DNA from: Candidatus Zixiibacteriota bacterium
GTDB taxonomy: Bacteria; Zixibacteria; MSB-5A5; GN15; FEB-12
Length of the DNA stretch: 64,000 nt
Assembly: GCA_029860345.1 (NCBI GenBank)
Contig: JAOUBJ010000011.1
Location: 64,303-128,302, forward strand
Direction of reading: 5' to 3'
Shown here: positions 1 through 64,000 of the stretch, in pieces
Layout of the letters: the number at the start of each line of letters is the position of its first letter
How positions within the stretch are numbered: position 1 is the first letter of the stretch
The notes under the pieces: generated by a model
What the model saw: only the letters and a program-made list of their open reading frames with translations
Told to the model about the DNA's origin: nothing
Database searches by the model: none
Program-made: the position numbers and the translations under genes

Positions 1-116
1 AGGCTTTGTTCTTGAAACCGATGACCGCCGCAGGATTCTCGGGAGTTTGAAGGCTAAGCTGGGTAGAGGGTGAAGTAAAATGAAACAAAGATACCTCCGA
101 AACTGGTAAACCTGTC

Positions 117-1556
117 GTGGGCGCCATGGGAAGACAGTACGTATCGGCACGATCGCTCTTGTTGGCGGCCTTAGTGTTTATATCGGTGGCCGGCGGCATC
201 GGTGTCATCTTCCCACCGCACATATATCCGCTGGCGGTCGTGGTCGGGCTGATTGCGCTCGGCTTGATGATCTACAGCCCGATCTCGGCCCTGGTTCTCT
301 ACCTGGTTTTCTTTTTGGCCTGGCCACAAGAGTGGGCTCCCTATTTCAACCACTTGCCACCTTTCACCGAGCGAATCATCGGCTTCATGGCTATCGGCAG
401 TATGTTGATATCGTTCATAATGAAGCAGCGCTCAAAATTCTACCTTGGTCGTGTCGGCTTCGGCCTGGTGGCTTTTATCGCAGCTCTGTGCCTGACGGTC
501 TTCACTGCCTACTGGCTCACCGAGGTCAAGAACACTTTGGTGGACATGTTGCGCTTCCTGACCGTCTTCGTGCTGATTGTCCAAATCTGTGAAACACCCA
601 AGAAACTGAAAGCGGTAGTACTCTTGTACTTCATCCTGACCGGCATTATGGCCACTTTGTCGGTAGTCAATTATTACAACGGGATATTCCAGTACACTAT
701 GGGCATCCAACGCGCGTTGGGACACGGGCTCAGCTACGCCGATCCTAATTCACACGCCGCCAACCTGGCCTACTGTCTGCCGGTCATGCTTTACTACCTG
801 AAAGAAACCAAGGGCAAATGGGACCGAGCCCTGATAATTCTCATCGGCCTGATATGCGTATGGAACATCGTCCTCACTGGCTCCCGAACGAGCATGATTG
901 GCACACTTTTCCTGGCTGGTGTGGTGGTGGTGCGCTCCAAGCGACGACTTGCGTATGGTTTTCTGGCCATAATTATGTTGCTGCTGCTGATCAACATAAT
1001 GCCGGGACAGTACAAAGATCGCTTTATGACGGCCACCGAGGTCGTCACCGATGAGGGTCCGGACCAATCGGCCAAAGGACGCATCGAAGGACTGCGCGAC
1101 GGCTTTTTGTTGTTCCTGAAAAGCCCAATCACCGGCGTGGGGGCCGGTTGCTACAAGGTGGCCAGAGGAGAAGAGTTCGGCGAGTGGGTTTCGTCACACT
1201 TCATGCTGGGCGAACTGATCGCCGACGGCGGCATCATCGGAATCGGCACCTTTGTGTTCTTCATCTATGCAATGTTCTGGTCCATAGGGCAAGCCCGGCG
1301 TTATCTGAAAAACCGACGAACCAGCAGCGACAACCGCTTTCTTATGGGTCTGGTGGAGGGTATCCTCGTTTCACTGTGGATTCTGTTCCTGCAAGGCATG
1401 GGTACCCACAACCTGTACCGCTTCAACTGGTACTTTTTCGCCGCCCTGGTGGCGGTGGCCCATCGTCTGACAGTGATCGCTCAGACGGCCGAGGAAACAG
1501 ACGAGGCCGACCCACCGCCTGAGAAACTGGCTATTCAAGAGTCTTCCGGACCGTAG
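117..1556 (+). CDS. O-antigen ligase/polymerase-family (Wzy/WaaL-like) polytopic membrane protein
   Basis: 479-aa ORF with many hydrophobic segments and one large hydrophilic loop ('GRIEGLRDGFLLFLKSPITGVGAGCY'), as in O-antigen-ligase-like proteins. It heads a glycosyltransferase cluster. GTG start at 117, alternative ATG at 126. Confidence 0.6.
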   Translation: MGAMGRQYVSARSLLLAALVFISVAGGIGVIFPPHIYPLAVVVGLIALGLMIYSPISALVLYLVFFLAWPQEWAPYFNHLPPFTERIIGFMAIGSMLISFIMKQRSKFYLGRVGFGLVAFIAALCLTVFTAYWLTEVKNTLVDMLRFLTVFVLIVQICETPKKLKAVVLLYFILTGIMATLSVVNYYNGIFQYTMGIQRALGHGLSYADPNSHAANLAYCLPVMLYYLKETKGKWDRALIILIGLICVWNIVLTGSRTSMIGTLFLAGVVVVRSKRRLAYGFLAIIMLLLLINIMPGQYKDRFMTATEVVTDEGPDQSAKGRIEGLRDGFLLFLKSPITGVGAGCYKVARGEEFGEWVSSHFMLGELIADGGIIGIGTFVFFIYAMFWSIGQARRYLKNRRTSSDNRFLMGLVEGILVSLWILFLQGMGTHNLYRFNWYFFAALVAVAHRLTVIAQTAEETDEADPPPEKLAIQESSGP

Positions 1557-1700
1557 CACCGGTGAACTCGACCCACACATACAAACTTGACAAGCTTATC
1601 ACATCACATAACCTTGGCAACAGTTTGAGCAGGCCCCTGATCGATAGTATTCTGCCAGTTCGTCATGGAGGTCGGTGGTCAGGAAGGTTGGTAACGGATT

Positions 1701-3299
1701 ATGTCTAATCGCACGGTCTTTGTCGCCGGATTAATTCTGGCTATGCTGATGCTGGGAGTTTTGGTCGGACATTTCTACAGCTTCACGGTTGATGATGCTT
1801 ATATAAGTTTTCGCTACGCCTCAAACCTGGCCGCCGGGGATGGTCTGGTTTTTAACCTCGGTGAGAGAGTGGAAGGATATACAAACTTCCTGTGGACGAT
1901 GCTTCTGGGGCTGCTGATTCGTTTCGGAAGTGATCCGGAACTGGTTTCCAAAGTCCTGGGCATCCTCTTCGCCTTTGCCACCTTAGTGCTGATCGGAGAC
2001 ACCTCGCGCAAACTCATGCCCGATCGACCCTGGTTCAATACTATCACGGCGCTTCTGTTGGTGACCAGCCCTTCGTTCGCCATCTACGCCGTGTCCGGCC
2101 TTGAGACTGCGATGTTCGCCTGCTTGCTGGTATTGGCTATCCGACTCTTCCTTCACGAAGAGTCTTCACCGAATGGTATGCAGTGGTCCTGGTTGGTGCT
2201 CTTTCTTCTGACTTTGACAAGACCTGAGGGGTTGCTGTTTTTTGGGCTCTTTGCAGCCGCCAAATTCCTCCCGGAGCGCAAAGCTCGCCGATTAGCGGCA
2301 TGGGCGCTGCCGTATCTGGCTCTTTTGGTAGCTTATCTGGCCTGGAAGTATGTCTACTTCGGTAACCTGCTGCCTAATACGTTTTATGCCAAGACCGGAC
2401 GCGGGCTCTACCAGTTCATGGGCGGGCTTTTCTACACATATTCCTATTTCAAAAGCTACGGCGGCGTCATGACCATCATTCTGGTGTTGCTTCCCCTGGC
2501 CGCATGGCGCCACCTGAAACCGATGCAAAAGAAAGCAACGGGGCTTTTGTTGGTGTCGTTCGTTGCCTGGGTTGCATACAGCGTCTACAAAGGGCATGAC
2601 CCCCTCCCTTCATTTCGTTTCTTTGTGCTGGTGTTGCCGGTGACGCTGCTGTTGATGACCCACGGCCTGGCCGTGCTGCAAGAAGCAATAGGAAAACTGA
2701 ACAACGGTAACAGGTGGGGTAACTGGGCGGCCAGAGTGATGACGGTGTTGATAGTCGGGCTGCTGGTGTTTCAGAACCTGGTCGTGACCTACCTTTCGAC
2801 TGCCGGCAAACCGCAGATGCGCGAGTACCAGATCCAAATCGCAGGCATGGATGCCCGGCACGAGTTTATTCCGATGGGTCGGGCCCTTGCCCAACTGGCC
2901 CCGGCCGATGCCCGGATTGCCGTGATTGATGCCGGCGCTATACCATACTACTCAAAACTATACACGATTGACCGCTGGGGACTGATCGACCCGCACATAG
3001 CGCGACGAAAAGGTGGCGGCAAAGTAGGTGAGAAGTTCGATGCGCCCTACGTGCTGTCCAAAAGACCGGAATTCATCCAGACCAAGATGTATCGGAGCGG
3101 CTACAGGAGATTAATGCAGCGAACGAGCGTCCACCTCGACGATTTCGACTGGCCCGGTGATATGTACCTGTTCCTCGACTCCGGCTTTACAGCCGACTAC
3201 CAAATGTGCGACGAACCGGTTCTGGATGGGTTCTTCATCAGGAAGGATGTTCTCCCACCGTCAACCGACATCGACACGGTCCACAATGAGGAACCATAG
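1701..3299 (+). CDS. GT-C-fold membrane glycosyltransferase (ArnT/PMT/arabinofuranosyltransferase-like)
   Basis: 532 aa and polytopic. The first loop carries an acidic motif, 'FTVDDAYISFRYASNLAAGDGLVFNLGERVEGYTNFLW', typical of GT-C enzymes. Family recalled from memory, not searched. Confidence 0.45.
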   Translation: MSNRTVFVAGLILAMLMLGVLVGHFYSFTVDDAYISFRYASNLAAGDGLVFNLGERVEGYTNFLWTMLLGLLIRFGSDPELVSKVLGILFAFATLVLIGDTSRKLMPDRPWFNTITALLLVTSPSFAIYAVSGLETAMFACLLVLAIRLFLHEESSPNGMQWSWLVLFLLTLTRPEGLLFFGLFAAAKFLPERKARRLAAWALPYLALLVAYLAWKYVYFGNLLPNTFYAKTGRGLYQFMGGLFYTYSYFKSYGGVMTIILVLLPLAAWRHLKPMQKKATGLLLVSFVAWVAYSVYKGHDPLPSFRFFVLVLPVTLLLMTHGLAVLQEAIGKLNNGNRWGNWAARVMTVLIVGLLVFQNLVVTYLSTAGKPQMREYQIQIAGMDARHEFIPMGRALAQLAPADARIAVIDAGAIPYYSKLYTIDRWGLIDPHIARRKGGGKVGEKFDAPYVLSKRPEFIQTKMYRSGYRRLMQRTSVHLDDFDWPGDMYLFLDSGFTADYQMCDEPVLDGFFIRKDVLPPSTDIDTVHNEEP

Positions 3300-3323
3300 C
3301 ATCACCAGACTCACGGAGCCCGC

Positions 3324-4667
3324 ATGGACCTGATCAGATTTCTGGCTCAACGTCTGTTCCTGCCACTTTCGCGACGACGCGAAGGATTCGACAGTTCGTC
3401 CATCGTGCGACAGTTGGAGAAATCGCAGTATCTGTCGCTGGAAGAAATCCGTGGCAGGCAGTTCCAACGTCTCAAGACATTGTTGGAAAACGCCTACGAT
3501 CATGTCCCGTACTACCGGGCGCTGTTCGATGAACGCTGCATCGTCCCGGATGATATATCCTCATTCGACGATTTTGAGAAGCTGCCGCCCTTGACCAAGT
3601 CTGACGTCCGGGATAATCAGGAGCAACTGTTGTCGTCAAAGGACGATCGCTCGACCCTGATACCCAAGAAGACCGGTGGTTCCACAGGAGTTCCCTTGCA
3701 TTTGTACTGGAGCCGGGATGCGACCGCTTTCAAACAAGCGGCCACACAACGTCACGACGCCTGGTCCGGCTATGCACCGGGTGAAAAACTGGCCCAACTG
3801 TGGGGCGCCGATGCAGGCCATGACACGCTACGAGCCCGGCTGTACAACTACCTGGTGACACGCCGCTTGCTTTTGGATACGCTTGAAATGTCTGAAAAAA
3901 ACTCACTCGCTTTCGTTGAAAAAATCAGGCGCTACCGCCCGCCATACTTGCTGGGCCACGCCCACTCGGTGTATGTCCTGGCGCTTTTTCTGGAAGAGCA
4001 TGGTATCGTCGACCTCGGTATTAGCAGTGTCATTTGCACGGCAGAAGTTCTGACCGACGGCGAACGACACAAGATCGAACAGGTGTTTTCGGCCGAAGTG
4101 TTCAACCGTTATGGCTGCGAGGAACTCTCGGTGGTCGCATCGGAATGCGAACAGCACGAGGGTCTTCATATCAACTCAGAAGGCCTCTATGTCGAGGTGA
4201 TCGGCGGCGACGAAGAAAAGCCCGGCGAGCTGGTCATCACCGACCTGGTCAATGACGCTATGCCGTTCATTCGTTACCAGATCGAAGATACGGCTACAAT
4301 CTATACGACACCATGCGCTTGCGGACGGGGGCTGCCGCGTTTGAAAAAACTGTACGGTCGCTCCTCCGACTTTCTCTACACGCCAGACGGCCGGATGCTC
4401 TCCGGGATTTCCATCATGGATCATTTCGCCATAGACATCCCCGGCGTGTGGCAGGTTCAACTTGTACAGGATGCGTTGGATCATTTATTTGTCAAAATAG
4501 TGCGCACCGGACAGTTCGGTGAGCCGAGTCTGGCCAAACTGGCTCAGACGGTTCCAGCGTTTTTTGGAAAGGCCATGCGCTACGATGTCGAGTATGTCAA
4601 GGAACTGCCGATGACGGCGCGAGGAAAGTATCAGTTTGCAGTATCCAAAATCGACAAACCTAATTGA
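3324..4667 (+). CDS. phenylacetate-CoA-ligase-like adenylate-forming enzyme (CapK family)
   Basis: 447 aa. 'KKTGGSTGVPL' is an adenylation P-loop-like motif and there is a C-terminal 'ARGKYQF' lysine motif. Located in a polysaccharide cluster. Confidence 0.65.
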   Translation: MDLIRFLAQRLFLPLSRRREGFDSSSIVRQLEKSQYLSLEEIRGRQFQRLKTLLENAYDHVPYYRALFDERCIVPDDISSFDDFEKLPPLTKSDVRDNQEQLLSSKDDRSTLIPKKTGGSTGVPLHLYWSRDATAFKQAATQRHDAWSGYAPGEKLAQLWGADAGHDTLRARLYNYLVTRRLLLDTLEMSEKNSLAFVEKIRRYRPPYLLGHAHSVYVLALFLEEHGIVDLGISSVICTAEVLTDGERHKIEQVFSAEVFNRYGCEELSVVASECEQHEGLHINSEGLYVEVIGGDEEKPGELVITDLVNDAMPFIRYQIEDTATIYTTPCACGRGLPRLKKLYGRSSDFLYTPDGRMLSGISIMDHFAIDIPGVWQVQLVQDALDHLFVKIVRTGQFGEPSLAKLAQTVPAFFGKAMRYDVEYVKELPMTARGKYQFAVSKIDKPN

Positions 4668-4673
4668 ACAACC

Positions 4674-5879
4674 ATGAACGTCTTGATCCTCGACGAAGAA
4701 TTCCCCCATCCGCTTAACACCGGGAAGCGGATTCGTACATTCAATCTGTTCAGCCGACTTGCGCTGCGTCATAGACTCACCTACCTGGCCTACGGCGACA
4801 GGGGATCGGATGCATATCAGGCAATTCATGACGCCGGTTTGAACACGCTGGCCGTGGCCCGCTCACCCCGTCCGAAACGAGGGGCCGGGCTGTACCTCAG
4901 ACTTATGCCGAATCTCTTTTCAGCGCAACCCTACTCGGTATCGAGTCATTGGACCAATGCGTATGAAGACACTCTGGCCAGGGAACTGGCCACGACCGAT
5001 TACGATCTGGTTGTTTGCGAATGGACCCCTTACGCCCAGTTCATGCGAGGACGACCCGACGTAAAGACGCTGGTCGTGGCGCACAATATCGAGTATCAGA
5101 TATGGCAGCGTTATGTTGAGAATGAAACTCAGTTCGTGGTCAAAAAGTACATGGCCATGCAAGCCGGACGGATGCGCCGCTTTGAAGAGAACACGTTCAA
5201 GTCGGTTGCCGCCGCAACGGCTGTTTCAAATGCGGACGCCGAGGTGATTCGTTCGATCAACCCCGATCTTCCCGTTGAAGTAGTAGACAACGGTGTCGAT
5301 CTCGAATACTTCAGGGATTATGGTCAGCCGACGGCTGACGATGCGCCCGGTCTGGTTTTTACGGGCTCGATGGATTGGCGGCCCAATCAGGACAGTGTCG
5401 AGTATTTCGTGCGTGAGATTCTGCCGCTGGTTAGGCGCACTCATCCCGATATAAAAACGGTGCTGGTCGGTCGCAACCCCCCGGCCAGGATACTCGAACT
5501 GGGCAACCATGAAGGCGTCACGGTGACCGGCACGGTCGACGACGTGCGACCGTACATCAAGCGAGCCAGTCTGTTTATCGTGCCGCTTCGTATCGGCGGC
5601 GGGTCGCGGTTGAAAATCCTGGAAGCAATGGCTATGAAAAAACCGGTCGTGTCGACCTCGGTCGGCGCCGAAGGTCTGGATGTTACCGACGGTCGCGAAC
5701 TTCTTCTGGCCGACAGGCCTGAGGATTTTGCCAAACAGATCGACGTGCTCTTGTCCGACGCGGCAACAGCCCACCAACTGGGTGAGGCCGGACGCTCTTT
5801 GGTGGAGCGACGTTACGGATGGGATGCGCTTTCGACCAAGCTCGAACAATTCATGCAACGATTGGTGGCCGACCGATGA
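4674..5879 (+). CDS. glycosyltransferase, GT-B fold (family 4-like)
   Basis: 401 aa. C-terminal 'GGGSRLKILEAMAMKKPVVSTSVGAEGL' is the E-x7-E type donor-binding region. Confidence 0.75.
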   Translation: MNVLILDEEFPHPLNTGKRIRTFNLFSRLALRHRLTYLAYGDRGSDAYQAIHDAGLNTLAVARSPRPKRGAGLYLRLMPNLFSAQPYSVSSHWTNAYEDTLARELATTDYDLVVCEWTPYAQFMRGRPDVKTLVVAHNIEYQIWQRYVENETQFVVKKYMAMQAGRMRRFEENTFKSVAAATAVSNADAEVIRSINPDLPVEVVDNGVDLEYFRDYGQPTADDAPGLVFTGSMDWRPNQDSVEYFVREILPLVRRTHPDIKTVLVGRNPPARILELGNHEGVTVTGTVDDVRPYIKRASLFIVPLRIGGGSRLKILEAMAMKKPVVSTSVGAEGLDVTDGRELLLADRPEDFAKQIDVLLSDAATAHQLGEAGRSLVERRYGWDALSTKLEQFMQRLVADR

Positions 5880-6982
5880 CCATCCTTCATTTGCGCGCAT
5901 CCAATTTCTACGGCGGACCGGAGCGGCAGCTCTTTCATCACGCTCAAGTGATGGGTGGGAGCCGACATCGCGTGGTCATCGCATCGTATAAAGAGCATGG
6001 TCGAAATCCTGAGCTGCTCGATGTGGCCGAGATGGCCGGGATCGACAACCTGCTCATCGACGTTAGCTCTGCCTATGACTTCACGGCTGTAGGCAAAATC
6101 AGGAAGGCGCTTTTGAAGGAACGTGTCGACCTCCTGTGCACACACGACTATCGTTCGCACTTGTTGGGACATGCGGTTTGTCGCAAATCCAAAGCCAAAC
6201 ACATTTGCTTCGTGCGCGGCGCCACCAAAGATGATTTGAAAGTCCGGCTGTACCAGTGGCTGGACAAGATGACTTTGCCATGGGCCAACCACGCAGTCAC
6301 TGTTTCCGATCAACAACGCCGGACCATGACTGACTCGGGATACCCCCAGGCACGCATTTCGGTCGTGCACAACGCGGTCAGTTTGAGCGACCTCTCAGAG
6401 ATAGAGCCGGTCGATCTCAGGACGGTTTTTGAACTGCCGCCCGACGCCGTGGTCGTCATGGCCGCAGGTCGCTTTAGCCGGGAGAAAGGGCAGCGTTTAT
6501 TGGTCGAAACAGCGGCGCGAATTATCGAGCAGGATCGTAGACTGCACTTTGTACTGTACGGAGATGGTCCGGACCTGGGACCAGTGAAGAGACAGGTTGC
6601 CGGCTGCTCCTATCCGACACAGATAAGGCTGCCCGGATTCAGTGCGATGGTGATAAGCTATCTCAAGTCTGCCGACATCCTGGTCAACCCATCGTACTCG
6701 GAAGGTCTGCCCAATGTTGTGCTGGAAGCGATGGCTGTGGGGACGCCGGTGGTGGCGACGGCTGTCGGGGGCGTACCGGAGTTGATCGTGAACCGGCAGT
6801 CCGGGCTGTTAGTCCCGGCCGGCGACTCAAACGGACTGGGTGAGGCCATCCTGCTGTTGGCTGAAGACCTGCCCATCCGAAAACGACTGGCCGAAAACGG
6901 GCAGCAGGTGGTCCGGCAGAGATTCACTTTTGAGCAACAGGCAAAGAAACTGACTGAAGTCTATGAGGAGGTGGCGGCGTGA
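5876..6982 (+). CDS. glycosyltransferase, GT-B fold (family 4-like)
   Basis: 'SEGLPNVVLEAMAVGTPVVATAVGGVPELI'. I prefer the ATG at 5876, which overlaps the upstream TGA as ATGA, over the track start at 5819. Confidence 0.75.
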   Translation: MTILHLRASNFYGGPERQLFHHAQVMGGSRHRVVIASYKEHGRNPELLDVAEMAGIDNLLIDVSSAYDFTAVGKIRKALLKERVDLLCTHDYRSHLLGHAVCRKSKAKHICFVRGATKDDLKVRLYQWLDKMTLPWANHAVTVSDQQRRTMTDSGYPQARISVVHNAVSLSDLSEIEPVDLRTVFELPPDAVVVMAAGRFSREKGQRLLVETAARIIEQDRRLHFVLYGDGPDLGPVKRQVAGCSYPTQIRLPGFSAMVISYLKSADILVNPSYSEGLPNVVLEAMAVGTPVVATAVGGVPELIVNRQSGLLVPAGDSNGLGEAILLLAEDLPIRKRLAENGQQVVRQRFTFEQQAKKLTEVYEEVAA

Positions 6983-8142
6983 TAAACATAGCTTTTGTCA
7001 TCGACACCATCGAATCCCCCTACGCCGGAACCGAGAAACAACTCCTGGCGGTCATCAAACACCTGGATCGCTCCCGCTTCCGCCCCCACCTGGTTTGCCT
7101 GCGTTCGAGCCAATGGCTGAAAACCGCCGAGCCGGGATGCAAGGTGAGCGTGATGAACTTCGGATCGTTCTTCTCGATGAGTTTTTTTCACGGTCGCCGA
7201 CGTTTCGTAGAGTTCTGTCGGGAGCACAAGATCGACATGGTCCAGACATTTTTCCGAGATGGTAATCACGCCGGTACTTTGTGGGCGCATAAGGCCCGAG
7301 TCGCGGTCATTATAGGCAGCCGACGTAACGTGGGCAGCGGCTACTGGCACAATCGCCGTGAGATAGCTATCCTAAAGTTTCTGAAACGCTACACCACTCA
7401 CTATATTACGAATTCGGAAGCGGCCGCCGCGGAAGCGCGAGAGGTCGAGGGCGTGGACCCTGCTCACATCTCGGTTGTGCGCAACGGTCTGGACATGAAT
7501 GCCTACCCACAGCCGAGTGCCGAGATGGCGGTTGAGGTTAAAAAATCCTGGGGCTTCTCAGAAGATTCCACGGTGATCGGCGTTGTGGCCAACCTGCGAC
7601 CGGTTAAGAACCTGGAGTTTCTCATTCGTAGAGCGAAAACGATTATTGAGCAGCGTCCCCAAACAAGGTTTGTGGTTCTGGGTGAAGGCCACTTTCGCAC
7701 AGAGTTGGAGCAAATGATCGTGGACTATGATCTGACCGGAAAGTTCTTGTTGCCGGGACGGTCGGATAATGTGGCCCGTGATCTGGCCGGGTTTGATGTT
7801 GCGGTTCTCTGTTCGCACCGGGAGAGTCTGTCGAACTCGCTGATGGAATACATGGCCACCGGCCGCGCAGTGATAGCTTCCGACGTCGGCGGCAATCGGG
7901 AACTGATCTCGCAGTCTGACTTGGGATACCTCTACCCTGCCGACGACAGCGGGCAGTTTGAACGTCAGGTTCTCGGACTCCTGGACGATCCCGAATTGCG
8001 CAATCGCATGGGAGCTGCCGCGCGTGAGAAAGCAAGCAACTCCTTCTCATACGAAGCGATGATCGGCCAACTCGAAACCGTATATGAATCGCTGATGCCG
8101 ACCCATCACACCCATCGCGAGGAACGAGCGGAACAGTCATGA
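6979..8142 (+). CDS. glycosyltransferase, GT-B fold (family 4-like)
   Basis: 'RESLSNSLMEYMATGRAVIASDVGGNRELI'. The GTG start overlaps the upstream stop (GTGA). Confidence 0.7.
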   Translation: MINIAFVIDTIESPYAGTEKQLLAVIKHLDRSRFRPHLVCLRSSQWLKTAEPGCKVSVMNFGSFFSMSFFHGRRRFVEFCREHKIDMVQTFFRDGNHAGTLWAHKARVAVIIGSRRNVGSGYWHNRREIAILKFLKRYTTHYITNSEAAAAEAREVEGVDPAHISVVRNGLDMNAYPQPSAEMAVEVKKSWGFSEDSTVIGVVANLRPVKNLEFLIRRAKTIIEQRPQTRFVVLGEGHFRTELEQMIVDYDLTGKFLLPGRSDNVARDLAGFDVAVLCSHRESLSNSLMEYMATGRAVIASDVGGNRELISQSDLGYLYPADDSGQFERQVLGLLDDPELRNRMGAAAREKASNSFSYEAMIGQLETVYESLMPTHHTHREERAEQS

Positions 8143-9473
8143 GTTTTGTATCGAGAACGAAATTCAGACTCAAGGACTTCGCCCGTTTTAACCCGACCTG
8201 TCGGCTGATCGCCTCAACGATTATCGAGTGGCGCGACCGGATGTCGCCCCCGCACGAGGCTGTTGGAATTGCTCGTTCGGTGATCAACCTGGCCAAAGCT
8301 GCCCGTATCTGCCCATCACCGGGAAGACTGCGCAGACTTGAAAGCAAACTCAGGCAACGTATCGATCGGATGGACCCATCGCAACTCGAGTGGGATCAGA
8401 TCTTTCCCCACAGCAGTCCGCGCCAGATTCGCAAAGGAGTCATCCTCAAAAGGCCGGTGTCGGACCGAGAAAAGGGTGTGTTGTTCATTGCCTTCGAGGA
8501 CCACTGGCTCAGACTCCTGCGCTATGCCGACCTGAAGGCCCTGCATCGTAAGTACCACTTGGTGCTGGCCCCGACCTGGTCACCACCCCATGATCTGCCG
8601 ATGACGCTGGCGGCAAAAATGTGGCCGGGTACCCTGTTCAACATTATGAGCGCCGTTGTCGATCATGAAGCCTTTGCCCGCCTGGCCGACAACCTCGTGA
8701 GCATCCCTTTGATATCATCCAACTGGGTCAACCCGGACGTTTTTGCCGGGGACGACGATGTACCGAAAGAGTTCGACATCGTCATGCTGGCCAATTTTGC
8801 CGTGTACAAACGGCACTGGCTCATGTTCGATGTCCTGTCCAGGCTACCGCCGACCACGAAACTGCTCCTGTTGGGACGTGGTTGGGAGGGTCGTTCGGCT
8901 GAAACGATTATGGCCGAAGCACGCGCTTTCGGGAGTGAAGATAAAGTCATCATGAAAGAAGGGCTGTCCGACGCCGATATGGTGCGGGCCATCAAGTCGG
9001 CCAAAGTCAGTCTGATTTTCTCCGGAAACGAAGGGGCCTGCGTGGCGGTGGTCGAGGCGATGTTCTCAGGAGTCCCGGTGGGACTCTTTGCCGACGCCAT
9101 CATAGGTTCCAAGGCGTATGTGAACGAACAGACCGGTTGCCTGTTTACCCGTTCAAACGTCGTTCGAAAACTGAGCGAATTCATCCAAAACTATCGGCAA
9201 TACCAACCACGAAAATGGGTACTTGAGAACGGGGTATCATACGTCGAGAGCACCAGGATTCTGAACGAGGCCATCCGCTCAGCAGCGTTGGACATGGGTG
9301 AACAATGGACGTTGGACATTCATGAGCACCAATGGCGGCCCAACCCGACCTATCTCTCAGATGACATCTGCCGGGAGATGCGCCCCCACTACGACAGCTT
9401 CGAAAGTGCGTTCGGGATACCTCTGATCACGGCTGGCGTAAATGACGACGATCCCGCCCCAAACAAGGTTTGA
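8139..9473 (+). CDS. putative glycosyltransferase (divergent GT-B)
   Basis: 444 aa. 'SGNEGACVAVVEAMFSGVPVG' resembles a GT-B C-terminal domain. ATGA overlap with the upstream gene. The last codons and the stop lie inside a repeat unit (9457-9484). Confidence 0.5.
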   Translation: MSFVSRTKFRLKDFARFNPTCRLIASTIIEWRDRMSPPHEAVGIARSVINLAKAARICPSPGRLRRLESKLRQRIDRMDPSQLEWDQIFPHSSPRQIRKGVILKRPVSDREKGVLFIAFEDHWLRLLRYADLKALHRKYHLVLAPTWSPPHDLPMTLAAKMWPGTLFNIMSAVVDHEAFARLADNLVSIPLISSNWVNPDVFAGDDDVPKEFDIVMLANFAVYKRHWLMFDVLSRLPPTTKLLLLGRGWEGRSAETIMAEARAFGSEDKVIMKEGLSDADMVRAIKSAKVSLIFSGNEGACVAVVEAMFSGVPVGLFADAIIGSKAYVNEQTGCLFTRSNVVRKLSEFIQNYRQYQPRKWVLENGVSYVESTRILNEAIRSAALDMGEQWTLDIHEHQWRPNPTYLSDDICREMRPHYDSFESAFGIPLITAGVNDDDPAPNKV

Positions 9474-9998
9474 GGCGGCCACCCAGCGGACGACGACTCG
9501 TAGGGCAGGACCCCTGTGGTCATGACAAGAGTCGGGACCCACAAGGGGGTTCCGACCTACGGGGCTACGGTGCTGGCTGATGATGAGTTGGCGGGTCCAC
9601 GCCGCGGCGCGCAGGCGAAGACGGGGCTACCCTACGATTCTTCGCCCGTTTGCAACCTCACCCTGAGCGGAGTCGAAGGGTGAACCCTACCCTAGTCAAG
9701 GTTTGAGGCGGCCATCCGCCAGTTAGTCGTGTCGGGTGCCGTCAGGTGACTCGCCTGACGGCCTTTGAGCAGCGCTGTAGGTGTCGGGCGAGGTCGCCCT
9801 ACACCACCTCAACCCTTGAACCCATACCCATAGTAGGTCAGGACCCTTGTGGTCCTGACAATTGCGTCAGGTCCATAAAGGACCTGACCCACAAGACTGG
9901 CTGATGATGAATTGGCGGATCCACGCTGTGGCGGGCAGGCGAAGACGGGGCTACCCTACCGAAATCCGTCCATGGCGGAACCGCTAAGAGGGTACCGC
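9457..9998. repeat. mosaic array of short palindromic repeat units (array R1)
   Basis: Units recur elsewhere in the window. CCCCAAACAAGGTTTGAGGCGGCCACCC at 9457-9484 and 9691-9717. GTAGGTCAGGACCCTTGTGGTCCTGAC-type hairpins at 9500-9560 and 9833-9895. TCACCCTGAGCGGAGTCGAAGGGTGA at 9658-9683. A ~63-bp unit occurs twice, at 9573-9635 and 9897-9959. CATGGCGGAACCGCTAAGAGGGT at 9971-9998. Confidence 0.9.
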
Positions 9999-10262
9999 TT
10001 TGGTGTTCTTGGGTAGACGCGAAGGGCGAGAAACACGGCTTGACCGTGCTGTTCAAAAAGTAACTCCGATCAAAACTTGAACAATCGGCCAATCGATTGA
10101 ATCAATGTTGGTTACCGGAAATCCGGCTGGGATAGCATCTTTTGTCACCATAAGACATGCCATAACGTCTACCGAGGACTCCCTGTACTCACAGATCAAG
10201 CCGCCGGGTCCCTTGACCTTAGCAAAACTGTGCAAAGAGGCCTCTTTGGGAACGGTTTTTGT

Positions 10263-10291
10263 TTGTTTGGGGGCGGTTAAGATAGTATAAA
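10263..10291 (+). promoter_or_regulatory. candidate sigma70-type promoter for the 1172-aa gene
   Basis: TTGTTT (10263-10268), 17-nt spacer, TATAAA (10286-10291). A purine-rich 'AGGAAGAGGA' precedes the ATG at 10374. Confidence 0.3.
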
Positions 10292-10373
10292 GTCAGGCAG
10301 AGTGCCGATACTTAGGGTTTAAGGGGCACTCGTGCGGAGCGCCTCAAGAGGCGAATTAGGAAGAGGATAATCG

Positions 10374-13300
10374 ATGGACAAAAGGTACCACAAGTCACTC
10401 AACGGATGCATGGCATGGATCTTCGCGGCGATGGCTATGACAATCATCAGCACCGGACTAGTCGGGGTGGCGGTCGGACAGGACCTGACCCCCAGTGTCA
10501 ATTACTTCAATTTTGATTACGGCGCTGTGCCGACGTCCGATGAAATCGATTCAATCGTGGCCGGACGCTATGAAGCTTTGGTTACGGACATGTCCTACGG
10601 TTGGGGTTACGTCGACAAGTACAACGATTACGTTTTATATGATCCTGATCTGGAGTTCTACGTCTACCTCGACTTTGCCAATGTTCAGACAGCATCAGCC
10701 GCAATGGGGCGGGTCAACGAGGTTGTCGGCCCGTTGATGCAATCCGAAGGTCAGAACCCGGAGAATATGTATTGGCATTCGCGGGACTATACGCCGACCG
10801 GATGGGGCGCCTACGACGGTTACAACTCCAACATAGAGGGATCGCGGCTTCGCACCTACGGCGGTACGCGGCCACTGACCAATAACACCAACGCCAGTTT
10901 CCGTCGGCACTTCGTTGACGCCTATGTGGCCGGCATCAAGAACAAACATGCCGCTACGCGAAACTTCGACCTCACCGGGCTATGGTTCGACAACATGGGC
11001 ATACCCCAGGACTGCGGTGTATCGAGCCACGCTTCGGGTCGCTATATGTATGAGAACACACTGGGCGTCAACGCACAATTCGGTGGTGAGAACTGGTCCA
11101 GTTGGCACGGTGCCTACCGCGACACTGTGCTGTTGAAATACATGTCGCTTCTGGCCGATAGTATGATTGCTCGCACCGGAATGAAGTTGAACATCAACTC
11201 CATTGGCTGGGGTCACGGCATGGGCACCGAGTATGCCTATGGCTACCGTCCGGAGTACTTTGATCCTTCCATTAGCGGACCGGTCTCGCGCGAACACGAG
11301 TACGCCGGCACCCCGTATATGGGTTCGGTCTGCTTCTACCCCGGTCCCAACAACGGCGCTACAAGTATCGATAGCGCCTCGGCGGCGGCCGATTATTACC
11401 CCGGCACGATGTACAAAGGCATGGTGGCATGTTCGGAGGCCGAGGTGGAACACTGGTTCAATCCTTCCCACGGCAGCGATCCTTACGGTTTTACGAAATG
11501 GCATTACGACGGACTGGCTCTGTACTACCTGTGGCGAAGCGGCACCACTTATCTCAGTTTCGCCAACGATCCGGGCAACAATGGTTCGCTAAACTGGATC
11601 GACGGTGGTGGATCGGGCGGCCGATGTGTCCACGCCGGAATGCCGAACGACAGTTGTTATTGGCTTGATGCTCTCGGTGAACGAGTGGGCCGCGACGGTG
11701 CCAGTAAGGCCTGGGATCAAGATACCGTGCGCTGGTATGCGGCCAGTGTCACCTGCGATGATTGCATGATCGCCGAAGGCGCCGGCAAAGACAATGCCGG
11801 ACAAAACTGGGTAGTGTTCATGCGTCGCTGGATGGGTGATGACGCCTTCCAGTACATGGTTCTCTCCCGCCCCATGTCCACCTGGCAGACGACTTTCGCC
11901 GGTAGTAACGCTCCGGCCATCGAACTGATCGACGGACCCTGGCAGAAGATGGATCACGACGGCAACTGGGGTTCGCCGATCTCGACCGATGCCTTTCGTA
12001 ACGGCGAGGGCGGCATTTATCGCAAGGCTATGATCGGCGGCTGCACCTCACCGCCTGCCACGCCAACCCTGGCCGCTCCGGGCGACGGTGCCCCGGCTGG
12101 ATCGTATCGTCCAAGCTTGTGCGTTTACAACCCGCCGCCGGTGTCCGGATGCAACAATCCGGTGATCTACACGTTCGAGCTGTACCTTGACCCCGACCTG
12201 ACGGTCAGCGCCATGGCTCCTGTCACGGTGGCTGAACAATCCGTTTCCACCTGTTGGACACCGCTGTCGAATCTGGAAGCAGGCCGTGTTTACTACTGGC
12301 GGGCGCGTGCCTACAATGGCATGTTCAACTCGCCGTGGGCAGGGCCGTTCTCATTCTCGACGCCCAACACTCCTCCCCCGCCGCCGACTATATTCAACCC
12401 GGCCGACGGTGATACGGTCGGAACCCTGCAACCGCTGTTGAGCATAAACCAGAGTGTTGATCCAAATGGGACACCGGTGGTGTGCGAGTTTGTAATCTCC
12501 AAGTTCGAGGACTTCTCCACTCCTACGGCCACCGGATTGGTGCTTCGTGGTACCAGCCAGGTCGATTGGTCGGTGCCGGTGACGCTTGAAAACGGTGTCG
12601 CGTACTACTGGCGAGCGCGTTCCTCAGACTACATCGCCAACTCTGACTGGTGCGAGACCTGCCTATTCCTGATCGACGTGGCCGGAAACAATCCACCGTC
12701 GGCGCCCACGGTCATCAGTCCGGCCAGCGGCGACACCACCACGCAGGTCAATCCGCTCCTTACCGTACAGAATGGTTCCGACCCGGAGGGAGATCCATTG
12801 ACCTATAGTTTCGAAGTGTACGACGCCGGTATGACCGTTCTCCTGTCATCGACAAATAATGTATCCTCTGGCGCTCAGACTACCTCCTGGACAGTATCGC
12901 AGAGTCTGGCCGCCGATCAAAACTATCTGTGGCGGGCGCGTTGCTTCGACGGCGTCGGCTATTCGAGTTGGAGCGCGTCGGCCGCTTTCACCATCGCATC
13001 GGGTCAAGGGGCCAACCATCCCCCGACCATCCCGGTGCATCTGCTTCCGACCGACGGCGTTTCGGTGAGCGGCGAATCGATCCAAATGGTCATCGAAAAC
13101 TCGACCGACATTGACGGCGATTCGCTCTTCTACGATTTTTTCATCTACCTCCACCAGTCGGCCGATGGCCTTGTCGGGTCGGTCCGAAATCTGCCCGAAA
13201 CTCCGGGGCAAACCAGCGCCGAACTGCCGTTTACACCGGTCAACGGTCAAACCTACTGGTGGCGAGTGGGCGCCAATGATCGGGTCCACTGGACCGAGTT

Positions 13301-13892
13301 CACAGAGCCCACATCTTTCCGTTGGGTCAGTTTGGCCACTGATGCCGACGAGTACATCGCCGGGGCCGACCAACCACCGCCCGGTGCCACGGTGGGTTCG
13401 CGCAAGCCTACTTTGCGCGCTCGCAACATCACCGACCCGGGCCCTCATCAGTATCACTTTGATGTGTCTGTCGATTCCTCATTCGTCTCATCGGCAGCGT
13501 CCTCTCGTCCTATCGACGAAGGTAGTGACGGCTATACCGAATGGAAAGTCGATGAGCGGTTGGAACCGGGAGAGACATACTTCTGGCGCGTGAGAGCCGA
13601 CAACAATGCCTACTCGGCGCTCTCCAGTTTCACTGTCGCCACCAAGGTCTTTGCCTCGCCAAACCCGGTCTCGTTTCGCAAAGGCCAGGTGGTCACCTTT
13701 CACCTGCCGGCCAAACCGGTCGACTTGTTGATTCAATCGGTCTCCGGTGAGGCGGTGATTATCAGGGAGAGCATATCCGGAGAGTGGGTATGGGATGGCC
13801 GTAACGCATCCGGCAACAGTATAGCATCGGGTGTGTATTCCTGGTTCATTCGAGGCTACGATGCAGACGGAAAACTTGTGGTGAAACCATAA
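10374..13892 (+). CDS. secreted multidomain protein: unknown ~520-aa N-terminal domain, five tandem ~105-aa repeats, and a T9SS type-A/FlgD-Ig-like C-terminal domain
   Basis: Signal-peptide-like 'MAWIFAAMAMTIISTGLVGVAVGQ'. Repeats are marked by YYWRAR (aa 640), YYWRAR (744), YLWRAR (851), YWWRVG (961) and YFWRVR (1069). C-terminus 'SPNPVSF...VWDGRNASGNSIASGVYSWFI...' resembles a Por-secretion-tail/FlgD-Ig domain. Confidence 0.8.
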   Translation: MDKRYHKSLNGCMAWIFAAMAMTIISTGLVGVAVGQDLTPSVNYFNFDYGAVPTSDEIDSIVAGRYEALVTDMSYGWGYVDKYNDYVLYDPDLEFYVYLDFANVQTASAAMGRVNEVVGPLMQSEGQNPENMYWHSRDYTPTGWGAYDGYNSNIEGSRLRTYGGTRPLTNNTNASFRRHFVDAYVAGIKNKHAATRNFDLTGLWFDNMGIPQDCGVSSHASGRYMYENTLGVNAQFGGENWSSWHGAYRDTVLLKYMSLLADSMIARTGMKLNINSIGWGHGMGTEYAYGYRPEYFDPSISGPVSREHEYAGTPYMGSVCFYPGPNNGATSIDSASAAADYYPGTMYKGMVACSEAEVEHWFNPSHGSDPYGFTKWHYDGLALYYLWRSGTTYLSFANDPGNNGSLNWIDGGGSGGRCVHAGMPNDSCYWLDALGERVGRDGASKAWDQDTVRWYAASVTCDDCMIAEGAGKDNAGQNWVVFMRRWMGDDAFQYMVLSRPMSTWQTTFAGSNAPAIELIDGPWQKMDHDGNWGSPISTDAFRNGEGGIYRKAMIGGCTSPPATPTLAAPGDGAPAGSYRPSLCVYNPPPVSGCNNPVIYTFELYLDPDLTVSAMAPVTVAEQSVSTCWTPLSNLEAGRVYYWRARAYNGMFNSPWAGPFSFSTPNTPPPPPTIFNPADGDTVGTLQPLLSINQSVDPNGTPVVCEFVISKFEDFSTPTATGLVLRGTSQVDWSVPVTLENGVAYYWRARSSDYIANSDWCETCLFLIDVAGNNPPSAPTVISPASGDTTTQVNPLLTVQNGSDPEGDPLTYSFEVYDAGMTVLLSSTNNVSSGAQTTSWTVSQSLAADQNYLWRARCFDGVGYSSWSASAAFTIASGQGANHPPTIPVHLLPTDGVSVSGESIQMVIENSTDIDGDSLFYDFFIYLHQSADGLVGSVRNLPETPGQTSAELPFTPVNGQTYWWRVGANDRVHWTEFTEPTSFRWVSLATDADEYIAGADQPPPGATVGSRKPTLRARNITDPGPHQYHFDVSVDSSFVSSAASSRPIDEGSDGYTEWKVDERLEPGETYFWRVRADNNAYSALSSFTVATKVFASPNPVSFRKGQVVTFHLPAKPVDLLIQSVSGEAVIIRESISGEWVWDGRNASGNSIASGVYSWFIRGYDADGKLVVKP

Positions 13893-13929
13893 CAATGTAG
13901 ACTGCGATTCTATTGCGACCCTGTCCGAA

Positions 13930-13963
13930 CAGCCGTCTGCGACCTGCGGACGGCTGTTTTTTT
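13930..13963 (+). terminator. rho-independent terminator downstream of the 1172-aa gene
   Basis: Stem CAGCCGTC (13930-13937) / GACGGCTG (13949-13956), followed by TTTTTTT (13957-13963). Confidence 0.7.
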
Positions 13964-13989
13964 GAGGCTTGTACAAACGTCCTTACACA

Positions 13990-14433
13990 GTAGGTCAGGA
14001 GCCCTGTGCTCCTGACAATATCACGCACTGCTATCTGCGCAGGGCAGAACCGCTACTGGTCCGGCCGATATTCGTGGGCTGCGGGGTGGAAGCCACTTGT
14101 GGCCGTCCTCGTCTGCCTGTGACAATGGCGGGTTCACGCCACGGCGCGCAGGCGAAGACGGACCCGCCCTACTGAAGATGACGCGGGGGCATTAGATTCA
14201 TGCCTCGACTCCGCTCGGCATGACATGAATACGCGCGAGGCACGAAAAACAGGCTTGCCTGTGTCCGTCATGCTGGCGCAGGCCAGCATCCAGTCTTTGA
14301 ACACCGACCTGGATTCCGGCCTTCGCCGGAATGACGTGCACTGAATCTTTCGCCATTGGGCGGGCAAACCACCTCTAGCCGCCCTAGTCTGCCGCTTCAC
14401 AATGGCGGAACCGCTAAGAGGGTTCCGCCCTAC
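13990..14433. repeat. mosaic array of short palindromic repeat units (array R2)
   Basis: GTAGGTCAGGAGCCCTGTGCTCCTGAC at 13990-14020. The GGCGGGTTCACGCC...GCGCAGGCGAAGACGG...CCCTAC unit at 14122-14172. GCGCGAGGCACGAAAAACAGGCTTGCC at 14231-14261. Two GTCAT-hairpin units in opposite orientation at 14267-14295 and 14309-14335. CAATGGCGGAACCGCTAAGAGGGTTCCGCCCTAC at 14398-14433. Confidence 0.9.
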
Positions 14434-14592
14434 TATTGACAGCAGCGGCACTCCGTCAGTCCCCCATACTTGCATGGCCCACGAAGACGCACACCGTGCA
14501 CGGTTTGGTCCGCTTGGATATATAAACCACTTTCAACTTGAAAACGACATCGATCGTACAGATATTAGTGACAACTATGAAAGCACTGTTTC

Positions 14593-15216
14593 ATGTTTGG
14601 TGATGACTTAATCCAACGTGCCATTCTGGCCACCCCGGCTATTCTGTTTGCACTGACTGTGCATGAGTACTTCCACGCCTGGACGGCGCTTCGATATGGC
14701 GACAGCACGGCCAGCGACATGGGACGCCTGACATTAAACCCGCTGTCCCATCTCGATCTTATGGGGACGGCGGTCTTCTTTATTTCTCAGTTCACTTTTG
14801 GCTGGGCCAAACCAGTCCCGGTGAATCTGTTGAACGTGCGTGGCAATGTGCGTGTGGCGGACTTTTGGATTTCGGCTGCCGGGCCGATCTCTAACATGGG
14901 GCTGGCACTTATTTTCGGAATCCTGTACCGGCTCGCCGACGGATTTGGATTCGCCGAGACGGGAGGAGCCATGAAGTTGCTTTTTGAATGCGTGAGGATC
15001 AATGTAGCGTTGGCCTTCTTCAATCTCATTCCAATGTATCCGTTGGACGGCTCACATATACTCAGAAATGTCCTACCGGTAGAGTACGAAGAGTCCATCA
15101 TGAAATTCGAACGAATTGCACCCATACTCTTGCTGTTGATGGTTGTCACCGGAATGTTTGGGTATATACTCGTTCCTATAATCTGGCCCATTATTTACCT
15201 CTTCACGGGTTATTGA
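14593..15216 (+). CDS. site-2 protease family (M50) zinc metalloprotease
   Basis: 'LTVHEYFHAW' HExxH motif inside a TM segment, 'NLIPMYPLDGSHIL' second metal-ligand motif, polytopic. Confidence 0.8.
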   Translation: MFGDDLIQRAILATPAILFALTVHEYFHAWTALRYGDSTASDMGRLTLNPLSHLDLMGTAVFFISQFTFGWAKPVPVNLLNVRGNVRVADFWISAAGPISNMGLALIFGILYRLADGFGFAETGGAMKLLFECVRINVALAFFNLIPMYPLDGSHILRNVLPVEYEESIMKFERIAPILLLLMVVTGMFGYILVPIIWPIIYLFTGY

Positions 15217-15217
15217 C

Positions 15218-15913
15218 GTGGCCGGCTGTAGAACCTTCAAACAGACCTTCGCTATAGCTGCCGGTGCCGTGTTTCTCCTGTCGAACTGCGGACCGAAGTT
15301 TACAACCGAGCCGAGCGTGGATGCATACCAAGCCAAGGGACCCGGCAAAAAGGTGCGAGTGGAAGCCTATCTGTTCGATGCAAAAATCCGTTTGGACGGC
15401 AAGCCGACGTCGCTGCGACTTGAGTTGTTTCAGACTGACTCGGTGGTTGCGCTGGGCGCGCGGGGATACCTGGGCAAAGGGGCGCTCAAAGGGCGGCTGA
15501 CATCGGATAGCATCGAAGCCTTCTTCCCCACCAGAAACGAATACTTGCACGAAGCCGTGCGAGACATGCTGTTCAGTTCAAGTTGCACCCATGCGATCGA
15601 CCCACTGGATTTCCCCGGCCTGTTGCGTACTCTGCCGGATAGGATGGATCTTGGCGCCGGACTGATCGTTCAACGAGAGGACTCAAAAAGCAAACTTCGT
15701 CGATATACGCTCACCTGGCCTGAGTGCACCTGGCGCCTTGAGATGACATACGACAAACGTAAAGCGGGCTGGCGACTATCTGAGCTTTTGTTCGACAATG
15801 GGACCGATGTTTCTTTCACGGCCAGGCGGCGCGCCCACAAAGCCTCGACCCGAGTAAACAAAAACAAGTTTGAGCTCTCGGTCGACCCCCAGGCGATTCG
15901 CATAACTCCCTAA
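15218..15913 (+). CDS. hypothetical lipoprotein
   Basis: GTG start directly after the upstream stop. 'AAGAVFLLSNC' is a lipobox-like signal. No family recognised with confidence. Confidence 0.5.
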   Translation: MAGCRTFKQTFAIAAGAVFLLSNCGPKFTTEPSVDAYQAKGPGKKVRVEAYLFDAKIRLDGKPTSLRLELFQTDSVVALGARGYLGKGALKGRLTSDSIEAFFPTRNEYLHEAVRDMLFSSSCTHAIDPLDFPGLLRTLPDRMDLGAGLIVQREDSKSKLRRYTLTWPECTWRLEMTYDKRKAGWRLSELLFDNGTDVSFTARRRAHKASTRVNKNKFELSVDPQAIRITP

Positions 15914-15992
15914 CCGCAAGCCGCTTATACGAGTTGACTTAGGGCTGCGTTTGTGGCATATTTAGGTTTATGCACGTTTTTGGTGAAATGAC

Positions 15993-17942
15993 ATGACTCT
16001 GTACCGACGAACATTCTCGATCCTGCGACCGTACATCGGTCAACTGATCACGGCATCGCTATCGGCGGCCATTCATGCCTTGCTCTCCGGACTCATGGTC
16101 TGGATGGCCGGGCCTTTGCTGATGACCTTGTTCCAGGTGCAGACAGTTCCGGGATTAGACCAAACCGATAGTGTCGCACACTCAACGGCACAACCGGGAG
16201 AGCAACCGACCGACGACACAGGGCTGCTCAGCGGCGTCTCAAGCTCCATCGAAAAAGTGCGCACATGGATGAAGGGTTGGGTGAACAGTCTGGTAGAGGC
16301 CGAAACACGACGGGACACCCTGTTCAATTTCTGCTGGCTGATACTCTTGATCGCTCTGGGAAAGAACCTGTTTAATTACCTGCAGGGCTTCTTCATGGCC
16401 TTCGTGCAGCAATCGGTCGTGCGAAGTTTGCGCGACCGCCTCTTCGAGAAGTATCAGCGCTTGTCACTGGCCTACTTCCACCGTCGACGCACCGGACAAA
16501 TCATGTCGCGCGTTACCAACGACGTCATAGTACTCAACGAATCGGTCGACATCGGATTCAACCACCTGGTCGCCGACACGGTCATGGCCCTGAGCTTCTT
16601 CTCGTTTTTGATAATCCTGAGTTGGAAACTGACTCTTCTGGCCATGATAGTACTGCCCGTCGTGTTCGGGTTCATCTGGTTCGTGGGGAAAACTCTCAGA
16701 CGCTACTCGGAACGTACCCAACAGCGGATGGCCGATGTCAACTCGGTGCTGGAAGAAGCGATCAACAACACCCGGATCGTCAAAGCCTTCTCTATGGAGA
16801 AATTCGAAACCAACAAATTCGTCCAGACGACCGCCGACTACTTCAGGTCTTTGTTGCGCATGACCCGAATCCGCCACCTCGCCTCGCCGATCAACGACAC
16901 ATTGATTAGCGTGGCCGGTGTGGTCATTCTCATGTACGCCGGGGCTCGCATTATCGCCGGGACCGGTGAACTCGACGCCGGTGACTTCATGACTTTCATA
17001 ATCGCCATGTTCGCCATGATCAAACCGGTGAAATCGCTCAGCCAGGTGCATATAAAGCTGCAAGAGGGTATGGCCGCCGCCGAACGAATCTTCAGAGTAT
17101 TGGAGGCCGACGAAACCATATCCGACCCGGCCCAACCTAAGCATGTCGAGACTTTCCGAGACGTCATAAGGTACCAAAGGATCGACTTCAGTTACAACCC
17201 CGGCGAACCGGTGCTGTCCGACGTATCTTTCGACATCCGGTATGGCCAGGTGGTTGCCATTGTTGGACCCTCGGGTGCCGGAAAATCGACCCTCCTTGAT
17301 TTGTTGCCGCGCTTCTATGATCCGCAAGGTGGTTCGATCACCATCGACGGGATCGCTATCTCCGAACTGTCACTGGCCTCTCTTCGCGGGCTGATGGGCA
17401 TCGTAACGCAGGAGACTTTTCTGTTCAACGATACCATCTTCAACAATGTCGCCTATGGCCTTACCGATGTTTCACGCGACCGAGTGGTGGAAGCAGCCCG
17501 CATGGCGAACGCCGACCGATTCATCCGGGAGTTCGAGAACGGCTACGATACACTGGTGGGCAATCGCGGCGTGATGCTATCGGGGGGCCAACGACAACGT
17601 TTGGCCATCGCACGCGCCTTGCTCAAAAACCCCCAGATTCTGATTTTTGACGAAGCTACTTCGGCGCTGGATACCGAATCGGAACTGCTGGTGCAGGAAG
17701 CGATCAGTCGGCTTATGAAGAACCGCACCACCCTGGTGGTGGCCCATCGGTTGTCAACTATTGTCAACGCCGATCGTATCGTTGTTCTCAAGGACGGGCG
17801 GATCGTGGAGGAAGGTCGTCATGAAGAACTCCTGCAGTCAGAAGGATTGTACCATCGTCTCTACATGATGCAATTCAAAAACGGCGAATCCGACCCGGCA
17901 TCAGGCTCTCAGAAAACGACGATTGAAAGGGAGGATGCGTAG
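15993..17942 (+). CDS. msbA: ABC transporter, fused permease/ATPase, MsbA-like lipid exporter
   Basis: Walker A 'GPSGAGKST', signature 'LSGGQRQR', Walker B 'ILIFDEATSALD'. N-terminal 6-TM exporter domain. Followed by LPS-core glycosyltransferases. Confidence 0.8.
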   Translation: MTLYRRTFSILRPYIGQLITASLSAAIHALLSGLMVWMAGPLLMTLFQVQTVPGLDQTDSVAHSTAQPGEQPTDDTGLLSGVSSSIEKVRTWMKGWVNSLVEAETRRDTLFNFCWLILLIALGKNLFNYLQGFFMAFVQQSVVRSLRDRLFEKYQRLSLAYFHRRRTGQIMSRVTNDVIVLNESVDIGFNHLVADTVMALSFFSFLIILSWKLTLLAMIVLPVVFGFIWFVGKTLRRYSERTQQRMADVNSVLEEAINNTRIVKAFSMEKFETNKFVQTTADYFRSLLRMTRIRHLASPINDTLISVAGVVILMYAGARIIAGTGELDAGDFMTFIIAMFAMIKPVKSLSQVHIKLQEGMAAAERIFRVLEADETISDPAQPKHVETFRDVIRYQRIDFSYNPGEPVLSDVSFDIRYGQVVAIVGPSGAGKSTLLDLLPRFYDPQGGSITIDGIAISELSLASLRGLMGIVTQETFLFNDTIFNNVAYGLTDVSRDRVVEAARMANADRFIREFENGYDTLVGNRGVMLSGGQRQRLAIARALLKNPQILIFDEATSALDTESELLVQEAISRLMKNRTTLVVAHRLSTIVNADRIVVLKDGRIVEEGRHEELLQSEGLYHRLYMMQFKNGESDPASGSQKTTIEREDA

Positions 17943-19079
17943 ATGCCCTCCCCTACCGTTAAGAAAACCGAACTTGGTTTCAAGAGATTCTTGCACCATC
18001 TGTTTCACTTGATCCTGCCAAGCGGAGACAGCACACGCATACCCGTGCCTGCCGAGGAGGTTGGCTCGATACTGATCCTGCGTCCGGACAAACTGGGAGA
18101 CATGATTACGACCATCCCGGTCGCTCACGCCTTGAAGAAGATGTTCGGGCATATACGGATTGAAATCATCGCTTCTCCCCTGAACCGTCAACTGGTCGTG
18201 GACGATCCCTGTTTCGATGCGGTACATACTTATCGCAAGAACATCCTGAAGGACCTGCCGCTGATTTTCACGCTCAGAAAGAAACGGTATGATATCGTTT
18301 TCGATCCTATCTGCCACGACTCCGTAACCGGGCTGCTCTTGTCGCGCTTGATCAGCAACGGGGCGATCAGAGCGGCCGCCCGCAAGCTGGACCTGATGAG
18401 TTTCTATGACTACTGTGAACCGTTTCAGCCGGAGGGTGAAGAACACAACATCGACAATAATCTTCTTGTGTTCAATCTGTTCGGCGTTGCGCCCGAGACG
18501 GTAGACCCGTTCATGCCGGTTTACCTGCCCGAGGATTGTCAGACCAAGGCCGCCGCCTTTGTTCAAACACTCTCAGAAGATCGCACCTTTCGCGTCGGTA
18601 TCAATATCTCAGCCGGCAGCCCGACCAGGAACCTGGCCCTGTCCAAGTTCAGTGCTCTTATCGATGGAATTATCGCAGAACATGCCGGTGTGCAGTGCGT
18701 AATCGTATGCACCTCGGGTGATCGTGAACGCGGTCGACAACTGGTAGAGAATCGCGAGGGAAAGGCGTACCTGGTTCCCCAGGGTTTGTCTCTTTTGGAA
18801 GCGGCTGCGATCATTGAGAAGTTTGATTTGTTTGTCAGTCCGGATACCTCGCTGATTCACATGGCCCGGCTTATGAGAGTCCCTGTTGTCGGTCTCTACA
18901 GCGGTCATCTGCGCAACTACCATTTTTGGAAACCGTATCGGCAGGAGCACGGGTCGGTGGTGTCGTCTCATCCGGGACATCTTCACGATATCGAAGTAAG
19001 CCGGATTCTGGAAGAGGTCGACAAATTGCTCAAATCGGTCTACCCCGACGGCACGGCCAGGATAACTCCATCGCGATGA
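17943..19079 (+). CDS. glycosyltransferase family 9 (heptosyltransferase-like)
   Basis: 'ILILRPDKLGDMI' N-terminal motif and 'SPDTSLIHMARLMRVPVVGLY' C-terminal motif, both typical of GT9. Confidence 0.7.
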   Translation: MPSPTVKKTELGFKRFLHHLFHLILPSGDSTRIPVPAEEVGSILILRPDKLGDMITTIPVAHALKKMFGHIRIEIIASPLNRQLVVDDPCFDAVHTYRKNILKDLPLIFTLRKKRYDIVFDPICHDSVTGLLLSRLISNGAIRAAARKLDLMSFYDYCEPFQPEGEEHNIDNNLLVFNLFGVAPETVDPFMPVYLPEDCQTKAAAFVQTLSEDRTFRVGINISAGSPTRNLALSKFSALIDGIIAEHAGVQCVIVCTSGDRERGRQLVENREGKAYLVPQGLSLLEAAAIIEKFDLFVSPDTSLIHMARLMRVPVVGLYSGHLRNYHFWKPYRQEHGSVVSSHPGHLHDIEVSRILEEVDKLLKSVYPDGTARITPSR

Positions 19080-19086
19080 GTTGGGA

Positions 19087-19905
19087 ATGGATGCGAAGAC
19101 GAAGCCAATGAACGATGCTGCAGACAACACTCCGGATACGGCCGAAACGATCTCGGCCGTAATAATCACCAAAAACGAGGAAGCCAATATTGCCCGCTGC
19201 CTGAAGGCGCTGTCGTGGGTTGACGAGATTGTCGTGGTCGACTCGGGATCGAACGACGATACTCGCCAGCTAGCCACCGAACTGGGTGCCGCGGTTTTTG
19301 AGGCGGACTGGAACGGATTTGGACCAACCAAAGCGTTGGGTGTGGACAAAGCCACCAGTCAGTGGATAATTTCTGTTGACGCCGACGAAGTCGTATCGCC
19401 TCAACTGGCGAGTGAGATTCAAAAGGTCCTGATCGACGGCACCGACCACCACGGTTTCGACATGCCACGCAAGACCAATTTCCTCGGTCGCTGGATTCAT
19501 CATTGCGGCTGGTATCCCGACCGCGTGCTGCGCCTGTTTCTCAAAGCACACGGCAATTTTAACGACGCACCGGTGCATGAGCGAGTCGTTCTCAAGGGCG
19601 ACATCGGTCATCTCAAAGAGTATCTGCTGCATTACAGTTATCCTTCGCTGGAGCATTACCTGGTGAAGTCCAACCGATACACGACGCTAGGCGCCCAAAA
19701 AGCTCTGACTGATGGACGACGGGCTAACTGGTTTGATATTGTCATTCGGCCGACAGTGTCGTTTCTTAGTCATTATATATCTCGTCAAGGTTTTCGTGAC
19801 GGCCTGGAGGGGTTGTTGATCTCGGTATTGTCGGCGGTCGCCGTTATGATGAAGTACTCAAAGCTGCGTGTATTGCAGAACGAACAGAGAAGAAGAGAAA
19901 CTTAG
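19087..19905 (+). CDS. glycosyltransferase family 2 (LPS-core type)
   Basis: 'ISAVIITKNEEANIARCL', 'VVVDSGSNDDT' and 'SVDADE' (DxD-like). ATG at 19087 preferred to TTG at 19081. Confidence 0.7.
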   Translation: MDAKTKPMNDAADNTPDTAETISAVIITKNEEANIARCLKALSWVDEIVVVDSGSNDDTRQLATELGAAVFEADWNGFGPTKALGVDKATSQWIISVDADEVVSPQLASEIQKVLIDGTDHHGFDMPRKTNFLGRWIHHCGWYPDRVLRLFLKAHGNFNDAPVHERVVLKGDIGHLKEYLLHYSYPSLEHYLVKSNRYTTLGAQKALTDGRRANWFDIVIRPTVSFLSHYISRQGFRDGLEGLLISVLSAVAVMMKYSKLRVLQNEQRRRET

Positions 19906-19913
19906 GTTTAGTG

Positions 19914-20948
19914 ATGAAAGCACTCGAACTTAAACCCGGGGACCGTATCCTGGTGAGCCGGACCGACCGGCTTGGTGATCTGATCCTGGCCCTGCCGTTT
20001 GTGGAGACACTCAAAGGCAGGTATCCCGAATGCCATATCGAGGTAATGTCCTCACTGTATGCTTCACCGATTCTGGAGAACAATGATCGTATTGACGGCA
20101 TCGTGCGCGTGCTCAACAAACAGTTGGTAAGTGACCGGCTGTACAAAAAGGACCTGCTGCAAAAAATCAAACAGTCCAGCTACCAGGTGGTGGTAGCTCT
20201 GTATCCGGAACGCAACATCTGTCAACTGTTTCACAAGTCGGCTATCCCCGACCGCATCGGCACTGCCGGTCGTTTTCATTCCGTTTTCTTCAATCATCGG
20301 TTGCTCCATAGTCGGAAGTCCAACAAAAAGCATGAGTGTGAGTACAATCTGGATTTTCTGAAATTCTTCCGCGAAGGTGAAACGGTGACCATGCCGGTCG
20401 TCTACCCACGCGAGAAGGAATTGGCCAACGCTCGCCGGATTCTAAAAGAAGCCGGTGTTGAGGGAAGGTTTGTGGTGCTCCATCCCGGTTCGGGCGGTTC
20501 GGCGGAACGCTGGCCTCTGGATCGTTTTCTTAAGTTGTATTCCGATCTGGAAACCTCCGGCGTGCAGGTGGTTCTCTCAGGCTCTGAGAAAGAGGGTGAG
20601 GTAATCGACAGTCGCTCGCACGAACTGGGTCTCAAAATGCGTCAAATCACCGGCGACACCGATCTCAGAACATTGGCCGCAGCTTTGTCGTTGGCTGATG
20701 TCGTGGTCGCAAACTCGACCGGACCGCTCCACCTGGCTGTGGCCGTGGGTACTAAGGTGGTCGGACTTTATCCCGGCAAGGCGGTGATGTCGCCGGCCCG
20801 GTGGGGACCCCTGGGACGGCATGACCGGGTGATCGTACCGGCCTCAAAAGAATGCAAATGCCCCCCTAATGAGTGTGTATGTATGCTGACGATAACAATA
20901 GAGAAAGTAGCGTCCGAAGTTGCACAACTTTTTGACCAGGCGGAATGA
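19914..20948 (+). CDS. glycosyltransferase family 9 (heptosyltransferase-like)
   Basis: 'ILVSRTDRLGDLILALP' and 'ANSTGPLHLAVAVGTKVVGLY'. Confidence 0.7.
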   Translation: MKALELKPGDRILVSRTDRLGDLILALPFVETLKGRYPECHIEVMSSLYASPILENNDRIDGIVRVLNKQLVSDRLYKKDLLQKIKQSSYQVVVALYPERNICQLFHKSAIPDRIGTAGRFHSVFFNHRLLHSRKSNKKHECEYNLDFLKFFREGETVTMPVVYPREKELANARRILKEAGVEGRFVVLHPGSGGSAERWPLDRFLKLYSDLETSGVQVVLSGSEKEGEVIDSRSHELGLKMRQITGDTDLRTLAAALSLADVVVANSTGPLHLAVAVGTKVVGLYPGKAVMSPARWGPLGRHDRVIVPASKECKCPPNECVCMLTITIEKVASEVAQLFDQAE

Positions 20949-20964
20949 CGAGAAACAGAGCTCA

Positions 20965-23103
20965 ATGAATCTGGCCGAGTTCATCATCCAGATAGAATCG
21001 CTCAATGCCAATATCAACATCGAGTTGATAAAGAAGGCGTATGAGTTCTCAGACCGAGCGCACGCCGGACAGACACGATCATCCGGTGAGCCGTATGTCG
21101 AGCATTGCCTCGAGGTTGCCTTCATTCTGGCCGAACAGCACATGGATTCCACTACCCTGGCGGCCGGGCTGCTTCACGATGTGGTCGAGGATACCGAAAC
21201 GACGGTAGAACAACTGCGTCGTGAATTCGACGATGAAGTGGCCGAGTTGGTAGACGGCGTCACCAAGCTGTCCGGGATACGGTTCTCCTCACGTGAAGAA
21301 CAGCAGGTCGAGTATTTTCGCAAGATGCTTTTGACCATGGCCCGGGACATTCGGGTTATCCTGATCAAACTGGCTGACCGGTTGCACAACATGCGAACGC
21401 TGGAGCACGTCTCGCCCGAACGTCAGAGACGTATCGCCCAGGAAACGCGCGACGTATACTGTCCGCTGGCCCATCGCTTCGGCATCAATCGGGCCAAGAT
21501 GGAACTGGAAGACCTTTCTCTCAAATTCCTGGAACCGGACGTTTATGTCGAGCTCAAACGGCGCATCAAGGAGACCCGCGAGGATCGTGAAAAACACATC
21601 GCGCGACTGGTAATGCCCATCAAGGAAGAACTGGCCAAGAACCATATCCCGGCTGAGGTCTATGGAAGAGCCAAGCATCTGGACTCTGTTTATCGCAAGA
21701 CCCGGGTCCGCAAAGTGCCGTTCGGCGAAATCTACGATCTGTTCGCCATCCGTGTCATTACCGACACCGAGCGGGACTGCTACCACACCATGGGCATCCT
21801 GCACTCGATGTGGAAGCCTATGCCGAACCGGTTTCATGATTACATGGCCAATCCCAAACCAAACGGCTACCGCTCGCTACACACCACCGTCTTTGGGCCG
21901 GATAATCGTCCGGTGGAGATTCAGATTCGGACCCATCAGATGCATCACGTTGCGGAAAACGGTATCGCTGCTCATTGGCTCTACAAAGAGGGTCGACAGC
22001 AGATGTCCAGATCAGACCGTCAGATGATCTGGTTGCGCGACGTTCTCGAATGGCAGAAGGACATGACCAATCCGGCCGATTTTCTGGAATACCTCAAGAT
22101 CGACTTGTACTCCGAGGATATTTTCGTCTTCACACCGCAGCAGAAACTGATCCACCTGCCCAAAGGCTCGACACCGCTTGACTTTGCCTTCCAGATTCAC
22201 ACTGAAGTAGGTATCCACTGCGCCGGCTCCAAAATAAACGGCCGCTTGCAACCCTTGTCGACGCCGATCAAGTCCGGTGACACGGTGGAGATCATCACCA
22301 ATCCGCGCCGGACACCTTCGCACGATTGGCTGAAACTGGTCAAATCTTCAACGGCCCGAGCCAAGATACGACGCTGGCTCAACCAGGCCGGGTTCGAGCA
22401 GTCGGTGATCCTGGGACGCGAAGTGGTGGAACGCAAACTCAAAGAGCTGCGTTTGAAGATGCCGCCCAACGAAGAGATGCAGGGCTACGCCGAGAAGCTG
22501 GGCAAGAAGTCGGTCGAGGACCTACTGGCCGCCATAGGTAATGGGTCGATGAACCGCGCACCGCTGGTCAATTTGATTCAACCGGAGAAAGAGAAACCTT
22601 CCGCCGGAATTGTCGGTCAGGTGATCGACCGTCTGCGCGGGTCAAAAGGTATCCGTGTCCACGGCATGGCCGACATGATGTTCCGTTTCGCAGGATGCTG
22701 CCAGCCGTTGCCGGGTGAAGATATTATCGGCTTCATCACGCGCGGACGGGGCGTTACGGTACATCGAGCCGACTGCGACAGCGCCCGCTACCTGCAAGGT
22801 CAGTTTCCGGAACGGCGTATCGATGTCAGTTGGGACGCCGGCAAGAGTGAGTCTTTTGTCGTCGAAGTGGAACTGGTGGTCGAGGATCGCAAGAACATGC
22901 TGCGTGACATCACTCAGGCCGTGGCCGACTCCGACACCAACGTTCGCGCCGCCGAGATGCACGCCACCGACACGGCCGCCACCGGAAAGTTCGTCATTGA
23001 AGTCACTTCTCTTTCGCATCTGAACCGAATCATCGAAAAAATGCGCAAGGTCAAAGGGGTCATCACCGTCCTTCGCTCCAAAGGACGCGACTTCGAGAAG
23101 TAA
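20965..23103 (+). CDS. rel: bifunctional (p)ppGpp synthetase/hydrolase, RelA/SpoT homologue
   Basis: HD hydrolase motif 'LLHDVVEDT', synthetase 'YRSLHTTV', and TGS and ACT-like C-terminal regions. ATG at 20965 preferred to the overlapping TTG at 20920. Confidence 0.9.
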   Translation: MNLAEFIIQIESLNANINIELIKKAYEFSDRAHAGQTRSSGEPYVEHCLEVAFILAEQHMDSTTLAAGLLHDVVEDTETTVEQLRREFDDEVAELVDGVTKLSGIRFSSREEQQVEYFRKMLLTMARDIRVILIKLADRLHNMRTLEHVSPERQRRIAQETRDVYCPLAHRFGINRAKMELEDLSLKFLEPDVYVELKRRIKETREDREKHIARLVMPIKEELAKNHIPAEVYGRAKHLDSVYRKTRVRKVPFGEIYDLFAIRVITDTERDCYHTMGILHSMWKPMPNRFHDYMANPKPNGYRSLHTTVFGPDNRPVEIQIRTHQMHHVAENGIAAHWLYKEGRQQMSRSDRQMIWLRDVLEWQKDMTNPADFLEYLKIDLYSEDIFVFTPQQKLIHLPKGSTPLDFAFQIHTEVGIHCAGSKINGRLQPLSTPIKSGDTVEIITNPRRTPSHDWLKLVKSSTARAKIRRWLNQAGFEQSVILGREVVERKLKELRLKMPPNEEMQGYAEKLGKKSVEDLLAAIGNGSMNRAPLVNLIQPEKEKPSAGIVGQVIDRLRGSKGIRVHGMADMMFRFAGCCQPLPGEDIIGFITRGRGVTVHRADCDSARYLQGQFPERRIDVSWDAGKSESFVVEVELVVEDRKNMLRDITQAVADSDTNVRAAEMHATDTAATGKFVIEVTSLSHLNRIIEKMRKVKGVITVLRSKGRDFEK

Positions 23104-23167
23104 CACCATGGATGTGCCGTTGTGCGACCCCGCGCGACGGCTACACAACCTCACCGTGAGCTCCTTA

Positions 23168-23694
23168 GTAGGGTGGGTCCGTCTTCGGACCCGCCATTGT
23201 CATCAGCAGATGTGGACATCTGCCAGTCACTGAGACTGTCGGCGGAGACAAGCCCCGCCGCTACGCGATAGAGCGCGAGGACGTACACCAGGCACGAAGA
23301 TGGATTCCCGCCTGCGCGGGAATGACACATGCGGCGCGGGGGTGACAGAGAGGCGGGCGTTGACCACCCTTCGACTCCGGGCAGGGTGAGATCTGAATGG
23401 GTTCGTAGACGGCCACCTCATGGTGAGCGGAGTCGAACCATGAACCTCTGGAATCTTATCCGAAGAGAATCCCGCGAGGCGCGGGATGTCGAAACCACAA
23501 CGGGTTTCGACCTACTGCCTGAAAAGGACAAGAACGAGTCCATTTTGCGGTGCAGGTCAAATGGGCCAATTTCCTTCCTCAAAGTCCCCTCTCGAGAGGG
23601 GATTTAGGGGTGTGTTATTCTACTTTTGGCAGACTAGGACGTCTGCCGCCCACAGAAAGAGAAGATGGATGCCGGATCAAGTCCGGCATGACAG
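23168..23694. repeat. mosaic array of short palindromic repeat units (array R3), between convergent genes
   Basis: GTAGGGTGGGTCCGTCTTCGGACCCGCC at 23168-23203. CAGCAGATGTGGACATCTGCC at 23204-23226. GAAGATGGATTCCCGCCTGCGCGGGAATGAC at 23297-23327. CACCCTTCGACTCCGGGCAGGGTG at 23361-23390. GGTGAGCGGAGTCGAACC at 23419-23444. TCCCCTCTCGAGAGGGGA at about 23586-23603. GAAGATGGATGCCGGATCAAGTCCGGCATGAC at 23661-23694. Confidence 0.9.
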
Positions 23695-23708
23695 ATTGTG
23701 GACTATCC

Positions 23709-25451
23709 CTACTCCGAGAACACCACCTGCAAACTCAACGTGTCGACACCACGCACTACTCGTATTTCGGTGGAGTCACCCTTTTTGTATCTGGCCAGCG
23801 CGCCCATGTAGTCGTAAATGTCCCCAACGAGCGTAGTGCCCATTTTGATGATAATGTCCTCCGATTGGATACCCGCCCGTTCACCGGGCTGGTCGGCGGC
23901 GACACCATCGATTTTCAACCCCTGCACTTCGGCTCCGAAATCAGGCACCACGCCGAGTTTCACAGTATAGTTCCCGCGACCACGTCGACCATCGGACTTG
24001 GTTGCCTGAAAAGTGAGCGCTCCCTCCATGCGGTCAAAACGTGTCACCACCTGCCAGACCAGATCGGTCACACCTACGATTCCATCGAGATCGATCTTGT
24101 CTACATCGTCGCTCGGTCGGTGGTAGTCATTGTGGGCGCCGGTGAACATGAACAAAGAGGGTATCTGTCGATTGTAAAAGGCGGTGTGGTCGGAGGCACC
24201 GATTCCCGTTTCCTGGGAAATGATATTGAAAGCATCAAACTGCAGTGAGTCAAAGTAACTTTTGAACTCGACGGATGAGCCGGTGCCGAACACGACCAGC
24301 CCTTCCTGCTCTTTGAGACGACCGACCATATCCATGTTGATCATCATGCGCACGGCGCTTGAGTCAATCGTCATGTTCTTGGCGTAGTGTGTCGAACCCA
24401 GAATACCGGCTTCCTCACCGGTAAAAGCAATGAACAACATCGAGTATTGCATTGGGTCCTCGGCCGAGGCCCAACGACGGGCCAATTCCAGCAAAGCCGC
24501 CGTGCCGGAACCGTTGTCGTCGGCGCCGTTGTGGATCTTGGGTTCGTCGCCACGATACAGAGAGTTTTCGGCACCCCAACCCAGGTGGTCGTAGTGAGCG
24601 CCGATAATGACAGTCGTGTCATTGTCGCCGGGAAGATAGCCCACGACATTGTAGGCAGTGTCGCGTACTTTATGCAGATCGGTCTGTCCTTCGGCGGAAC
24701 CGATGAAAGGTACATGGAGATTAAGCCCGAGTTTCTTAAGACCTCGGCGATGGAGGTAGATTATCGGAATCTCCTTGGGGTTGATCCGGGAGCTTGAGAA
24801 CATCGGCAGGGTATCATCCATGTCGGCCGGTGCCATGAGAAAGATACCGGCCGCACCCTTTGCGATTGCCTGGCCGATCTTGCGGTTTATCGGTCCGTGT
24901 TGATTGAGCTCAGCCTGAGCGCTGTCACTGGCCTCTGCCTCCGAAAGAACCGGCGTGTATCGTCTGATAAGAACTGCCTCACCGGCAACATCCAGTCCGT
25001 CGTAGTCATTGATTTTCAGCGAAGGTTCCTCGGCGTGTATGCCGTAACCCACATCGATAATACGATCAAATTCAAACGACAGACTGGCGGAATGCGGTAA
25101 TGGCGTGAAGTCGTCACCAAGCTTCAGGGCGGTATCGTTAATGGTCAGATAATTATCGTCGCCCAGTTCGATCCTCTTGGTAAACTCAAACGATTGCAGG
25201 TATCCGTCGGTCCCTTTTGGAATGAGTCCGGCTGCGGCAAAAACCGACTGAATATACTCAGCGGCTTTCCACTCCCCCACTTCACCGACCTGACGGCCCT
25301 CCAGCGAGTCGTGGGCCAGGACGGCAATGTGCTGATGAATCGAATCGGTCGTTATGCTATACTCAGCCGACACCGGGGTGATAATCATGAAAGATGTCAA
25401 AAAGACAATTGTGGACAACACAACAATTGTTGGATTATGTCGCGACACCAT
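23709..25451 (-). CDS. M28-family metallopeptidase with PA-like insert and C-terminal PDZ domain
   Basis: 'HNGADDNGSGTAALLELAR', 'FTGEEAGILGSTHY' and 'GASDHTAFY' are M28 metal ligands. C-terminal 'GLKIDGVAADQPGERAGIQSEDIIIKMG' is PDZ-like. Start chosen at 'MVSRHNPTIVVLSTIVFLTSF' (signal anchor); the track ORF extends to 25595. Confidence 0.8.
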   Translation of the reverse strand: MVSRHNPTIVVLSTIVFLTSFMIITPVSAEYSITTDSIHQHIAVLAHDSLEGRQVGEVGEWKAAEYIQSVFAAAGLIPKGTDGYLQSFEFTKRIELGDDNYLTINDTALKLGDDFTPLPHSASLSFEFDRIIDVGYGIHAEEPSLKINDYDGLDVAGEAVLIRRYTPVLSEAEASDSAQAELNQHGPINRKIGQAIAKGAAGIFLMAPADMDDTLPMFSSSRINPKEIPIIYLHRRGLKKLGLNLHVPFIGSAEGQTDLHKVRDTAYNVVGYLPGDNDTTVIIGAHYDHLGWGAENSLYRGDEPKIHNGADDNGSGTAALLELARRWASAEDPMQYSMLFIAFTGEEAGILGSTHYAKNMTIDSSAVRMMINMDMVGRLKEQEGLVVFGTGSSVEFKSYFDSLQFDAFNIISQETGIGASDHTAFYNRQIPSLFMFTGAHNDYHRPSDDVDKIDLDGIVGVTDLVWQVVTRFDRMEGALTFQATKSDGRRGRGNYTVKLGVVPDFGAEVQGLKIDGVAADQPGERAGIQSEDIIIKMGTTLVGDIYDYMGALARYKKGDSTEIRVVRGVDTLSLQVVFSE

Positions 25452-25690
25452 AAAGACTCCATGAAATGCAGACCAAGTCCGCGGTAATACTTGTATAGTC
25501 CCAGGGCTGCCAATATATCCAACTTTAGTTGGTCTGTCAGGTAAGAAAGCTGTGTTTTGGCGTAAGAATTTCATTGCTCCCACCCCCAAATCCACCGTAC
25601 TTGTCTCTGCGAAAAGGATGTTAACGTTTTGGAAAGAGGTTCAGTGTGACCAATACTGCACGGTCGACCCATAAAGCCGGTTCAACGGCC

Positions 25691-26218
25691 ATGAAAGACA
25701 GTCTGACGATTGGCGGAGTATTACTGGTGATTGTGATCGCCTATTTCGCCTACCAAATGTCACAGGCAACAGATCAGCATGTCCACAACCAGGAAGCCTT
25801 CCATCCGGAACTGAGCGGCGGTAACATGGACCAGGCGATGGCTTCGATGGCTAACCTGCCGGAGGATCACGAGACGCTGGTGATGATGGGGAACCAGCAC
25901 ATGGACCAGCAGAAATTCGCGATGGCCGCCGAACTGTACAAGCGCGCGTTGGCCAAGAAAGAAGTCAACGATGTCCGAGTCGACTTCGGCGCTTGTCTGA
26001 ACGGTATGAATCTGCCGCTGAGAGCGATCCAGGAGTTTCAGACAGTCCTGGCCGTTGATCCCACCCACGGGATCGCGACTTTTAATGTCGGGATAGTCTA
26101 TTCATCGCAGCAGCAACCGGATTCGGCGCGAGTGTACTTCCAGAGATACCTGGAACTGGACCCGCACGGACCAGCCGCGGCCACCGCCAGAGCCCAACTC
26201 CAGAGACTCGGTGGTTAA
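25691..26218 (+). CDS. membrane-anchored tetratricopeptide-repeat protein
   Basis: N-terminal TM 'IGGVLLVIVIAYFAY', then TPR-like helices ('AAELYKRALAKKE...', 'ARVYFQRYLELDP'). Alternative start at 25646. Confidence 0.55.
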   Translation: MKDSLTIGGVLLVIVIAYFAYQMSQATDQHVHNQEAFHPELSGGNMDQAMASMANLPEDHETLVMMGNQHMDQQKFAMAAELYKRALAKKEVNDVRVDFGACLNGMNLPLRAIQEFQTVLAVDPTHGIATFNVGIVYSSQQQPDSARVYFQRYLELDPHGPAAATARAQLQRLGG

Positions 26219-27281
26219 CTTCCAGGAACTGGCCCTCAACTGGGGGGCAGCCACCTGGGAGATGCTTCTGGATTCCGCCCTGCTGCTTTTAATCGGGCTG
26301 GGGCTGGCCGGCTTGTTGCGGTTGGTGCTCAGCGAGGGGAGAATCAATCGGTTTCTGGCCGGCGGCGGTCCCGGGCCGGTGTTCAAGGCGGCTCTGTTGG
26401 GTATACCGTTGCCCCTTTGCTCTTGCTCGGTGTTGCCGGTGGCGCATCAGCTTAGACAATCGGGTGTAAGCAAAGGGGGCACCGTCGCCTTCCTGATCTC
26501 GACACCGGAGTCCGGGATTGACTCTATGATTCTCACCTGGACTCTGATGGACCCAGTCATGACGATTGCCCGTCCGGTTACCGCTTTTCTGACCGCCTTC
26601 ACGGCCGGTCTGCTGGAGAACCGAAGCGATCCGGAGCCGATCAACAATCCACGCCCATCCGATCCGGAGACGAGCTGTTGCTCCTGCGAATCCGATAAAC
26701 CCGACGCCACCTCTTCTTTGCCCAACCGAATCTGGACCGGGCTGAAATACGCCTATACCGATCTGCTGGACGATCTGGCCGTCTACCTGGTAGTCGGCTA
26801 TGTGCTGGCCGGTCTGGTGGCTGTGGTGTGGGGTCCCCAGGCCGGTGGCTTACCGGAGTTTTTGCAAACTGGTTGGGGTGGGTACGTGGGGGCGTTGTTG
26901 ATCGGCTTACCCTTGTATATTTGCGCCGTTTCGTCAACTCCTTTGGCCGCAGCCCTGCTGGTCACCGGATTCTCCCCCGGCGCTACTTTGCTTTTTCTCA
27001 TGGTCGGTCCGGCCACCAATCTGGCTTCATTGGTGGTGGTAAGCAAAGTCCTCAAGGGTTGGGCGGTGCTCAGGTATCTCGGATCGATTATCGTCGTATC
27101 CCTGGTATGTGCGCTGATCCTGGACATACTCTACCCAATGTTCAAACTCAGCCTTAGTCCCGCGAGTCACTCGGTCTTACACCAGGGCCCGGGCACATGG
27201 TGGAACTGGGCGGCAGCGGTCGCCCTCACCGGCGGCGTACTGTGGTTCACCGGAAGAAAACTTCTGAAGCGATTGTTCTGA
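26211..27281 (+). CDS. permease of the UPF0718/ArsP-like family (two-domain membrane transporter)
   Basis: Polytopic. 'LPLCSCSVLPVA' is the cysteine motif characteristic of this permease family. Cys-rich central loop 'ETSCCSCES'. The GTG start overlaps the upstream stop. Confidence 0.6.
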   Translation: MVNFQELALNWGAATWEMLLDSALLLLIGLGLAGLLRLVLSEGRINRFLAGGGPGPVFKAALLGIPLPLCSCSVLPVAHQLRQSGVSKGGTVAFLISTPESGIDSMILTWTLMDPVMTIARPVTAFLTAFTAGLLENRSDPEPINNPRPSDPETSCCSCESDKPDATSSLPNRIWTGLKYAYTDLLDDLAVYLVVGYVLAGLVAVVWGPQAGGLPEFLQTGWGGYVGALLIGLPLYICAVSSTPLAAALLVTGFSPGATLLFLMVGPATNLASLVVVSKVLKGWAVLRYLGSIIVVSLVCALILDILYPMFKLSLSPASHSVLHQGPGTWWNWAAAVALTGGVLWFTGRKLLKRLF

Positions 27282-27302
27282 GACAAAGTGTGCTGCCAGC
27301 CG

Positions 27303-27334
27303 TGACCGGCCGGTCACCGAGGCATCTTATTTTG
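27303..27334 (+). terminator. possible terminator hairpin after the permease gene
   Basis: Perfect palindrome GTGACCGGCCGGTCAC (27303-27318), followed a few nt later by a TTATTTT tract. The spacing is not ideal. Confidence 0.3.
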
Positions 27335-27371
27335 GTAGGATATTCGAACGCAGTTTAGCATAGATATCCTC

Positions 27372-28085
27372 ATGGTATCGCTTCGAGAAACAGCCAACTC
27401 ATGCTTGGGCGTGCTCTGGGATTTTGTGTATCCGCCCCTTTGCCTCGGGTGCGGTGGATTCTACGACGGTGAGCACAGCGTTTGCGAACGCTGCTTTGAA
27501 ACCATCCATCGGTTCGAGGACCCCATTTGCCTAAACTGCCTCTCGGTGCTGGCCGGTGGACCCCGTTGTCCCATCTGCACCGATCTATCTCTACCCTTGT
27601 TTGCTTTAGGCGACTATGCCCCGCCGCTCAAGGACATTATATTGCAGTTCAAGTTCAAGGGGATCACCACCCCGGCCCGACTCATGGCTGGGTTATTGTG
27701 GCAACAATTCGGAGACCGCCTCACAATGCTAAACCCAACCGTCCTGGTTTCGATCCCGCTGCACCCCGGCCGCGAGAGTCAGCGTGGCTACAATCAGGCC
27801 GCACTGCTGACCGACCAACTGGGTTTACTCATGGATGTCCCGGTCAATAATAACCTGCTCACCCGGATTGAAAAACGAAAGCCGCAAGCCTCGCTCAGGC
27901 TGAGACAACGGATGAAAAACATCAAGGGTGTCTTTGAAGCCACACCGGCCGAAGGTCCCATGCGCGGGCTGCTTCTCGTTGACGATGTTGTCACCAGTGG
28001 CGCCACCGTCCTCGAAGCCACCCGCACCCTAACCGAGGCCGGCTATGAAGTAGTGGCGATAGCCGCCATCGCACATGGGAGATGA
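27372..28085 (+). CDS. comF: ComF-family phosphoribosyltransferase-like protein
   Basis: N-terminal Cys clusters ('CLGCGG...CERC', 'CLNC...CPIC') and a PRTase motif 'LLLVDDVVTSGATVLEA'. Confidence 0.75.
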   Translation: MVSLRETANSCLGVLWDFVYPPLCLGCGGFYDGEHSVCERCFETIHRFEDPICLNCLSVLAGGPRCPICTDLSLPLFALGDYAPPLKDIILQFKFKGITTPARLMAGLLWQQFGDRLTMLNPTVLVSIPLHPGRESQRGYNQAALLTDQLGLLMDVPVNNNLLTRIEKRKPQASLRLRQRMKNIKGVFEATPAEGPMRGLLLVDDVVTSGATVLEATRTLTEAGYEVVAIAAIAHGR

Positions 28086-28095
28086 GGGACAGACG

Positions 28096-28989
28096 ATGCT
28101 CGGGCAATTGGTGGAAGACTATCTTCAGTATCTCAAGCTCGAACGCGGATTGGCAACCAATACATTGACCTCCTACCGTCGGGATTTGCTTGAGTTTGTG
28201 GCGTCGCTTAAGGTGCAGGAGCCTTCGAAGTTGACTCCTCGTCTGGCTCAGGATTATGTCTCACGCCTGATCGGATCATCATTGAAACCGGCTACGATTG
28301 CTCGAAAGATATCCAGTGTCAAGCAATTCGCCGTTTGGCTGGGTGAGAGTGGTACATTGAAGCAGAATCCGTTTGCCGGATTGTCGGCTCCTCGGATTGC
28401 GCGCTATCACCCCCCATATCTTTCACCCGGAGAGGTGGCTCAGATAATCGATGCCATAGACACTAAAACGCCGACCGGTCGGCGCGACCGGACCATGCTG
28501 GAATTACTGTACGGGTCCGGGTTGCGGGTGTCGGAACTTTTGAACCTCAGAACTTCAGACATCGAGTTTGAAGCCGGGTTTCTCAGAATCGTCGGCAAAG
28601 GCAACAAGCAGCGGCTGGCTCCTCTGGGTGGCCCGGCCGCCTCTGCCCTCCATACCTATCTGGACAATCAGTCAAAACCAGAGGCTGACTCCGGCTACCT
28701 GTTCGCCAACCGCCTGGGGCGACCTTTCTCCAGGCCCGGCCTGTGGAAAATCATCAAACGGGCAGTGACCAAAGCCGGGATCGCCAAACCGGTTTCGCCC
28801 CATACATTTCGTCATTCTTTTGCCACCCACCTCCTGGAGGGAGGCGCCGACCTGCGGGTAGTGCAAGAAATGCTCGGTCATGCCGATATATCTACAACGC
28901 AGATATATACAACTGTTGACCGGGAATACCTGATTGCTGAACACAAAAAGTACCATCCTCGAGAATTGGCCGGGACCAAAGACGGCTGA
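28096..28989 (+). CDS. xerD: tyrosine site-specific recombinase, XerD/XerC type
   Basis: 'YLKLERGLATNTLTSYRRDL' N-terminal SAM-like domain. Catalytic 'SPHTFRHSFATHLLEGGADLRVVQEMLGHADISTTQIYT' (R..H-R-H..Y). ATG at 28096 avoids overlap with comF. Confidence 0.8.
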   Translation: MLGQLVEDYLQYLKLERGLATNTLTSYRRDLLEFVASLKVQEPSKLTPRLAQDYVSRLIGSSLKPATIARKISSVKQFAVWLGESGTLKQNPFAGLSAPRIARYHPPYLSPGEVAQIIDAIDTKTPTGRRDRTMLELLYGSGLRVSELLNLRTSDIEFEAGFLRIVGKGNKQRLAPLGGPAASALHTYLDNQSKPEADSGYLFANRLGRPFSRPGLWKIIKRAVTKAGIAKPVSPHTFRHSFATHLLEGGADLRVVQEMLGHADISTTQIYTTVDREYLIAEHKKYHPRELAGTKDG

Positions 28990-29932
28990 CGACCAACCCC
29001 GGACGGTTTACCGTTTTGCCATCAGACAGACCGGGTTTAATCTCGACTTTCATCTGGAACCCATCTATCGCCACGTTGAGACAACTTTTCATCACTTTCA
29101 GGATTTCGATGAGTTGGTCACGATCTGCCAACGCTTCGACATCGATGCCATAATCATCGGTGGGCGCGACGATTTTTCTCACGCCATAGAACTGGTCAGG
29201 GACATCAAGCAGAACATATTCCTGGCAATCATACCGGTGGTGCTCTATCATCCGGAGCCGGACAACAATACGATTCTGGCTGCCTATGAAAACGGCGCTG
29301 AAGAATTCGTCTATGGCGGATGGAACAACCGTTTGATCCAGGTGCGTATCAGGCGTCTTTTGGAGCGGAGCCGACGGGACCTTTCGATCAATCCGTCATC
29401 GCATCTACCCGGCCCGAGCATCATCGAAAGTGAGATAGCCAGACAGATCGACAAGCAGATGGAATTCGCGGTCTGCTACGCCGACCTGGACAATTTTAAG
29501 GCATTCAACGACTACTATGGCTACTACCGTGGTGATAAAGTTATCAGGCTCACGGCCAAAGTTGTCAAGGACACCGTCTTCGATCTATGTCGGGAGGGCT
29601 TTGTCGGGCACATCGCCGGGGACGATTTCATTTACATTATTCCAGCCGATATGATCGAACAGATATGCCGGTCGATAATCAAGACCTTCGACTCATTGAT
29701 CCCCTACCGATACGAGCCGGAAGATCGTGAGCGCGGATATATCACCACCAAGAGTCGCCGCGGTGATACCGAGCAATTTCCGTTATTGACCATTTCAATC
29801 GCGGTTGTGGTGAATAACAACGGGAAATTCGGACATGTCGGGGAGCTATCCAGGATGCTGGCCGACCTGAAATCTGCGACCAAGCTAAAATCCGGCTCCA
29901 ACTTCATGGTCGAGCGCCGCCGGAAATACTAA
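28934..29932 (+). CDS. receiver-like domain plus GGDEF-like nucleotide-cyclase domain (AGDDF variant)
   Basis: 'YADLDNFKAFNDYYGYYRGDKVI...VGHIAGDDFIYIIP' aligns to the GGDEF palm, with GGDEF changed to AGDDF. The N-terminal REC-like fold lacks the usual acceptor Asp ('DAIIIGGRDD'). The only in-frame start is TTG at 28934, which overlaps xerD, so the start is uncertain. Confidence 0.6.
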   Translation: MLNTKSTILENWPGPKTADDQPRTVYRFAIRQTGFNLDFHLEPIYRHVETTFHHFQDFDELVTICQRFDIDAIIIGGRDDFSHAIELVRDIKQNIFLAIIPVVLYHPEPDNNTILAAYENGAEEFVYGGWNNRLIQVRIRRLLERSRRDLSINPSSHLPGPSIIESEIARQIDKQMEFAVCYADLDNFKAFNDYYGYYRGDKVIRLTAKVVKDTVFDLCREGFVGHIAGDDFIYIIPADMIEQICRSIIKTFDSLIPYRYEPEDRERGYITTKSRRGDTEQFPLLTISIAVVVNNNGKFGHVGELSRMLADLKSATKLKSGSNFMVERRRKY

Positions 29933-29945
29933 CCGGCTCGCCTGT

Positions 29946-30160
29946 GTCACTCCCGCGAAGGCGAGAATCCATCTGCCCAAGCTGGCGATCAAAACCGAAG
30001 ATGGACCCCCGCCTGCGCGGGGGTGACAGATAAGCTTCAACAACGCGCGAAGCGCAAAAAAAACGGGCTTGCCCGCCGCCCCAAACAAGGTTTGAGGCGG
30101 CCACCCAGAGATTGGAAACTCTTTAACAAGTGTCATTCTGGCGAAGGCCAGAATCCAGTC
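29946..30160. repeat. mosaic array of short palindromic repeat units (array R4)
   Basis: GTCACTCCCGCGAAGGCGAGAATCCATCT at 29946-29975 and its inverted partner at 29998-30030. GCGCGAAGCGCAAAAAAAACGGGCTTGCCC at 30045-30075. CCCCAAACAAGGTTTGAGGCGGCCACCC at 30079-30106. GTCATTCTGGCGAAGGCCAGAATCCAGTC at 30132-30160. Confidence 0.9.
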
Positions 30161-30173
30161 TCCCCAGTGGCCC

Positions 30174-31337
30174 CTACTGCACCCGGTAGCTTATCAGGTT
30201 CCACTGTTGTTCAAAAGCCGGACCGAGACCAAAGGTAGTGTACTCCCGACGTACCATACCGACCCCCGGCACCAGCCAGTCGTCGACTGTCCAATAGTCG
30301 TTGAACGCCCCGCCGGACATACGGTAGTGAAAGGCCGACGGGAACTCGCCCGCCAAAGAAGTGACGGCGCCTTTATCGACTATCACCGGAATCGCACCGA
30401 AATACTCCATCCCCCAGTGTCGCCCGACTGTAAGAGGGAACTCATAATACCACGAATCGAAATAGAGGATATCGTCGCTGTGCGAAACAAACAATATGTC
30501 GTCACTCACACCCATATAAACCGTATCCGTCGCCAACCGTCCACGGCGTTGCCACAACCAGCCCGAGTCGGCCCACGATACCGGCACTTCCGATTTGATC
30601 GTCACGGTAACCGTGTCCACAAGGTCAAGACTGGTGTCGATCACCTGATAGACCCACTGCGTACCCACCGAATTCGGAAAACGGCTCAGATAGAAGGTGC
30701 TGAGGTCGTATCTCAGTAGCTCCCAGGTTTGATTGACGGAAATCCTGATACTTGATCCATCAGACCACGCACTGAAGAGGTATCGACGCACTGCACCGAC
30801 ATCAGGGGCGAACCAGGTTTGACTCCAACTCCCGCCCCCTTCGAAATCCCGGTTCCAAACTCTCTCTATCAACGCCGCAGAATCAAACCTGCCGGCTTCC
30901 ACCGTGACGGTTCCAACATCGGTGACGCGGCTGGTGTCGGTACCGCCTGAAACAATCCATTCGGACCCAACCGTGAGCGGTAGTATGAATCGCTCAAGAA
31001 ACATCGATCCGACGGTAGTGTCGGAAGTTATATCAATCGTATCTCCTTGTATCTTTGCATACCGGTCTACGACGACGTCGGCAACCGTCCAGTTCAGCCG
31101 TAATCTCAGACTGGTGGCTCCATCCGAATGGCTGACAGTGTCGGTAACCGATACCCACACGGTGTCGGTCGTCAAAGTCAGACTGTCATACACTTCGTAA
31201 ATCCAGAGCAGGCCGACCCCATCGGGAGGTGGGTCCCCGTTCGAGCCACCGTTGATTATCTTCTCGTCGTCATCGCAGGAATAAATGCACAGCAGGCTGA
31301 GAAGCAAAGTGAACGGCACTAACCGCCATTTGATCAT
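30174..31337 (-). CDS. hypothetical lipoprotein with an internal two-domain duplication
   Basis: 'LLLSLLCIYSC' lipobox. The two halves share 'PLTVG(S/R)xW ... G(R/E)F(D/P)SA ... W(F/L)xP(D/G)VG(A/M)VRR(Y/E)'. No family recognised. Confidence 0.6.
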   Translation of the reverse strand: MIKWRLVPFTLLLSLLCIYSCDDDEKIINGGSNGDPPPDGVGLLWIYEVYDSLTLTTDTVWVSVTDTVSHSDGATSLRLRLNWTVADVVVDRYAKIQGDTIDITSDTTVGSMFLERFILPLTVGSEWIVSGGTDTSRVTDVGTVTVEAGRFDSAALIERVWNRDFEGGGSWSQTWFAPDVGAVRRYLFSAWSDGSSIRISVNQTWELLRYDLSTFYLSRFPNSVGTQWVYQVIDTSLDLVDTVTVTIKSEVPVSWADSGWLWQRRGRLATDTVYMGVSDDILFVSHSDDILYFDSWYYEFPLTVGRHWGMEYFGAIPVIVDKGAVTSLAGEFPSAFHYRMSGGAFNDYWTVDDWLVPGVGMVRREYTTFGLGPAFEQQWNLISYRVQ

Positions 31338-31468
31338 CTGGTCCTCCTCATTTGATGCTCTTGTCTCTGTCCACCGTCGAGATGGTCAGACGCTTGATAT
31401 TCGTTAATAAGACGTCTATTGTCAACAGATCGTTTAAGCACGGTCTTGCCCGTGTTATTCTGGGGTAG

Positions 31469-31841
31469 GCCGGAATCCAATCTTCAGTTTCCATGTCATT
31501 CCCGCGAAGGCGGGAATCCACTCTTCTCTTAGAGACCTGAAAATTCTATCCGGGTGGATCGAACGCCGCAGGAAGTATCAGCCGAGACATCAGCCACCGC
31601 TGATAAGGTTCACCCCTCGACTCCGCTCGGGGTGACAGGGTCAAGCCCTGTTTCTCGCGTTTCGCGCGCGATCCACTAATGGTGAGCGTCGGATGGCACC
31701 CTCAAACTCGGTTTGGTGGTGATTCTGTTTTTCTCCGACCCAAACTAGGTCTGAGGCGACCACCCGGAAATCGGAGCCTCTACAACAAATGTCATTCCCG
31801 CACTCCCTTTGTCATTCCCGCGAAGGCGGGAATCCATCTTC
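31469..31841. repeat. mosaic array of short palindromic repeat units (array R5)
   Basis: GTCATTCCCGCGAAGGCGGGAATCC at 31495-31526. CACCCCTCGACTCCGCTCGGGGTG at 31609-31638. CTGTTTCTCGCGTTTCGCGCGC at 31642-31669. An inverted pair of the GGTGGC..CTCAAAC..GGTTTGG unit at 31691-31719 and 31739-31765. One truncated plus one full GTCATTCCCGC unit at 31791-31841. Confidence 0.9.
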
Positions 31842-31906
31842 TTGAAGGTCGAAACCCTGCCCCGAAGGGATCTCCAACACAATCAGAAAGAACACAGACG
31901 CGGGAA

Positions 31907-32560
31907 TCAGTTCTCACGATAACCGACTAATAGCATACCACACTGGTGGAGTTCTTGGAGCCACTTTGCCAATTCTGTATAGCGGATTCTCAAGTTGTCT
32001 AGAGCAATTTCTCTTTGACCAGGGAATACGACAAAGGGGTGACCTTTTACGGGCTCCCCCCTTTTCAGCCTATCCGCCCGATGTTGAATAGCGTCGCGAA
32101 AGTCCCTGACATCATCCTGGACTGCTCCTCTGATTACTGTGAGAGTCCTTGGCAACAAGTCTTTCATCTTCTGCGGTGCGTGCTGGTGCCCTCTGATAAC
32201 ACTTAAACATCTGATGGCGCTATGAAGCCTGTCAATGCAAATCTCACAGTGTCCCGATGCAACTTGAATATCGTGCAGTAGCCCATTGCTGTCCGTTGGC
32301 TTACGATTGGCCAACAGATTCCTTGCACTTCGATACTCTCGTATACAATGGTCGAGGATTCGCACGAAGTTAGCTACCAGAGCATGGGCCTGTACGTTGC
32401 GTGTTCCGCTGGCTGTGAGAGAGCGGTTAAGCATCAACCGTAAGCTCAGGGCTTTCATCCCTGTCAACTCAGGAAGCTCGAATACAAAATCCTCACTATC
32501 GAATAACTCATACAGCGACGTTCTAGCCACCCCCCACCTCCCCATACACTTTCTCCGCAA
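31907..32560 (-). CDS. hypothetical protein, helical, with an R-x4-H (RDAIQH) motif
   Basis: 217-aa ORF whose 5' end overlaps the dgt stop; alternative starts at 32545 and 32458. Looks more AT-rich than its neighbours by eye. No family recognised. The motif is encoded at 32081-32098. Confidence 0.45.
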   Translation of the reverse strand: MRRKCMGRWGVARTSLYELFDSEDFVFELPELTGMKALSLRLMLNRSLTASGTRNVQAHALVANFVRILDHCIREYRSARNLLANRKPTDSNGLLHDIQVASGHCEICIDRLHSAIRCLSVIRGHQHAPQKMKDLLPRTLTVIRGAVQDDVRDFRDAIQHRADRLKRGEPVKGHPFVVFPGQREIALDNLRIRYTELAKWLQELHQCGMLLVGYREN

Positions 32561-33662
32561 ACCGGTCAGTCATGCCGGCGATGTAATCGGCCGCGACGAT
32601 CTCAACAGATTCGTCATCAAGCATCTTCTGGAATCGTACCGGCATCAGTAAAGGCTCTTTTACAAGTCGATCAAATATAGCCGTCATTATTTCCGAGGCC
32701 CGCTGTGATTTGGAAACCAGTCGCGCGTGATTGTACAATCGATCGCGCAGAAAACTCTTCAACTGCCGAACACGGCTGCGCATGTCCTCCGAATAGGCAC
32801 ATATTTTCTCGGGGGCGGTGCGCACAGTTTCAAGGTCGTGGATATTGAACTGCTTGACGCGCGCAAAGGTCTCGTTGATGACATCGGTGGCCATGCGGTC
32901 GACCAGCCGCCGGACCAACTGGTGCCGGATGAAATCATCATCTGATTTCACTCCTCGTAGTGTCTCTCCCCCGACAAGCTCGACAAAGAAGTCGCTTGCG
33001 ACCAGATCATCGAATGAAATGATACCGGCCGAAAGGCCATCATCGATATCGTGCGAGTTGTAGGCGATCTCGTCGGCAATATCGACCAGGGCCGCTTCGA
33101 GTGTCGGCTGACGGTCATCCTCGAAACCGGGCGCGTCGATTCTGGAGCGTGTCTCATGTTTTACGATCCCCTCGCGCACCTCGTAGGACAGATTCAAACC
33201 GGGATGGTCGCGATAACGCTGCTCCAGAATATCCACCACCCGGAGTGACTGCCGGTTGTGATTAAAGCCACCCTGCCTCTGCAACAACTCATCCAGAACA
33301 TCCTCTCCGGCATGACCGAAAGGCGTATGCCCCAGATCATGCACCAGCGCGATGGCCTCGGTCAAGTCTTCGTTGAGCCTGAGGTTGCGGGCCAGCGTGC
33401 GGGCCACCTGCGCCACTTCGATGGTATGAGTCAGACGAGTGCGAAAGTGATCTTTCTCGTGCGGGATGAACACTTGTGTTTTGTATTCCAGTCGACGAAA
33501 GGCGGCGGAGTGGATGATGCGGTCGCGATCGCGCTGGAAGGCCGTGCGCAAAGGATGTTCATCAAGCGCATAGATGCGTCCACGGCTCTTACATGACAAA
33601 GCAGCATACGGCGCCAGATTATCCAGTTCCATTTTTTCGATTTGTGCACGAACAAGCATCAT
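32523..33662 (-). CDS. dgt: dGTP triphosphohydrolase-like HD-domain protein
   Basis: 'FRTRLTHTIEVAQVARTLA' and 'ALVHDLGHTPFGHAGE' are HD motifs, plus 'DIADEIAYNSHDIDDG'. Start chosen at Met 33662, just after the upstream stop; the track ORF extends to 33716. Confidence 0.85.
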   Translation of the reverse strand: MMLVRAQIEKMELDNLAPYAALSCKSRGRIYALDEHPLRTAFQRDRDRIIHSAAFRRLEYKTQVFIPHEKDHFRTRLTHTIEVAQVARTLARNLRLNEDLTEAIALVHDLGHTPFGHAGEDVLDELLQRQGGFNHNRQSLRVVDILEQRYRDHPGLNLSYEVREGIVKHETRSRIDAPGFEDDRQPTLEAALVDIADEIAYNSHDIDDGLSAGIISFDDLVASDFFVELVGGETLRGVKSDDDFIRHQLVRRLVDRMATDVINETFARVKQFNIHDLETVRTAPEKICAYSEDMRSRVRQLKSFLRDRLYNHARLVSKSQRASEIMTAIFDRLVKEPLLMPVRFQKMLDDESVEIVAADYIAGMTDRFAEKVYGEVGGG

Positions 33663-33666
33663 GCGA

Positions 33667-34506
33667 CTATCTTCCCGCTTTCTCATCGCCGAAGCGCACC
33701 AACGATAGGGCGACATGATTCGATAACCCCAGCGTTGAGTGATACGAGGCTGCTATTGTTATAAGGTAGCTTCTATAGCTCACCTGGACTCCACCACCGT
33801 AGGTACGGGGAGCCGTGGTCACACCCCAGAAAAAACTGCCGCGCGGTGACAGACGGATTTTTTGCCCCAGACCGAACTGCGGCTTCTCCGTTGGCTCCAA
33901 GGTGACCCGGCCCGTCACCGAGTATGGCCCCGGACCCAGTAGCTCCAGGTGTAGACCTGAAACGACGTTGATCTCGGGACTACCGGCATGCAGACGCGGC
34001 GTGGTCAGGTTTTCGAACATGATAGCTGTCTTCAGTCGCCGAGTCCGGTAGCCACATCCAACACCGACAGTCACACCGCTGAGATTGTCGTAACCATTGC
34101 CGAATTCAACAATCATAGCCGATATCGTTGCGCCCAGTGATAGAGAATCGACATTGTATGCCACGGCCAGCCGTCCCAGTTTCTCAGCGTAGAGATTGCT
34201 GCGTCCGAACTGCGAGATACCAAGCGCTGTGGTTAGTGGTCCAAACCGGCGGACTGATGCTAAGTAGACTCGATCCAACTCCTTCATCCCGAATTTCCGA
34301 CTATACCCGCTTTCTAACTTGAAATCGCCGTCGTCGATTCCTCCAACCGGTACCGACAAAAGTTCCAGGGCCGATGGCTGAGCCAAAACGACAGTGTTAC
34401 CCATCCCATCGGTCATGTCGGCAGCAGGGTCGAAACCGCCCGCACCGAACGCCGAGGCGCAGATGACCAGGCAGAGCAGTATGGGAATTCGGTTGTACAT
34501 TCTCAC
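33667..34506 (-). CDS. predicted outer-membrane beta-barrel protein (possible PorP/SprF-like partner of the upstream T9SS cargo)
   Basis: Signal peptide 'ILLCLVICASAFGAG'. Alternating-hydrophobic beta-strand pattern throughout. 4-nt overlap with the LTD gene. The PorP/SprF role is inferred from gene context only. Confidence 0.5.
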   Translation of the reverse strand: MRMYNRIPILLCLVICASAFGAGGFDPAADMTDGMGNTVVLAQPSALELLSVPVGGIDDGDFKLESGYSRKFGMKELDRVYLASVRRFGPLTTALGISQFGRSNLYAEKLGRLAVAYNVDSLSLGATISAMIVEFGNGYDNLSGVTVGVGCGYRTRRLKTAIMFENLTTPRLHAGSPEINVVSGLHLELLGPGPYSVTGRVTLEPTEKPQFGLGQKIRLSPRGSFFWGVTTAPRTYGGGVQVSYRSYLITIAASYHSTLGLSNHVALSLVRFGDEKAGR

Positions 34507-36152
34507 CGCGCAATCACTATCGGTTTCTTGACCGACCCGGCGTCGTCGATCCGGCAGTACAGGACATAAATGCCCACCGGCAGGCGGCGACCGGCGTCTG
34601 AGCGTCCGTACCAGACGTATTGATCCAGACGGTATCCACCCTGGTCAAACCGTCGCACCACCCGCCCCTGGCGATCGAATACTTTGAGTACGTAACCTTG
34701 CGTGTCCGGGCCATCGATGATGATGACAACCGAATCTTCAACGCCGTCCCCATCGGGCGAGAACACTTCCGGTGTCACCAACACTTTCAGGTCACCGCCG
34801 ACGTAGGAACTTACCACCTCGTTAACTTGACCCGGTGAGCCACCCAGTTCTGCGGACCGCCCCCACCGGCCTTGTTGTCCGTCTTGCTCATCTCGACTCC
34901 AGGTATAGTCGCCGTCGAACAGACGGCTGTAGCCAAAGCGATCCGCCTCCAGTCCGAAGTGATCTACCAATAAGACGGTATCAGCGCCGTCGTTCAAGAG
35001 CGACCAACTGCTCGGCTCAACCATCAGTCCCGCGAACCCGGGATAGCTATCCACAAACAACGAAGCCGACCTGACCAGCACAACCCGTTGTCCGGACGCC
35101 ACTATCAGACTCGTGTCCACGGTTGTATTGATCCGTTTGTAATCACCTACCTGCCAACCTGCGAGATCGTATGGTCGGTCGCTTCTGTTGACAATCTCGA
35201 TCCACTCCGCATCCGACGAACCATCTGGTCGTGGCGCCAGCTCGGTCAGGTGGAAGGCGGGAAACTCTACAGCCGGAGCGGCGAAGTTACGCTTGTTGTT
35301 GCGCAGACGATCATCGTCCGGCAGCACAGCCATCAGGTGTGCGTACATGGAGTCGAACTGGAAGTGATCACCGATCTCAAACCACTGCCCTGGTTCCAGC
35401 GAGGGTACTGCAAACGATGCGATGGGCTGACCGGTAGTCTCATGCCAGGCGGCGTCGTAATACAAAAGTAACAGTGTCTCGCGGAACGAATCGAGACCAC
35501 GGTTAACCACGGTGAATTCAAGTCGCGTCCAACCATTTTCGATAGCGGCGTCAACCCCTTCCAGACCCAGGTCGACGCCGACAGGTGTCACCGAGTTGAC
35601 TACTCCGGGCGTGGAACCGTCGAAGTCAACAGACTGCGCCACCACTTGCGACGAAGGGGTCACACGTTCCCAAGAATAGCCGTCGGCGCCCACCTCGGAC
35701 CACGACATGGCCGATACCATGACATCCTGACGGTAGATTGCAACCGAGCCACCGGTGTTCACCAACGAGAAAGATGCCACCGGCGGCAATGTCATCGCAG
35801 CTTCGTCGGGTGTGTCGCCCCAGATGCCCGAGCCGTCTCCCCATCGAGTTTCAAAAGAGGCGGAACCGTCCGAGGACACCAGTTTTCTGCAGATGATGAG
35901 GTACGAATCAGGTTCAAGACGCCAGCCCCTTGGAATTGTGACCAACTCGTCGTCGACCAGCAACTGGTAATCGTCCAGAACAACAACTCCGGTGGAATCC
36001 ACATAGAGCTCAATCCACTCCAGGCTGGTCGACCGGCCCGGCTCGTTCACCATGAGTTCATTGACGACCAGCTCGGAACGCACCGTGGATGAAGACCCAT
36101 AGAGAATCAAGATAACAAGGAGTCCAAAAGTCTGGCCGATAGATTTCACCAT
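34503..36152 (-). CDS. lamin-tail-domain (LTD) protein with T9SS type-B-like C-terminal domain
   Basis: Two LTD signatures: 'LVVNELMVNEPGRSTSLEWIELYV' and 'FHLTELAPRPDGSSDAEWIEIVNRSDRPYDLAGWQVGD'. C-terminus 'VFSPDGDGVEDSVVI...LKVFDRQGRVV...GRRLPVGIYVLY...KKPIVIAR' matches the gliding-motility/T9SS type-B CTD pattern. Confidence 0.75.
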   Translation of the reverse strand: MVKSIGQTFGLLVILILYGSSSTVRSELVVNELMVNEPGRSTSLEWIELYVDSTGVVVLDDYQLLVDDELVTIPRGWRLEPDSYLIICRKLVSSDGSASFETRWGDGSGIWGDTPDEAAMTLPPVASFSLVNTGGSVAIYRQDVMVSAMSWSEVGADGYSWERVTPSSQVVAQSVDFDGSTPGVVNSVTPVGVDLGLEGVDAAIENGWTRLEFTVVNRGLDSFRETLLLLYYDAAWHETTGQPIASFAVPSLEPGQWFEIGDHFQFDSMYAHLMAVLPDDDRLRNNKRNFAAPAVEFPAFHLTELAPRPDGSSDAEWIEIVNRSDRPYDLAGWQVGDYKRINTTVDTSLIVASGQRVVLVRSASLFVDSYPGFAGLMVEPSSWSLLNDGADTVLLVDHFGLEADRFGYSRLFDGDYTWSRDEQDGQQGRWGRSAELGGSPGQVNEVVSSYVGGDLKVLVTPEVFSPDGDGVEDSVVIIIDGPDTQGYVLKVFDRQGRVVRRFDQGGYRLDQYVWYGRSDAGRRLPVGIYVLYCRIDDAGSVKKPIVIAR

Positions 36153-37789
36153 CGAGCTTTCACCTCAAGCGACAGTTGTGTGCGATGCGTCCGACCGGTA
36201 TCCCGATTGTAGCTGCGGCTGATCTTGACAGCAGCCATAACGCCTTCCACCAACGGTTGTTCGTTCCTGACAAAGAGATACCAGTACTCCACAGCTCCAT
36301 GGCGCAAGTCGAGCCGAGAAAGATTGGACCACACCTGCAGTTGACCGAGCGCCGGCGAGTTATAGTCCAGCCGCACGAAAAACGACAGGAAGTCTTCACG
36401 ATAACTGCTCGTATTGTGTGCAATATAGCTTCTGAGGGCGGTCTGACCAGCGGTAAAACGAATCTCCAGTCGAGTGCGATGACCGGTGAAGTGGGAAACT
36501 CCGGCTGTACCGGCACGACGTCGCGACTTCACCAGATGATCAAGACGCCACGACGGGCCGCTATCGCCTTCGTGGATCAAGCCGGACATCAGTTGAAAGT
36601 CGGCTGAGTCACGGTGTTGCGCCGAGTAGAGCATGGCGTTCACCAGCTGCATCTGGTCGGTCATCAGGACAATCGTCTTGATCATGCCGCCGGTATGTCC
36701 GGAATGTTTGTCGCTCATTTCAAAGTCAACATCCACCAGGTAGTGTCGGCGACGACTGCGCCCGGTCTTGCTTCCTCCGGACAGATCGAGATACCTGTCG
36801 GCATAACTCCACCCGGCGTATTTAATCTCGGCCGTCCGGAACCTATGTCGTCCTTCTATCTGTACTCCGCTCCATCCCCTGTCGTGACCAAACTGCAAGC
36901 AAGTTTCCAAAGCGGCGTAACCACTTTTGTAACGATATCGCAGCGGCAAAGCAACCTTGACATCGCCAAGCGAAGCATCGGTGTGCCGGTTTCGAATTCG
37001 ATTAACACCCACTATCAGACCCGAGGTCAGCACTCTGAGATTATAGGTCAGCATACCGGCCGCCGTGCTCAGGGTGTGATCGGCGTCGCGGTTAAACGAC
37101 GTTAGCAGTTGGACCCCGGCTCGACCCGCGTGGATTGCCGTGTACGCACCGTTGTATCCACCGAAGTCGGGGAACAAAAGAGATTCGTTGTCAATCCGTC
37201 CGGTGAAACTCAGAAGCTTGCCGCGATGTCCCAACACAGTTCCCATACCAAGACGCCGGGTAAAGTTGCCGAGACGAATCTCGCGAACGGTTCCGGAAGG
37301 ATTGCGGTATTCCAGATATCTGTTGATCACCCGTTCGTCGCCGCTTTGCTCTCGATGCAAGGTGCAGTAGGCTGAAACTCTGTCGCGGCCGACGCGCACG
37401 CTGCCGAGGTACTGGGATGGTATCTCCTGATCGAGATCATACCGATAGCGATAACGAAGCATTCCGGATAGGCGCCCGCCGGTCACACCCTGTGACTGGA
37501 AAGGGTCCAGTTGTTCATCCTGCAAAGCGGTCGACAGCGGCTTTTCCGTCTCCAAAAAGTGCGAGAGATTGGGAATCTCGTCCAGCAGATGATACTGGCG
37601 CAACTCGACGCCCTCGATGATGGCCTCCCTTAACACCTCGTACTGCTGATAACTGATCTCCGAGTTGGCCAGCGCCTCGGTCAGTTCATCTTCGGAAGTA
37701 TACACTTCAGTCGATAGATCCTGCGCCCGAACAGTTACGGCCAAAGTCAGAGCAAGCCCGAGTATTGCTGATCTGCCGAACACAATCAA
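36146..37789 (-). CDS. hypothetical outer-membrane protein (helical N-terminus plus predicted beta-barrel)
   Basis: Signal peptide 'LGLALTLAVTVRAQ'. Long beta-strand-pattern region. C-terminal aromatic residue ('...SLEVKARW'). Overlaps both neighbours by a few nt. Confidence 0.5.
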   Translation of the reverse strand: MIVFGRSAILGLALTLAVTVRAQDLSTEVYTSEDELTEALANSEISYQQYEVLREAIIEGVELRQYHLLDEIPNLSHFLETEKPLSTALQDEQLDPFQSQGVTGGRLSGMLRYRYRYDLDQEIPSQYLGSVRVGRDRVSAYCTLHREQSGDERVINRYLEYRNPSGTVREIRLGNFTRRLGMGTVLGHRGKLLSFTGRIDNESLLFPDFGGYNGAYTAIHAGRAGVQLLTSFNRDADHTLSTAAGMLTYNLRVLTSGLIVGVNRIRNRHTDASLGDVKVALPLRYRYKSGYAALETCLQFGHDRGWSGVQIEGRHRFRTAEIKYAGWSYADRYLDLSGGSKTGRSRRRHYLVDVDFEMSDKHSGHTGGMIKTIVLMTDQMQLVNAMLYSAQHRDSADFQLMSGLIHEGDSGPSWRLDHLVKSRRRAGTAGVSHFTGHRTRLEIRFTAGQTALRSYIAHNTSSYREDFLSFFVRLDYNSPALGQLQVWSNLSRLDLRHGAVEYWYLFVRNEQPLVEGVMAAVKISRSYNRDTGRTHRTQLSLEVKARW

Positions 37790-39225
37790 CTCAGTCGATA
37801 CTTCTTCAGTTTTCGATAAAGCGTGCGCTCACCGATACCCAGTATTGTTGCAGCCTCTTTGCGGTTGCCGTTGGTGCGGACAAGGACGGTGCGGATTAGT
37901 TCCTCTTCCATTTCCTCCAGACTGCTCGCCGGACCTCCGGGGGCGGCTTCGTCGTAACTGTCCACCGAGTTATCTCCGGGGAGATGGGCCGTGATGAGAT
38001 CGCGCAAAATGCGAACTTCGGTGCCCAGCGAAAGAATAGCGTGATAGATCAGTTCATGCCCTGCTTCCTCCACCGTCTTGCCGGTTGCGATGGGTAGGTG
38101 TGTGGCACCGGCCTGTTGTTCATCGAGAAAACTCTGGACGTCATCCACCTCGACCAGTCCCTTCCCCTTCAGCGCCAGCATGCGATCGGCGAAATTGCGA
38201 AGCTGGCGAATGTTGCCGGGCCAGTCGTACCGGGCCAACAAATCCAAAGCCGAATCCGAGCAGGTTAGCCTGGCGTTGTCGCGCCAAAAATGCTGCAGGA
38301 GCGGCAGGATGTCACTCTTGCGTTCCAATAGCGGCGGTAGAACAATTCTGACAACCGCAATCCTGAAGTATAGATCCTCACGGAATCTTCGATCATCAAT
38401 TGCCTCGGTGAGGTCCCGATTTGTAGCCGACACCACGCGAACGTCGGTCTTGTTGGCCGACGACGAGCCGACGGGATAGTAGGTGCCGTCCTCCAGAACA
38501 CGCAGTAGCTTCACCTGCATCTGGCCGGATGTTTCGCCGATTTCGTCAAGAAAGAGTGTGCCGCCGTCGGCCTTGCCGAACAACCCCTCTCGCCTGCCCA
38601 CCGATCCGGTAAAGGCGCCTTTCGCATGACCGAACAGTTCAGACTCAAGCAGTCCCGGAGCCAAAGCACCGCAATTAATAGCTACGTATGGATGCTCGCC
38701 GCGGTCCGAGTTGTTGTGAACAGCCTTGGCCACCAACTCTTTGCCGGACCCGGATGGACCCACTATCAGCACCGCCATGTCGGAAGGCGCCACCCGTTCG
38801 ATGGCCTCAGCCACAGCTTTCATCCGGGCCGACCGGCCGACGATTCCGTAGGTCGCGAGTAGCTGCTTGGTGCGAAGAATCTGAGCTATCTTCTCCTCAA
38901 TCAGATCGACACCGATATCAGCCAATATCACGCCGTCAACGTGATCCTGAGTTTCCCCAACAGCCTCTTTGTCACCGGCCAACATCCATATCTCGGTCAA
39001 ACCGTTGACACGACGAATCCGGGCAGCAACGGCCGGCGTGAGATCGGTACGGCTTTCGTCGTAGAGAATCAGATCGATGCGTGTTTCTTTGACCAACTGA
39101 TAAAGCTGTGGCAACTCCGCGCAGGTGTGCCCCAGCCTGTCCAGGTTGGCATCATCGACACTGTCGGCCGGACCTCGCAGCAGCACCACCTGCTGCACTC
39201 TTTCCGGTTCGGAGTTCTTGCCCAA
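37786..39225 (-). CDS. sigma54-dependent transcriptional activator (NtrC family) with degenerate receiver-like N-terminus
   Basis: AAA+ motifs 'GPSGSGKELVAKAVH', 'ESELFGH', 'GAFTGS', 'LFLDEIGE' and 'DWPGNIRQL'. C-terminal Fis-type HTH 'AATILGIGERTLYRKLKKY'. The N-terminal domain lacks the DD pair and the conserved Lys of receivers. Confidence 0.85.
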   Translation of the reverse strand: MGKNSEPERVQQVVLLRGPADSVDDANLDRLGHTCAELPQLYQLVKETRIDLILYDESRTDLTPAVAARIRRVNGLTEIWMLAGDKEAVGETQDHVDGVILADIGVDLIEEKIAQILRTKQLLATYGIVGRSARMKAVAEAIERVAPSDMAVLIVGPSGSGKELVAKAVHNNSDRGEHPYVAINCGALAPGLLESELFGHAKGAFTGSVGRREGLFGKADGGTLFLDEIGETSGQMQVKLLRVLEDGTYYPVGSSSANKTDVRVVSATNRDLTEAIDDRRFREDLYFRIAVVRIVLPPLLERKSDILPLLQHFWRDNARLTCSDSALDLLARYDWPGNIRQLRNFADRMLALKGKGLVEVDDVQSFLDEQQAGATHLPIATGKTVEEAGHELIYHAILSLGTEVRILRDLITAHLPGDNSVDSYDEAAPGGPASSLEEMEEELIRTVLVRTNGNRKEAATILGIGERTLYRKLKKYRLS

Positions 39226-39245
39226 TGTCCAAATCCTCCTGCCAC

Positions 39246-41435
39246 TTATCTGCGTTGCTTTCGTTTTTTCGACCGCCCGCCGGGACCGTGCGGAGCCGGT
39301 TTCTTGCGAGTCGACAAATCGGCCGGAAACAAGTCTATCTCGTGACGCTCCTTGTCGACTTTCATGACACCCACGCGGACACTGTCGCCCATCCGGAACA
39401 CCTGCCGCGTCCGTCGACCCACCAGGCGATATTGCTGTTCCTCGAACAGATAGTAATCATCATCGATTGACGATATTCGCACCATTCCCTCGACCCCCAG
39501 TTTGTCCAGCCGCACGAAGAAACCAAAACTGGTAACGCCGCTTATAACACCGGTGAATTCATCTCCGACATGTCTGGACATGTACTGCACCTGTTTGATT
39601 TTGATGGCGTCACGTTCGGCTGCTTCGGCTACCCGCTCTGTCTCAGAACAGTGTTTGGAAGCATGGTCGATCACAGCCGGGACCCTTTTTGCAAAGGCGG
39701 GTGCGTAGCCACCGTTTGAGAGTTGTCTCAACAGGCGATGCACCAGCAAGTCGGGATAGCGCCTGATGGGTGAGGTGAAATGCGTGTAGTGAGTAAAGGC
39801 CAACCCGAAGTGACCGATGTTGGATCGTTGGTAGACAGCTTTCTGCATCGAGCGCAGCATTAATTCGTTTATGAAATCCGCTTCCGGGCGGTTCTTGATC
39901 TGATCCAGAAACCGCGCAAACTGTACCGGCTTGATGTTTGGCGAAACCGGAAAACGCAGACCAAGCCGGGACATCATGGCCGAGAACTCTTCCATTTTTT
40001 CCAGGCTGGGTCGGTCGTGAACCCGATACAGAAACGGCAGGGCGCGACGAAAGACCTCAAGGGCCACCGCCTTGTTGGCCACCAACATGAACTCCTCGAC
40101 CAACCGATGCGCCTCCAGCCTGACGCGGTTGCCCAGTTCGATCACCTCCCCTGAATCATTAAGAATCAGCTTAGCCTCAGGTAGATCGAAATCAAGCGAA
40201 CCCTCATTAAATCGTCGCTTGCTCAGAAGATTGGCCAATTCGCGCGCCGTCTTTAGAGAATCAACCACGCGCTTAACCTTGGGGGGATGGTCTGTGGACC
40301 CATCGAACAACGCCTGGACCTCTTCGTAGGAAAGGCGCGCCCGCGACTTGATAACGCTGTCGGACAGTTTCCAACTCAGCAGCTTGCCCTTGAGGTCGAA
40401 CTGCATCGTGCAGGTGTGGGCCAGCCTCTTCCGGTTCGGTTTCAGCGAACAAACATCGTTGGAGAGAACTTCGGGCAGCATCGGCACCACCATGCCGGGA
40501 AGATAGACCGAATTGCCGCGCTCGAAAGCCTCACGGTCGAGGCTGCTGCTCGGCTTGACAAAGAACGAAACATCGGCAATGTGCACACCCAGGGTATATC
40601 CGGTTTTCGTCCGGACAATATTAATGGCGTCGTCGTGATCCTTGGCATCTTCCGGGTCGATGGTATAGATTATCTCTTTGGTGAGGTCTACCCGGCGCTC
40701 GAATTCTTCGTCGAGTGCACGACCGGCCGCCTGCTCCGCTTCGTTGAGAACGTCGTCGGGAAACTCGTCGGCCAGATTGTGATTGCGGATTACCGTCTTG
40801 AGGTCAACGCCCGGTTCACCGGGGAAACCGATCCGCTCGACCACTTTGCCTTCCGGATTGAGATTGGGGTTGGCCCAATGGGTCAGACGGGCCACCACTT
40901 TCTCGCCGTCCCTGGCTTTCAGACTTTCTCGCGCCGGGATGTAAAGTTCTCGCGGCAGCCGAGCGTTATCCGGCACCAGCGTGCAGAAGTTTTCCCCCCG
41001 GCAAAACTTGCCCACTATGTTTCGGTCGGCCCGCTTGAGCACCTTGAAAACCGAGCCCGCTTTTCGCTCACCCCGCTGACCGGTCAGACGGACCATCACC
41101 TGGTCGCCATCCATGGCCGTGAGCACCTGAGTCGGCGGGATCATGATGTCCTCAGTTTCACCTTCACGGATCAAAAAACCGGTGCCGCTGCGCGTCATCT
41201 GAAATCTTCCGGTGGCGATATTCATCTCATCGGCCAACCCAATGCGACTGCGTTTGAGCTTGACCAACTCACCGGAATCGAGCAACAGCTTGAGCAGATG
41301 GCGGAACTTCCGGTAATCCGGCTGGGGAATACTGAGCGCTTTGGCCAGTTCCTTGGCCTTCATCGGGTGATAGGATTTCTCTCTTATGAAATTGAGAATG
41401 GTCTTGGAATCGAACTTCATGTGGGCAAGATACAT
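39246..41435 (-). CDS. rnr: ribonuclease R
   Basis: 729 aa. Cold-shock-like N-terminal domains. RNB core ('IDPEDAKDHDDAI', 'YLPGMVVPMLPE', 'HFGLAFTHYTHFTSPIRRYPDLLVHR'). S1 domain and a basic tail. Alternative start at 41420. Confidence 0.9.
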   Translation of the reverse strand: MYLAHMKFDSKTILNFIREKSYHPMKAKELAKALSIPQPDYRKFRHLLKLLLDSGELVKLKRSRIGLADEMNIATGRFQMTRSGTGFLIREGETEDIMIPPTQVLTAMDGDQVMVRLTGQRGERKAGSVFKVLKRADRNIVGKFCRGENFCTLVPDNARLPRELYIPARESLKARDGEKVVARLTHWANPNLNPEGKVVERIGFPGEPGVDLKTVIRNHNLADEFPDDVLNEAEQAAGRALDEEFERRVDLTKEIIYTIDPEDAKDHDDAINIVRTKTGYTLGVHIADVSFFVKPSSSLDREAFERGNSVYLPGMVVPMLPEVLSNDVCSLKPNRKRLAHTCTMQFDLKGKLLSWKLSDSVIKSRARLSYEEVQALFDGSTDHPPKVKRVVDSLKTARELANLLSKRRFNEGSLDFDLPEAKLILNDSGEVIELGNRVRLEAHRLVEEFMLVANKAVALEVFRRALPFLYRVHDRPSLEKMEEFSAMMSRLGLRFPVSPNIKPVQFARFLDQIKNRPEADFINELMLRSMQKAVYQRSNIGHFGLAFTHYTHFTSPIRRYPDLLVHRLLRQLSNGGYAPAFAKRVPAVIDHASKHCSETERVAEAAERDAIKIKQVQYMSRHVGDEFTGVISGVTSFGFFVRLDKLGVEGMVRISSIDDDYYLFEEQQYRLVGRRTRQVFRMGDSVRVGVMKVDKERHEIDLFPADLSTRKKPAPHGPGGRSKKRKQRR

Positions 41436-41562
41436 GGGACGCTACAGGCTCGTCAAGCCATTTTTGGCACATTCGCGCCAAAATGGCACCCATAAATGGG
41501 TTTTTTACTGCTACGCACCCTGCAACTCTAGCGTGTGCCCGGCAGATGCTGGCGTGTGCCCG

Positions 41563-42248
41563 ACACGGTACCCCACCCAGAGCGTTTCGCGGCGGGTGGG
41601 TTTTCCGATGTCACGCTGCCAGCTGCGGCAGGTCACAATCCCCGCCTTCGGCGGGACTCAAGACCTGACACAACTCCGACACGCGGGATCGAAAGACGTC
41701 GCTGAAACAGTGCGCGCGGAGCGCGAAAAACAGGCTTGCCTGCTCAACCTGAGCGGAGTCGAAGGATGAAACCGCTCCTGTCTGTCGCAGGTGCTGTCAG
41801 GCAGATGGGTGGCACCCTCAAACCCGGTTTGGGGGTGACTCTGCACGTTGCGGCAGGTCTTGCGAATCAGCGTTAGCGGATTTGTGTGACCTGCCGCTCT
41901 CTTCTCGTAGGCACATCTGTGTCAGGTCACAATCCCCGCCTTTGGCGTGGCTCAAGACCTGACACAACTCTGACGGTCACCCCGAGCGCAGTCGAGGGGC
42001 GATTGTTCCGTGACCGGCAGATGTCCACATCTGCCGCCGTGTCATTAAACACGGTACCCCACCCAGAGCGCTTCGCGCCGGGTGGGTTCTCCGATGTCAC
42101 ACTGCCTGCCAAGTTCGGCGGCATCCCTCCTGCGGCGGACCTTCGGCGCAGGGATGCCGCCCTACTAAGAGAAGATGGATTCCCGCCTGCGCGGGAATGA
42201 CTAAATGGACATTAGTTAGGTGGGTCCGTCCTCGAACCCGCCGATTAC
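41563..42248. repeat. largest mosaic array of palindromic repeat units (array R6), in the divergent rnr/DUF401 intergenic region
   Basis: A ~52-bp unit occurs twice, at 41563-41614 and 42050-42099. A ~52-56-bp unit occurs twice, at 41629-41680 and 41919-41974. Also copies of GCGCGGAGCGCGAAAAACAGGCTTGCC (41711-41742), GAGCGGAGTCGAAGG (41745-41770, 41975-42002), GGTGGCACCCTCAAACCCGGTTTGG (41807-41835), GGCAGATGTCCACATCTGCC (42014-42038), GAAGATGGATTCCCGCCTGCGCGGGAATGAC (42171-42201) and GGTGGGTCCGTCCTCGAACCCGCC (42216-42248). Confidence 0.92.
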
Positions 42249-42432
42249 ACAACGTTGCGCGGGGTCCTTCTCGCCGCAGGCGGGTGAGACCCTGCGCGCG
42301 GAGGACCAGTTGGGTCACACTCCGCCACGGCGGACCAGGACCCAGCTGAATAGAGCGCCAGGGCAAACGACGACATCTGCCGCCCACGGCACATCAATTG
42401 ACAATCGCGGCCCATAGCCGTTTCTTCCCACA

Positions 42433-43710
42433 ATGGAAGCTGTCAAACTGCTCGCTCTGTTCGTTCTGATTGTCATCGCGCTCAGGTTCAAACTCTCGGT
42501 AGGCATTACACTGATCATCGCCGGACTGGCCACGGCGCTATTGTACGCGATACCCATCGGTCAATTGGCCGAAGGTTATTGGCAACTGGTGCAGTCGCCC
42601 AAGTTCATTTTCCTGACCTCGGTGGTGCTGTTGATCACGCTCATGGGATCACTTTTGAAAGAAGTTGGATACCTCGACAAACTCTCGTCGGCCGTTCAAG
42701 GATTGCACGGTGGGCAACGCACCGGTGCGATGGTCCTGCCGCCGTTGATCGGATTGATGCCGATGCCGGGCGGGTCGCTTTTGTCGGCGCCGCTGGTCGA
42801 CCGCGTGTTGAATGATCGGCGATACAAACCGGAGTTTCGCACCGTGACGAATTACTGGTTCAGGCATATCGCCGAGTTTGCCTGGCCGCTCTATCCGGGC
42901 ATTGTGTTGTCCGAAGCGATCACCGGTCTGCCGATTGGCGATGTAGCCTTGCTGCAACTTCCGCTGACCATCATGATGGCCATCATAGGTATCTTCTTCT
43001 TCATACGCACGATCCAACCGAGCGCCGCTAACTCGCACGGCACAGGCACGGCACTGATCGGAATTATCGGCGCGCTCTGGCCGATTGCATTGGTCATTCT
43101 CATTTACGGCATCGCCCGGATCGAACTGGCCTGGGCGTTGCTGATCTCGATTGCTGTCATGCTGATGGTGACGAGGCCTAAACGCGCGAACCTGTGGCGG
43201 GCAACCAAAGAAGGTTTGTCGTACAAACTCATCCTGCTGGTTTTTGGCGCGCTGTCATTTCAGACAACTCTTGAGTTGTCAGGTGCGATTGAGGCTATAC
43301 CGAGACTCTCCGCCGGGTACAATCTGCCCCCGGAACTGATCATCTTCCTCGTTTGTTTCGCAGCCGGCATTCTCACCGGGATGGTGGCCGCCTATGTCGC
43401 AATCGGCTACACAATCCTGGCCGGGTTGCTGTATCAGCACGGCATTGAGCCGGGCTATATCATGCTGGCTTACTTGTCCGGCTACTTTGGCATGATGCTC
43501 TCCCCGGCCCATTTGTGCCTGGTGCTCACCAACGAGTATTTCAAAGCCGACTTATCACTGGTTTACCGCCGCCTCGCCCCACCGCTGACCCTTTTGCTTC
43601 TGGGCGGCCTTCTGCTCTACTTTTCCGGATGGCCGGAGTTGTTCGGCGATGAATCGCTTTCTCGCGCTTCGCGCCTTTGTATCCTCACCCTGAGCGGAGT
43701 CGATGGGTGA
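42433..43710 (+). CDS. DUF401-family polytopic membrane protein (putative transporter)
   Basis: 425 aa with more than 10 TM segments. Family recalled from overall pattern, not searched. The last ~20 codons and the stop are encoded by repeat units (43650-43710). Confidence 0.55.
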   Translation: MEAVKLLALFVLIVIALRFKLSVGITLIIAGLATALLYAIPIGQLAEGYWQLVQSPKFIFLTSVVLLITLMGSLLKEVGYLDKLSSAVQGLHGGQRTGAMVLPPLIGLMPMPGGSLLSAPLVDRVLNDRRYKPEFRTVTNYWFRHIAEFAWPLYPGIVLSEAITGLPIGDVALLQLPLTIMMAIIGIFFFIRTIQPSAANSHGTGTALIGIIGALWPIALVILIYGIARIELAWALLISIAVMLMVTRPKRANLWRATKEGLSYKLILLVFGALSFQTTLELSGAIEAIPRLSAGYNLPPELIIFLVCFAAGILTGMVAAYVAIGYTILAGLLYQHGIEPGYIMLAYLSGYFGMMLSPAHLCLVLTNEYFKADLSLVYRRLAPPLTLLLLGGLLLYFSGWPELFGDESLSRASRLCILTLSGVDG

Positions 43711-43757
43711 ATCTACCGTGATGCGACCCGTCCCAAACAAGGCTTGAGACGTCCACC
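43650..43757. repeat. three repeat units spanning the 3' end of the DUF401 gene (array R7)
   Basis: GAATCGCTTTCTCGCGCTTCGCGCC at 43650-43675. TCACCCTGAGCGGAGTCGATGGGTGA at 43685-43710, which contains the stop. CCCAAACAAGGCTTGAGACGTCCACC at 43732-43757. Confidence 0.85.
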
Positions 43758-43766
43758 TGTCGAGAT

Positions 43767-44408
43767 TCAAATCAAGAAGGTCAAGTACAGACCCAAACTC
43801 TCACCGTCGATCTTCACCGGGGAATCACCAAAACCGTATTCGATCTTCGTAATTCGTCCACTGACACAGAAGCTTTGGTTCCACACATAGCCGATTTCCC
43901 CAAAATAGCCCAGCGCGTTGTCAAACTCAAATGTCAGATTATCGAAATCTTCATCAAAGGTCGGATTCATGTGATAGGTAAGACCGGCGCCCAGGCGAAG
44001 CTTGTCGCGTTGGTAGAAGAGCGAACCTTCCAATGGATGCCGTGAGAACTTGGAATCCAGATCATCAACATCAGCGGTCCGGTCAACCAACCATCCCAGG
44101 GTCAATTGAAGCCTGAGTGGTGTCTTTTTGATTCGGAAGGCTGCACCCAGATAAATATGAGCCCTTCCCCCGGCGGTAACGCTTGCGCTGCCTTCAGTAT
44201 ACCCCGGGACTCCCTGAGTATAGATGTAGGTGCGGTATTTAGCCAGTTTATCGCCACCAGTGGTCAGAGCCCCTCCGAGCACGATTTCGAATGAGCGCGT
44301 CTTTTTTGCGTGAGCGTCCTCAGCACAAGGAGCTAAGGTGGCGGTGGCTATGATAAGAAAGTAGACTACGATGACGATGGCTCTCTTTTGCATGAAGCGA
44401 CCTTTCAA
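43767..44408 (-). CDS. small outer-membrane beta-barrel protein (OmpW/porin-family-like)
   Basis: Signal peptide 'IVIVVYFLIIATATLAPCAEDAHA'. About 8 amphipathic beta-strand segments. Alternative start at 44393. Confidence 0.55.
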   Translation of the reverse strand: MKGRFMQKRAIVIVVYFLIIATATLAPCAEDAHAKKTRSFEIVLGGALTTGGDKLAKYRTYIYTQGVPGYTEGSASVTAGGRAHIYLGAAFRIKKTPLRLQLTLGWLVDRTADVDDLDSKFSRHPLEGSLFYQRDKLRLGAGLTYHMNPTFDEDFDNLTFEFDNALGYFGEIGYVWNQSFCVSGRITKIEYGFGDSPVKIDGESLGLYLTFLI

Positions 44409-44590
44409 GTTCTGCTATGTCGGGCATGACCAATATAGCACGCTGCAATCTCTTGTCCTCGTACCCCGCTGCAGGGGTTGAATGCAATATAGGGAATGGT
44501 TCACGTCGGGGCAAAGTCTTCCTGTCATGGGTAGTGCAAGGATTATTGTGTAAATTGGGGATTGGGGTTTGGTTTGAGTTTTCTAAGTGA

Positions 44591-44619
44591 TTGACAAAGA
44601 CGACAACAATGGCTATATT
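44591..44619 (+). promoter_or_regulatory. candidate sigma70-type promoter
   Basis: TTGACA (44591-44596), 17-nt spacer, TATATT (44614-44619), about 110 nt upstream of the ATG at 44732. Confidence 0.45.
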
Positions 44620-44731
44620 AACCCAGTCCCGCATCTGCACACAATGCGGAATCTATGACAGGCAATTGAATAGTACTAGCATGCTAACGCATTGGACTTA
44701 AGTACCATCAACCCTCTTGTAAGGAGAGTGA

Positions 44732-46060
44732 ATGTCTAAACCTTGTGACCTCACCATGGTCCCATCCCCGTTTGGACCAATTCTTCCCCGCAAACTTGCC
44801 CCACTGATTGTCCTGCTGATGTTGTTCACCGGCGGGGCGCGATCTGCCGGCGAACAGGCTGTTCCATTCAACGCTACCGAGGACCAGCTTGCCGGCGACT
44901 CGGAGGAGGCTCAGACAACAGTGCACAATGTCAACCAGCCGCCGGAGTTGTCGCCGCTCTCAAACGTCACTGTCGACGAACTCGCCACCGTTTCATTTGC
45001 TGTGGCCGCGACCGACAGCGACGGCCCCCCACCGCTATTGACCAGCTCCGCCCTTCCGGGCAGCGCCACCTTCGATGATCTCGACGGAGACGGCATCTAC
45101 ACTTTTGAGTGGATCACCACCTACGATGATTCCGGCTCCTACGATGTCACCTTTTACGCCACCGACGCCGACTTCCCAGCCGATGTCGACTCGGCCGAGG
45201 TAATCATCACGGTGAATGACGTCAACCGAACACCGTGGCTGCTAGCCCTGCCAAACCAACCGGATTCGGTCATGGAGCTTGACACAGTGCATTTTTCGAT
45301 CCTGGCCTGGGACGATGACGGTTCTATCCCCTATATCACGCTCGAAGTCAACGGCACCGGCGGCATGCTGCCCAACATGGAATTCGATCTAACCTGGGAC
45401 GGTACGTTCCAAAACGGTCTGCTGACCTTTATCCCCGACTACAGTCAGGGTGACGACAGGCCGACCTTTGTGTGGATGAGATTCTATGTATTCGATGAGT
45501 TTGATGTTAACCTTACGGACACCTCGGGAACTCAGACGATTAGGGTATATAACCGCAACCAGCCACCTGTGATAGACCCTGTGGCACCCCAGACGATTGC
45601 AGCCGGTCAGTTGTTTCATTTTGCCATATCGGCGACCGATCCTGACAATGATTCTTTATCCCTTACCCTGGATAACATGACCGCGGAGGCTGTCTTTGTG
45701 GACAGGGGTTGCGGCGCTGGTAGTTTTGAGTGGGTTCCGAATCCAAGCGACACCGGTCTGCATACTCCTTGGTTCCTTGCCTCTGACGGCATTATGGTAG
45801 ATACCATGGTTGTTGAGATCACGGTTCAGTACAATGGCTGCTGTATCGGAATCCGCGGTAACGTCGACGACGATGGTGGCGATACTATCGACATTTCTGA
45901 CTTGGTCTACCTGGTGGACTTTATGTTCATCGGTGGACCGGCGCCGCCTTGTTTTGTGGAGACCGATATGAACGCCAGTGGTATGCACGATATTTCTGAT
46001 CTTGTGTACCTGGTTGATTTCATGTTCAGTGGAGGTCCAACTCCGGTGGCTTGTCCGTAG
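44732..46060 (+). CDS. secreted protein with cadherin/Ig-like repeats and two C-terminal dockerin-like repeats
   Basis: Repeated 'NQPP(E/V)...V(A/T)..(F)..ATD(S/P)D' segments ('VNQPPELSPLSNVTVDELATVSFAVAATDSDG', 'NRNQPPVIDPVAPQTIAAGQLFHFAISATDPDNDSL'). C-terminus carries two copies of 'DISDLVYLVDFMF(I/S)GGP(A/T)P'. Confidence 0.65.
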   Translation: MSKPCDLTMVPSPFGPILPRKLAPLIVLLMLFTGGARSAGEQAVPFNATEDQLAGDSEEAQTTVHNVNQPPELSPLSNVTVDELATVSFAVAATDSDGPPPLLTSSALPGSATFDDLDGDGIYTFEWITTYDDSGSYDVTFYATDADFPADVDSAEVIITVNDVNRTPWLLALPNQPDSVMELDTVHFSILAWDDDGSIPYITLEVNGTGGMLPNMEFDLTWDGTFQNGLLTFIPDYSQGDDRPTFVWMRFYVFDEFDVNLTDTSGTQTIRVYNRNQPPVIDPVAPQTIAAGQLFHFAISATDPDNDSLSLTLDNMTAEAVFVDRGCGAGSFEWVPNPSDTGLHTPWFLASDGIMVDTMVVEITVQYNGCCIGIRGNVDDDGGDTIDISDLVYLVDFMFIGGPAPPCFVETDMNASGMHDISDLVYLVDFMFSGGPTPVACP

Positions 46061-46079
46061 GGGTCGGCAAAACCGAAAA

Positions 46080-46179
46080 CTGGATTCTGGCCTTCGCCAG
46101 AATGACAGATAGATGTGCTCGTGCTTCGACTGCGCTCAGCATGACATGATTCTGTGGGCGGCAGACGTCCTCGTCTGCC
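46080..46179. repeat. short repeat cluster (array R8)
   Basis: CTGGATTCTGGCCTTCGCCAGAATGACAG at 46080-46108. CTTCGACTGCGCTCAGCATGACATGA at 46124-46149. GGCAGACGTCCTCGTCTGCC hairpin at 46160-46179. Confidence 0.85.
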
Positions 46180-46624
46180 CCTGGTTTGTGCCCGTGTGAT
46201 CTTCAGATCGCGCGGGAGGGCACTACGGCAAAATGGGTTCGTTTGTGCCCTTTTCAAGTTTGCATAATAGGACTTGTAGCGATTCTGAGCGTTTTTCCAT
46301 TCGACGCGCACCTCTATCAATTCTATTCTTATCAATATCTGTGTTCATTGGATAGGTCCTTTTACCAACCAGTGTGCACAGGTATCTTGGTGGGTGTTGG
46401 TAGGGTATTTGTGGGGGGTTGCCGGGGTTTCTGGTTGTCATTGTGGATCGTTTGAGTTACATTGTGCAAAGTCAGGGTCCCTGTTGTTCGACCTTGAGAT
46501 CTGGAGGCGAATCTAGGACACTTGGCTGGAACAATAGAAGTGTCTTAGCCCAGTAAATATCAAAGGAACGATTACGGACAGTTGGTGGGACTTAGGTGAA
46601 CACAGTGGTTTTCGTGGCGGCAAG

Positions 46625-47254
46625 TTGGCTTTGTACCAAATCACCTGCCCACTTTCCATGGAAAGAAACAACTTCAAACTGGCATTTCACGCGGAGAAGA
46701 AGAAAGCCAATTCACAGAAGAAACTGAACTTTGACACCCTAGAGTGTGGCAATTGTACCGCATATGTTCTGGTATTCTGGTCTGCCAGCGAGACTGCCTT
46801 TGACGGAGTTCACGATTATCGGGTTCTGCCTTGGCCACTCAAATATGAGAAGTATCCTGAACACTGGCCAGATGAGGTCGGACGATTCTGGCTCCAGGCC
46901 AAGAGGAGTATTGGCGATGAGAATTGGGACGCTGCCGCTGTTATGGCAAGAAGCGCGCTGCAAATCGTATTGAGGGGTCACGGAGCTAGCGGAGCTAACC
47001 TTAAGCAAGAGATTGAAGATTTAGCCAACAAGGGGGCCTTGCCACCGATTATGAAGGACTGGTCCGAACACGTACGAGACCTCGGTAATGAGTCCGCTCA
47101 TCCGAAACCAGACGGTCCGCTCACGAGTCCTCAGGATGCCAAAGACATTGTGAGTTTTCTAGATTACCTTCTTGAGTACTTGTATACGTTGCCTCATCGT
47201 ATAAAAATGTACAGAGAGCGGTCGGGTCATGAAGTTAACAAAGAGCCACGATGA
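46625..47254 (+). CDS. DUF4145-domain protein (HEPN-like superfamily, as I recall it)
   Basis: 'AAAVMARSALQIVLRGHGA...LKQEIEDLANKGALPPIMKDWSEHVRDLGNESAHP...AKDIVSFLDYLLEYLY' matches the DUF4145 pattern (R..GN..AH). TTG start at 46625, alternative ATG at 46658. AT-richer than the flanks by eye. Confidence 0.65.
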   Translation: MALYQITCPLSMERNNFKLAFHAEKKKANSQKKLNFDTLECGNCTAYVLVFWSASETAFDGVHDYRVLPWPLKYEKYPEHWPDEVGRFWLQAKRSIGDENWDAAAVMARSALQIVLRGHGASGANLKQEIEDLANKGALPPIMKDWSEHVRDLGNESAHPKPDGPLTSPQDAKDIVSFLDYLLEYLYTLPHRIKMYRERSGHEVNKEPR

Positions 47255-47376
47255 CCAAGTGGGCTTAATCCAGTAGTGTGTCCGCACAGGGGTCTTGTCG
47301 AAATCCGCCTCAGGCGATCCTCTCGGACGAGGGGTCTCACATGGTGGGGACCGATGTCAAAAAAGTCACATTTTGA

Positions 47377-47404
47377 TTGCACTTTACCGATATGATAGTA
47401 TAAT
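47377..47404 (+). promoter_or_regulatory. candidate sigma70-type promoter
   Basis: TTGCAC (47377-47382), 16-nt spacer, TATAAT (47399-47404). Confidence 0.4.
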
Positions 47405-47420
47405 GAGTGTATCTATTACC

Positions 47421-47478
47421 CCATCCGCTTCGGCGGTGGGTGCGGGGTCGACCCGAAAGGGCGACCCCTGTGTTTTTG
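47421..47478 (+). other. two tetraloop hairpins plus a U-tract (structured leader, attenuator or small RNA candidate)
   Basis: Hairpin 1 at 47421-47439: CCATCCGC-TTCG-GCGGTGG. Hairpin 2 at 47444-47468: GGGGTCGACCC-GAAA-GGGCGACCCC, followed by TGTGTTTTTGT. It ends 1 nt before the NYN ATG. Confidence 0.4.
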
Positions 47479-47479
47479 T

Positions 47480-48127
47480 ATGACAAGTCAGCAAGTCATT
47501 GTATACATAGACGGGTTTAACCTGTATTACGGTGCGGTCAAAGGAACGCCGTTTCGCTGGCTTAATGTCGATGCGCTTTGCAGGCAGCTCTTAAGACCCA
47601 CTGACAAACTGAATGCGATCAAGTACTATACTGCTCTGGTTAGTGCTCGGCCAAATGATCCGCAGGCACCAAACAGACAGCAGATGTATCTGAGGGCTCT
47701 TGAGACAATCCCTCATCTCTCGATATACTACGGTCACTTCCTCTCACATGCGGTGCGAATGAGGACTGTTTCGAGCTTACAACCGGGACAGACAGCGCAG
47801 TATATCGAGGTGATGAAGACTGAAGAAAAGGGCTCGGACGTCAACCTAGCCACACACTTGATTCATGACGCTCATCTAAACAGATTTACTCTGGCTATCG
47901 TAATATCCAACGATTCTGACCTGATTGAACCGATTCGGATTATCCGCTAGGAGCTGGGAAAACAGGTCGGTGTTTTTAATCCACAGAAACAAAGAAACCC
48001 CAGTGTAGAACTCATGAGGAACGCTGATTTTGTTAAGAACATTCGGACGGGAGTTTTGCGACTCTGCCAATTTCCCGAAGTACTAACTGACTCGGTAGGT
48101 TCGTTCCATAAGCCGTCGGCTTGGTAA
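47480..48127 (+). pseudogene. NYN-domain (LabA/PIN-like) ribonuclease gene interrupted by an in-frame TAG at 47948-47950
   Basis: 'VIVYIDGFNLYYG' and 'EKGSDVNLATHLIHDAHLNRFTLAIVISNDSDLIEPIR' are NYN acidic motifs. My translation past the TAG in the same frame gives 'ELGKQVGVFNPQKQRNPSVELMRNADFVKNIRTGVLRLCQFPEVLTDSVGSFHKPSAW*'. This looks like the normal C-terminus of this family. Confidence 0.7.
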
Positions 48128-48246
48128 TCCAACGCCGTAAGACGCTGCCCCGCAATCACTTAACATTTATCTTGCGCTGAGAAATCCTGGAACTAAATTG
48201 TAGTTGTCGGGTACTAAGAGATAAGAACCGATCAAAGAAGGTATAG

Positions 48247-48852
48247 ATGGCAAAGAAAACCGAAAAAGAAATCGACTTTGAACTGATCAGAGCAATCCAG
48301 AACGGCGATATGGTAGCCTTCAACGGTATGGTCGAGCGGTACAAAGACCGCTTGATGAATGTCATCGGGCGCATGCTGTCATCAACTGAAGAAGCCGAAG
48401 ATATCGTTCAGGAAACCTTTATCAGAGTCTATCAGCACCGTCAATCGTTCAATTTCCAGCACTGTTTCTCAACCTGGATTTATACGATTGCGCTGAACTT
48501 AGCCCGCAACGAACTGCGCAAACGCAAGAAATTCAAGTTCCTGGACATTTTCGACATGCAAGGCTCCGAAGCCGAATTTGCCGTCGATCCGGAACTGCCC
48601 AGTCGATTGCCACAGGTTTTGGAAGCAGCCGTAAAAGCGCTACCGGAAAAGTACCGGACAGCTTTCCTGCTCAGAGATGTTCAGGAAATGTCTTATGAAG
48701 AAGTGGCCAAGATTCTTGGTGTCCCCCTGGGCACCGTTAAGTCGCGGGTCAACCGGGCTCGCATGATACTCAGAGAAAAACTTCAACCCAGAATGGAGGA
48801 ATACAATGCGTTGTCGAAAGGTACGCTCCTTCCTGTCAGCTTATTGTCGTGA
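48247..48852 (+). CDS. ECF-subfamily RNA polymerase sigma-70 factor
   Basis: Region 2 'AEDIVQETFIRVYQH' and region 4 'AFLLRDVQEMSYEEVAKILGVPLGTVKSRVNRAR'. Confidence 0.85.
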   Translation: MAKKTEKEIDFELIRAIQNGDMVAFNGMVERYKDRLMNVIGRMLSSTEEAEDIVQETFIRVYQHRQSFNFQHCFSTWIYTIALNLARNELRKRKKFKFLDIFDMQGSEAEFAVDPELPSRLPQVLEAAVKALPEKYRTAFLLRDVQEMSYEEVAKILGVPLGTVKSRVNRARMILREKLQPRMEEYNALSKGTLLPVSLLS

Positions 48853-49501
48853 CGAACTGGAAGGTCGTCAGCGGCGTCAGGTGAGCGATCATCTTTTGGC
48901 TTGCCGCAGTTGTCGCACTCAGGAAACGTTTTATAGTAGCCTGAGCACGGCGTCGACTGAGATATCCTCCCTGAAAGTCTCGAACGATTTCAACCAGAAG
49001 CTTTTGCAGCGGGTAGCCAAGGAACGGTTCGCCGAGACCCGCACCAAAGCCTTCCTGGCCCGGGAAGCACCGCTGGTTATGTGGCGCAAGGTAGTGCCTG
49101 TGGCCGCTACTGCCTGTGTTGCCGTACTTGCCTTTATTGCCACCATGTCTCCGGTTTTTGACTCCGGCACACCCGAGTATGCCAACATCAACAACCAGAC
49201 CGGTGAAGATTACATGACGGTGCAACCGACAGCCAACCCGAACCTGGCTGTCCAGCTCAAGGATGACTGGTCGCTTGAAAACCAATTGGCCAAGGCGGAG
49301 CGGTTTCACCGTATCAGCAATAGTGTGATCCCGGCGTCCGGTTTCACGCAGCCGGGGTACTCAGGCGGGTTGAACAGTCTCACCTCCTCCGGTAAACGTC
49401 CGGCTCCGTTTGTGGCCAATTACTTTCGAGTACGTCCGGTGGTGAGGATCTATGTAGTTCCTCAGCCATCGACCGTTAAGGAGGGCTCGCACGCTTACTA
49501 A
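48806..49501 (+). CDS. anti-sigma factor (zf-HC2 type) with one TM segment
   Basis: 'HLLACRSCR' is the H-x3-C-x2-C motif. TM 'VVPVAATACVAVLAFIATM'. GGAGGA Shine-Dalgarno 5 nt upstream of the ATG. Overlaps the end of the sigma gene. Confidence 0.75.
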   Translation: MRCRKVRSFLSAYCRDELEGRQRRQVSDHLLACRSCRTQETFYSSLSTASTEISSLKVSNDFNQKLLQRVAKERFAETRTKAFLAREAPLVMWRKVVPVAATACVAVLAFIATMSPVFDSGTPEYANINNQTGEDYMTVQPTANPNLAVQLKDDWSLENQLAKAERFHRISNSVIPASGFTQPGYSGGLNSLTSSGKRPAPFVANYFRVRPVVRIYVVPQPSTVKEGSHAY

Positions 49502-49502
49502 C

Positions 49503-50687
49503 TTGATAAAGTTGTTACCTCTAACCGCCGGACGGACCGTTGTGTGTCTTCTGGCGGTCTTTTTTGCCGGGTCCTCCCATGCCGCCGACAGCTCCCTGGT
49601 CTCGCTGGAGAGCAGCCTGAGTGATCTGATCAGAGACATATCTCGTTCAGTAGTGACAGTCGAGAGTTCCCGATCGGTCCCCGGAGATATGCTTGAAGGG
49701 GCGGCCGATGAAGCTGTGCACCGCCTGATTTCGTCCGGAACGATAATCGACAGCGCCGGACATATCCTGGTAGCGGCATCGACGGTGGCCGGGTATGATC
49801 GGATTTTAGTCAATTTCGAAGATCAACAACTGCCGGCGCGATTGGTAGGTATCGACTACCACACCGGGCTGGCCCTATTGTCCCTGGATAGGCCGATAGG
49901 AGAACCGTCGAGGTTCACCGACCGTCATACCTGTGTCGGCCAAATGGTCGTGGCCGTCGGCAACGCCTATGGTTTGCACGCCTGCGCTACGCTCGGCTTC
50001 TGCGCCGGTTCGCGACCTGACGGTTCTATGCAATTCTCGGCGGCAATAACACCCGGCACGGTCGGAGGTGGCGTGTTTGATTTGAGAGGACGTCTGCTGG
50101 GTGTGGTGATCGGCGGATTCGGTCAGGGAAGGCTCTCCGAAACCGGGCTGGCTGTCCCGGCTCACCAACTTCCCTCCACCGTCTACGAACTTCTCACCGG
50201 CGGCGATCGACGGGCCGGCTATATCGGTATCACCACAGCTGATATCGAGATTTCACCGGGGATCGCTTTGTCGGCACCCTACCAACTGGCCTCATCCGGG
50301 GCTCATCGGCAAGTGATCGTAGACAGAGGCACAATCGTCACGCAAGTAGTGGGGAAGTCACCGGCCGCCGCTTCGGGCTTGCGCAAAGGGGACCTGTTGT
50401 TCTCTATCGACAAAACGCCGATCAACTCTGCTTTTGAACTCATGGATCGGGTTAGGCTCTGTCCGCCGGGCGGTGCTATCGAACTGGGTTTCATCCGGCA
50501 TCAGCGGGCTTACTATGTCAAGTTGAACGTCGGACAACGCGAACTGGCGACAGTGGGGGATTTCGCCGTTGGCCGTCAGGTCGACGCTACCAATGGACTG
50601 AGCCGAGAAGAACTCTACCGTGAAGTTCAACGCTTGAAACGTTCCATGATGCTGCTTGAAAAGCAGTTGGAGCGCCTCGGACCGTAA
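49503..50687 (+). CDS. HtrA/DegS-like trypsin-fold + PDZ protein lacking the catalytic triad (pseudoprotease)
   Basis: Aligns by eye to DegP: 'SSGTIIDSAGHILVAASTV' (His to Ser), 'DYHTGLALLSL' (Asp to Gly), 'ITPGTVGGGVFDLRGRLLGVV' (GNSGG Ser to Val). PDZ region 'GKSPAAASGLRKGDLLFSID'. Signal peptide present. Confidence 0.7.
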   Translation: MIKLLPLTAGRTVVCLLAVFFAGSSHAADSSLVSLESSLSDLIRDISRSVVTVESSRSVPGDMLEGAADEAVHRLISSGTIIDSAGHILVAASTVAGYDRILVNFEDQQLPARLVGIDYHTGLALLSLDRPIGEPSRFTDRHTCVGQMVVAVGNAYGLHACATLGFCAGSRPDGSMQFSAAITPGTVGGGVFDLRGRLLGVVIGGFGQGRLSETGLAVPAHQLPSTVYELLTGGDRRAGYIGITTADIEISPGIALSAPYQLASSGAHRQVIVDRGTIVTQVVGKSPAAASGLRKGDLLFSIDKTPINSAFELMDRVRLCPPGGAIELGFIRHQRAYYVKLNVGQRELATVGDFAVGRQVDATNGLSREELYREVQRLKRSMMLLEKQLERLGP

Positions 50688-50730
50688 TTCAATATTGCCA
50701 TACGACTCTCCCTTGACTAACTTACAAGGG

Positions 50731-51402
50731 ATGAATAATACCGTTTATCCGGAGAAGTTTCTTAGCTGGGCAGCTTCGTTTCGTACCGGGGAGGATGCTG
50801 TCTCAAGATCGCTGGCCGGATACGCCGCAGCCATCGCCTTGGCCGATGAGCCGTGCCTTGATAGGGCCGTGCGGTTGGGCCGGGATCACTCGGTCGGCCA
50901 CAGTGGATTCTATGAGATTGTTTTGCAGTCGTACCTCTTTCTCGGTTTCCCCCGAATGCTGCTGGCTGCCGAACACCTGGCCGGCTGCTTTTCAGACGTT
51001 TGCATGCCCCCGCAAACCAAAGCGGTGACTACAGACGAGTCCCACCGCTGGTACCAAAACGGCATGGCCCTATGTGAGCGTGTCTATGGCGACTCCTTTG
51101 AACCACTACGAGAGCATGTCGAATCGGTAGCTCCTGAGGTCTTCCGCTGGATGATAGTAGAGGGCTACGGCAAGGTGCTCTCCCGCCCCGGCCTGACCGC
51201 TGTGGATCGTGAACTGGCCGTGGTAGCCAGTTTGCTTATCGACAACAGGCCGCGTCAACTGCACTCACACCTGAAAGGGGCATCAAATGTGGGAGCCGAT
51301 ACCGATCTGATTCGTAGAATTATTGAAGACCACAAAGAGACCGCCCCGACCGGATACCGGACAGCGGTATCAATGCTGGACAGGATTAACGGCTCATGCT
51401 GA
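50731..51402 (+). CDS. carboxymuconolactone decarboxylase (CMD/AhpD-like) family protein
   Basis: 'LTAVDRELAVVASLLIDNRPRQLHSHLKGASNVGADTDLIRRIIE' fits the CMD-family helix pattern. ATG at 50731 preferred to the overlapping start at 50656. Confidence 0.55.
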   Translation: MNNTVYPEKFLSWAASFRTGEDAVSRSLAGYAAAIALADEPCLDRAVRLGRDHSVGHSGFYEIVLQSYLFLGFPRMLLAAEHLAGCFSDVCMPPQTKAVTTDESHRWYQNGMALCERVYGDSFEPLREHVESVAPEVFRWMIVEGYGKVLSRPGLTAVDRELAVVASLLIDNRPRQLHSHLKGASNVGADTDLIRRIIEDHKETAPTGYRTAVSMLDRINGSC

Positions 51403-54400
51403 AACGCCTCGCACAGATTTCCGTCATCCTCCTTGCCCTGGGCATTGTCTGCGTGGCTGGTATTCTGATCTATCTATTTGCATTGGACGGCCTGGAATCT
51501 ATTATCAATAGTCGTTTGTCGGCGATGGTGGATGACAGGTATCACCTGGAGGCTCGTGTCGGCGAGGTATCCGGGGACATCTGGAGCGGGATCGTTCTTG
51601 ATAATGTCGAAGTCCGATATGTCGATTCGCTCCGTAGCTACTTGATGGCCGACATTCCCCGCGTCACCACCGGATATGCAATATCCAACCTATGGAATCG
51701 CAATTTTCTCCTGAAATACTTGTTTGTCGATTCAGCCAGGGTCACATTGGTTCGCGACAGCCTGGGCGACTGGCTGCTCCCCCAGGTGCCGGTGTCATCG
51801 GACTCCAGTCAGGTTTCATCGCCGGATTTCGCTGTGGAGATGTTGAGTCTGAACGATGCATCGCTGAGGATTATAGATAAGAACGATACTCTTGAGGTCG
51901 AACGGATCAATCTGGTGCTGGAGTTGAAGTCCTCGGGTGGCACTTACGGCGTCAAGGTCAATCAGTTTGAGTTCGGATCGGATGACTCGCTGTTACATCT
52001 CGATGCCTTCAGCGGCAAGTTGACATACGGTGGCGGGCAACTCATGTTCGAGAACCTGCTGCTGCAATCCGATAAGACCCATCTGAAACTCAACGGTAAT
52101 CTCACCACCGCCGATCCTATCTCAGCCTTGATCGATTTCGACATCAACAATGCCGATCTGGAGAAGTTATCTTCGTTCACCAAACGACGCCTGAAGGGTG
52201 TTCTTGATCTCAACGGACAGGTGCGACTGAAGAACGGCGGTGTCAGCGGAAGTGTCAATCTCGGCGGAGAACTCAGACCGGCCTCGTTTGAGAATCTCCA
52301 TGCCGACTTTCGCTATCGGGACAAGCGACTGTACTTCGACAGCCTCTATGGGACCATACTTGGAACATGCAGCGTGGACGGCTCAGGCGAGATCGATTTT
52401 TCGGTCAGCCCGCAGCAATATCGTCTGACAGCCGACATCCGGGACTTCAACCTCAAAGAACTGGTTAAGAACGCCTACCTTTCGTCATTGAACGGTCGGA
52501 TCGATTTACGGGGCGAATCGTTTCGCAAAGAAGAACTCATTCTCCGGATAGAGACCGAACTGTTTGATTCGGAATTTCACGAGTACCATTTCCACCGGGC
52601 CGACGGAGAACTGGTTGTCACACGAGACTCGCTTGTATTTGGACAGGGATTTCAGTTCGACTACTTTGAAAACAGACTGGAACTGGCCGGACGGGTGGAG
52701 TACAAAGATAGTATCGACCTGAAGGTTGAAGCCGACCTACCCAATCTCGAACGGTATCAGGGCAAGCTATTCATCGCCCGGCCAGCCGGACGGGCGCAGG
52801 CAAAAGCAACCTTGCGCGGCCGGACCGCCGATCCTGATTTGCAGGGCAGCTTCGAATCCGATTCCCTGTGGCTGTACGGTTTTTTCAGTCGTGACTTTCT
52901 GGCCGATTTCGATATTGGAGAATTCCTGCACGGTCGCGACGGCTTTGTCGAAGTTCATAGTTACGACGGCGAGTCCTACAGCTTGCCTTACGATACATGC
53001 TACGGCCATCTAAGCCTGGATTCTCAGCAAGTGGAGCTTGATAGCGTTTACCTTCACAACAGTTATTCTTCGATCACCACCGGTGGGCATCTTGACTATG
53101 GTGACTATCCGATGAGACTCGACCTGGATACGTTGTCCCTTCAAGTGTTCGAAGTGGCCTACCACAACCGGCTGGCTCTGCAGATTGGAATCGATTCAAC
53201 CGGTTTTGAGTTTCGCCAAACGGCCATCGCCGACAGCGGTTCGGTAATAGCCGTTCGTGGGTACGCCGGTTATGATGAGTCACTGCAACTGACAGTGTTC
53301 GCCGAGGAGGTCCCAGCCGGTCCCTGGATAAGCCTGTTCGATGAAGAACTGCCCTTCGAGGGACGCCTGTCGTGCGAAGTGGAGGTCGGCGGGAATCTCA
53401 ATCGACCACAGTTGGACCTCCGGGCCACCATGGATTCACTCATTTATCGCCAACTGGTCCTGGGCGATCTGGCCGTGGACGCACAGTACCGAAACGGCCG
53501 GCTGGACATCGACAGTATAACGATTCTATCCAACCCCGGCAGGTACCGGGCCGATGGATATCTGCACATGAATCTCGCCTTTACATCAGAAGCGACAGAA
53601 CGCTTCCCGGACCGACCGATGGATATACATTTCACGGCCACCGACAGTCGGTTCGATCTGGTAAGCCTGATGCTGCCCTCGGTGGAGCAACTCGACGGCG
53701 ACTTTGCGGCCGACTTCAGTTTGTCCGGAACGCCCGATGCGCCCAATCTGGAGGGTGAAGCATTCCTTACCGCAGCCAGTCTGAAGTATTTTGATCTTGA
53801 AGACACTCTGTATACGGATTCTGCAGGTGTCACCATGCATAACGATGTAATCGCGATTGAGTTGATTGAGGCTCATGGGCCTGATGATGATCAACCGGTC
53901 TTTCTCAACGGCGAGATACAGGTCAAGTCGCTGGACAACCTGTATTACGATGTTGATGTGTCCATCCCCAAACCGTTCCCGCTCTCCTACGAACTGGACG
54001 ACATAACCGGCAAGGCCAAAGCGCTGTTACATGTCGGTGGCGATAGTCCGCCCAGGGTGACCGGGAATGTGGAGTTGGTATCTATGAAGTACCTGGTCAA
54101 TTTTGCCGAGGAGAGCGAAGGTTCACCTATCATGGCGGCGCTGGCCATGGAAAACAGTTGGGACCTGGATTTGAACATCGACATTCCTTCCAATTACTGG
54201 ATCAAGAACGAGGACATCGATGCCGAGCTGTCCGGCCAGCTCAATCTGGTTCGTGACAACGGTGTTTATCGGTTCATTGGGGAAATGGAGTTTGTACGCG
54301 GCAGCGGTTTCCTCTTTGACAAAAAACTCCATATTGATCAAGGTAGTAAGGTCATTTTCGAAGGCAACGAAGAACTCAATCCACAACTGGATATCGTCGG

Positions 54401-54923
54401 TCGAACGCGAATCATGGGTGAAAGCCAATCCCCCATCGACGGCGAGGAAGCGACGCGTGAGGAAATCGAACTGTGCGTTCAGGTCATCGGGACACTGGAC
54501 ACGCCGGAGATCAATCCGTGTGCCGAATCCCAACTCACGCGCGAGGAGATTATCCCTCTGTTAGTCGCCAACTACTACACTTCTGATTCGGTGACGGCAA
54601 CGGGCAGGCTGGAGCAAAGTATTTCGGGGCTGGTCGGCACCGAGATTTCAAAGATCGGTAGCCGCAGCCTGAACAGGCTGGGTGTGGAAACTTTTGTGAT
54701 CGATCCATACTACCAAGGCCAGTTCGATCCCTTGAAAGCGCGCGTAACAGTCGGCTTCTACACTGCACGAAATCTGTACGTCTACGGCAGTTCGGCGCTG
54801 TCATTTGAGTCTTTGCAGGAAGTCGGGTTCGATTATCGTTTTAACAAGAACATGCTTCTTGAAGGTCGTTCCGATGAAGACTTGCTCTATCGTCTGGCTC
54901 TCAAACTTCATTGGGAATTCTGA
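51396..54923 (+). CDS. tamB: translocation and assembly module protein TamB (DUF490/AsmA-like)
   Basis: 1175 aa. N-terminal signal anchor 'ISVILLALGIVCVAGILIYLF'. Long beta-rich repeats. C-terminal DUF490-like end '...GFDYRFNKNMLLEGRSDEDLLYRLALKLHWEF'. Adjacent to an Omp85 gene. Confidence 0.8.
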   Translation: MLKRLAQISVILLALGIVCVAGILIYLFALDGLESIINSRLSAMVDDRYHLEARVGEVSGDIWSGIVLDNVEVRYVDSLRSYLMADIPRVTTGYAISNLWNRNFLLKYLFVDSARVTLVRDSLGDWLLPQVPVSSDSSQVSSPDFAVEMLSLNDASLRIIDKNDTLEVERINLVLELKSSGGTYGVKVNQFEFGSDDSLLHLDAFSGKLTYGGGQLMFENLLLQSDKTHLKLNGNLTTADPISALIDFDINNADLEKLSSFTKRRLKGVLDLNGQVRLKNGGVSGSVNLGGELRPASFENLHADFRYRDKRLYFDSLYGTILGTCSVDGSGEIDFSVSPQQYRLTADIRDFNLKELVKNAYLSSLNGRIDLRGESFRKEELILRIETELFDSEFHEYHFHRADGELVVTRDSLVFGQGFQFDYFENRLELAGRVEYKDSIDLKVEADLPNLERYQGKLFIARPAGRAQAKATLRGRTADPDLQGSFESDSLWLYGFFSRDFLADFDIGEFLHGRDGFVEVHSYDGESYSLPYDTCYGHLSLDSQQVELDSVYLHNSYSSITTGGHLDYGDYPMRLDLDTLSLQVFEVAYHNRLALQIGIDSTGFEFRQTAIADSGSVIAVRGYAGYDESLQLTVFAEEVPAGPWISLFDEELPFEGRLSCEVEVGGNLNRPQLDLRATMDSLIYRQLVLGDLAVDAQYRNGRLDIDSITILSNPGRYRADGYLHMNLAFTSEATERFPDRPMDIHFTATDSRFDLVSLMLPSVEQLDGDFAADFSLSGTPDAPNLEGEAFLTAASLKYFDLEDTLYTDSAGVTMHNDVIAIELIEAHGPDDDQPVFLNGEIQVKSLDNLYYDVDVSIPKPFPLSYELDDITGKAKALLHVGGDSPPRVTGNVELVSMKYLVNFAEESEGSPIMAALAMENSWDLDLNIDIPSNYWIKNEDIDAELSGQLNLVRDNGVYRFIGEMEFVRGSGFLFDKKLHIDQGSKVIFEGNEELNPQLDIVGRTRIMGESQSPIDGEEATREEIELCVQVIGTLDTPEINPCAESQLTREEIIPLLVANYYTSDSVTATGRLEQSISGLVGTEISKIGSRSLNRLGVETFVIDPYYQGQFDPLKARVTVGFYTARNLYVYGSSALSFESLQEVGFDYRFNKNMLLEGRSDEDLLYRLALKLHWEF

Positions 54924-56848
54924 TGATGAGAAAGCTGGTACTGTTCTTCATACTGGCCGCATCCTCCGCACTTGCCCAGTCGGACACCAGGGACGAGAGG
55001 CTATGGCTGCGTTGGATGCGTGACAAACCTGCCATCAGCGCGATCACGGTCGAAGGCAACCAGTACTTTTCAGATAGTGAAATCAAGAAACGCATGTACT
55101 CGCGCACCCGTTCCCTGTGGGGCACATTAAAGGGGGACCGCCGGACTCGTCTTCAACGCGAATCAATCGGTCGCGACACGCTGGAGATAAAGTACCTGTA
55201 CTTTACCAATGGATACTTAGGCGTCCAGGTGGAAGAATCTGTCGACAGAGACCCGGTGGACTCATCCGCACATCTCAAAGTCGGAATATCCGAAGGCCGT
55301 CGCTGCTTCTATGGTGTCAAGTCGTTTTCCGGCGAGTACGACCGGGACCTGCATGTCGGTCTTTATAAGATCGGTGAACGTCTCAAGCCGGGGAAACCGA
55401 TAAACCTGTTTGAACTGCGCCGAGCAGCCTTTGACATGAAGACGATCTTCGCCAACAACGGCTACCCCTACGCCAAGGTCGACTTTGTGCTGGATTCCAG
55501 TTCATCGGACGGCTCCTATCCGGTGCTCTTTCAGATTGACGGTGACGAGTTGGTTACGTTCGGCGCCGTGACACCGGTCGGCACTAAACGATATCCGGCC
55601 TACACGGTCAGGAGAGAGTCGCGGATTAAACCCGGCGCTCTTTACCGCCGTCGGGATATTATCGATACGCGCATCCGGCTGTTGGAGGCAGGATACTTCA
55701 GCACTGCATCGATCGTGATGAGCGAAAACTCTACGGACAGTCTCAAACCGGAGATGGAACTGCGTGTCCGCGAACGTAAACCGATGTTCTTCACCTTCAA
55801 GACCGGCGCCGGGCAGTCGCACATACGTGATATCGAATGGGATGTGTCATCGACCTTTGGCGGCCGAAACCTGTTTGGATCGCGTCATTACGATTTGTCG
55901 GCCGGGCTGAAGTTCGGCGTCGATAACGGCGTCAACCTGCTTGAACATGTATACCGTGTTCGCCTCACCGAACCCTGGCTTCTGGGCACGCGCATGCCGC
56001 TGACCCTTTCAGCCGTTTGGGAACCAGGCGTGAAAGACCCGGAGCAAAACTACCGGATAGAGTCCTGGTCGCTGGCTATGTCTTCGATCAAGAAATTCAC
56101 GAGAGAGACGCGGGCCTCGGCCGGAATCGAGTATGAGTCGGTAAGGATTTTTGGAGTTCCGGACAATGAAGTACAGTTCTTGAAAGATGAACAGGGAATC
56201 GTGGTTCGTCGCAACATCTATCTGGCTCTTCGTCGGGACAGTCGTGATCACATCTTCATCCCGCGCCGAGGATCCCTCACCGATGTGCGAGCGGAGTTCT
56301 ATGGCGGCTTTCTGGGCGGCGATAACCATTTCACCAAGCTCGAGGCCAGTTGGTCCAGTTTCCAGGTGGTCTGGCCGGGATGGATCTCAGCCACTCGGAT
56401 CAAGTCAGGCTGGACGCAGCAGTTCAGTCCGTCAAAGGAAGTGCCGATCATAGATCGATTCTATCTCGGCGGCGCCAACAGTATTCGCGGTTTCAAAGTC
56501 AACTCGCTGGGACCAACGCTTGCAGACGGCACTTTAGAGAAAGCTAATTTCATCGCCCTGTTCAACCAGGAGTTTCGCTGGCATACTTTCCAACTCTTCC
56601 AATTCATCCCCGGTCTGAAAGGGTGGCTTGGCGCCTGGCCTTTGTGGCAGTCGATCTTTTTCGACATGGGCAACGGCTATCGCAAACCAGAGGAGATTTC
56701 CTGGCGGAGCCTCGCCTACAGCTACGGCACTGGCATTCAGATCGTCTCGCCGGCCGGACCGATCAGGGTCGACTATGCACGACGGATCAAGACTCGGACG
56801 ATAGATTTTGACTATCGTTGGCATTTTAGTATATTGTATGCTTTCTAG
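54923..56848 (+). CDS. Omp85-family outer-membrane protein (TamA/BamA-like, short POTRA region)
   Basis: Signal peptide 'LVLFFILAASSALAQ'. POTRA-like 'ISAITVEGNQYFSDSEIKK'. Barrel motifs 'RFYLGGANSIRGF'. Terminal '...WHFSILYAF'. The ATG at 54923 overlaps the tamB TGA. Confidence 0.8.
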   Translation: MMRKLVLFFILAASSALAQSDTRDERLWLRWMRDKPAISAITVEGNQYFSDSEIKKRMYSRTRSLWGTLKGDRRTRLQRESIGRDTLEIKYLYFTNGYLGVQVEESVDRDPVDSSAHLKVGISEGRRCFYGVKSFSGEYDRDLHVGLYKIGERLKPGKPINLFELRRAAFDMKTIFANNGYPYAKVDFVLDSSSSDGSYPVLFQIDGDELVTFGAVTPVGTKRYPAYTVRRESRIKPGALYRRRDIIDTRIRLLEAGYFSTASIVMSENSTDSLKPEMELRVRERKPMFFTFKTGAGQSHIRDIEWDVSSTFGGRNLFGSRHYDLSAGLKFGVDNGVNLLEHVYRVRLTEPWLLGTRMPLTLSAVWEPGVKDPEQNYRIESWSLAMSSIKKFTRETRASAGIEYESVRIFGVPDNEVQFLKDEQGIVVRRNIYLALRRDSRDHIFIPRRGSLTDVRAEFYGGFLGGDNHFTKLEASWSSFQVVWPGWISATRIKSGWTQQFSPSKEVPIIDRFYLGGANSIRGFKVNSLGPTLADGTLEKANFIALFNQEFRWHTFQLFQFIPGLKGWLGAWPLWQSIFFDMGNGYRKPEEISWRSLAYSYGTGIQIVSPAGPIRVDYARRIKTRTIDFDYRWHFSILYAF

Positions 56849-56941
56849 CGAAGGTGGCCAAGGCGCCTTCATGGGCCAATGAAAACAACTCTTTTACTGT
56901 TCACAACGTAACAGTTGAAGATGAAATTAGTCTGAGAGAAC

Positions 56942-58111
56942 ATGGAACCAATATATCTCGATCACAACGCCACGACGCCGGTGGACCAGGCCGTAGTAGA
57001 GGCCATGCTGCCATTCCTGAACGAAGATTTCGGCAACGCCAGTTCCGCTCACTCGTTTGGTCGTGACGCCAAGGTTGCCCTGGAACAAGCCAGGGAGATG
57101 ATCGCCGGGATTATCAACTGTCAACCGAACGAATTGTACTTCACCTCAGGCGGTACCGAATCCGACAACATCGCCGTGCTTGGAACGGCCTATCAGTATC
57201 CAAAAAGGAAGCATGTCGTTGTGGGGTCCACCGAGCACCATGCCGTGTTTGAGCCGGCCGAATACCTGCACCATCACGACGGCTACGATCTGGATTTCCT
57301 GCCGGTCGATGTCGAAGGCTTTGCCTCGGCGGAGCAACTAAGCGAATTAGTAAGGGACAACACGGCCATCGTATCGGTGATGCATGCCAACAACGAAACC
57401 GGCGCCATACAAGAGTTGTCCACGCTAACCGAAGTGACTCGGGCGCGCGATATACTGTTTCACACCGATGCAGTGCAGTCTATCGGCAAGATCGTGGTTG
57501 ACGTCAAAACGCTCGGCGTGGATCTGATGTCCCTGACCGGGCACAAGATTTATGGACCCAAGGGGACGGGGGCTTTGTTCGTGCGGCAGGGTGTCAAGAT
57601 TGCTCCTTTGTTCTACGGCGGCGCTCACGAGAAAAAACGGCGACCCGGCACCGAGAACGTCGCCGGCGCGGTCGGGCTGGCCAGGGCGCTCGAAGTAGCC
57701 GAGAAACAGCGTGAAGATGATTTCATACGGCTGTCCAAACTGGCCGATGAGTTTATCGACCGGGTGACTGAGACTATTCCCAATAGTTTTGTCAACAGCC
57801 CGCGCAAACGTCGCATTCCACAGACGGTCAACATGTCTTTCCCCGGCGCTGAGGGAGAGTCGATCATACTCAGTCTTGACCTGAAAGGGATCGCGGCCTC
57901 GTCCGGCTCGGCCTGTACTTCCGGCGCCACCGAACCTTCGCATGTACTGACGGCGATGGGCATACCGCTTGAGCGTGGACAGGCGGCCGTTCGTTTTTCA
58001 CTCGGCCGCGCCACCACCGCTCGGCACCTGGATTATGTCGTCGAGGTGCTTCCCCCGATCATTGAACGGCTGCGCGCCATGTCGCCCACCTACCGACAAA
58101 CTCAGGCTTAG
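56942..58111 (+). CDS. nifS: cysteine desulfurase (NifS/IscS class V aminotransferase)
   Basis: 'MEPIYLDHNATTP', PLP-lysine 'SLTGHKIYGPKG' and active-site 'SSGSACTSG'. Confidence 0.9.
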   Translation: MEPIYLDHNATTPVDQAVVEAMLPFLNEDFGNASSAHSFGRDAKVALEQAREMIAGIINCQPNELYFTSGGTESDNIAVLGTAYQYPKRKHVVVGSTEHHAVFEPAEYLHHHDGYDLDFLPVDVEGFASAEQLSELVRDNTAIVSVMHANNETGAIQELSTLTEVTRARDILFHTDAVQSIGKIVVDVKTLGVDLMSLTGHKIYGPKGTGALFVRQGVKIAPLFYGGAHEKKRRPGTENVAGAVGLARALEVAEKQREDDFIRLSKLADEFIDRVTETIPNSFVNSPRKRRIPQTVNMSFPGAEGESIILSLDLKGIAASSGSACTSGATEPSHVLTAMGIPLERGQAAVRFSLGRATTARHLDYVVEVLPPIIERLRAMSPTYRQTQA

Positions 58112-58138
58112 TATGCCATTGGCCGACGCTACAAATCC

Positions 58139-58163
58139 GGGCCGCGCTGCGGCCCTTTCTTTT
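58139..58163 (+). terminator. hairpin plus T-tract between nifS and mnmA (terminator/attenuator candidate)
   Basis: GGGCCGC-gct-GCGGCCC (58139-58155), followed by TTTCTTTT. Confidence 0.45.
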
Positions 58164-58173
58164 GATGGACATT

Positions 58174-59394
58174 ATGGCTGAATCGGTTCTGGTTGCCATG
58201 TCCGGCGGCGTTGACTCGTCGGTGGCCGCGCTCTTGTTGAAAGAGCGGGGGTACGACGTGGTCGGGGCGCACATGAAACTGTGGGACTACACAGAAGTGG
58301 GCGCCGACATGTTCCGCGACGGGCGCTGTTGTTCGCTGGATGCGGTTAATGACTGTCGTGCGATTTGTGATGCCATCGACGCACCTTTCTACGTACTGAA
58401 TCTCTCGCGGCAGTTTCGCGAAGTGGTTATCGATAACTTCGTCGACGAGTACAAAGCGGGCCGCACACCCAACCCATGTGTGCGCTGCAACACGAATGTG
58501 AAGTGGGAACCGTTTCTTCAGAAGGCGAAGGAACTTGGTTGCGACTATATCGCCACCGGACATTACGCCCAAATCGAAAGCGATGGTGAACAGTTACTGC
58601 TTCGTAAAGGTGTCGATGCCTCACGCGACCAATCCTATTTTCTCTGGGGTCTGCAACAAGACGCGCTGGCTATGACCCTGATGCCGCTTGGCGGTATGCA
58701 CAAGTCGGAAGTGCGGGAGGTCGCGCGCCGCCATGGTTTGAAGACGGCCGAAAAGGCCGAGTCGCGCGAGATTTGTTTCGTGGCCGATGACGACTATCAT
58801 CGTTTCCTGCGTGACTGGGACGACAAGCAGAAGATACCTGCCGCACCGGGCGATATTGTCGATCAACAAGGCGCGGTTCTCGGACAACATGAGGGAACGG
58901 CGTACTACACTATCGGTCAACGGCGTGGGCTGGGTCTTTCGCATCCGACGCCGTTGTACGTGCTCGATATCGACGCCGACAACAATCGGGTGATTGTCGG
59001 CGACGATTCAGCCCTCTTGACGTCTGAGATGACGGTCGAGAGTGTTAACTGGATAGGGAGGATACCATTGGAAGAACCCACAGCAAGCTGTGGGCCACCC
59101 GGGCCGTCGAGATTGCCGCGTCGTCCCGCGCAAAGCGGGACTCCTCGCAATGACAACACACCGGATGATGCTTCGAGTCTCCCCGAGCGGAGTCGAGGGG
59201 CGACTAACGACGACACCCTCAACGTCTACGTCAAAATCCGCTACCAACATCCAGCCGCCGAGGCGCAACTTGTCTCCTTGACGGACAACACCGTCCGTGT
59301 TACCTTCGATACCAAACAACGCGCCGTCACACCCGGCCAGTCGGCTGTATTCTACGACGACGACGTCCTTTTGGGCGGCGGGTTGATTAGGTAA
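58174..59394 (+). CDS. mnmA: tRNA 2-thiouridine(34) synthase MnmA, carrying an in-frame repeat-derived insertion
   Basis: PP-loop 'VAMSGGVDSSVAA', 'NPCVRCN', 'ATGHYA' and C-terminal 'VTPGQSAVFYDDDVLLGGGLI'. About 45 extra residues lie between 'VNWI' and 'VKIRY'. Alternative starts at 58162 and 58165. Confidence 0.9.
   Translation: MAESVLVAMSGGVDSSVAALLLKERGYDVVGAHMKLWDYTEVGADMFRDGRCCSLDAVNDCRAICDAIDAPFYVLNLSRQFREVVIDNFVDEYKAGRTPNPCVRCNTNVKWEPFLQKAKELGCDYIATGHYAQIESDGEQLLLRKGVDASRDQSYFLWGLQQDALAMTLMPLGGMHKSEVREVARRHGLKTAEKAESREICFVADDDYHRFLRDWDDKQKIPAAPGDIVDQQGAVLGQHEGTAYYTIGQRRGLGLSHPTPLYVLDIDADNNRVIVGDDSALLTSEMTVESVNWIGRIPLEEPTASCGPPGPSRLPRRPAQSGTPRNDNTPDDASSLPERSRGATNDDTLNVYVKIRYQHPAAEAQLVSLTDNTVRVTFDTKQRAVTPGQSAVFYDDDVLLGGGLIR
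59081..59215. repeat. palindromic repeat modules inserted in-frame within mnmA (array R9)
   Basis: CCCACAGC-aa-GCTGTGGG at 59077-59094. GTCGTCCCGCGCAAAGCGGGACTCC at 59120-59144. CCCCGAGCGGAGTCGAGGGG at 59181-59200. The last two belong to families seen in the intergenic arrays. Confidence 0.8.
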
Positions 59395-59404
59395 GAGGAG
59401 AAGT

Positions 59405-61099
59405 ATGAGCCGTTCACTATTGGGGCTATGCGTGGTCGTCTGCACCACGTTCGCTGTATCGACTGCTGGTTGGGGGGTGGACATCCCGTTTGAGTTTTTC
59501 TACGGTCGCTGGGCAACCGGCCATCAACCAAGTGGTCAGCTTGAGCTACACAAGGGTGACGGTCCCAAACGCATGGCCGGGTATCGGTATTCATCGGAGA
59601 AATGGCGAGCTGGATTGTCTCAGATGCGCGGTAAGGTCTTCTATTATAACAAGGACAGTTATCTGCAATGGCCGGTGCCGTCGTTTTATCTCAGGCCGGC
59701 CGGCAACTGGCAGATCGGGTTGGATTCGTTGAAGATAGAAGAAACAATACGCGGGTCCAGGCTGACATCCGAAGATGACGGCGTCATTAACGGATTGAAG
59801 CGCAGCACCGACTTCGGACTCTCGGCAAGCTGGCTGAACAGCGGATCAGTTCGGATTCACGACCGGCATGCCGCCTTCAGCTATTTTCACCGACCGCTGG
59901 TAGGTCGGGGTAATCTGCGGGTCGACGCCTCGATCTGGTTCCGGGAGCAATTGGCGTTCTTCAGTAGCCAATCCAGAAGCCGACGTACCCGGATGAGCTC
60001 ACGGCGGGAGGTGCAACGCTGGTGGACGGCCTCGGCCTCCGTAGACTGGGGCCTCAATGACTATGTGGAGGTCTCGGCGATGTTTTACGACCGTTTTTTC
60101 TACTGGTCCGACCTCGGGGACTGGTTCAGCAGCCATCCTGGGGACGCATGGTATCAGAGTCATAGCAAAGCGTATCGAAGCGATGAGAGACCCCACTACG
60201 AACTGGCCGCAACGGTAATAGGCTGGGCGCCGGTGTATGTAGTCGCGGGGTTCGGTCAGCGGTTTCGTCAACGCGACTACCAGTCACTTACCGCCCTTTT
60301 CATAGCACCCGACAGCACGGAGATTCGCGAGTTGGACTACTCCACGGACCTGTCCGAAGAGATGTCACACCTGCGACTGGCCGGTCGGTATCTCAACACG
60401 GGGAGTTTCCAGCCGGAGGTGTTGCTGGACGACTACTCAGGCTTTTATCACCGCATGCTGTTTCATGGCCAGACCGACCTGAGTTTCGACCTCGACTATC
60501 GACGATACGGATCACCCGGAGACCTCGCGACCACCGAGATCGATTTCAGGGTCGCCGGACGGTTCGGGCTGTGGAATTACATGGAGGTCGGCGTTGATGG
60601 CAGGCACCGGGGGCTAGAGGTTCACGCCCATCGTGGGTCTAATCGAGTGTCAGCCTCTGGCGGAATCACGGTAGCCGCTCGTTCCTATCGTTACCAACCC
60701 GGTCAGGGACCCGGCTGGGATCGTGACGGCGCCGAGGATATCGCCTTCGGCCCCCTGCCCCCGTTCGGCCACTTGTATTTTATGGCCGATTACAGGTCGC
60801 CGACATGGTATCGGTCATCGCGGGACAAAATCGGGTTTCTCTCGCTGAAAGGCCTCCGCTCCGACCGTCGAAAGATGTTGACTATGTCACTGACGACTGG
60901 TCTGGGCAGGGGAGTAGTGATCACTGTCGAGGAAATGCAACTAATCGAGGGATCGATGGTGACCTATCGCGATTTCAAAGCCTTGCTTTCGGCGCGAATC
61001 AAAACGCACTGGCGGGCGGTGATACGTTACGCTCATATACACACCGACGGAAAGACTCATGATCCGACGGTGCAACTTGAGCTGAGCGCATTGTTGTAG
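59405..61099 (+). CDS. hypothetical outer-membrane protein (predicted beta-barrel)
   Basis: Signal peptide 'LGLCVVVCTTFAVSTAG'. Aromatic/Gly-rich alternating strands. No family recognised. Confidence 0.45.
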   Translation: MSRSLLGLCVVVCTTFAVSTAGWGVDIPFEFFYGRWATGHQPSGQLELHKGDGPKRMAGYRYSSEKWRAGLSQMRGKVFYYNKDSYLQWPVPSFYLRPAGNWQIGLDSLKIEETIRGSRLTSEDDGVINGLKRSTDFGLSASWLNSGSVRIHDRHAAFSYFHRPLVGRGNLRVDASIWFREQLAFFSSQSRSRRTRMSSRREVQRWWTASASVDWGLNDYVEVSAMFYDRFFYWSDLGDWFSSHPGDAWYQSHSKAYRSDERPHYELAATVIGWAPVYVVAGFGQRFRQRDYQSLTALFIAPDSTEIRELDYSTDLSEEMSHLRLAGRYLNTGSFQPEVLLDDYSGFYHRMLFHGQTDLSFDLDYRRYGSPGDLATTEIDFRVAGRFGLWNYMEVGVDGRHRGLEVHAHRGSNRVSASGGITVAARSYRYQPGQGPGWDRDGAEDIAFGPLPPFGHLYFMADYRSPTWYRSSRDKIGFLSLKGLRSDRRKMLTMSLTTGLGRGVVITVEEMQLIEGSMVTYRDFKALLSARIKTHWRAVIRYAHIHTDGKTHDPTVQLELSALL

Positions 61100-61110
61100 C
61101 ACTCCTGACC

Positions 61111-61350
61111 TCACCCATCGACTGCGCTCAAGGTGACAGAGGGTAGCCGTCGCGCGTGGTCGCACAACGGCACTTGAGAAGATGGATTCCCGCCTGCGCG
61201 GGAATGACAAAGAAGCGCCGGAGTAACAAAGAAGGTCGGGAATGACAAAGAAGCGCCGGAGTAACAAAGAAGAACAAGTAGGTCGAAACCTGACTTCGCC
61301 GGGTGACAGACCGAAGAAGGCGCACCACCCTTCGACTCCGTTCAGGATGA
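61111..61350. repeat. repeat cluster (array R10), including a 38-bp-period tandem duplication
   Basis: TCACCCATCGACTGCGCTCAAGGTGACAG at 61111-61139. GAAGATGGATTCCCGCCTGCGCGGGAATGAC at 61177-61208. GGGAATGACAAAGAAGCGCCGGAGTAACAAAGAAG occurs twice, at 61200-61234 and 61238-61272. CCACCCTTCGACTCCGTTCAGGATGA at about 61325-61350 overlaps the lgt stop. Confidence 0.9.
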
Positions 61351-62139
61351 TGTCCGCCGGGACTGCCCAAAGTATATACCCAGGCCGACGGCGAAGAGCG
61401 ATATCGAGACGACCATGTTCCAGGTCGGTTGGTAACCAAAGACTTCGAAGTACATGGCATCTTCATAGTAGCGTACATACTCAATCGCAAAGCGGAACAA
61501 TGCCTCGATCATAAACAACAAGGCCAGTATCTGTCCTGCGAACTGCTTGCGCTTCATCATGAAATGCAAAAGCAGAAACAACCCCACACCATAGAGCGAA
61601 CTATAAAGCTGCGAAGGGTGGATGTGTTCGTGAGGAAAGACATAGCTGGGGATGGAACCACCTGGGAACATCACGCCCCACGGCAGATCGGTCGGGGTAC
61701 CGAAACAACATCCGTTGAGAAAGCAACCGATACGAGTCAACCCCAAACCGATCCCGACAGTCGGTGCGAAGTAGTCCAGCGTGTCAAGGACAGGTATCTT
61801 TCGCAATCGGCAGTACAGCACAACGCCCAGCGTGGCCAGCACCACGCCGCCATACATGTTCAATCCGGCGATACCGTAGCTGTCCGATGCGAACGGATTA
61901 AAAGTCGAACCCCAATTGCCGGCGAACTCTTCCAGATGCAAGACTATATATGACAGCCGAGCCCCGACAACGCCGCCGATTATCAGGATATAGGCGAGGG
62001 TAAGAAACTGCTCGGTCGATTTGCCTTCGCGTGTGGCCATGCGACTGACATACCAAACACCGGCCAGAAATGACAAAGCCAGCGCCAGTCCGTAGGCACG
62101 TACCGGGATAGGTCCTATTGAGAAAAGTTCAGGAAACAT
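61342..62139 (-). CDS. lgt: prolipoprotein diacylglyceryl transferase
   Basis: 'FSIGPIPVRAYGLALALSFLAG' N-terminus, 'GLTRIGCFLNGCCFG' Lgt signature region, 7-TM pattern. Confidence 0.85.
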   Translation of the reverse strand: MFPELFSIGPIPVRAYGLALALSFLAGVWYVSRMATREGKSTEQFLTLAYILIIGGVVGARLSYIVLHLEEFAGNWGSTFNPFASDSYGIAGLNMYGGVVLATLGVVLYCRLRKIPVLDTLDYFAPTVGIGLGLTRIGCFLNGCCFGTPTDLPWGVMFPGGSIPSYVFPHEHIHPSQLYSSLYGVGLFLLLHFMMKRKQFAGQILALLFMIEALFRFAIEYVRYYEDAMYFEVFGYQPTWNMVVSISLFAVGLGIYFGQSRRTSS

Positions 62140-62214
62140 ATATTATGTGTGACTCCTCGTTACCGGATTTAGTTTTTTGCCACCGTTCTGGTGGTCGAGA
62201 TGGATCGTGGGTTA

Positions 62215-62925
62215 TCATTCATTCGTTGTACGTGTTTTGCGGGTTTCCGCCCCGGCCACCACCAGCACAATCTCACCTTTCACCTTGCGATCGGCAAACT
62301 GCCCGGTGAGCTGACTCAGGCTGCCGCGAACGAATTGTTCGAATTTCTTGGATATCTCACGAGCCAGGCAAGCCCGACGATCACCCAACACTTCCAGCAT
62401 ATCGCCCAGGCTCTTACCAACACGGTGCGGTGACTCATAGAAGACCAGGGTGTGCTCAAAGCTGCCGATCTTCTCAAGCCGTTTTTTCCGAGCGGTCGAT
62501 TTGGGCGGCAGGAAGCCCTCAAAGAAAAACCGATCGGTCGGCAGGCCGGATGCCGTCAGGGCCGGGATGATAGCGGTGGCACCCGGCAACGGTTCGATCT
62601 CAATGCCTGAATCGATGGCCGCCCGCACGACTCGGTATGCCGGATCAGAAATCCCCGGTGACCCGCCGTCGGTGATAACGGCCACCGACTCACCTTCAGA
62701 AATGCGGTGGGCAATCTGATCGGCCCGTGAACGCTCGTTGAATTCATGGTAAGCGATCAGTCGCTTTTTGATGTCGAGTTTTCTCAAAAGAGCGCCGGAG
62801 TGTCGTGTATCCTCGCAGGCGATCAGCTCGACCTGAGACAATACTTCGCGAGCCCGGGCGGTGATGTCGCCCATGTTGCCGATAGGCGTCGGAACCAGGT
62901 AGAGTTTACCTTGCTGGTCGGTCAT
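62215..62925 (-). CDS. rsmI: 16S rRNA (cytidine1402-2'-O)-methyltransferase RsmI
   Basis: 'LYLVPTPIGNMGDIT...IACEDTRHSG...' tetrapyrrole-methylase fold, typical of RsmI. Confidence 0.85.
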   Translation of the reverse strand: MTDQQGKLYLVPTPIGNMGDITARAREVLSQVELIACEDTRHSGALLRKLDIKKRLIAYHEFNERSRADQIAHRISEGESVAVITDGGSPGISDPAYRVVRAAIDSGIEIEPLPGATAIIPALTASGLPTDRFFFEGFLPPKSTARKKRLEKIGSFEHTLVFYESPHRVGKSLGDMLEVLGDRRACLAREISKKFEQFVRGSLSQLTGQFADRKVKGEIVLVVAGAETRKTRTTNE

Positions 62926-62934
62926 GACGGTACG

Positions 62935-63744
62935 CTATTCATCCAGTACGACATCGTCCGGGATCGTTTGCTTGCCCAGCGGTGCGATGTCGGGTAGTTT
63001 TCTTTTGAAGGCGTTGCGATTCATCAATGATACCACCCGACTGATATCAGTGGCGTGGAATCCTTCCGTTTCCAGATGAGAGATAGATCTTTCATCATCA
63101 TCAATGAGTCGCTTAAGCAGCCGGTCGATCTTCTCATAGGAGACTCCGATCTCGCCCTCGTCGGTCTGACCGGCCCATAGGTCGGCTGTCGGTGGACGGT
63201 CAATCAAAGCCTGCGGCAGACCCAAAGCGTGAGCCACCCGCCGCAGTTCCGTCTTGTACAATTGCCCAACCGGGTTTAGTGAGCAAGCCGAATCACCATG
63301 CCAGGTGGTGTAGCCCAGACAAATCTCGGTGCGATTGCCGGTACCCAGGACGAGACGGTCGAGTTCGTGCGCAATGTCGAACAGGATGGCCATGCGTTCG
63401 CGCGCCATTTTGTTGCCGGCGCGCAGTCGGTTGCTCTGATCTATAATATCATAGTAGGTGTCGATCATCGGCGAGATGTCCACCCGGCGGTGTTCAATCT
63501 TGAGTTGGTCGGCCAGTTGGAGAGCTAACTGGGCCGACTCCGGCGCTGAACTGGTGTAGGGCATCAGCACAGCAAGGACCTGCCGGGCGCCCACAGCTCG
63601 CACGGCCAGCGCCGCCGAAACGGCTGAGTCTATCCCCCCGGACAGTCCTACGACGAATCCGTTCATGCCGGTGCGCCCCAGGGTTCCTTTCAGGAAGCGG
63701 GAGATTGTCGCAATTGCTTGTTCTATATCCAATTCATGTTTCAT
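62935..63744 (-). CDS. nadE: NH3-dependent NAD+ synthetase
   Basis: PP-loop '[16 protein letters not shown]' and '[21 protein letters not shown]'. Confidence 0.85.
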
Positions 63745-63814
63745 TTCAGTATCCGGGCCAATTCGTTTACAATATCAGTTTTGAAAAACGGCGGCAAGCT
63801 AAATGTTCCCGTCC

Positions 63815-63844
63815 TTGACAATCTGGAGGCAAGTCCCCTATATT
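63815..63844 (+). promoter_or_regulatory. candidate sigma70-type promoter for ssb
   Basis: TTGACA (63815-63820), 18-nt spacer, TATATT (63839-63844), about 40 nt upstream of the ATG at 63886. Confidence 0.45.
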
Positions 63845-63885
63845 GCCGCAGGCGATTTGAATATGAAAACAAAGGAAACCGAATC

Positions 63886-64000
63886 ATGAGCGTGAATAAA
63901 GCAATCCTGATCGGACGTTTGGGCAAAGACCCGGAACTACGTTACACTCAGAGCGGTCGGGCGGTGGCGAGTTTCTCCGTAGCCACAAACGAACGCTGGA
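63886..64000 (+). CDS. ssb: single-stranded DNA-binding protein (5' fragment, runs off the window)
   Basis: My translation from ATG 63886 gives '[38 protein letters not shown]', a canonical Ssb OB-fold N-terminus. It is absent from the ORF track because it is truncated. Confidence 0.85.

Follow-up and report, generated by a model that had tools for sequence, protein, structure and literature searches.

Arrays of short hairpin repeats of several families in a Zixibacteria contig, the largest lying between the divergent rnr and DUF401 genes

In 64 kb of a Zixibacteria MAG contig (the whole stretch analysed, hereafter the window) we found ten arrays composed of closely packed hairpin units from more than eight families. 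They are probably build-ups of short, non-coding, REP-like and non-autonomous hairpin repeats of several families in one Zixibacteria lineage, and add one more example to the known kinds of bacterial palindromic-repeat clusters, without being a new kind of element. Our analyses established the family membership of the units, by sequence, as well as the conservation of their hairpins. The range of two tagged-hairpin superfamilies (CGTC/NTS-SRM and GTAG/RAYT) now includes the Zixibacteria, a candidate phylum for which metagenomes are almost the sole source.

Results

Extent and reproducibility of the arrays

An earlier note on this DNA had listed ten clusters built from common hairpin units, and all of them were located at or near the places it had given, the shared units recurring across the ten in variable order and orientation. 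It had also proposed at least 8 families; more than 8 were counted, several of these 'families' having only 1-2 copies in the window. The combined length of the arrays was 3.6 kb, and perfect 7-bp hairpins occurred at 15.7 per kb within them versus 0.94 per kb outside. Four arrays lay in convergent spacers, 3-4 in tandem ones, one in a divergent spacer and one inside a gene, so that the view of most arrays as lying at gene 3' ends holds only roughly; R6 is the divergent case and R9 the intragenic one (in mnmA). No tRNAs were found. Readings of the arrays as CRISPRs or as integron attC sites were rejected because the spacing was irregular and neither a cas gene nor an integron integrase adjoined them. 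The arrays other than R6 and R9 were the following (no strand assigned to the arrays; signs give the orientation of units).

9454..9998, R1: F3, GTAG REP doublet 9500-9560, F5 long GTAG units, F2
13986..14436, R2: GTAG REPs, F5, F2 (-), F7, F1 pair (14266 +, 14309 -)
23166..23703, R3: GTAG hairpins, F6, F1 (-) 23300-23327, two F2, F1 variant 23670-23697
29941..30164, R4: three F1 (29945 +, 30001 -, 30131 +), F7, F3
31447..31843, R5: three F1 (31453, 31494, 31810; all +), F2 (-), F7 (-), two F3
31790-31801, in R5: F1 half-unit, 19 nt upstream of F1
43650..43760, R7: F7-like unit, F2 (43684-43710, holding the DUF401 stop codon), F3
46074..46186, R8: F1 (-) 46080-46107, F2 (-) 46118-46146, F6 46160-46182
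61110..61350, R10: two F2 (-) (61110-61136, 61324-61350), F1 (-) 61182-61209, half-unit tandem array
61196..61272, minus strand, in R10: tandem array of F1 half-units, period 19/38 nt (TRF), adjoining the F1 tagged end

Collapsed or chimeric repeats from short-read metagenome assembly could in principle create such arrays, and one Logan contig (L003) starts at 42263 and ends at 46105, which are array edges, indicating that the repeats break short-read assemblies. However, ENA (two samples), JGI (two samples) and Logan assemblies were 99.98-100% identical over R1 and R3-R10, R6 being wholly covered by agreeing assemblies, and the mnmA gene stays in frame through R9. The concern of the earlier note about assembly chimeras or collapsed repeats was thus not borne out, four independent assemblies being in agreement, and we regard an artefact as hardly credible. 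At this level of identity all the assemblies represent one strain and therefore offer no empty and filled sites at that scale.

The rnr-DUF401 spacer

R6, with about 18 hairpin units, was the largest array (0.87 kb) and filled the divergent rnr-DUF401 spacer, whose whole length is 997 bp. It had been placed earlier at 41563-42248 between these two genes; the setting stood, as did the gene identities, which Pfam supported, and the true extent proved to be 41528 to ~42395. The duplication of two long units in swapped order was recovered as an A-B...B-A arrangement, in which the copies of unit A (41563-41623/42049-42109) were 92% identical and those of unit B (41620-41680/41914-41974) 89% identical. 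Hairpin units folded as DNA reached -8.9 to -19.3 kcal/mol. The features of this region were as follows.

39246..41435, minus, rnr (RNase R), left flank of R6; Pfam RNB/CSD2/OB_RNB/S1
41427..41456, minus, rnr promoter-like site TTGACG-18-TATCTT, outside the array
41528..42395, no strand, R6 array
41528..41565, plus, two 17-nt direct copies, period 21, with the F6 left arm GGCAGATG
41563..41614, plus, F8 copy 1, 52-nt hairpin unit
41629..41674, plus, F9 copy 1, long imperfect palindrome
41713..41742, plus, F7, two small hairpins linked by an A-run
41743..41770, plus, F2 copy
41807..41843, minus, F3 copy, GTCA-tagged on the minus strand
41850..41897, no strand, F9-like 48-nt palindrome (fold of 41845-41897: -18.3 kcal/mol, z -6.1)
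41918..41968, plus, F9 copy 2
41975..42004, plus, F2 copy
42010..42044, plus, F6 hairpin GGCAGATGT-CC-ACATCTGCC
42049..42100, plus, F8 copy 2
42114..42165, minus, GTAG-tagged long hairpin GTAGGGCGGCATCCCT...AGGGATGCCGCC
42175..42202, minus, F1 copy of dRS3 / CGTC-1 / SRM type
42216..42249, plus, TTAG (GTAG-like)-tagged hairpin, related to 23168-23203
42257..42297, no strand, palindrome 'r', 41 nt, with a copy at 94% identity in MAG locus L030
42307..42348, no strand, palindrome 's', 42 nt
42361..42389, minus, F6 copy whose orthologue is the lone hairpin in the L235 spacer
42398..42403, plus, putative DUF401 TTGACA box, 30 nt 5' of the ATG, outside the array
42433..43710, plus, DUF401 gene, right flank of R6; Pfam DUF401

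The orthologous spacer was ~133 bp long with one F6 hairpin in locus L235 (RNase R 79% identical) and ~375 bp long with two F3 and two F1 units in L242 (RNase R 73% identical), while Zixibacteria with 60-66% identical RNase R carried 0-1 SRM per 3-22 kb. The growth of the array in this spacer (~133 vs ~375 vs 997 bp) is therefore recent and lineage-specific. The direct copies at 41528..41565 occupy the place of the left arm of the ancestral F6 hairpin. Both core promoter boxes remain outside R6: the rnr -35 box was retained in L235 and L242, and the counterpart of the DUF401 box reads TTGACA in L235 and TTGACT in L242. At the other end of the DUF401 gene, R7 covers the stop codon and the ~17 codons before it, and orthologues align just to residue 407-416 of 425.

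E. coli RNase R degrades REP-structured RNA. A functional link between rnr and the largest array was rejected as unsupported because close relatives have no array at this locus.

The near-perfect palindromes of 41-53 nt in R6 (41850-41897, 42257-42297 and 42307-42348) can be read as paired TIRs, and neisserial NIME regions also contain Correia MITEs, so the units might be classical MITEs (TIR plus target-site duplication) moved in trans by an IS DDE transposase encoded elsewhere. We consider this very unlikely, since neither target-site duplications nor other flanking direct repeats were seen by eye at the unit junctions, where units abut one another without spacers, no transposase was found in 82 kb of contig, and the tags of the F1 and GTAG units are asymmetric, as is typical where HUH or GIY-YIG systems recognise hairpins.

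An in-frame array inside mnmA

R9 is a hairpin-repeat insertion inside a conserved gene.

58162..59394, plus, mnmA, host gene of R9; Pfam tRNA_Me_trans with the M and C domains, and alignment to PDB MnmA
59080..59211, plus, R9, 132-nt in-frame insertion of 44 codons

The insertion is built of three hairpin units (59077-59094, 59113-59154 and an F2 at 59175-59205) and adds 44 residues between two MnmA domains while the reading frame stays open. Residues 307-350 had no counterpart in PDB MnmA or in Zixibacteria orthologues of 351-362 aa. The loop varies at this point, relatives carrying from 0 to ~80 extra codons.

Family F1 and the CGTC-tagged superfamily

The F1 motif GTCATTCCCGCG[A/C]AGGCGGGAATCC was present in 12 copies in the window, six on each strand, versus 0.03 expected. 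The earlier note had recognised one family with the dRS3 pattern ATTCCC-N8-GGGAAT, and indeed we found five exact matches to it in 64 kb (0.00 expected), all of them F1, the other seven F1 copies being compensated stem variants of the pattern. The SRM expression HGTCWYN(0-2)YYVSBRHN(0-5)WNVSBRGN(0-2)RNCYNB gave 12 matches in the window, F1 units accounting for 11 of them, whereas 100 first-order Markov random sequences averaged 0.49; 11 of the 12 F1 copies thus matched it. Extrapolated to ~170 SRM per Mb, this density would rank the genome with the most SRM-rich ones known. The consensus from alignment A1 was TGTC-ATTCCCGC-GnAG-GCGGGAAT-CCA. In this alignment a TGTC/CGTC tag precedes a stem of 8 bp that opens with AT; the loop is 4 nt long and the tail is CCA. 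In the GTCA tag, G, T and A were invariant and C nearly so. Pairing was kept in 96% of the alignment cells, with both-sided changes in 4/8 pairs, compared with 53% at most in slid controls, which served F2 as well; the fold as single-stranded DNA reached -8.9 kcal/mol (z about -4).

On this sequence evidence F1 is assigned to the CGTC-tagged superfamily, in which the CGTC-1 REP, the neisserial dRS3/NTS and the SRM are the same element. No copy passed the test for NTS proper (CGTCATTCCCGCGMAVGCGGGAATCYRG with up to 1 mismatch; PMC11893778), the best ones having 2 mismatches to the 28-nt NTS. These sat at positions 1 (T/A for C) and 28 (T/C for G) in 5/6 best copies and in the stem for 14309-14336.

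At least 120 stretches carried the exact F1 31-mer; their sources, among them three Zixibacteria MAGs, belong to more than 15 phyla, which demonstrates a cross-phylum spread. Phages were rejected as main carriers, the matches there being just two exact ones in IMG/VR and one jumbo Microcystis phage.

Elsewhere among bacteria this superfamily is partnered by Ssn, a cd10448-type single-domain GIY-YIG nuclease of ~95 aa. Ssn binds single-stranded DNA at the hairpin and cleaves it a few bases upstream of that structure, and its gene typically has SRM on its flanks (PMC11893778). The link between dRS3/NTS-type hairpins and Ssn nucleases, published in 2025, was absent from the earlier note. Ssn-type GIY-YIG ORFs lay within ~0.5 kb of the exact 31-mer in 5 of the 120 loci listed, with the layout F1 array (+) - ssn - F1 (-) in L057. 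No ssn was found among all window ORFs with a regular expression and an Ssn profile HMM, two contig extensions of ~8-10 kb (~18 kb; 82 kb in total) gave no match to the profile, and none of the best 240 Ssn homologues listed in protein searches with Ssn queries was labelled Zixibacteria. One candidate (P0296) was rejected because its source was an unrelated organism.

GTAG-tagged hairpins

About 12 GTAG-tagged hairpins were found inside the arrays (for example at 9500, 9560, 9777, 9833, 13990, 14172, 14433, 23168, 23515 and 42165). In the whole window a lenient test for GTAG plus hairpin gave 44 matches versus 23 in random sequence. GTAG stood directly before 20-40-nt hairpins in multiple copies, copies per family in the 64 kb being few (2-4), and one clear inverted doublet of REPIN type was present (9500-9529 on the plus and 9530-9560 on the minus strand). 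As judged from their sequences, these hairpins belong to the REP/REPIN superfamily. Their coexistence with CGTC-type units had been missed by the earlier note.

The partner of GTAG REPs and REPINs is RAYT, an IS200-like Y1 transposase (Nunvar 2010; Bertels & Rainey 2011, PMC3116915). As had been stated before, the window contained no transposase or RAYT, since a phmmer search with E. coli RayT matched no ORF in it or in the ~8-10 kb extensions. The sole match was a Y1_Tnp ORF in the related Zixibacterium L236 (E = 1.9e-9). It is flanked by hairpins resembling those of R1 at 9736-9762 and 9777-9808, through a short match of weak significance (28 nt, 89%, E = 0.23).

The remaining families and the origin of the arrays

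F2 has an invariant 12-nt loop, GAGCGGAGTCGA, with 17 matches in the window versus 7.85 expected, 12 of these being in hairpins within arrays. Its alignment had 93% of cells paired and both-sided changes in 4/7 pairs, and the hairpins fold weakly in the energy model. F3 gave 14 strand matches at ~8 loci versus 0.75 expected. A literature search for the F2 loop strings had no match. No partner enzyme was identified for F2, F3 and F6-F9, the recurrent-neighbour and Ssn searches having been made for F2: no gene recurred beside F2-type units in 1.8 Mb of loci, no ORF family was flanked repeatedly by F2-like hairpins, and no Ssn was found by 110 F2-bearing viral stretches.

The tagged families (F1, F2 with its GAGCGGAGTCGA loop, and GTAG) might instead each be the substrate of a single-strand enzyme of its own, with common hot spots. 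In that case F2-type units would make up a second tagged superfamily of pan-bacterial spread, paired with a protein yet to be discovered, and the shared targets would be single-strand-prone hot spots including the MnmA loop. The tandem copies of F1 half-units (period ~19-21 nt), which lie on the side cut by Ssn and have a homologous layout in L058 and L057, could be footprints of NTS/SRM multiplication. As a whole, this proposal seems to us rather unlikely.

The conserved pairing of F1 and F2 through compensatory changes, together with the position of many arrays past stop codons in convergent or tandem spacers, could also reflect selection at each locus for cis-acting RNA elements, such as terminators, stabilisers of mRNA 3'-ends or 5'-UTR regulators. 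Read on the other strand, F7 consists of a short hairpin with a T-run after it, and in E. coli REP elements are known for stabilising the mRNA upstream of them. Nevertheless, T-runs were absent from most units, Rfam families gave no match, and the one terminator-like site in 41300-42600, below the shuffle mean, was outside the array. Both orientations are used, as by F1, in close relatives the rnr-DUF401 spacer functions with 1 or 4 units in place of 18, and units also occur in frame within mnmA; moreover, SsnA is inactive on RNA (PMC11893778). We consequently judge RNA function at each locus to be an unlikely origin of the arrays.

The favoured reading is still the accumulation of REP-like repeats, in which several families would have gathered at a small number of permissive sites. 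New units may insert beside or into existing hairpins where the DNA tolerates them, and tolerant sites would be those between core promoters, past stop codons and in the MnmA surface loop. This mode of insertion is a proposal, and neither target-site duplications nor insertion junctions could be discerned. We infer that cognate Ssn and RAYT are encoded elsewhere in the host genome and spread or maintain the repeats.

Discussion

The rnr-DUF401 spacer offers a clean natural growth series (~133, ~375 and 997 bp), the core promoters being spared throughout. How NTS/SRM-type repeats spread was left open by the paper describing Ssn (PMC11893778), and the mnmA hot spot and the directional F1 half-unit copies are testable clues to it. 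For MAG annotation it matters that arrays of this kind interrupt short-read assemblies, give rise to spurious ORFs and change the C-termini of proteins.

Among known systems, F1 is comparable to the neisserial dRS3/NTS/SRM, with which it shares a 20-nt core (ATTCCCGCG[A/C]AGGCGGGAAT), the 8-bp/4-nt hairpin, intergenic mosaic clustering and a wide phyletic spread. It also keeps the upstream GTC and the C just past the palindrome, positions critical for cleavage and binding in PMC11893778. In contrast to the neisserial case, the host is a member of the Zixibacteria and no ssn gene was found in 82 kb; for the same reason, the host being a Zixibacteria MAG, F1 falls outside the taxon-bound definition of dRS3 (Neisseria, flanking RS elements to form NIMEs, target of Nf prophage integration).

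The definition of CGTC-1 REPs in the survey of these elements (PMC3733652) comprises a CGTC/TGTC/CCTC tag, an 8-bp stem with A-T and then T-A, a 4-nt loop and an unpaired CCA tail. F1 has in common with them the CGTC/TGTC tag, the 8-bp stem starting with A-T/T-A, the 4-nt loop and the CCA tail, and likewise the frequent inverted pairing of two units and the coexistence with GTAG REPs. Five phyla are listed in the survey, and Zixibacteria are not mentioned in the sections consulted; the units of the window lie mostly within multi-family arrays and not as isolated dimers.

With REPIN-RAYT systems (PMC3116915) the window shares the GTAG tag followed by a hairpin and the inverted doublet at 9500-9560, but no RAYT was found in this contig stretch and the link to L236 consists of short similarities.

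The BIME- and NIME-like mosaic proposed in the earlier note holds in that extragenic spacers combine palindromic units of several types whose order and orientation vary, as in E. coli BIMEs and Neisseria NIMEs. The arrays behave and are organised like E. coli BIMEs but are not members of that class. BIMEs are defined by Y/Z REP types, fixed linker motifs and IHF/gyrase sites, and the units and linkers found here are unrelated to E. coli REPs. In NIMEs, as in our arrays, other repeat families stand between dRS3-type units, but the NIME definition uses neisserial RS elements and the families other than F1 have different sequences.

Finally, R9 resembles the Rickettsia palindromic elements (RPEs) in being a palindromic repeat, in frame within a conserved gene and absent from orthologues; RPE-6 and RPE-4 were equated with CGTC-1 and CGTC-4 units by Di Nocera et al. 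2013 (PMC3733652). R9 differs from RPEs in host phylum and in the sequence of its units, and the mnmA site is a hot spot that has received different inserts in different relatives.

Reality and content of the arrays

Repeat finding and direct reading bore out the earlier note's proposal of ten clusters (R1-R10) built from common hairpin units in varying order and orientation. In the window, the F1 family was observed 12 times against 0.03 expected, F3 gave 14 strand matches at approximately 8 loci (0.75 expected) and the F2 loop gave 17 matches (7.85 expected), 12 of them within hairpins inside the arrays. Perfect 7-bp hairpins were 17 times denser in the arrays (15.7 per kb) than elsewhere (0.94 per kb). 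Scans of the window for Rfam RNA families and for tRNAs found none. The two long units said to be duplicated in swapped A-B...B-A order in R6, the largest array, were recovered by the same two approaches, and Pfam identified its divergent neighbours as rnr (RNase R) and DUF401, as had been proposed; the bounds assigned to it (41563-42248) were too narrow, approximately 18 units tiling 41528-42395. Outside the window, the long palindromes and the families F3 and F6-F9 were found only in a Zixibacteria MAG (L046), in 'CSMAG' MAGs that are unclassified (L008, L030, L068 and L111) and in a small number of the metagenome loci with rnr relatives (L235, L242, L251 and L273).

Assembly artefacts could also produce such arrays. 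By exact protein matches (NCBI MDH3891781-MDH3891810, on a contig of 433,501 bp), the window belongs to a candidate division Zixibacteria MAG. It was 99.98-100% identical to independent assemblies (ENA ERZ27296467 and ERZ27296364, JGI 3300022308 and 3300022206, and Logan runs), which jointly covered R1 and R3-R10, with all of R6, and carried the same arrays. A Logan short-read contig (L003, window 42263-46105) both started and stopped at array edges, so the array repeats break up metagenome assemblies; the array structure is reproducible despite this breakage. The arrays are genuine and non-random.

In one ENA assembly (L316 12646-14339, window 59405-61099), a 1-nt indel, which reflects strain variation or else faulty assembly, cuts a 564-aa hypothetical gene beside R10 into ORFs of 172 and 403 aa. 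The arrays also produced spurious ORFs of 90-130 codons (window 41386-41769, 41886-42200, 14134-14475 and 23329-23607; L014 4036-5226), and a 55-aa JGI gene call in R3 is probably another. In other phyla, arrays gave recurring pseudo-peptides such as 'DSRLRGNDG' and 'WIPAYAGMT', both translated F1. A XerC/D-type tyrosine recombinase gene (28075-28989; Phage_int_SAM_1 and Phage_integrase domains, precomputed Pfam, L234) lies about 1 kb upstream of R4, with no evident connection with the repeats.

F1 hairpins and the ssn gene

The F1 alignment consensus, TGTC-ATTCCCGC-GnAG-GCGGGAAT-CCA(TCTTC), matches at the sequence level three published definitions, CGTC-1, the dRS3/NTS core and SRM. Di Nocera et al. 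(PMC3733652) equate CGTC-1 with neisserial dRS3 and define it by a tag, an 8-bp stem starting with AT, a 4-nt loop and a CCA tail, the same architecture as in F1. The dRS3-like pattern previously noticed in one family was indeed present in F1 (5 matches, 0.00 expected). According to a 2025 paper (PMC11893778), dRS3 is the core of the 28-nt 'NTS', and NTS-like motifs, named 'Ssn-related motifs' (SRM), are spread across phyla. Their cognate protein is SsnA, a GIY-YIG nuclease of 94 aa with a single domain, which binds this hairpin in single-stranded DNA alone and makes its cut a few bases to the upstream side; the ssn gene often has the motif on its flanks. In the window, 11 F1 copies matched the SRM expression (0.49 expected); none qualified under the strict NTS criterion (at most one mismatch), the best having two mismatches, at the outermost positions in 5 of 6. 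The F1 hairpin is kept through compensatory change, with 96% of stem cells paired (at most 53% in slid controls) and changes on both sides in 4 of the 8 stem pairs (CCCGC/GCGGG, CTGGC/GCCAG, CCGGC/GCCGG).

The exact F1 31-mer, GTCATTCCCGCGMAGGCGGGAATCCATCTTC, was found in at least 120 stretches of a species-representative genome collection. Hosts among the matches listed were Chloroflexota (Dehalococcoidia, Anaerolineae), Desulfomicrobium, Gammaproteobacteria (Lysobacter, Legionella, Povalibacter), Planctomycetota (Pirellulales, Phycisphaerae), three Zixibacteria MAGs, Patescibacteria, Spirochaetales, Nitrospirales, Terriglobia, Cyanobacteria, Bacteroidota, Eggerthellales, Campylobacteraceae and Caldiserica. 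F1-like units were also present in large replicons of Azospirillum, Legionella, Cupriavidus and sphingomonads, as well as in N. gonorrhoeae records. The exact 31-mer was rare in viral contigs (2 of 2.9 million in IMG/VR). Separately, the 274-kb cyanophage MaAM05 of Microcystis (MW495066.1, hit H26) had 15 places resembling an F1 half-unit plus unit.

Among the matches listed, 5 of 120 8-kb stretches had an Ssn-type ORF within approximately 0.5 kb of the 31-mer (Pfam GIY-YIG E = 4e-18 to 2.5e-16; profile HMM E = 1e-47 to 6e-37). One of these loci, L057, has an F1 array (+), ssn and F1 (-) in this order, the same layout as the published NTS-ssn-NTS arrangement (PMC11893778).

Tandem half-units of F1 (tag plus left arm, GTCATTCCCGC) preceded the full hairpin by 17-25 nt on its own strand, among loci L004-L123 and at two places in the window:

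31790-31842, F1 half-units
61196-61272, F1 half-units

TRF detected a 19/38-nt tandem array in R10. Across phyla, such an upstream half-unit accompanied 25 of 114 exact F1 matches, compared with one case on the opposite strand, and the arrangement recurred in N. gonorrhoeae, in a Nitrospirales MAG and beside ssn in L057. The side bearing the half-units is that on which SsnA reportedly cuts.

GTAG hairpins, F2 and the search for partner genes

The arrays contain approximately 12 GTAG-tagged hairpins, among them an inverted doublet at 9500-9560. As the earlier note had stated, there was no RAYT gene (REP-associated tyrosine transposase) in the 64 kb, nor in approximately 18 kb of flanking contig; the same span had no ssn gene, and the 240 best Ssn homologues listed in protein searches included no Zixibacteria-labelled sequence. 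A Y1_Tnp ORF (E = 1.9e-9) was found in L236, probably a related Zixibacterium (RNase R 66% identical), flanked by hairpins resembling window 9736-9762 and 9777-9808; the stretch of similarity is short and does no more than hint at a tie between these hairpins and the window units.

F2 has a nearly invariant 12-nt loop, GAGCGGAGTCGA, a tag that is often TGTC or CCTC and a stem that varies with compensation (93% of cells paired; both sides changed in 4 of 7 pairs). Related hairpins, CCCTGAGCYTGTCGAAGGG, shared loci with F1 in Dehalococcoidia, Polaromonas and Sphingobium, and the F2 core 17-mer was present in 110 viral-contig stretches. Hairpins of this type (loop GAGC-N2-3-GTCGA; stems that vary with compensation; CGTCAT or TGTCAC as a frequent tag) were widespread (window F2 copies; L009, L014, L025, L087, L074, L105, L104; viral L124-L233). 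In the loci examined, viral stretches included, neither an Ssn gene nor any other recurrent gene lay beside them, and the F2 sequence strings had no match in the literature searched.

Growth of the rnr-DUF401 spacer

Of 80 metagenomic loci encoding relatives of RNase R, none but the nearest two (L235 and L242) retained the divergent DUF401 neighbour.

Spacer between rnr and DUF401 (locus; RNase R; spacer; hairpin units)
L235; 79% identical; ~133 bp; one (F6)
L242; 73% identical; ~375 bp; two F3 and an F1 pair
Window; reference; 997 bp; ~18

The F6 hairpin by the DUF401 promoter and the -35-like boxes of both genes were common to the three loci, and in the window the boxes lie outside R6:

41451-41456, TTGACG, -35-like box of rnr
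42398-42403, TTGACA, -35-like box of DUF401

Units have thus piled up in a presumably neutral middle beside an older hairpin. Where RNase R is 60-66% identical, Zixibacteria had 0-1 SRM per 3-22 kb compared with 11 in the 64-kb window, so the expansion is lineage-specific. The only terminator-like site in 41300-42600 was outside R6. Directly upstream of the rnr -35 box, a palindrome, TTTTGGCA-N6-GCCAAAA (41462-41483), kept in L242 (TTTTGGCATGATTACGCCAAA) and not evident in L235, may be an operator for a rnr regulator.

Repeats within genes

R9 sits within mnmA (58162-59394). PDB MnmA aligned with residues 6-308 and 348-409 of the window protein, so that residues 307-350 (nt 59080-59211) form an in-frame addition of 44 residues, encoded by three hairpin units, including F2, between the PRC-barrel and C-terminal domains. 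Close homologues from related Zixibacteria had 0, ~10 or 40-80 extra residues in exactly the same loop, their peptides being translated F2 ('HPERSRRAT'), F1 ('PAKAGIQ') and the 59113-59154 unit ('LPRR...PRND'). Such varied repeat-derived inserts are direct evidence of insertion and of an intragenic hot spot at this loop. The last ~17 codons and TGA stop of the DUF401 gene (43655-43710) come from F7-like and F2 units; its orthologues align only to residue 416 (L235) or 407 (L242) of 425.

Comparison with known repeats

No insertion junction flanked by a target duplication could be made out in the arrays. The best explanation of the arrays is an accumulation of tagged, REP-like hairpin repeats that come from two or more known superfamilies (CGTC/NTS-SRM and GTAG/RAYT) and from lineage-specific families. 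Known repeat kinds are thus placed in a further phylum, Zixibacteria. Three by-products also deserve attention: the insertion hot spot in mnmA, the directional half-unit copies of F1, and the F2 superfamily with no partner gene found. The in-frame insertion in R9 parallels that of Rickettsia RPEs, which Di Nocera et al. (PMC3733652) place in the CGTC superfamily. As to the BIME/NIME-like mosaic originally proposed, the likeness holds in the way the arrays work, but they fall outside both definitions, which are taxon-bound.

Follow-up and report, generated by a model that had tools for sequence, protein, structure and literature searches.

A small structured RNA was found to adjoin nearly every HEC-09-type NYN gene, in at least 15 phyla as well as on plasmids and in prophages, with an orientation that varies. 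In the window analyzed here (the whole stretch of 64,000 nucleotides), a copy of this RNA lies within an islet of approximately 2 kb. The best explanation of the islet, to which a probability of roughly three in four is assigned as a whole, is an insert in a Zixibacteria-like chromosome, located between native REP-like repeats on one side and an ECF-sigma/anti-sigma/protease operon on the other. The insert would be composed of two unrelated, self-contained single-gene RNase cassettes that are neighbors by co-location only, and both protein genes appear to have been inactivated recently in this genome. The RAZR and HEC-09 families to which the two genes are related were already known, and what is new here is the small RNA linked to the HEC-09-type NYN. 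The RNA family is widespread and apparently without prior description. The features of the islet are as follows:

46065-48178, no strand: stretch lacking in the closest relative (inserted or replaced, compared with locus L172)
46079-46180, no strand: left edge, with a hairpin and native dispersed repeats of the REP-like kind that have four other copy sites in the window
46574-47254, plus strand: RAZR/PD-T7-4-like gene with zinc ribbon and DUF4145/HEPN RNase (Pfam, PADLOC, alignment A2, and upstream translation)
47373-47404, plus strand: promoter-like element of the NYN/RNA unit (-35 region containing TTG; TATAAT at 47399-47404)
47412-47478, plus strand: small structured RNA of about 65 nt with two hairpins (covariance model R1, fold, and covariation)
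47480-48128, plus strand: HEC-09-type NYN RNase gene with one nonsense codon (translation, PADLOC, and alignments)

The initial annotation had judged the islet by eye to be AT-richer than its surroundings and had suggested a horizontal acquisition, and both views were supported. The GC content of 46190-48240 was 0.484, compared to a window mean of 0.550 (standard deviation 0.020 for windows of the same size), which placed it in the lowest 0.6% of windows, and its tetranucleotide distance was likewise atypical, being in the top 0.8%. The neighboring ECF sigma gene was also GC-poor (0.485). Besides this foreign composition, the islet was missing at the collinear locus of L172, the closest relative. 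There, blastn aligned positions 1-877 with 45194-46064 of the window and positions 1264-10766 with 48179-57687, both at 80-82% identity, leaving the same flanking genes only 386 bp apart. In the more distant relative L173, the same spot was occupied by a DUF5677 gene, for which no PADLOC match was found. Homology to relatives at the DNA level was limited to 46573-47238 and 47370-48091.

The repeat cluster described earlier at the left border was recovered at 46079-46180 as short dispersed repeats, with further copies in the window at 14104-14335, 23628-23657, 30131-30159, and 42361-42387, and with a terminator-like hairpin at 46160-46179. These repeats are native and lie outside the acquired cassettes, and a part of them recurs in inverted form in L172. 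Direct or inverted end repeats of a mobile element were searched for at the flanks and rejected, as only chance-level matches were obtained, such as the 11-nt AAAACCGAAAA at 46069 and 48256. A Pfam search of 46061-46573 and the remaining spacers for coding remnants gave nothing credible, no tRNA was found at the locus, and no helicase or ATPase gene was present among the window ORFs at the islet, in agreement with the earlier reading.

Both genes are on the plus strand, 225 bp apart, and their earlier placement was correct: the DUF4145 ORF spans 46625-47254 (209 aa), and the NYN ORF spans 47480-47950 (156 aa), with an in-frame extension beyond its TAG codon up to 48128. Neither protein had a match in NCBIfam. 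The DUF4145 domain was confirmed by Pfam (PF13643, 56.8 bits against a cutoff of 23.1, residues 99-179), and the assignment to a defence-type RNase superfamily by the PADLOC family PD-T7-4 (E=1.3e-10, residues 19-194). Profile A2 of this gene also matched the cryo-EM chain of RAZR (PDB 9y9c, E=1.7e-6), where the HEPN region alone aligned. Both catalytic residues, Arg (47075-47077) and His (47099-47101), are present, with VRDLGNESAHP aligned to cRivGNqavHP of 9y9c, and the RxxGNxxxHP motif was found in 116 of 119 homologues.

The E. coli RAZR (PD-T7-4) is a ring-activated zinc-finger RNase described in Nature in 2026 (PMC13017515). Its Cys4 zinc ribbon docks on ring-shaped phage proteins, such as the portal, and oligomerization around the ring activates the DUF4145/HEPN RNase; the ensuing cleavage of single-stranded RNA leads to abortive infection (PMC13017515). 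As in RAZR, the subfamily of the window gene is encoded by a single gene, and its N-terminal CxxC...CxxC zinc ribbon, incomplete in the window copy, is followed by a DUF4145/HEPN-like domain at the C-terminus. The R-x7-H motif is aligned as well, its Arg and His being R151 and H159 here and R146 and H154 in RAZR. In contrast to RAZR, the window gene belongs to a distant subfamily with approximately 25-30% identity over the HEPN part and an extra conserved N-terminal segment (MDSWWQLGE...), and the window copy, a putative RAZR-like RNase, lacks the start codon and one zinc ligand.

The RAZR-like gene is probably a pseudogene, as its start codon has changed from ATG to ACG and a Ser has replaced one of the zinc-ligand Cys residues. 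Specifically, nucleotide homology to relatives starts at 46573-46576, and the family start codon position, 46574-46576, reads ACG with no in-frame canonical start upstream. The first canonical start in the ORF is TTG at 46625, followed by ATG at 46658, either of which could give an N-terminally shortened protein retaining the catalytic Arg and His. The degenerate N-terminal Cys motif noted previously ('CPLS...CGNC') was indeed present: the ribbon is complete with four Cys in the subfamily and reduced to three in the window copy (C8, S11, C41, and C44), where the codon of the second ligand is TCC (Ser, 46655-46657), a position occupied by Cys in 118 of 118 full-length homologues.

The NYN domain was confirmed by Pfam (29.9 bits, cutoff 24.2), and a second defence-type RNase assignment was obtained from the PADLOC family HEC-09 (E=1.3e-44, 150.3 bits), with profile positions 2-202 of 203 covered when the TAG was read as X. 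The internal stop reported earlier is the TAG at 47948-47950, and the natural stop is the TAA at 48126-48128. All invariant residues of the family are retained on either side of the TAG, including D11, D120, D145, and D147, while the TAG site itself corresponds to a variable residue, encoded by AAG or TTG in the closest homologues. The predicted structure (AF2, pLDDT 89) of an 80%-identical homologue, P0001, matched 2qip (E=1.4e-8) and the NYN domain of MARF1. On this model, truncation at the TAG would remove two core strands and the C-terminal hairpin, whereas the 156-aa fragment still has the acidic active-site residues. None of the 119 homologues has fewer than 207 aa. The gene thus resembles HEC-09 (PADLOC PDLC04163) in its full-length profile match, its predicted NYN fold (MARF1, 2qip), and its conserved acidic residues, but it lies outside any Hma system and is interrupted by the TAG, whereas HEC-09 is an Hma-embedded candidate.

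The decay of both genes proposed in the initial annotation was therefore borne out by the lost start codon and Cys in one gene and the nonsense codon in the other. These lesions are not assembly errors, because they are 100% identical across three independent assemblies. A rather improbable alternative is that the cassettes still work, with the RAZR-like protein initiated at TTG 46625 or ATG 46658 and the NYN produced by read-through or as an active truncated enzyme. It would account for the retention of both catalytic residues and three of the four Cys, for the invariant NYN residues kept before and after the TAG, and for an islet that is fixed and identical in several samples. Against it, the product starting at TTG 46625 is missing the N-terminal segment (M..WW..GE) found in 111 of 119 homologues, the zinc ligand lost here is otherwise invariant, and the truncated NYN falls short in both predicted fold and length. 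Recoding or read-through of the TAG was judged unlikely because the codon is common as an ordinary stop in the window, where it ends 13 of 38 long ORFs. The initial annotation had also proposed that the two genes may be one cooperative and novel RNA-targeting defence or toxin-antitoxin system, a reading that their shared strand, close spacing, and RNase-superfamily products would favor. The pairing was rejected because tblastn found no co-occurrence in either direction: none of the 88 NYN loci had a DUF4145 neighbor within approximately 6 kb, and none of the 80 DUF4145 loci had an NYN homologue. In addition, the NYN gene is equipped with a conserved promoter, RNA, and terminator of its own, and each gene has a separate single-gene PADLOC family, leaving the one-system reading with only a very small probability. 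Its companion claim, that no such system had been described, is outdated for each gene individually, as PD-T7-4 is RAZR (PMC13017515) and the candidate HEC-09 has been published (bioRxiv 10.1101/2024.01.29.577857). What stands of the earlier interpretation is a foreign islet of decaying, defence-type RNases, and what does not is the paired module and its lack of precedent.

The spacer between the two genes (47255-47479) contains the conserved RNA, which had been overlooked previously. Its promoter-like element at 47373-47404 was conserved in four independent loci with differing flanks, and the window copy of this element was left unscored by a generic promoter scan. The RNA is formed by P1, a UUCG-capped hairpin (about 47419-47441), and P2, a GC-rich hairpin (about 47442-47472), and a U-tract after P2 makes an intrinsic terminator directly against the NYN ATG. 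The predicted fold had a minimum free energy of -34.7 kcal/mol (z = -3.7), and the R1 covariance model scored 66.6 bits over 47410-47483, the sole match in the window. Second, degenerate copies at 47285-47350 (minus strand) or 46183-46267 were rejected because R1 without filters gave at most 11 bits. A search of Rfam 15 at the gathering score found no match in the window or in 11 canonical loci, with only chance-level matches at E of about 8.

Across the family, 82 R1 matches adjoining NYN genes were found over 84 sources, and no match was found elsewhere in 933 kb. Similarly, an R1 match was present in 23 of 25 NYN loci on viral contigs and in none of 31 control loci. The RNA also occurred on plasmids of E. 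coli and Leptospira and in a Mycobacterium abscessus prophage. In 58 of the 82 cases, including the window, the RNA precedes the NYN gene on the same strand. In 10 others it also precedes the gene but is encoded on the opposite strand, in 9 it follows the gene in a convergent orientation, and in 1 it follows the gene on the same strand. Sigma-70-like hexamers precede the RNA at a fixed distance in either orientation across the family. The RNA is normally a single unit, with two copies only in the loci L081, L083, and L039, and strong orphan copies without an NYN gene were also observed, including on viral contigs. The possibility that the RNA of the divergent arrangement is the leader of a conserved minus-strand gene was rejected because the downstream genes differ from locus to locus.

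Covariation supported the structure with both alignments used. The model-fitted alignment gave 94.2% pairing, and 19 of its 20 pairs showed compensatory changes; the MAFFT-only alignment gave 92.9% pairing, and 15 of 20 pairs showed such changes. These values were attained in none of 500 shuffles. G.U cells numbered 115, against 22 A.C cells.

The gene architecture and the genetic linkage suggest that the RNA is possibly a trans-acting partner of the NYN RNase, resembling a type III antitoxin. In an intact cassette, an abundant terminated RNA would act in trans on the NYN protein, most likely as an inhibitor or pseudo-substrate that keeps the RNase inactive, in the manner of type III toxin-antitoxin or abortive-infection modules, while terminator read-through would provide a small supply of NYN mRNA. 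As in the type III modules ToxIN, CptIN, and TenpIN, a promoter, a small structured RNA, an intrinsic terminator, and an endoribonuclease gene occur in the usual layout and are carried on plasmids and prophages. Unlike in these modules, the RNA is a single two-hairpin unit, compared to the toxin-processed tandem repeat array of ToxIN; the nuclease has an NYN/PIN-like fold and is not of the ToxN, CptN, or TenpN type; and the RNA may be divergent from or convergent with its gene. Another comparison is offered by the bacterial Rsr (Ro60) protein and its adjacent Y RNAs, where a small structured RNA gene is linked to an RNA-binding protein partner in variable orientation. The two cases share this linkage and variable orientation, and they differ in that the protein and RNA folds are unrelated. 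To our knowledge, no function has been established for the bacterial PF01936 NYN proteins. Literature searches that combined NYN with small RNAs or with type III toxin-antitoxin systems gave nothing, and the description of HEC-09 mentions no associated RNA (bioRxiv 10.1101/2024.01.29.577857).

An alternative of lower likelihood is that the RNA is only a cis-acting 5' leader, attenuator, or shared terminator and that the NYN is a housekeeping RNA-processing enzyme. The prevailing position of the RNA, immediately ahead of the NYN start codon and on the strand of that gene, fits this explanation, and a role in tRNA or rRNA processing has been proposed for bacterial NYN proteins (PMC5499597). A defence role of the family is moreover unproven, because HEC-09 gave no protection against any phage tried by Payne et al. 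(bioRxiv 10.1101/2024.01.29.577857). However, the RNA is not a leader in 20 of the 82 loci, because there it is either encoded on the other strand or placed after the gene and has a promoter of its own, and the orphan copies on viral contigs also argue against a cis role. A housekeeping function is likewise difficult to reconcile with the distribution of the gene, which is the sole cargo of plasmids of 3.4-4.6 kb, lies between integrase and repressor in a prophage, and has its closest homologues in varying, unrelated genomic contexts. Tentatively, and still short of an even chance, the RNA and the HEC-09-type NYN may represent a new and very widespread RNA-protein toxin-antitoxin or abortive-infection family, similar to type III but with an NYN toxin and a non-repetitive RNA, and with small enterobacterial plasmids among its carriers. 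If this is true, the orphan RNA copies in viruses would be possible anti-defence decoys.

The islet itself is ordinary: a small piece of accessory DNA whose two genes, both in decay, belong to defence families that are either known or candidates. The R1 covariance model can be used for annotating the RNA, and tractable hosts are available in the small E. coli plasmids, such as pKMi006_5 (NZ_CP091696.1) and pRHB40-C03_3 (CP057030.1), and in the prophage prophiGD43A-1 of M. abscessus GD43A. An RNA with its own promoter that travels beside the NYN gene in every orientation provides a concrete, testable hypothesis of an RNA-regulated NYN RNase.

The initial annotation had placed two open reading frames correctly in an AT-rich islet (46190-48240), and its domain assignments were borne out by Pfam at 56.8 bits (DUF4145) and 29.9 bits (NYN), both above the gathering scores. 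The atypical composition that it had noticed was likewise recovered on computation: the GC content is 0.484 against a window mean of 0.550 (standard deviation 0.020 among same-size windows), the lowest value of any 2-kb stretch in the window (0.6th percentile), and the islet is also the strongest tetranucleotide outlier. The adjacent ECF sigma gene likewise has a low GC content (0.485), yet relatives conserve both the gene and its synteny, so low GC alone is no mark of foreign DNA here.

Features of the islet and its flanks (window positions)
46079-46180: repeat cluster noticed in the initial annotation
46574-46576: ACG in place of the ATG start codon of DUF4145 homologues
46625-47254 (+): open reading frame of 209 aa, DUF4145
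47412-47478 (approximate): small RNA
47480-47950 (+): open reading frame of 156 aa, NYN
47948-47950: single TAG, the internal stop reported for the NYN gene; the frame reads on to TAA at 48126-48128
48247-48852: ECF sigma gene

The repeat cluster is composed of short dispersed repeats, REP-like hairpin units (e.g., ...CCAGAATGACAGA) that recur at four further places in the window (14104-14335, 23628-23657, 30131-30159, and 42361-42387). One unit is present and another is inverted in L172, the closest relative, and the repeats are native to the intergenic regions. A separate 42-nt direct repeat (45905-45946 and 46004-46045, 74% identity) lies in the 3' end of the Ig/cadherin-domain gene, where it encodes a duplicated 'DISDLVYLVDFMF.GGP.P' segment that looks like a dockerin repeat pair.

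The host of the window DNA is Zixibacteria-like. L172 (80-82% nucleotide identity) shares the Ig-domain gene and the sigma/anti-sigma/protease operon that flank the islet, but the distance between them there is 386 bp, compared with 2114 bp in the window (46065-48178). In the more distant relative L173 (approximately 70% DNA identity), a DUF5677 gene (L173:4592-5389), whose protein had no PADLOC match, immediately precedes this ECF sigma operon in a region collinear with approximately 43650-48200 of the window. Since L173 has a different gene at this spot, the site is variable and seems to accommodate accessory genes. Neither terminal repeats nor genes for mobility were found to mark the insert. 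The 11-nt sequence AAAACCGAAAA occurs as an exact direct repeat on both sides of the insert (46069-46079 and 48256-48266); it is not read as a target-site duplication, being A-rich and about as frequent as expected by chance.

Both genes of the islet are damaged. The DUF4145 protein matched the PADLOC family PD-T7-4 (E=1.3e-10, residues 19-194), since characterized as RAZR, which combines a Cys4 zinc-finger domain with a DUF4145/HEPN RNase (catalytic R146 and H154). The mechanism of RAZR-type proteins is known from the literature: RAZR assembles around ring-shaped phage proteins (portal or Gp77), cuts ssRNA, and brings about abortive infection (PMC13017515). When a profile was built from the window protein and 10 homologues, it matched chain 9y9c of the RAZR cryo-EM structure (E=1.7e-6), and the catalytic Arg and His lined up. 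Homologues start 17 codons further upstream with MDSWWQLGE, where the window reads TDSWWDLGE, and no in-frame start was found upstream of the ACG. The degenerate N-terminal Cys motif was confirmed as well: the first zinc knuckle reads CPLS instead of CPFC, and the replaced Cys is kept in all 118 of the 118 full-length homologues.

Over its full length, the NYN protein matched the PADLOC family HEC-09 (E=1.3e-44), a candidate NYN defense gene that conferred no protection against the tested phages (bioRxiv 10.1101/2024.01.29.577857). For a homologue with 80% identity, the AF2 model (pLDDT 89.4) matched the NYN structures 2qip and MARF1. The TAG, aligned with AAG or TTG codons of the nearest homologues, occupies a variable position with every invariant residue retained on either side, which points to a recent nonsense mutation. 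Recoding is unlikely, since TAG is the stop codon of 13 of the 38 long open reading frames in the window. Through the truncation, the predicted fold loses its C-terminal hairpin as well as two strands of its core, and no homologue shorter than 207 aa was found. As the islet is 100% identical in three independent assemblies, the lesions of both genes are real. The NYN family is very large (7945 significant matches among 8000 candidates scored). HEC-09-type genes occurred in 446 PLSDB plasmid records, including Klebsiella (207), Xanthomonas (57), and Escherichia (46), and are the only cargo of very small plasmids of the ColE1-like or cryptic kind, such as NZ_CP091696.1 (3461 bp) and CP057030.1 (4612 bp).

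The proposal that the two genes form a defense or toxin system was refuted, as the families were not neighbors in either direction at the loci surveyed. At eight loci encoding 78-80% identical NYN proteins, the neighbors were unrelated and included no DUF4145 protein; tblastn identified no DUF4145 homologue within 6 kb of NYN at these eight loci or at 80 others from species-representative genomes of about 15 phyla. Conversely, no NYN homologue was found near the DUF4145 subfamily in 80 metagenome loci (374 kb). All nucleotide homology to relatives falls within 46573-47238 or within 47370-48091, as two distinct blocks. Overall, the islet is an ordinary accessory insert in decay.

A different association was observed upstream of the NYN gene. 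The 110 nt preceding its ATG are almost invariant in four independent loci, although the encoded proteins share only 78-80% identity. Family-wide, a sigma-70-like promoter is followed by AUAUCCCCCC, a hairpin P1 (loop UUCG in 61 of 82 copies), one linker base, a GC-rich hairpin P2 opened by GCGAGG, CCUCUGC, and a U-tract. A conserved RNA of approximately 65 nt, with two hairpins and its own promoter and terminator, adjoins nearly all HEC-09-type NYN genes (window 47412-47478; other loci L001-L088, L175-L202, and L207). The window copy scores 66.6 bits and is intact, in contrast to the interrupted NYN gene beside it. With 38 copies aligned by MAFFT, RNAalifold identified compensatory changes at 12 of 16 pairs, and covariation was strong on model-fitted and MAFFT-only alignments alike.

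Base pairing of the RNA in two alignments
Model-fitted: 94.2% of cells paired; compensatory change at 19 of 20 pairs; reached by 0 of 500 shuffles; slid controls 33-53% paired
MAFFT-only: 92.9% of cells paired; compensatory change at 15 of 20 pairs; reached by 0 of 500 shuffles; slid controls 36-48% paired

The excess of G.U over A.C cells (115 versus 22) fits an RNA read from the annotated strand. Rfam 15 contained no family for it, and no description was found in the literature on NYN proteins with small RNAs or type III toxin-antitoxin systems.

The covariance model R1, built for this RNA, gave 82 matches across 84 sources (933 kb searched on both strands), each beside an NYN gene and none elsewhere, together with 23 matches in 25 NYN loci of viral contigs and none in 31 control loci. 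Apparent exceptions either were truncated at the end of a contig or showed a weak, divergent two-hairpin match where one was expected. Copies occurred on Leptospira plasmids, on small E. coli plasmids, and between the integrase and repressor of the M. abscessus prophage prophiGD43A-1. Three orphan copies in viral contigs (L203:1113-1185, 61 bits; L205:651-724, 66 bits; L206:347-404, 32 bits), the two strong ones (L203 and L205) identified by pattern search, had no NYN gene in the stretches analyzed around them and may represent decoys or remnants. The one in L205 differs very little from an Acidobacteriota copy (L034).

The RNA is more than a leader of the NYN gene. In 58 cases it was located upstream of the gene and on its strand, and in 10 upstream but on the other strand; in nine it was downstream and convergent, and in one downstream on the same strand. 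A promoter-like site lies at a fixed distance from the RNA in both orientations, and in the divergent cases the genes beyond it vary by locus.

The order of promoter, RNA, terminator, and RNase gene resembles that of type III toxin-antitoxin systems. However, two defining features of type III are missing from the NYN module, the repeat array and the ToxN-type toxin, so it can be regarded as an analogue of type III at best and does not belong to that type. The family is also the sole cargo of 3.4-4.6 kb plasmids and is found in prophage accessory regions. This layout and carriage, with a linkage independent of orientation, favor an RNA that would act in trans by binding the NYN RNase, for which inhibition would be the simplest role. 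What makes the finding of interest is the NYN-associated RNA rather than the two-gene islet.

Follow-up and report, generated by a model that had tools for sequence, protein, structure and literature searches.

What calls for explanation at this locus is a conserved tRNA-modification gene that carries a long additional stretch of coding DNA in frame, and the questions are where this stretch came from and how the gene has accommodated it. The gene, mnmA, lies at 58174-59394 (plus strand) of the window, by which we mean the whole 64-kb stretch of Zixibacteria DNA analysed, and encodes a tRNA 2-thiouridine(34) synthase of 406 aa, as assigned from the open reading frame list, Pfam, PDB and Foldseek. 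Its protein shares 100% of its residues with P0001, which comes from a MAG of candidate division Zixibacteria, and has the three-domain MnmA architecture in Pfam (PF03054, 2.4e-73; PF20259; PF20258), with a HUP domain at residues 4-204, a PRC-barrel at 218-277 and a C-terminal beta-barrel at 346-405, the last covering profile positions 18-77 of 77. A phmmer search of the PDB identified it as MnmA (9hln, E=1.7e-78), with the match falling into two parts (5-306 and 341-405) and the insert between them, and Foldseek matched its AF2 model to MnmA 2deu/2hma (E ~1e-38, TM-scores of 0.87 normalised to the target). The PP-loop S10-G-G-V-D-S15 and C102, C105 and C201 are invariant in both MnmA alignments, and the three cysteines correspond to E. 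coli D99, C102 and C199.

Measured from the invariant W293 of 'VNW' to K354 of 'KIRY', the loop spans residues 294-353 (59053-59232, plus strand), and spacer lengths and the AF2 model agree on its extent. It is 60 aa long against a canonical 14 aa. Bacillus subtilis MnmA has the canonical length, as do about 55 of 70 related genomes and 77 of the 120 best database homologues; ~46 aa, or ~138 nt, are therefore extra. Orthologue alignment thus bears out the oversized segment noticed in the first-pass annotation, and alignment with insert-free relatives places the extra, repeat-derived DNA (~46 codons) at ~59077-59215 on the plus strand, with edges that are fuzzy by a few codons. Rather than a homologous segment of the same length, the close relatives free of the insert have spacers of 13-15 aa (P0003, 15 aa; P0008, 13 aa; P0011, 14 aa; L052, 13 aa). 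At the loop, P0003 mnmA reads 'SVD' (CCGAGCGTCGAC), a candidate scar of the M3 loop. As that annotation also stated, the frame is kept without a stop, the ORF at 58174-59394 being open through the insert and the conserved C-terminus translated downstream of it. By translation, the insert would yield tryptic peptides such as NDNTPDDASSLPER and GATNDDTLNVYVK (within 59077-59215, plus strand). In the AF2 model, it is coil with pLDDT ~45-64, lying between the strands 282-293 and 348-354, and most of MnmA outside it has pLDDT >90.

Repeat-rich metagenome assemblies can be chimeric at repeats, and the GC content of the insert (65.5% vs 56.4% for the remainder of mnmA) would suit a misassembly or chimera through repeats, or a gene already inactivated. 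Five contigs, derived from independent samples and assemblers (ENA, Logan and two NCBI MAGs), nevertheless share the insert DNA letter for letter, and the identical MnmA protein occurs on seven contigs from different samples. With the same gene recovered from at least five independent samples, an artefact is excluded, and the worry about assembly voiced at annotation falls away. Against a pseudogene stand the intact frame, the presence of SGGVDS and the three cysteines, and the dN/dS of 0.07-0.15 over the enzyme core in insert-bearing relatives. The adjoining cysteine desulfurase gene is also kept in position among the contigs compared, which speaks against both. We regard the artefact and pseudogene readings as near refuted.

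The extra DNA holds three palindromes, all of which the first-pass annotation had located correctly, at 59077-59094 (M1), 59123-59141 (M2) and 59178-59203 (M3). In this window, perfect hairpins with a stem of at least 7 bp occur at 0.75 per kb in CDS vs 4.7 per kb in intergenic DNA; given this CDS background, M1 and M2 are unremarkable as hairpins alone, and their relation to dispersed repeats has to be considered unit by unit.

M3 (59172-59209, plus strand, with its hairpin at 59178-59203) is a copy of the TCACCCTGAGCGGAGTCGAAGGGTGA family with one stem mismatch, and is translated as LPERSRGA. A covariance model, R1, trained on 11 intergenic copies only, with M3 left out, scored it at 29.7 bits (E=5e-7) as the sole strong non-seed match in the window. 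This confirms its assignment at annotation to a family of the intergenic arrays (e.g. 41975-42002). By blastn, M3 matches 31613-31632 at 20/20 positions and 41980-42002 at 22/23; when the insert was searched against the rest of the window with blastn-short, M3 alone gave significant matches. The intergenic seeds lie on the plus strand at 9652-9689 (51.1 bits), 23412-23449 (46.6 bits, with a fully compensated stem, TCATGGT/ACCATGA), 41738-41775 (44.5 bits) and 41971-42008 (41.2 bits, the example cited at annotation), and on the minus strand at 14192-14229 (48.8 bits), 23358-23395 (39.5 bits), 31604-31641 (50.5 bits, with a 20-nt core equal to that of the mnmA copy), 46113-46150 (43.4 bits) and 61105-61142 (40.4 bits). 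A further seed (61319-61356, minus strand, 39.4 bits) overlies the 3' end of the minus-strand ORF 61342-62139, and another M3-family copy (43679-43716, plus strand) overlies the DUF401 gene at 42433-43710 at its 3' end, stop codon included. M3 is the sole family copy in the window that lies wholly inside a CDS. Compensatory stem changes occur in 4 of the 7 pairs among the seeds, and the 12-nt loop is conserved; in M3 itself the stem is 7 bp and the loop 12 nt long. The tag is AGTC in the mnmA copy, and TGTC or CCTC in 7 of the 11 intergenic seeds.

M2 (59111-59154, plus strand) has the form GATTGCCGCGTCG-[hairpin]-CTCCTCGCAATGAC and is translated as LPRRPAQSGTPRND. Its core at 59119-59141 consists of a CGTC tag (59119-59122) directly 5' of the stem, then GTCCCGC-GCAAA-GCGGGAC (59123-59141), then TCC. 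The stem thus has 7 bp and starts with GT, the loop has 5 nt and TCC is the tail; the whole unit lies within an outer GATTGC...GCAATGAC palindrome. The first-pass annotation had assigned M2 to the window's intergenic family TGTC-ATTCCCGC-GAAG-GCGGGAAT-CCA (e.g. 31495-31526). This assignment did not hold: R2, a covariance model of the ATTCCCGC...GCGGGAAT family from 10 intergenic copies, gave only 9.5 bits (E=1.3) on 59119-59150, and the likeness extends to the general layout of CGTC-type tag, stem, loop and tail only. Judged by pattern match, M2 belongs instead to a dispersed family, GATTGCnnCGTCG-[hairpin]-CTCCTCGCAATGAC, of which it is typical; this family has 150 copies in at least 120 metagenome stretches, some of them variants whose hairpin occupies the same position. 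Closely similar units are present in L152, L176, L124, L172, L143 and L145, and the flanks of M2 are common to the mnmA inserts of L001, L003, L081 and L083. The 64-kb window holds no other copy of this family, and a search of the available full-text literature for GATTGCnnCGTCG...CTCGCAATGAC as a sequence string returned only unrelated PCR primers. An M2-family unit also lies in a ~27-aa insertion in the MurB gene of L166, the one verified case among 27 open frames that span M2-family copies, many of which are probably spurious ORFs in GC-rich DNA. Possible further in-frame cases are a PFL-like, a PDDEXK and an oxidoreductase-linker frame.

M1 (CCCACAGC-AA-GCTGTGGG, in full CCCACAGCAAGCTGTGGG; 59077-59094, strand unassigned) is a perfect hairpin with a 7-bp stem and a 4-nt loop. 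Its minus strand reads GTGG-CCCACAGC..., a GTAG-like head; an intact GTAG head is absent. The exact 18-mer occurs in an intergenic hairpin array of L071 (at 17989), and L024 has a copy with an intact GTAG head (at 6905). Within the 64-kb window, blastn-short found no second copy, only chance-level 9-11-mers, as it did for M2. On the strength of the copies in other genomes, M1 is probably repeat-derived as well, less firmly than M2 and M3; the first-pass annotation had left this point open.

The intergenic gaps of the window are mosaic arrays of interleaved palindromic units, and we use REP-type here for short stem-loop repeats that form such mosaic intergenic arrays in this genome. At the gathering score, Rfam had no match in the whole window; Pfam found no transposase in ten ORFs adjoining the arrays, and tblastn with E. 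coli RayT found no RAYT in the window. A candidate D4-family insertion in the gene at 6979-8142 consists of a 16-nt core with the flanking stem absent, and was not counted. Several other origins of the mnmA insert were considered and rejected. An intein or intron is contradicted by its lack of motifs, its size of only 138 nt and the lack of an Rfam match; a diversity-generating retroelement target, by variation in length and unit content instead of adenine-specific substitution; and low complexity made by slippage, by units that match dispersed families. Nor is it a MITE, which would have IS terminal inverted repeats, a target-site duplication and a length of 70-300 bp: the units are 18-44 nt long and have no IS-like ends, and inspection of the flanks of the insert and of its units revealed no evident direct repeats or target-site duplication.

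The same loop is occupied in relatives. Across the window's clade and at least two other Zixibacteria lineages, it holds at least nine distinct units in varied combinations, or none. In L089, M3 is accompanied by a GTAG...CTAC inverted doublet; in L090, by a GTAGGTCGAAACC hairpin; and L092 has a unit matching the window family D18. In L081, L083 and L001, an M2-type unit and a GGCAGG...CCTGCC hairpin are joined by M3 and a GGCAGGATC...CTAC unit. In L009, a CGTC-1-type unit (39.2 bits, E=7.5e-10, against the intergenic family of the window) occurs with a GGTCAGGACC hairpin and an M3 copy scoring 40.8 bits; L012 has the GTAGGTCGAAACC hairpin. GTAG heads are intact in units inside the mnmA genes of L089, L090 and L012. 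In the tree used for gain and loss, an NJ tree built from one protein without bootstrapping, L009 and L012 fall outside the window's clade, and within that clade the insert is kept in most members, with three insert-free lineages nested among them.

Such a pattern could in principle reflect one ancient insertion that has since undergone only divergence in place, partial deletion and loss, the loop never having been a recurrent target. The orientation and reading frame of M3 do not vary among the seven insert-bearing genes examined (the window, L089, L090, L081, L083, L001 and L009), the GAGATTGCCGCGTCG and CTCCTCGCAATGAC flanks are common to the window, L083, L001 and L081, and M3 is rare in 1.35 Mb of related loci with 5 of its 12 matches in the mnmA loop, as would suit vertical inheritance. 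From the constancy of M3 and the M2 flanks shared with L001, L081 and L083, we infer that part of the pattern is indeed one old insertion that was inherited. As an account of the whole, however, a single insertion is unlikely. The nine or more unit types in the loop are mutually unrelated and not interderivable by point mutation; several have intergenic counterparts, including the CGTC-1-type unit, the GTAGGTCAGGA doublet, GTAGGTCGAAACC, the D18-like unit, GGCAGGATC...CTAC, M1 and others; the position of L009 and L012 outside the window's clade is likewise at odds with it; and the frame of the CGTC-type unit differs between L009 and the window.

Whether the insert serves the cell is a separate matter. 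It could be adaptive, either as a disordered extension of the tRNA-binding barrel that alters the binding of tRNA or a partner, or through mRNA hairpins that regulate translation or stability. The C-terminal barrel of MnmA has a part in anticodon recognition (PMC10853782), so the insert may not be wholly neutral for function; retention of the inserts in most of the clade points the same way, as does an RNA with somewhat more structure than its shuffled controls (z = -1.83, with equally good folding in 7 of 200 shuffles). On the other side, the inserts of the relatives evolve at dN/dS 0.44-0.74 vs 0.07-0.15 for the core, and their sequence, length and unit content vary among close relatives, besides being absent from the three nested lineages. 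The hairpin stems are decaying: those of the window, L001, L083 and L090 contain mismatches, and the L081 copy is badly eroded. The insert has no structure in the AF2 model and no net charge (~6 Arg vs 6 Asp+Glu, counted by hand in the translation). An adaptive role therefore appears very improbable to us.

We consider it highly probable that a cluster of REP-type palindromes was captured in frame in a permissive loop of MnmA, which is now a recurrent landing site. REP-type units would have entered the first inter-strand loop of the C-terminal beta-barrel domain, and their survival there would be explained by a total length that is a multiple of three, by the scarcity of stops in the units, which are stop-free in 3 to 6 of the 6 frames, and by a loop tolerant of unstructured residues. 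The insert is presumably retained in mRNA and protein, where the segment would be translated as a predicted disordered passenger loop with no demonstrable function of its own, near-neutral within an enzyme whose core is under strong purifying selection. The loop would then be an intragenic version of the intergenic arrays. The GTAG-headed units could plausibly have been mobilised by a tyrosine transposase of the RAYT type that acts on single-stranded hairpins, and a resident hairpin may seed further insertions.

Enterobacterial BIMEs and the dRS3/NIME arrays of Neisseria consist of interleaved palindromic units, grow, shrink and attract insertions, and are extragenic by definition. The intergenic gaps of the window are alike; the mnmA loop resembles such an array in miniature, but is translated. 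The CGTC-1 repeats of Neisseria are the same as dRS3, according to a survey that reports intragenic GTAG and CGTC REPs in several phyla (Di Nocera, De Gregorio and Rocco 2013, BMC Genomics 14:522; PMC3733652). There, REPs are mostly intergenic and often abut or supply stop codons, but in some genomes they lie wholly within ORFs for known proteins; dimers or groups account for over half of the intragenic cases, and clusters encode 43-82 aa in Thauera and R. conorii (PMC3733652). The survey defines CGTC-tagged REPs by CGTC (or TGTC/CCTC) at one end of the stem-loop, an 8-9-bp stem beginning A-T, a 4-5-nt loop and a short tail with the consensus CCA (PMC3733652). Set against this description, the ATTCCCGC family of the window, with its tag, 8-bp stem from AT, 4-nt loop and CCA tail, fits CGTC-1 REPs, as does the in-frame unit of L009, both exactly as CGTC-tagged REPs; M2 has the CGTC tag and comes close but is not exact, and M3 with its 12-nt loop does not fit the 4-5 nt. 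GTAG-headed units and inverted doublets, also known from published REPs, recur in the mnmA inserts of the relatives. The phylum Zixibacteria and the gene mnmA do not figure in the survey, mnmA/trmU is absent from its supplementary tables (PMC3733652), and our literature search for Zixibacteria with extragenic palindromes found no paper. The mnmA loop further differs from the published cases in bringing several families together in one loop, with a different set in each lineage.

The parallel drawn at annotation with the Rickettsia palindromic elements stands in that intergenic-type repeats lie in frame in a conserved gene; its claim of a new instance was overstated, intragenic clusters having already been catalogued (PMC3733652). 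RPEs (Ogata et al. 2000, as cited in PMC3733652) are palindromic repeats in frame in genes that are likely still functional, and the window mnmA shares with them the in-frame insertion into a conserved, apparently functional gene. According to the same survey, RPE-4 and RPE-6 are CGTC-type REPs (PMC3733652), the class to which the in-frame unit of L009 belongs, a correspondence at class level, by tag. RPE-1, in contrast, is a longer single element, the mnmA insert being a mosaic of short units of different families, and the hosts differ too, that of the RPEs being obligate intracellular and that of the window a free-living environmental bacterium. With REPIN/RAYT systems (Bertels and Rainey; Nunvar et al.; cited in PMC3733652 and PMC8049555), the loop shares, in relatives, GTAG-headed hairpins and inverted doublets. 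The related genome L025 has a RAYT homologue (tblastn E=5e-25) flanked by GTAGGTC-type REPs, and L126 has another; unlike these loci, the window has none, and the three units of its insert are without an intact GTAG head. What is new here is Zixibacteria and mnmA as host, for a phenomenon known from Rickettsia and other bacteria.

A bolder version of the landing-site reading, to which we give somewhat less than an even chance, is that the loop is a self-seeding, heritable landing pad: a tolerated hairpin would have drawn in GTAG-headed and CGTC-type units, yielding a translated 'coding BIME', in frame throughout, that expands, contracts and at times disappears cleanly within an essential tRNA-modification enzyme across the phylum. 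If so, the many independent events at one site would amount to a natural experiment on how REPs choose targets and are excised, and REP arrays could be a de novo source of disordered protein segments.

In-frame capture of REP-type palindromes is thus extended to a candidate phylum seen only in metagenomes and to a conserved tRNA-modification enzyme, and the in-frame M2-family unit in MurB, on an unrelated contig, hints at wide occurrence in environmental bacteria. For annotation, segments such as HPERSRR, LPRR..PRND and VIPAKAGIQ in conserved proteins are translated repeats and not new domains, and length differences at the MnmA loop should not be read as functional divergence. The reused ten-codon mnmA loop offers a compact system for the study of target choice, hairpin seeding and clean loss.

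The mnmA gene (58174-59394, plus strand) encodes a 406-aa protein with the three usual Pfam domains, which matched solved MnmA structures at E=1.7e-78 in a PDB sequence search and shares 100% identity with one annotated in MAGs of candidate division Zixibacteria. Its alignment with Bacillus subtilis MnmA is broken into residues 5-306 and residues 341-405, and the Pfam match to the C-terminal barrel begins only at profile position 18, indicating that the first loop of this barrel is interrupted. The spacer from W293, the invariant Trp of 'VNW', to K354 of 'KIRY' comprises 60 residues. The corresponding spacer has 14 residues in B. subtilis MnmA, in 77 of the best 120 homologues from the database search and in ~55 of the 70 related genomes drawn from the species-representative collection. 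The excess over the canonical spacer, ~46 residues or 138 nt, occupies roughly 59077-59215 on the plus strand, and sequence, hairpin and alignment checks bore out the coordinates, peptide and three palindromes (M1, M2 and M3, 5' to 3') reported in the first-pass annotation. Directly upstream lies a cysteine desulfurase gene (Aminotran_5; 56942-58111), an arrangement like that of the Bacillus yrvO-mnmA pair. Misassembly was considered as a source of the insert. Seven contigs encode exactly this 406-aa protein, and five of them, comprising an ENA assembly, two from Logan and two NCBI MAGs of differing samples and assemblers, were compared at the DNA level and proved identical throughout the insert; an artefact is therefore very unlikely.

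In the window, the density of perfect hairpins (stem of 7 bp or more) is 0.75 per kb of coding DNA versus 4.7 per kb of intergenic DNA (6.8 kb), and finding two inside a gene is not by itself noteworthy. Given this background, family membership was tested for each unit separately. The loop of the intergenic M3 copies, 12 nt long, is conserved (GAGCGGAGTCGA), and their 7-bp stem shows both-sided changes in 4 of 7 pairs. A covariance model trained only on 11 intergenic copies had a single strong non-seed match in the window, the M3 of mnmA (59172-59209, plus strand; 29.7 bits, E=5e-7), which is also the sole copy wholly within a CDS, confirming that M3 belongs to a family populating intergenic arrays. 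M2 had been assigned to the family at 31495-31526, an assignment left unsupported by a score of only 9.5 bits (E=1.3) against a model built from 10 intergenic copies. The M2 unit spans 44 nt (59111-59154, plus strand) with the layout GATTGCCGCGTCG-hairpin-CTCCTCGCAATGAC; no further copy of its family was found in the window, and its flanks reappear in the mnmA inserts of L001, L003, L081 and L083. Scanning a metagenome collection with the pattern GATTGCNNCGTCGN{5,35}CTCGCAATGAC yielded at least 150 copies in at least 120 stretches; among the matches listed, the 32-mer GATTGCTTCGTCGCTTCGCTCCTCGCAATGAC was the commonest form, and several variants have a hairpin at the window's exact position (e.g. 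GATTGCTTCGTCGTCCCGAAAGCCTTCGGGACTCCTCGCAATGAC in L152). M2 is thus typical of its family, which is widely dispersed. Nine M2-family units stand at exact 121-nt spacing in L151 (3969-4972), so that some genomes also contain the unit in tandem arrays. M1, an 18-nt palindrome (59077-59094), had no relative elsewhere in the window by blastn-short of the insert. Its identical 18-mer sits within an intergenic hairpin array of L071, and a near-identical hairpin in L024 bears, on the opposite strand, a GTAG head where window M1 has GTGG. A repeat origin is probable for M1 and less certain than for M2 or M3.

Noncoding DNA, 10.6% of the window, holds or touches 32 of its 75 perfect hairpins. Eight intergenic gaps are mosaic, BIME-like arrays of at least six hairpin families (9474-10373, 13893-14592, 23104-23708, 29933-30173, 31338-31906, 41436-42432, 46061-46624 and 61100-61341), within which GTAG...CTAC inverted doublets occur at ~9500-9561 and 9833-9891. 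Higher-order duplications within the arrays (41563-42109; 9454-9719), with D16 486 nt apart and D17 294 nt apart, and a 233-nt spacing recurring in two different arrays suggest that the arrays also grow via segmental duplication. At 61199-61272, 19-nt tandem units (CGGGAATGACAAAGAAG and CCGGAGTAACAAAGAAG) adjoin a CGTC-1-type copy and look like reiterated half-repeats. Three ~315-nt internal repeats (12291-12964) lie in an ORF of 1172 aa (10374-13892); they seem to mark a protein built of repeat domains and have no relation to the palindromes.

Alignments of relatives showed that the mnmA loop is hypervariable across the window's clade. In L089, whose protein is 76% identical, an M3 copy precedes an inverted doublet bounded by GTAG...CTAC, the layout of a REPIN; L090 carries M3 and a GTAGGTCGAAACC hairpin, and L092 a unit matching window family D18. 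In the loops of L081, L083 and L001, M3 occurs as partial and full copies, together with a GGCAGG...CCTGCC hairpin, a GGCAGGATC...CTAC unit and an M2-type unit whose central hairpin is a different one. L009, whose MnmA is placed in a different part of the tree from the window's clade, has a unit matching the window's intergenic ATTCCCGC family (39.2 bits, E=7.5e-10), a GGTCAGGACC hairpin and M3 at 40.8 bits, while L012 has the GTAGGTCGAAACC hairpin. The related proteins P0003, P0008 and P0011 and locus L052 have spacers of 13-15 aa and no insert; an NJ tree nests the three proteins among genes that bear the insert but, being of one protein and unbootstrapped, does not give exact numbers of gains and losses. 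The unit types in this single loop number at least nine, are mutually unrelated and in many cases have intergenic counterparts in the window, a diversity that requires several separate insertions. M3 orientation and frame are constant across insert-bearing mnmA genes and the M2-unit flanks are common to the window, L081, L083 and L001, so that part of the pattern is inheritance. P0003 (L091 1534-1599), the sister of L089 that lacks the insert, is longer by one codon and at this site shows CCGAGCGTCGAC, which resembles the M3 loop with a 3-nt gap and, speculatively, may be a deletion scar. In several lineages, copies of M3 and CGTC-1 type crowd the intergenic DNA immediately downstream of mnmA (L083 11307-11432; L081 11313-11350; L009 1568-1603; L024 4783-4934; L047 11150-11377; L070 11091-11126), ~200-400 nt from the intragenic site, which may partly be a sampling effect of loci centred on mnmA.

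Among REPs, short stem-loop repeats, the GTAG-tagged class is tied to RAYTs (REP-associated tyrosine transposases); the CGTC-tagged class has no known transposase and includes Rickettsia RPE-4 and RPE-6 and Neisseria dRS3 (PMC3733652). Judged from the published text, the window's intergenic TGTC-ATTCCCGC-GAAG-GCGGGAAT-CCA family (29945-29980, 30131-30162, 31494-31529, 31810-31845, 14301-14336, 23292-23327, 29993-30028, 42167-42202, 46072-46107 and 61174-61209), with both-sided changes in 4 of 8 stem pairs, would fall within the CGTC-1 definition, the class to which Neisseria dRS3 and Rickettsia RPE-6 belong. M2 is close to CGTC REPs, having a CGTC tag, 7-bp stem, 5-nt loop and TCC tail, but is not an exact match, and M3, with its 12-nt loop, does not fit. 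A RayT homologue (tblastn E=5e-25 vs E. coli RayT) was found at 16359-17483 of L025, a relative recorded only as uncultured bacterium (MnmA 59% identical); one flank holds three or four GTAGGTCAAGCCG-type (GTAGGTC-type) REPs and the other flank a single one, making it a REPtron 6 kb from mnmA. A second homologue is on L126, a contig also bearing M2-family units, and tblastn with E. coli RayT found none in the 64-kb window. RAYT-type mobilisation is plausible for the GTAG-headed units in relatives and hypothetical for M1, M2 and M3. The array-like behaviour of the mnmA loop, together with known intergenic REP clusters, suggests that a resident hairpin may seed further insertions.

Of the window's 46 CDSs, mnmA alone harbours an intergenic repeat in its interior, and in two other genes a repeat supplies the final codons and stop codon. 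An M3-family hairpin (43685-43710) gives the last ~eight codons and TGA stop of a DUF401 gene (42433-43710), whose C-terminus is thus repeat-derived, and a D4-family repeat (CCGCCCCAAACAAGGTTTGA; 9454-9473) ends gene 8139-9473 likewise. The 16-nt D4 core also lies, without the flanking stem, inside gene 6979-8142 (7657-7672). Long open frames span 27 of 150 M2-family copies among the matches listed, many of these frames probably being spurious. One case is solid: MurB in L166 (412-1782, minus strand) has ~27 extra in-frame residues with M2-family unit TSLREGEADVAI, between the parts aligning to P. aeruginosa MurB residues 82-258 and 272-337. Possible further cases are L198 (PFL-like), L210 (PD-(D/E)XK nuclease protein) and L183, in a linker joining two oxidoreductase modules.

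An AlphaFold2 model from a 118-sequence alignment gave a confident MnmA fold (mean pLDDT 87) matching MnmA-tRNA co-crystal entries, with residues ~294-347 as coil (pLDDT ~45-64) between strands 282-293 and 348-354. Across three insert-bearing relatives, dN/dS was 0.44-0.74 for the insert versus 0.07-0.15 for the core, and mismatches have accumulated in several insert stems. The PP-loop and conserved cysteines are intact, and stop codons are scarce in the units, 3 to 6 of whose 6 frames are open, making in-frame survival possible. Together, fold, rates, stem decay, active site and frames point to an enzyme that works and to an insert tolerated as a nearly neutral passenger. The cysteines are C102-x-x-C105 plus C201; E. 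coli MnmA has Asp...Cys plus Cys at these positions, and we take the window pattern to suggest the iron-sulfur-dependent type. As the C-terminal barrel takes part in anticodon recognition (PMC10853782), the insert may influence MnmA function.

In-frame palindromic repeats are already established as Rickettsia RPEs, and Di Nocera et al. 2013 described in-frame GTAG and CGTC REPs in several phyla, with clusters encoding 43-82 aa (PMC3733652). The novelty proposed in the first-pass annotation therefore holds for the phylum and the gene and not for the phenomenon, which the mnmA case extends. Searches with the repeat strings, and for Zixibacteria with extragenic palindromes, returned no name for these families in the searchable literature. 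The less ordinary feature is that one loop has been reused by several repeat families across lineages, and the mnmA loop may tentatively be viewed, at slightly under even chances, as a self-seeding coding array.
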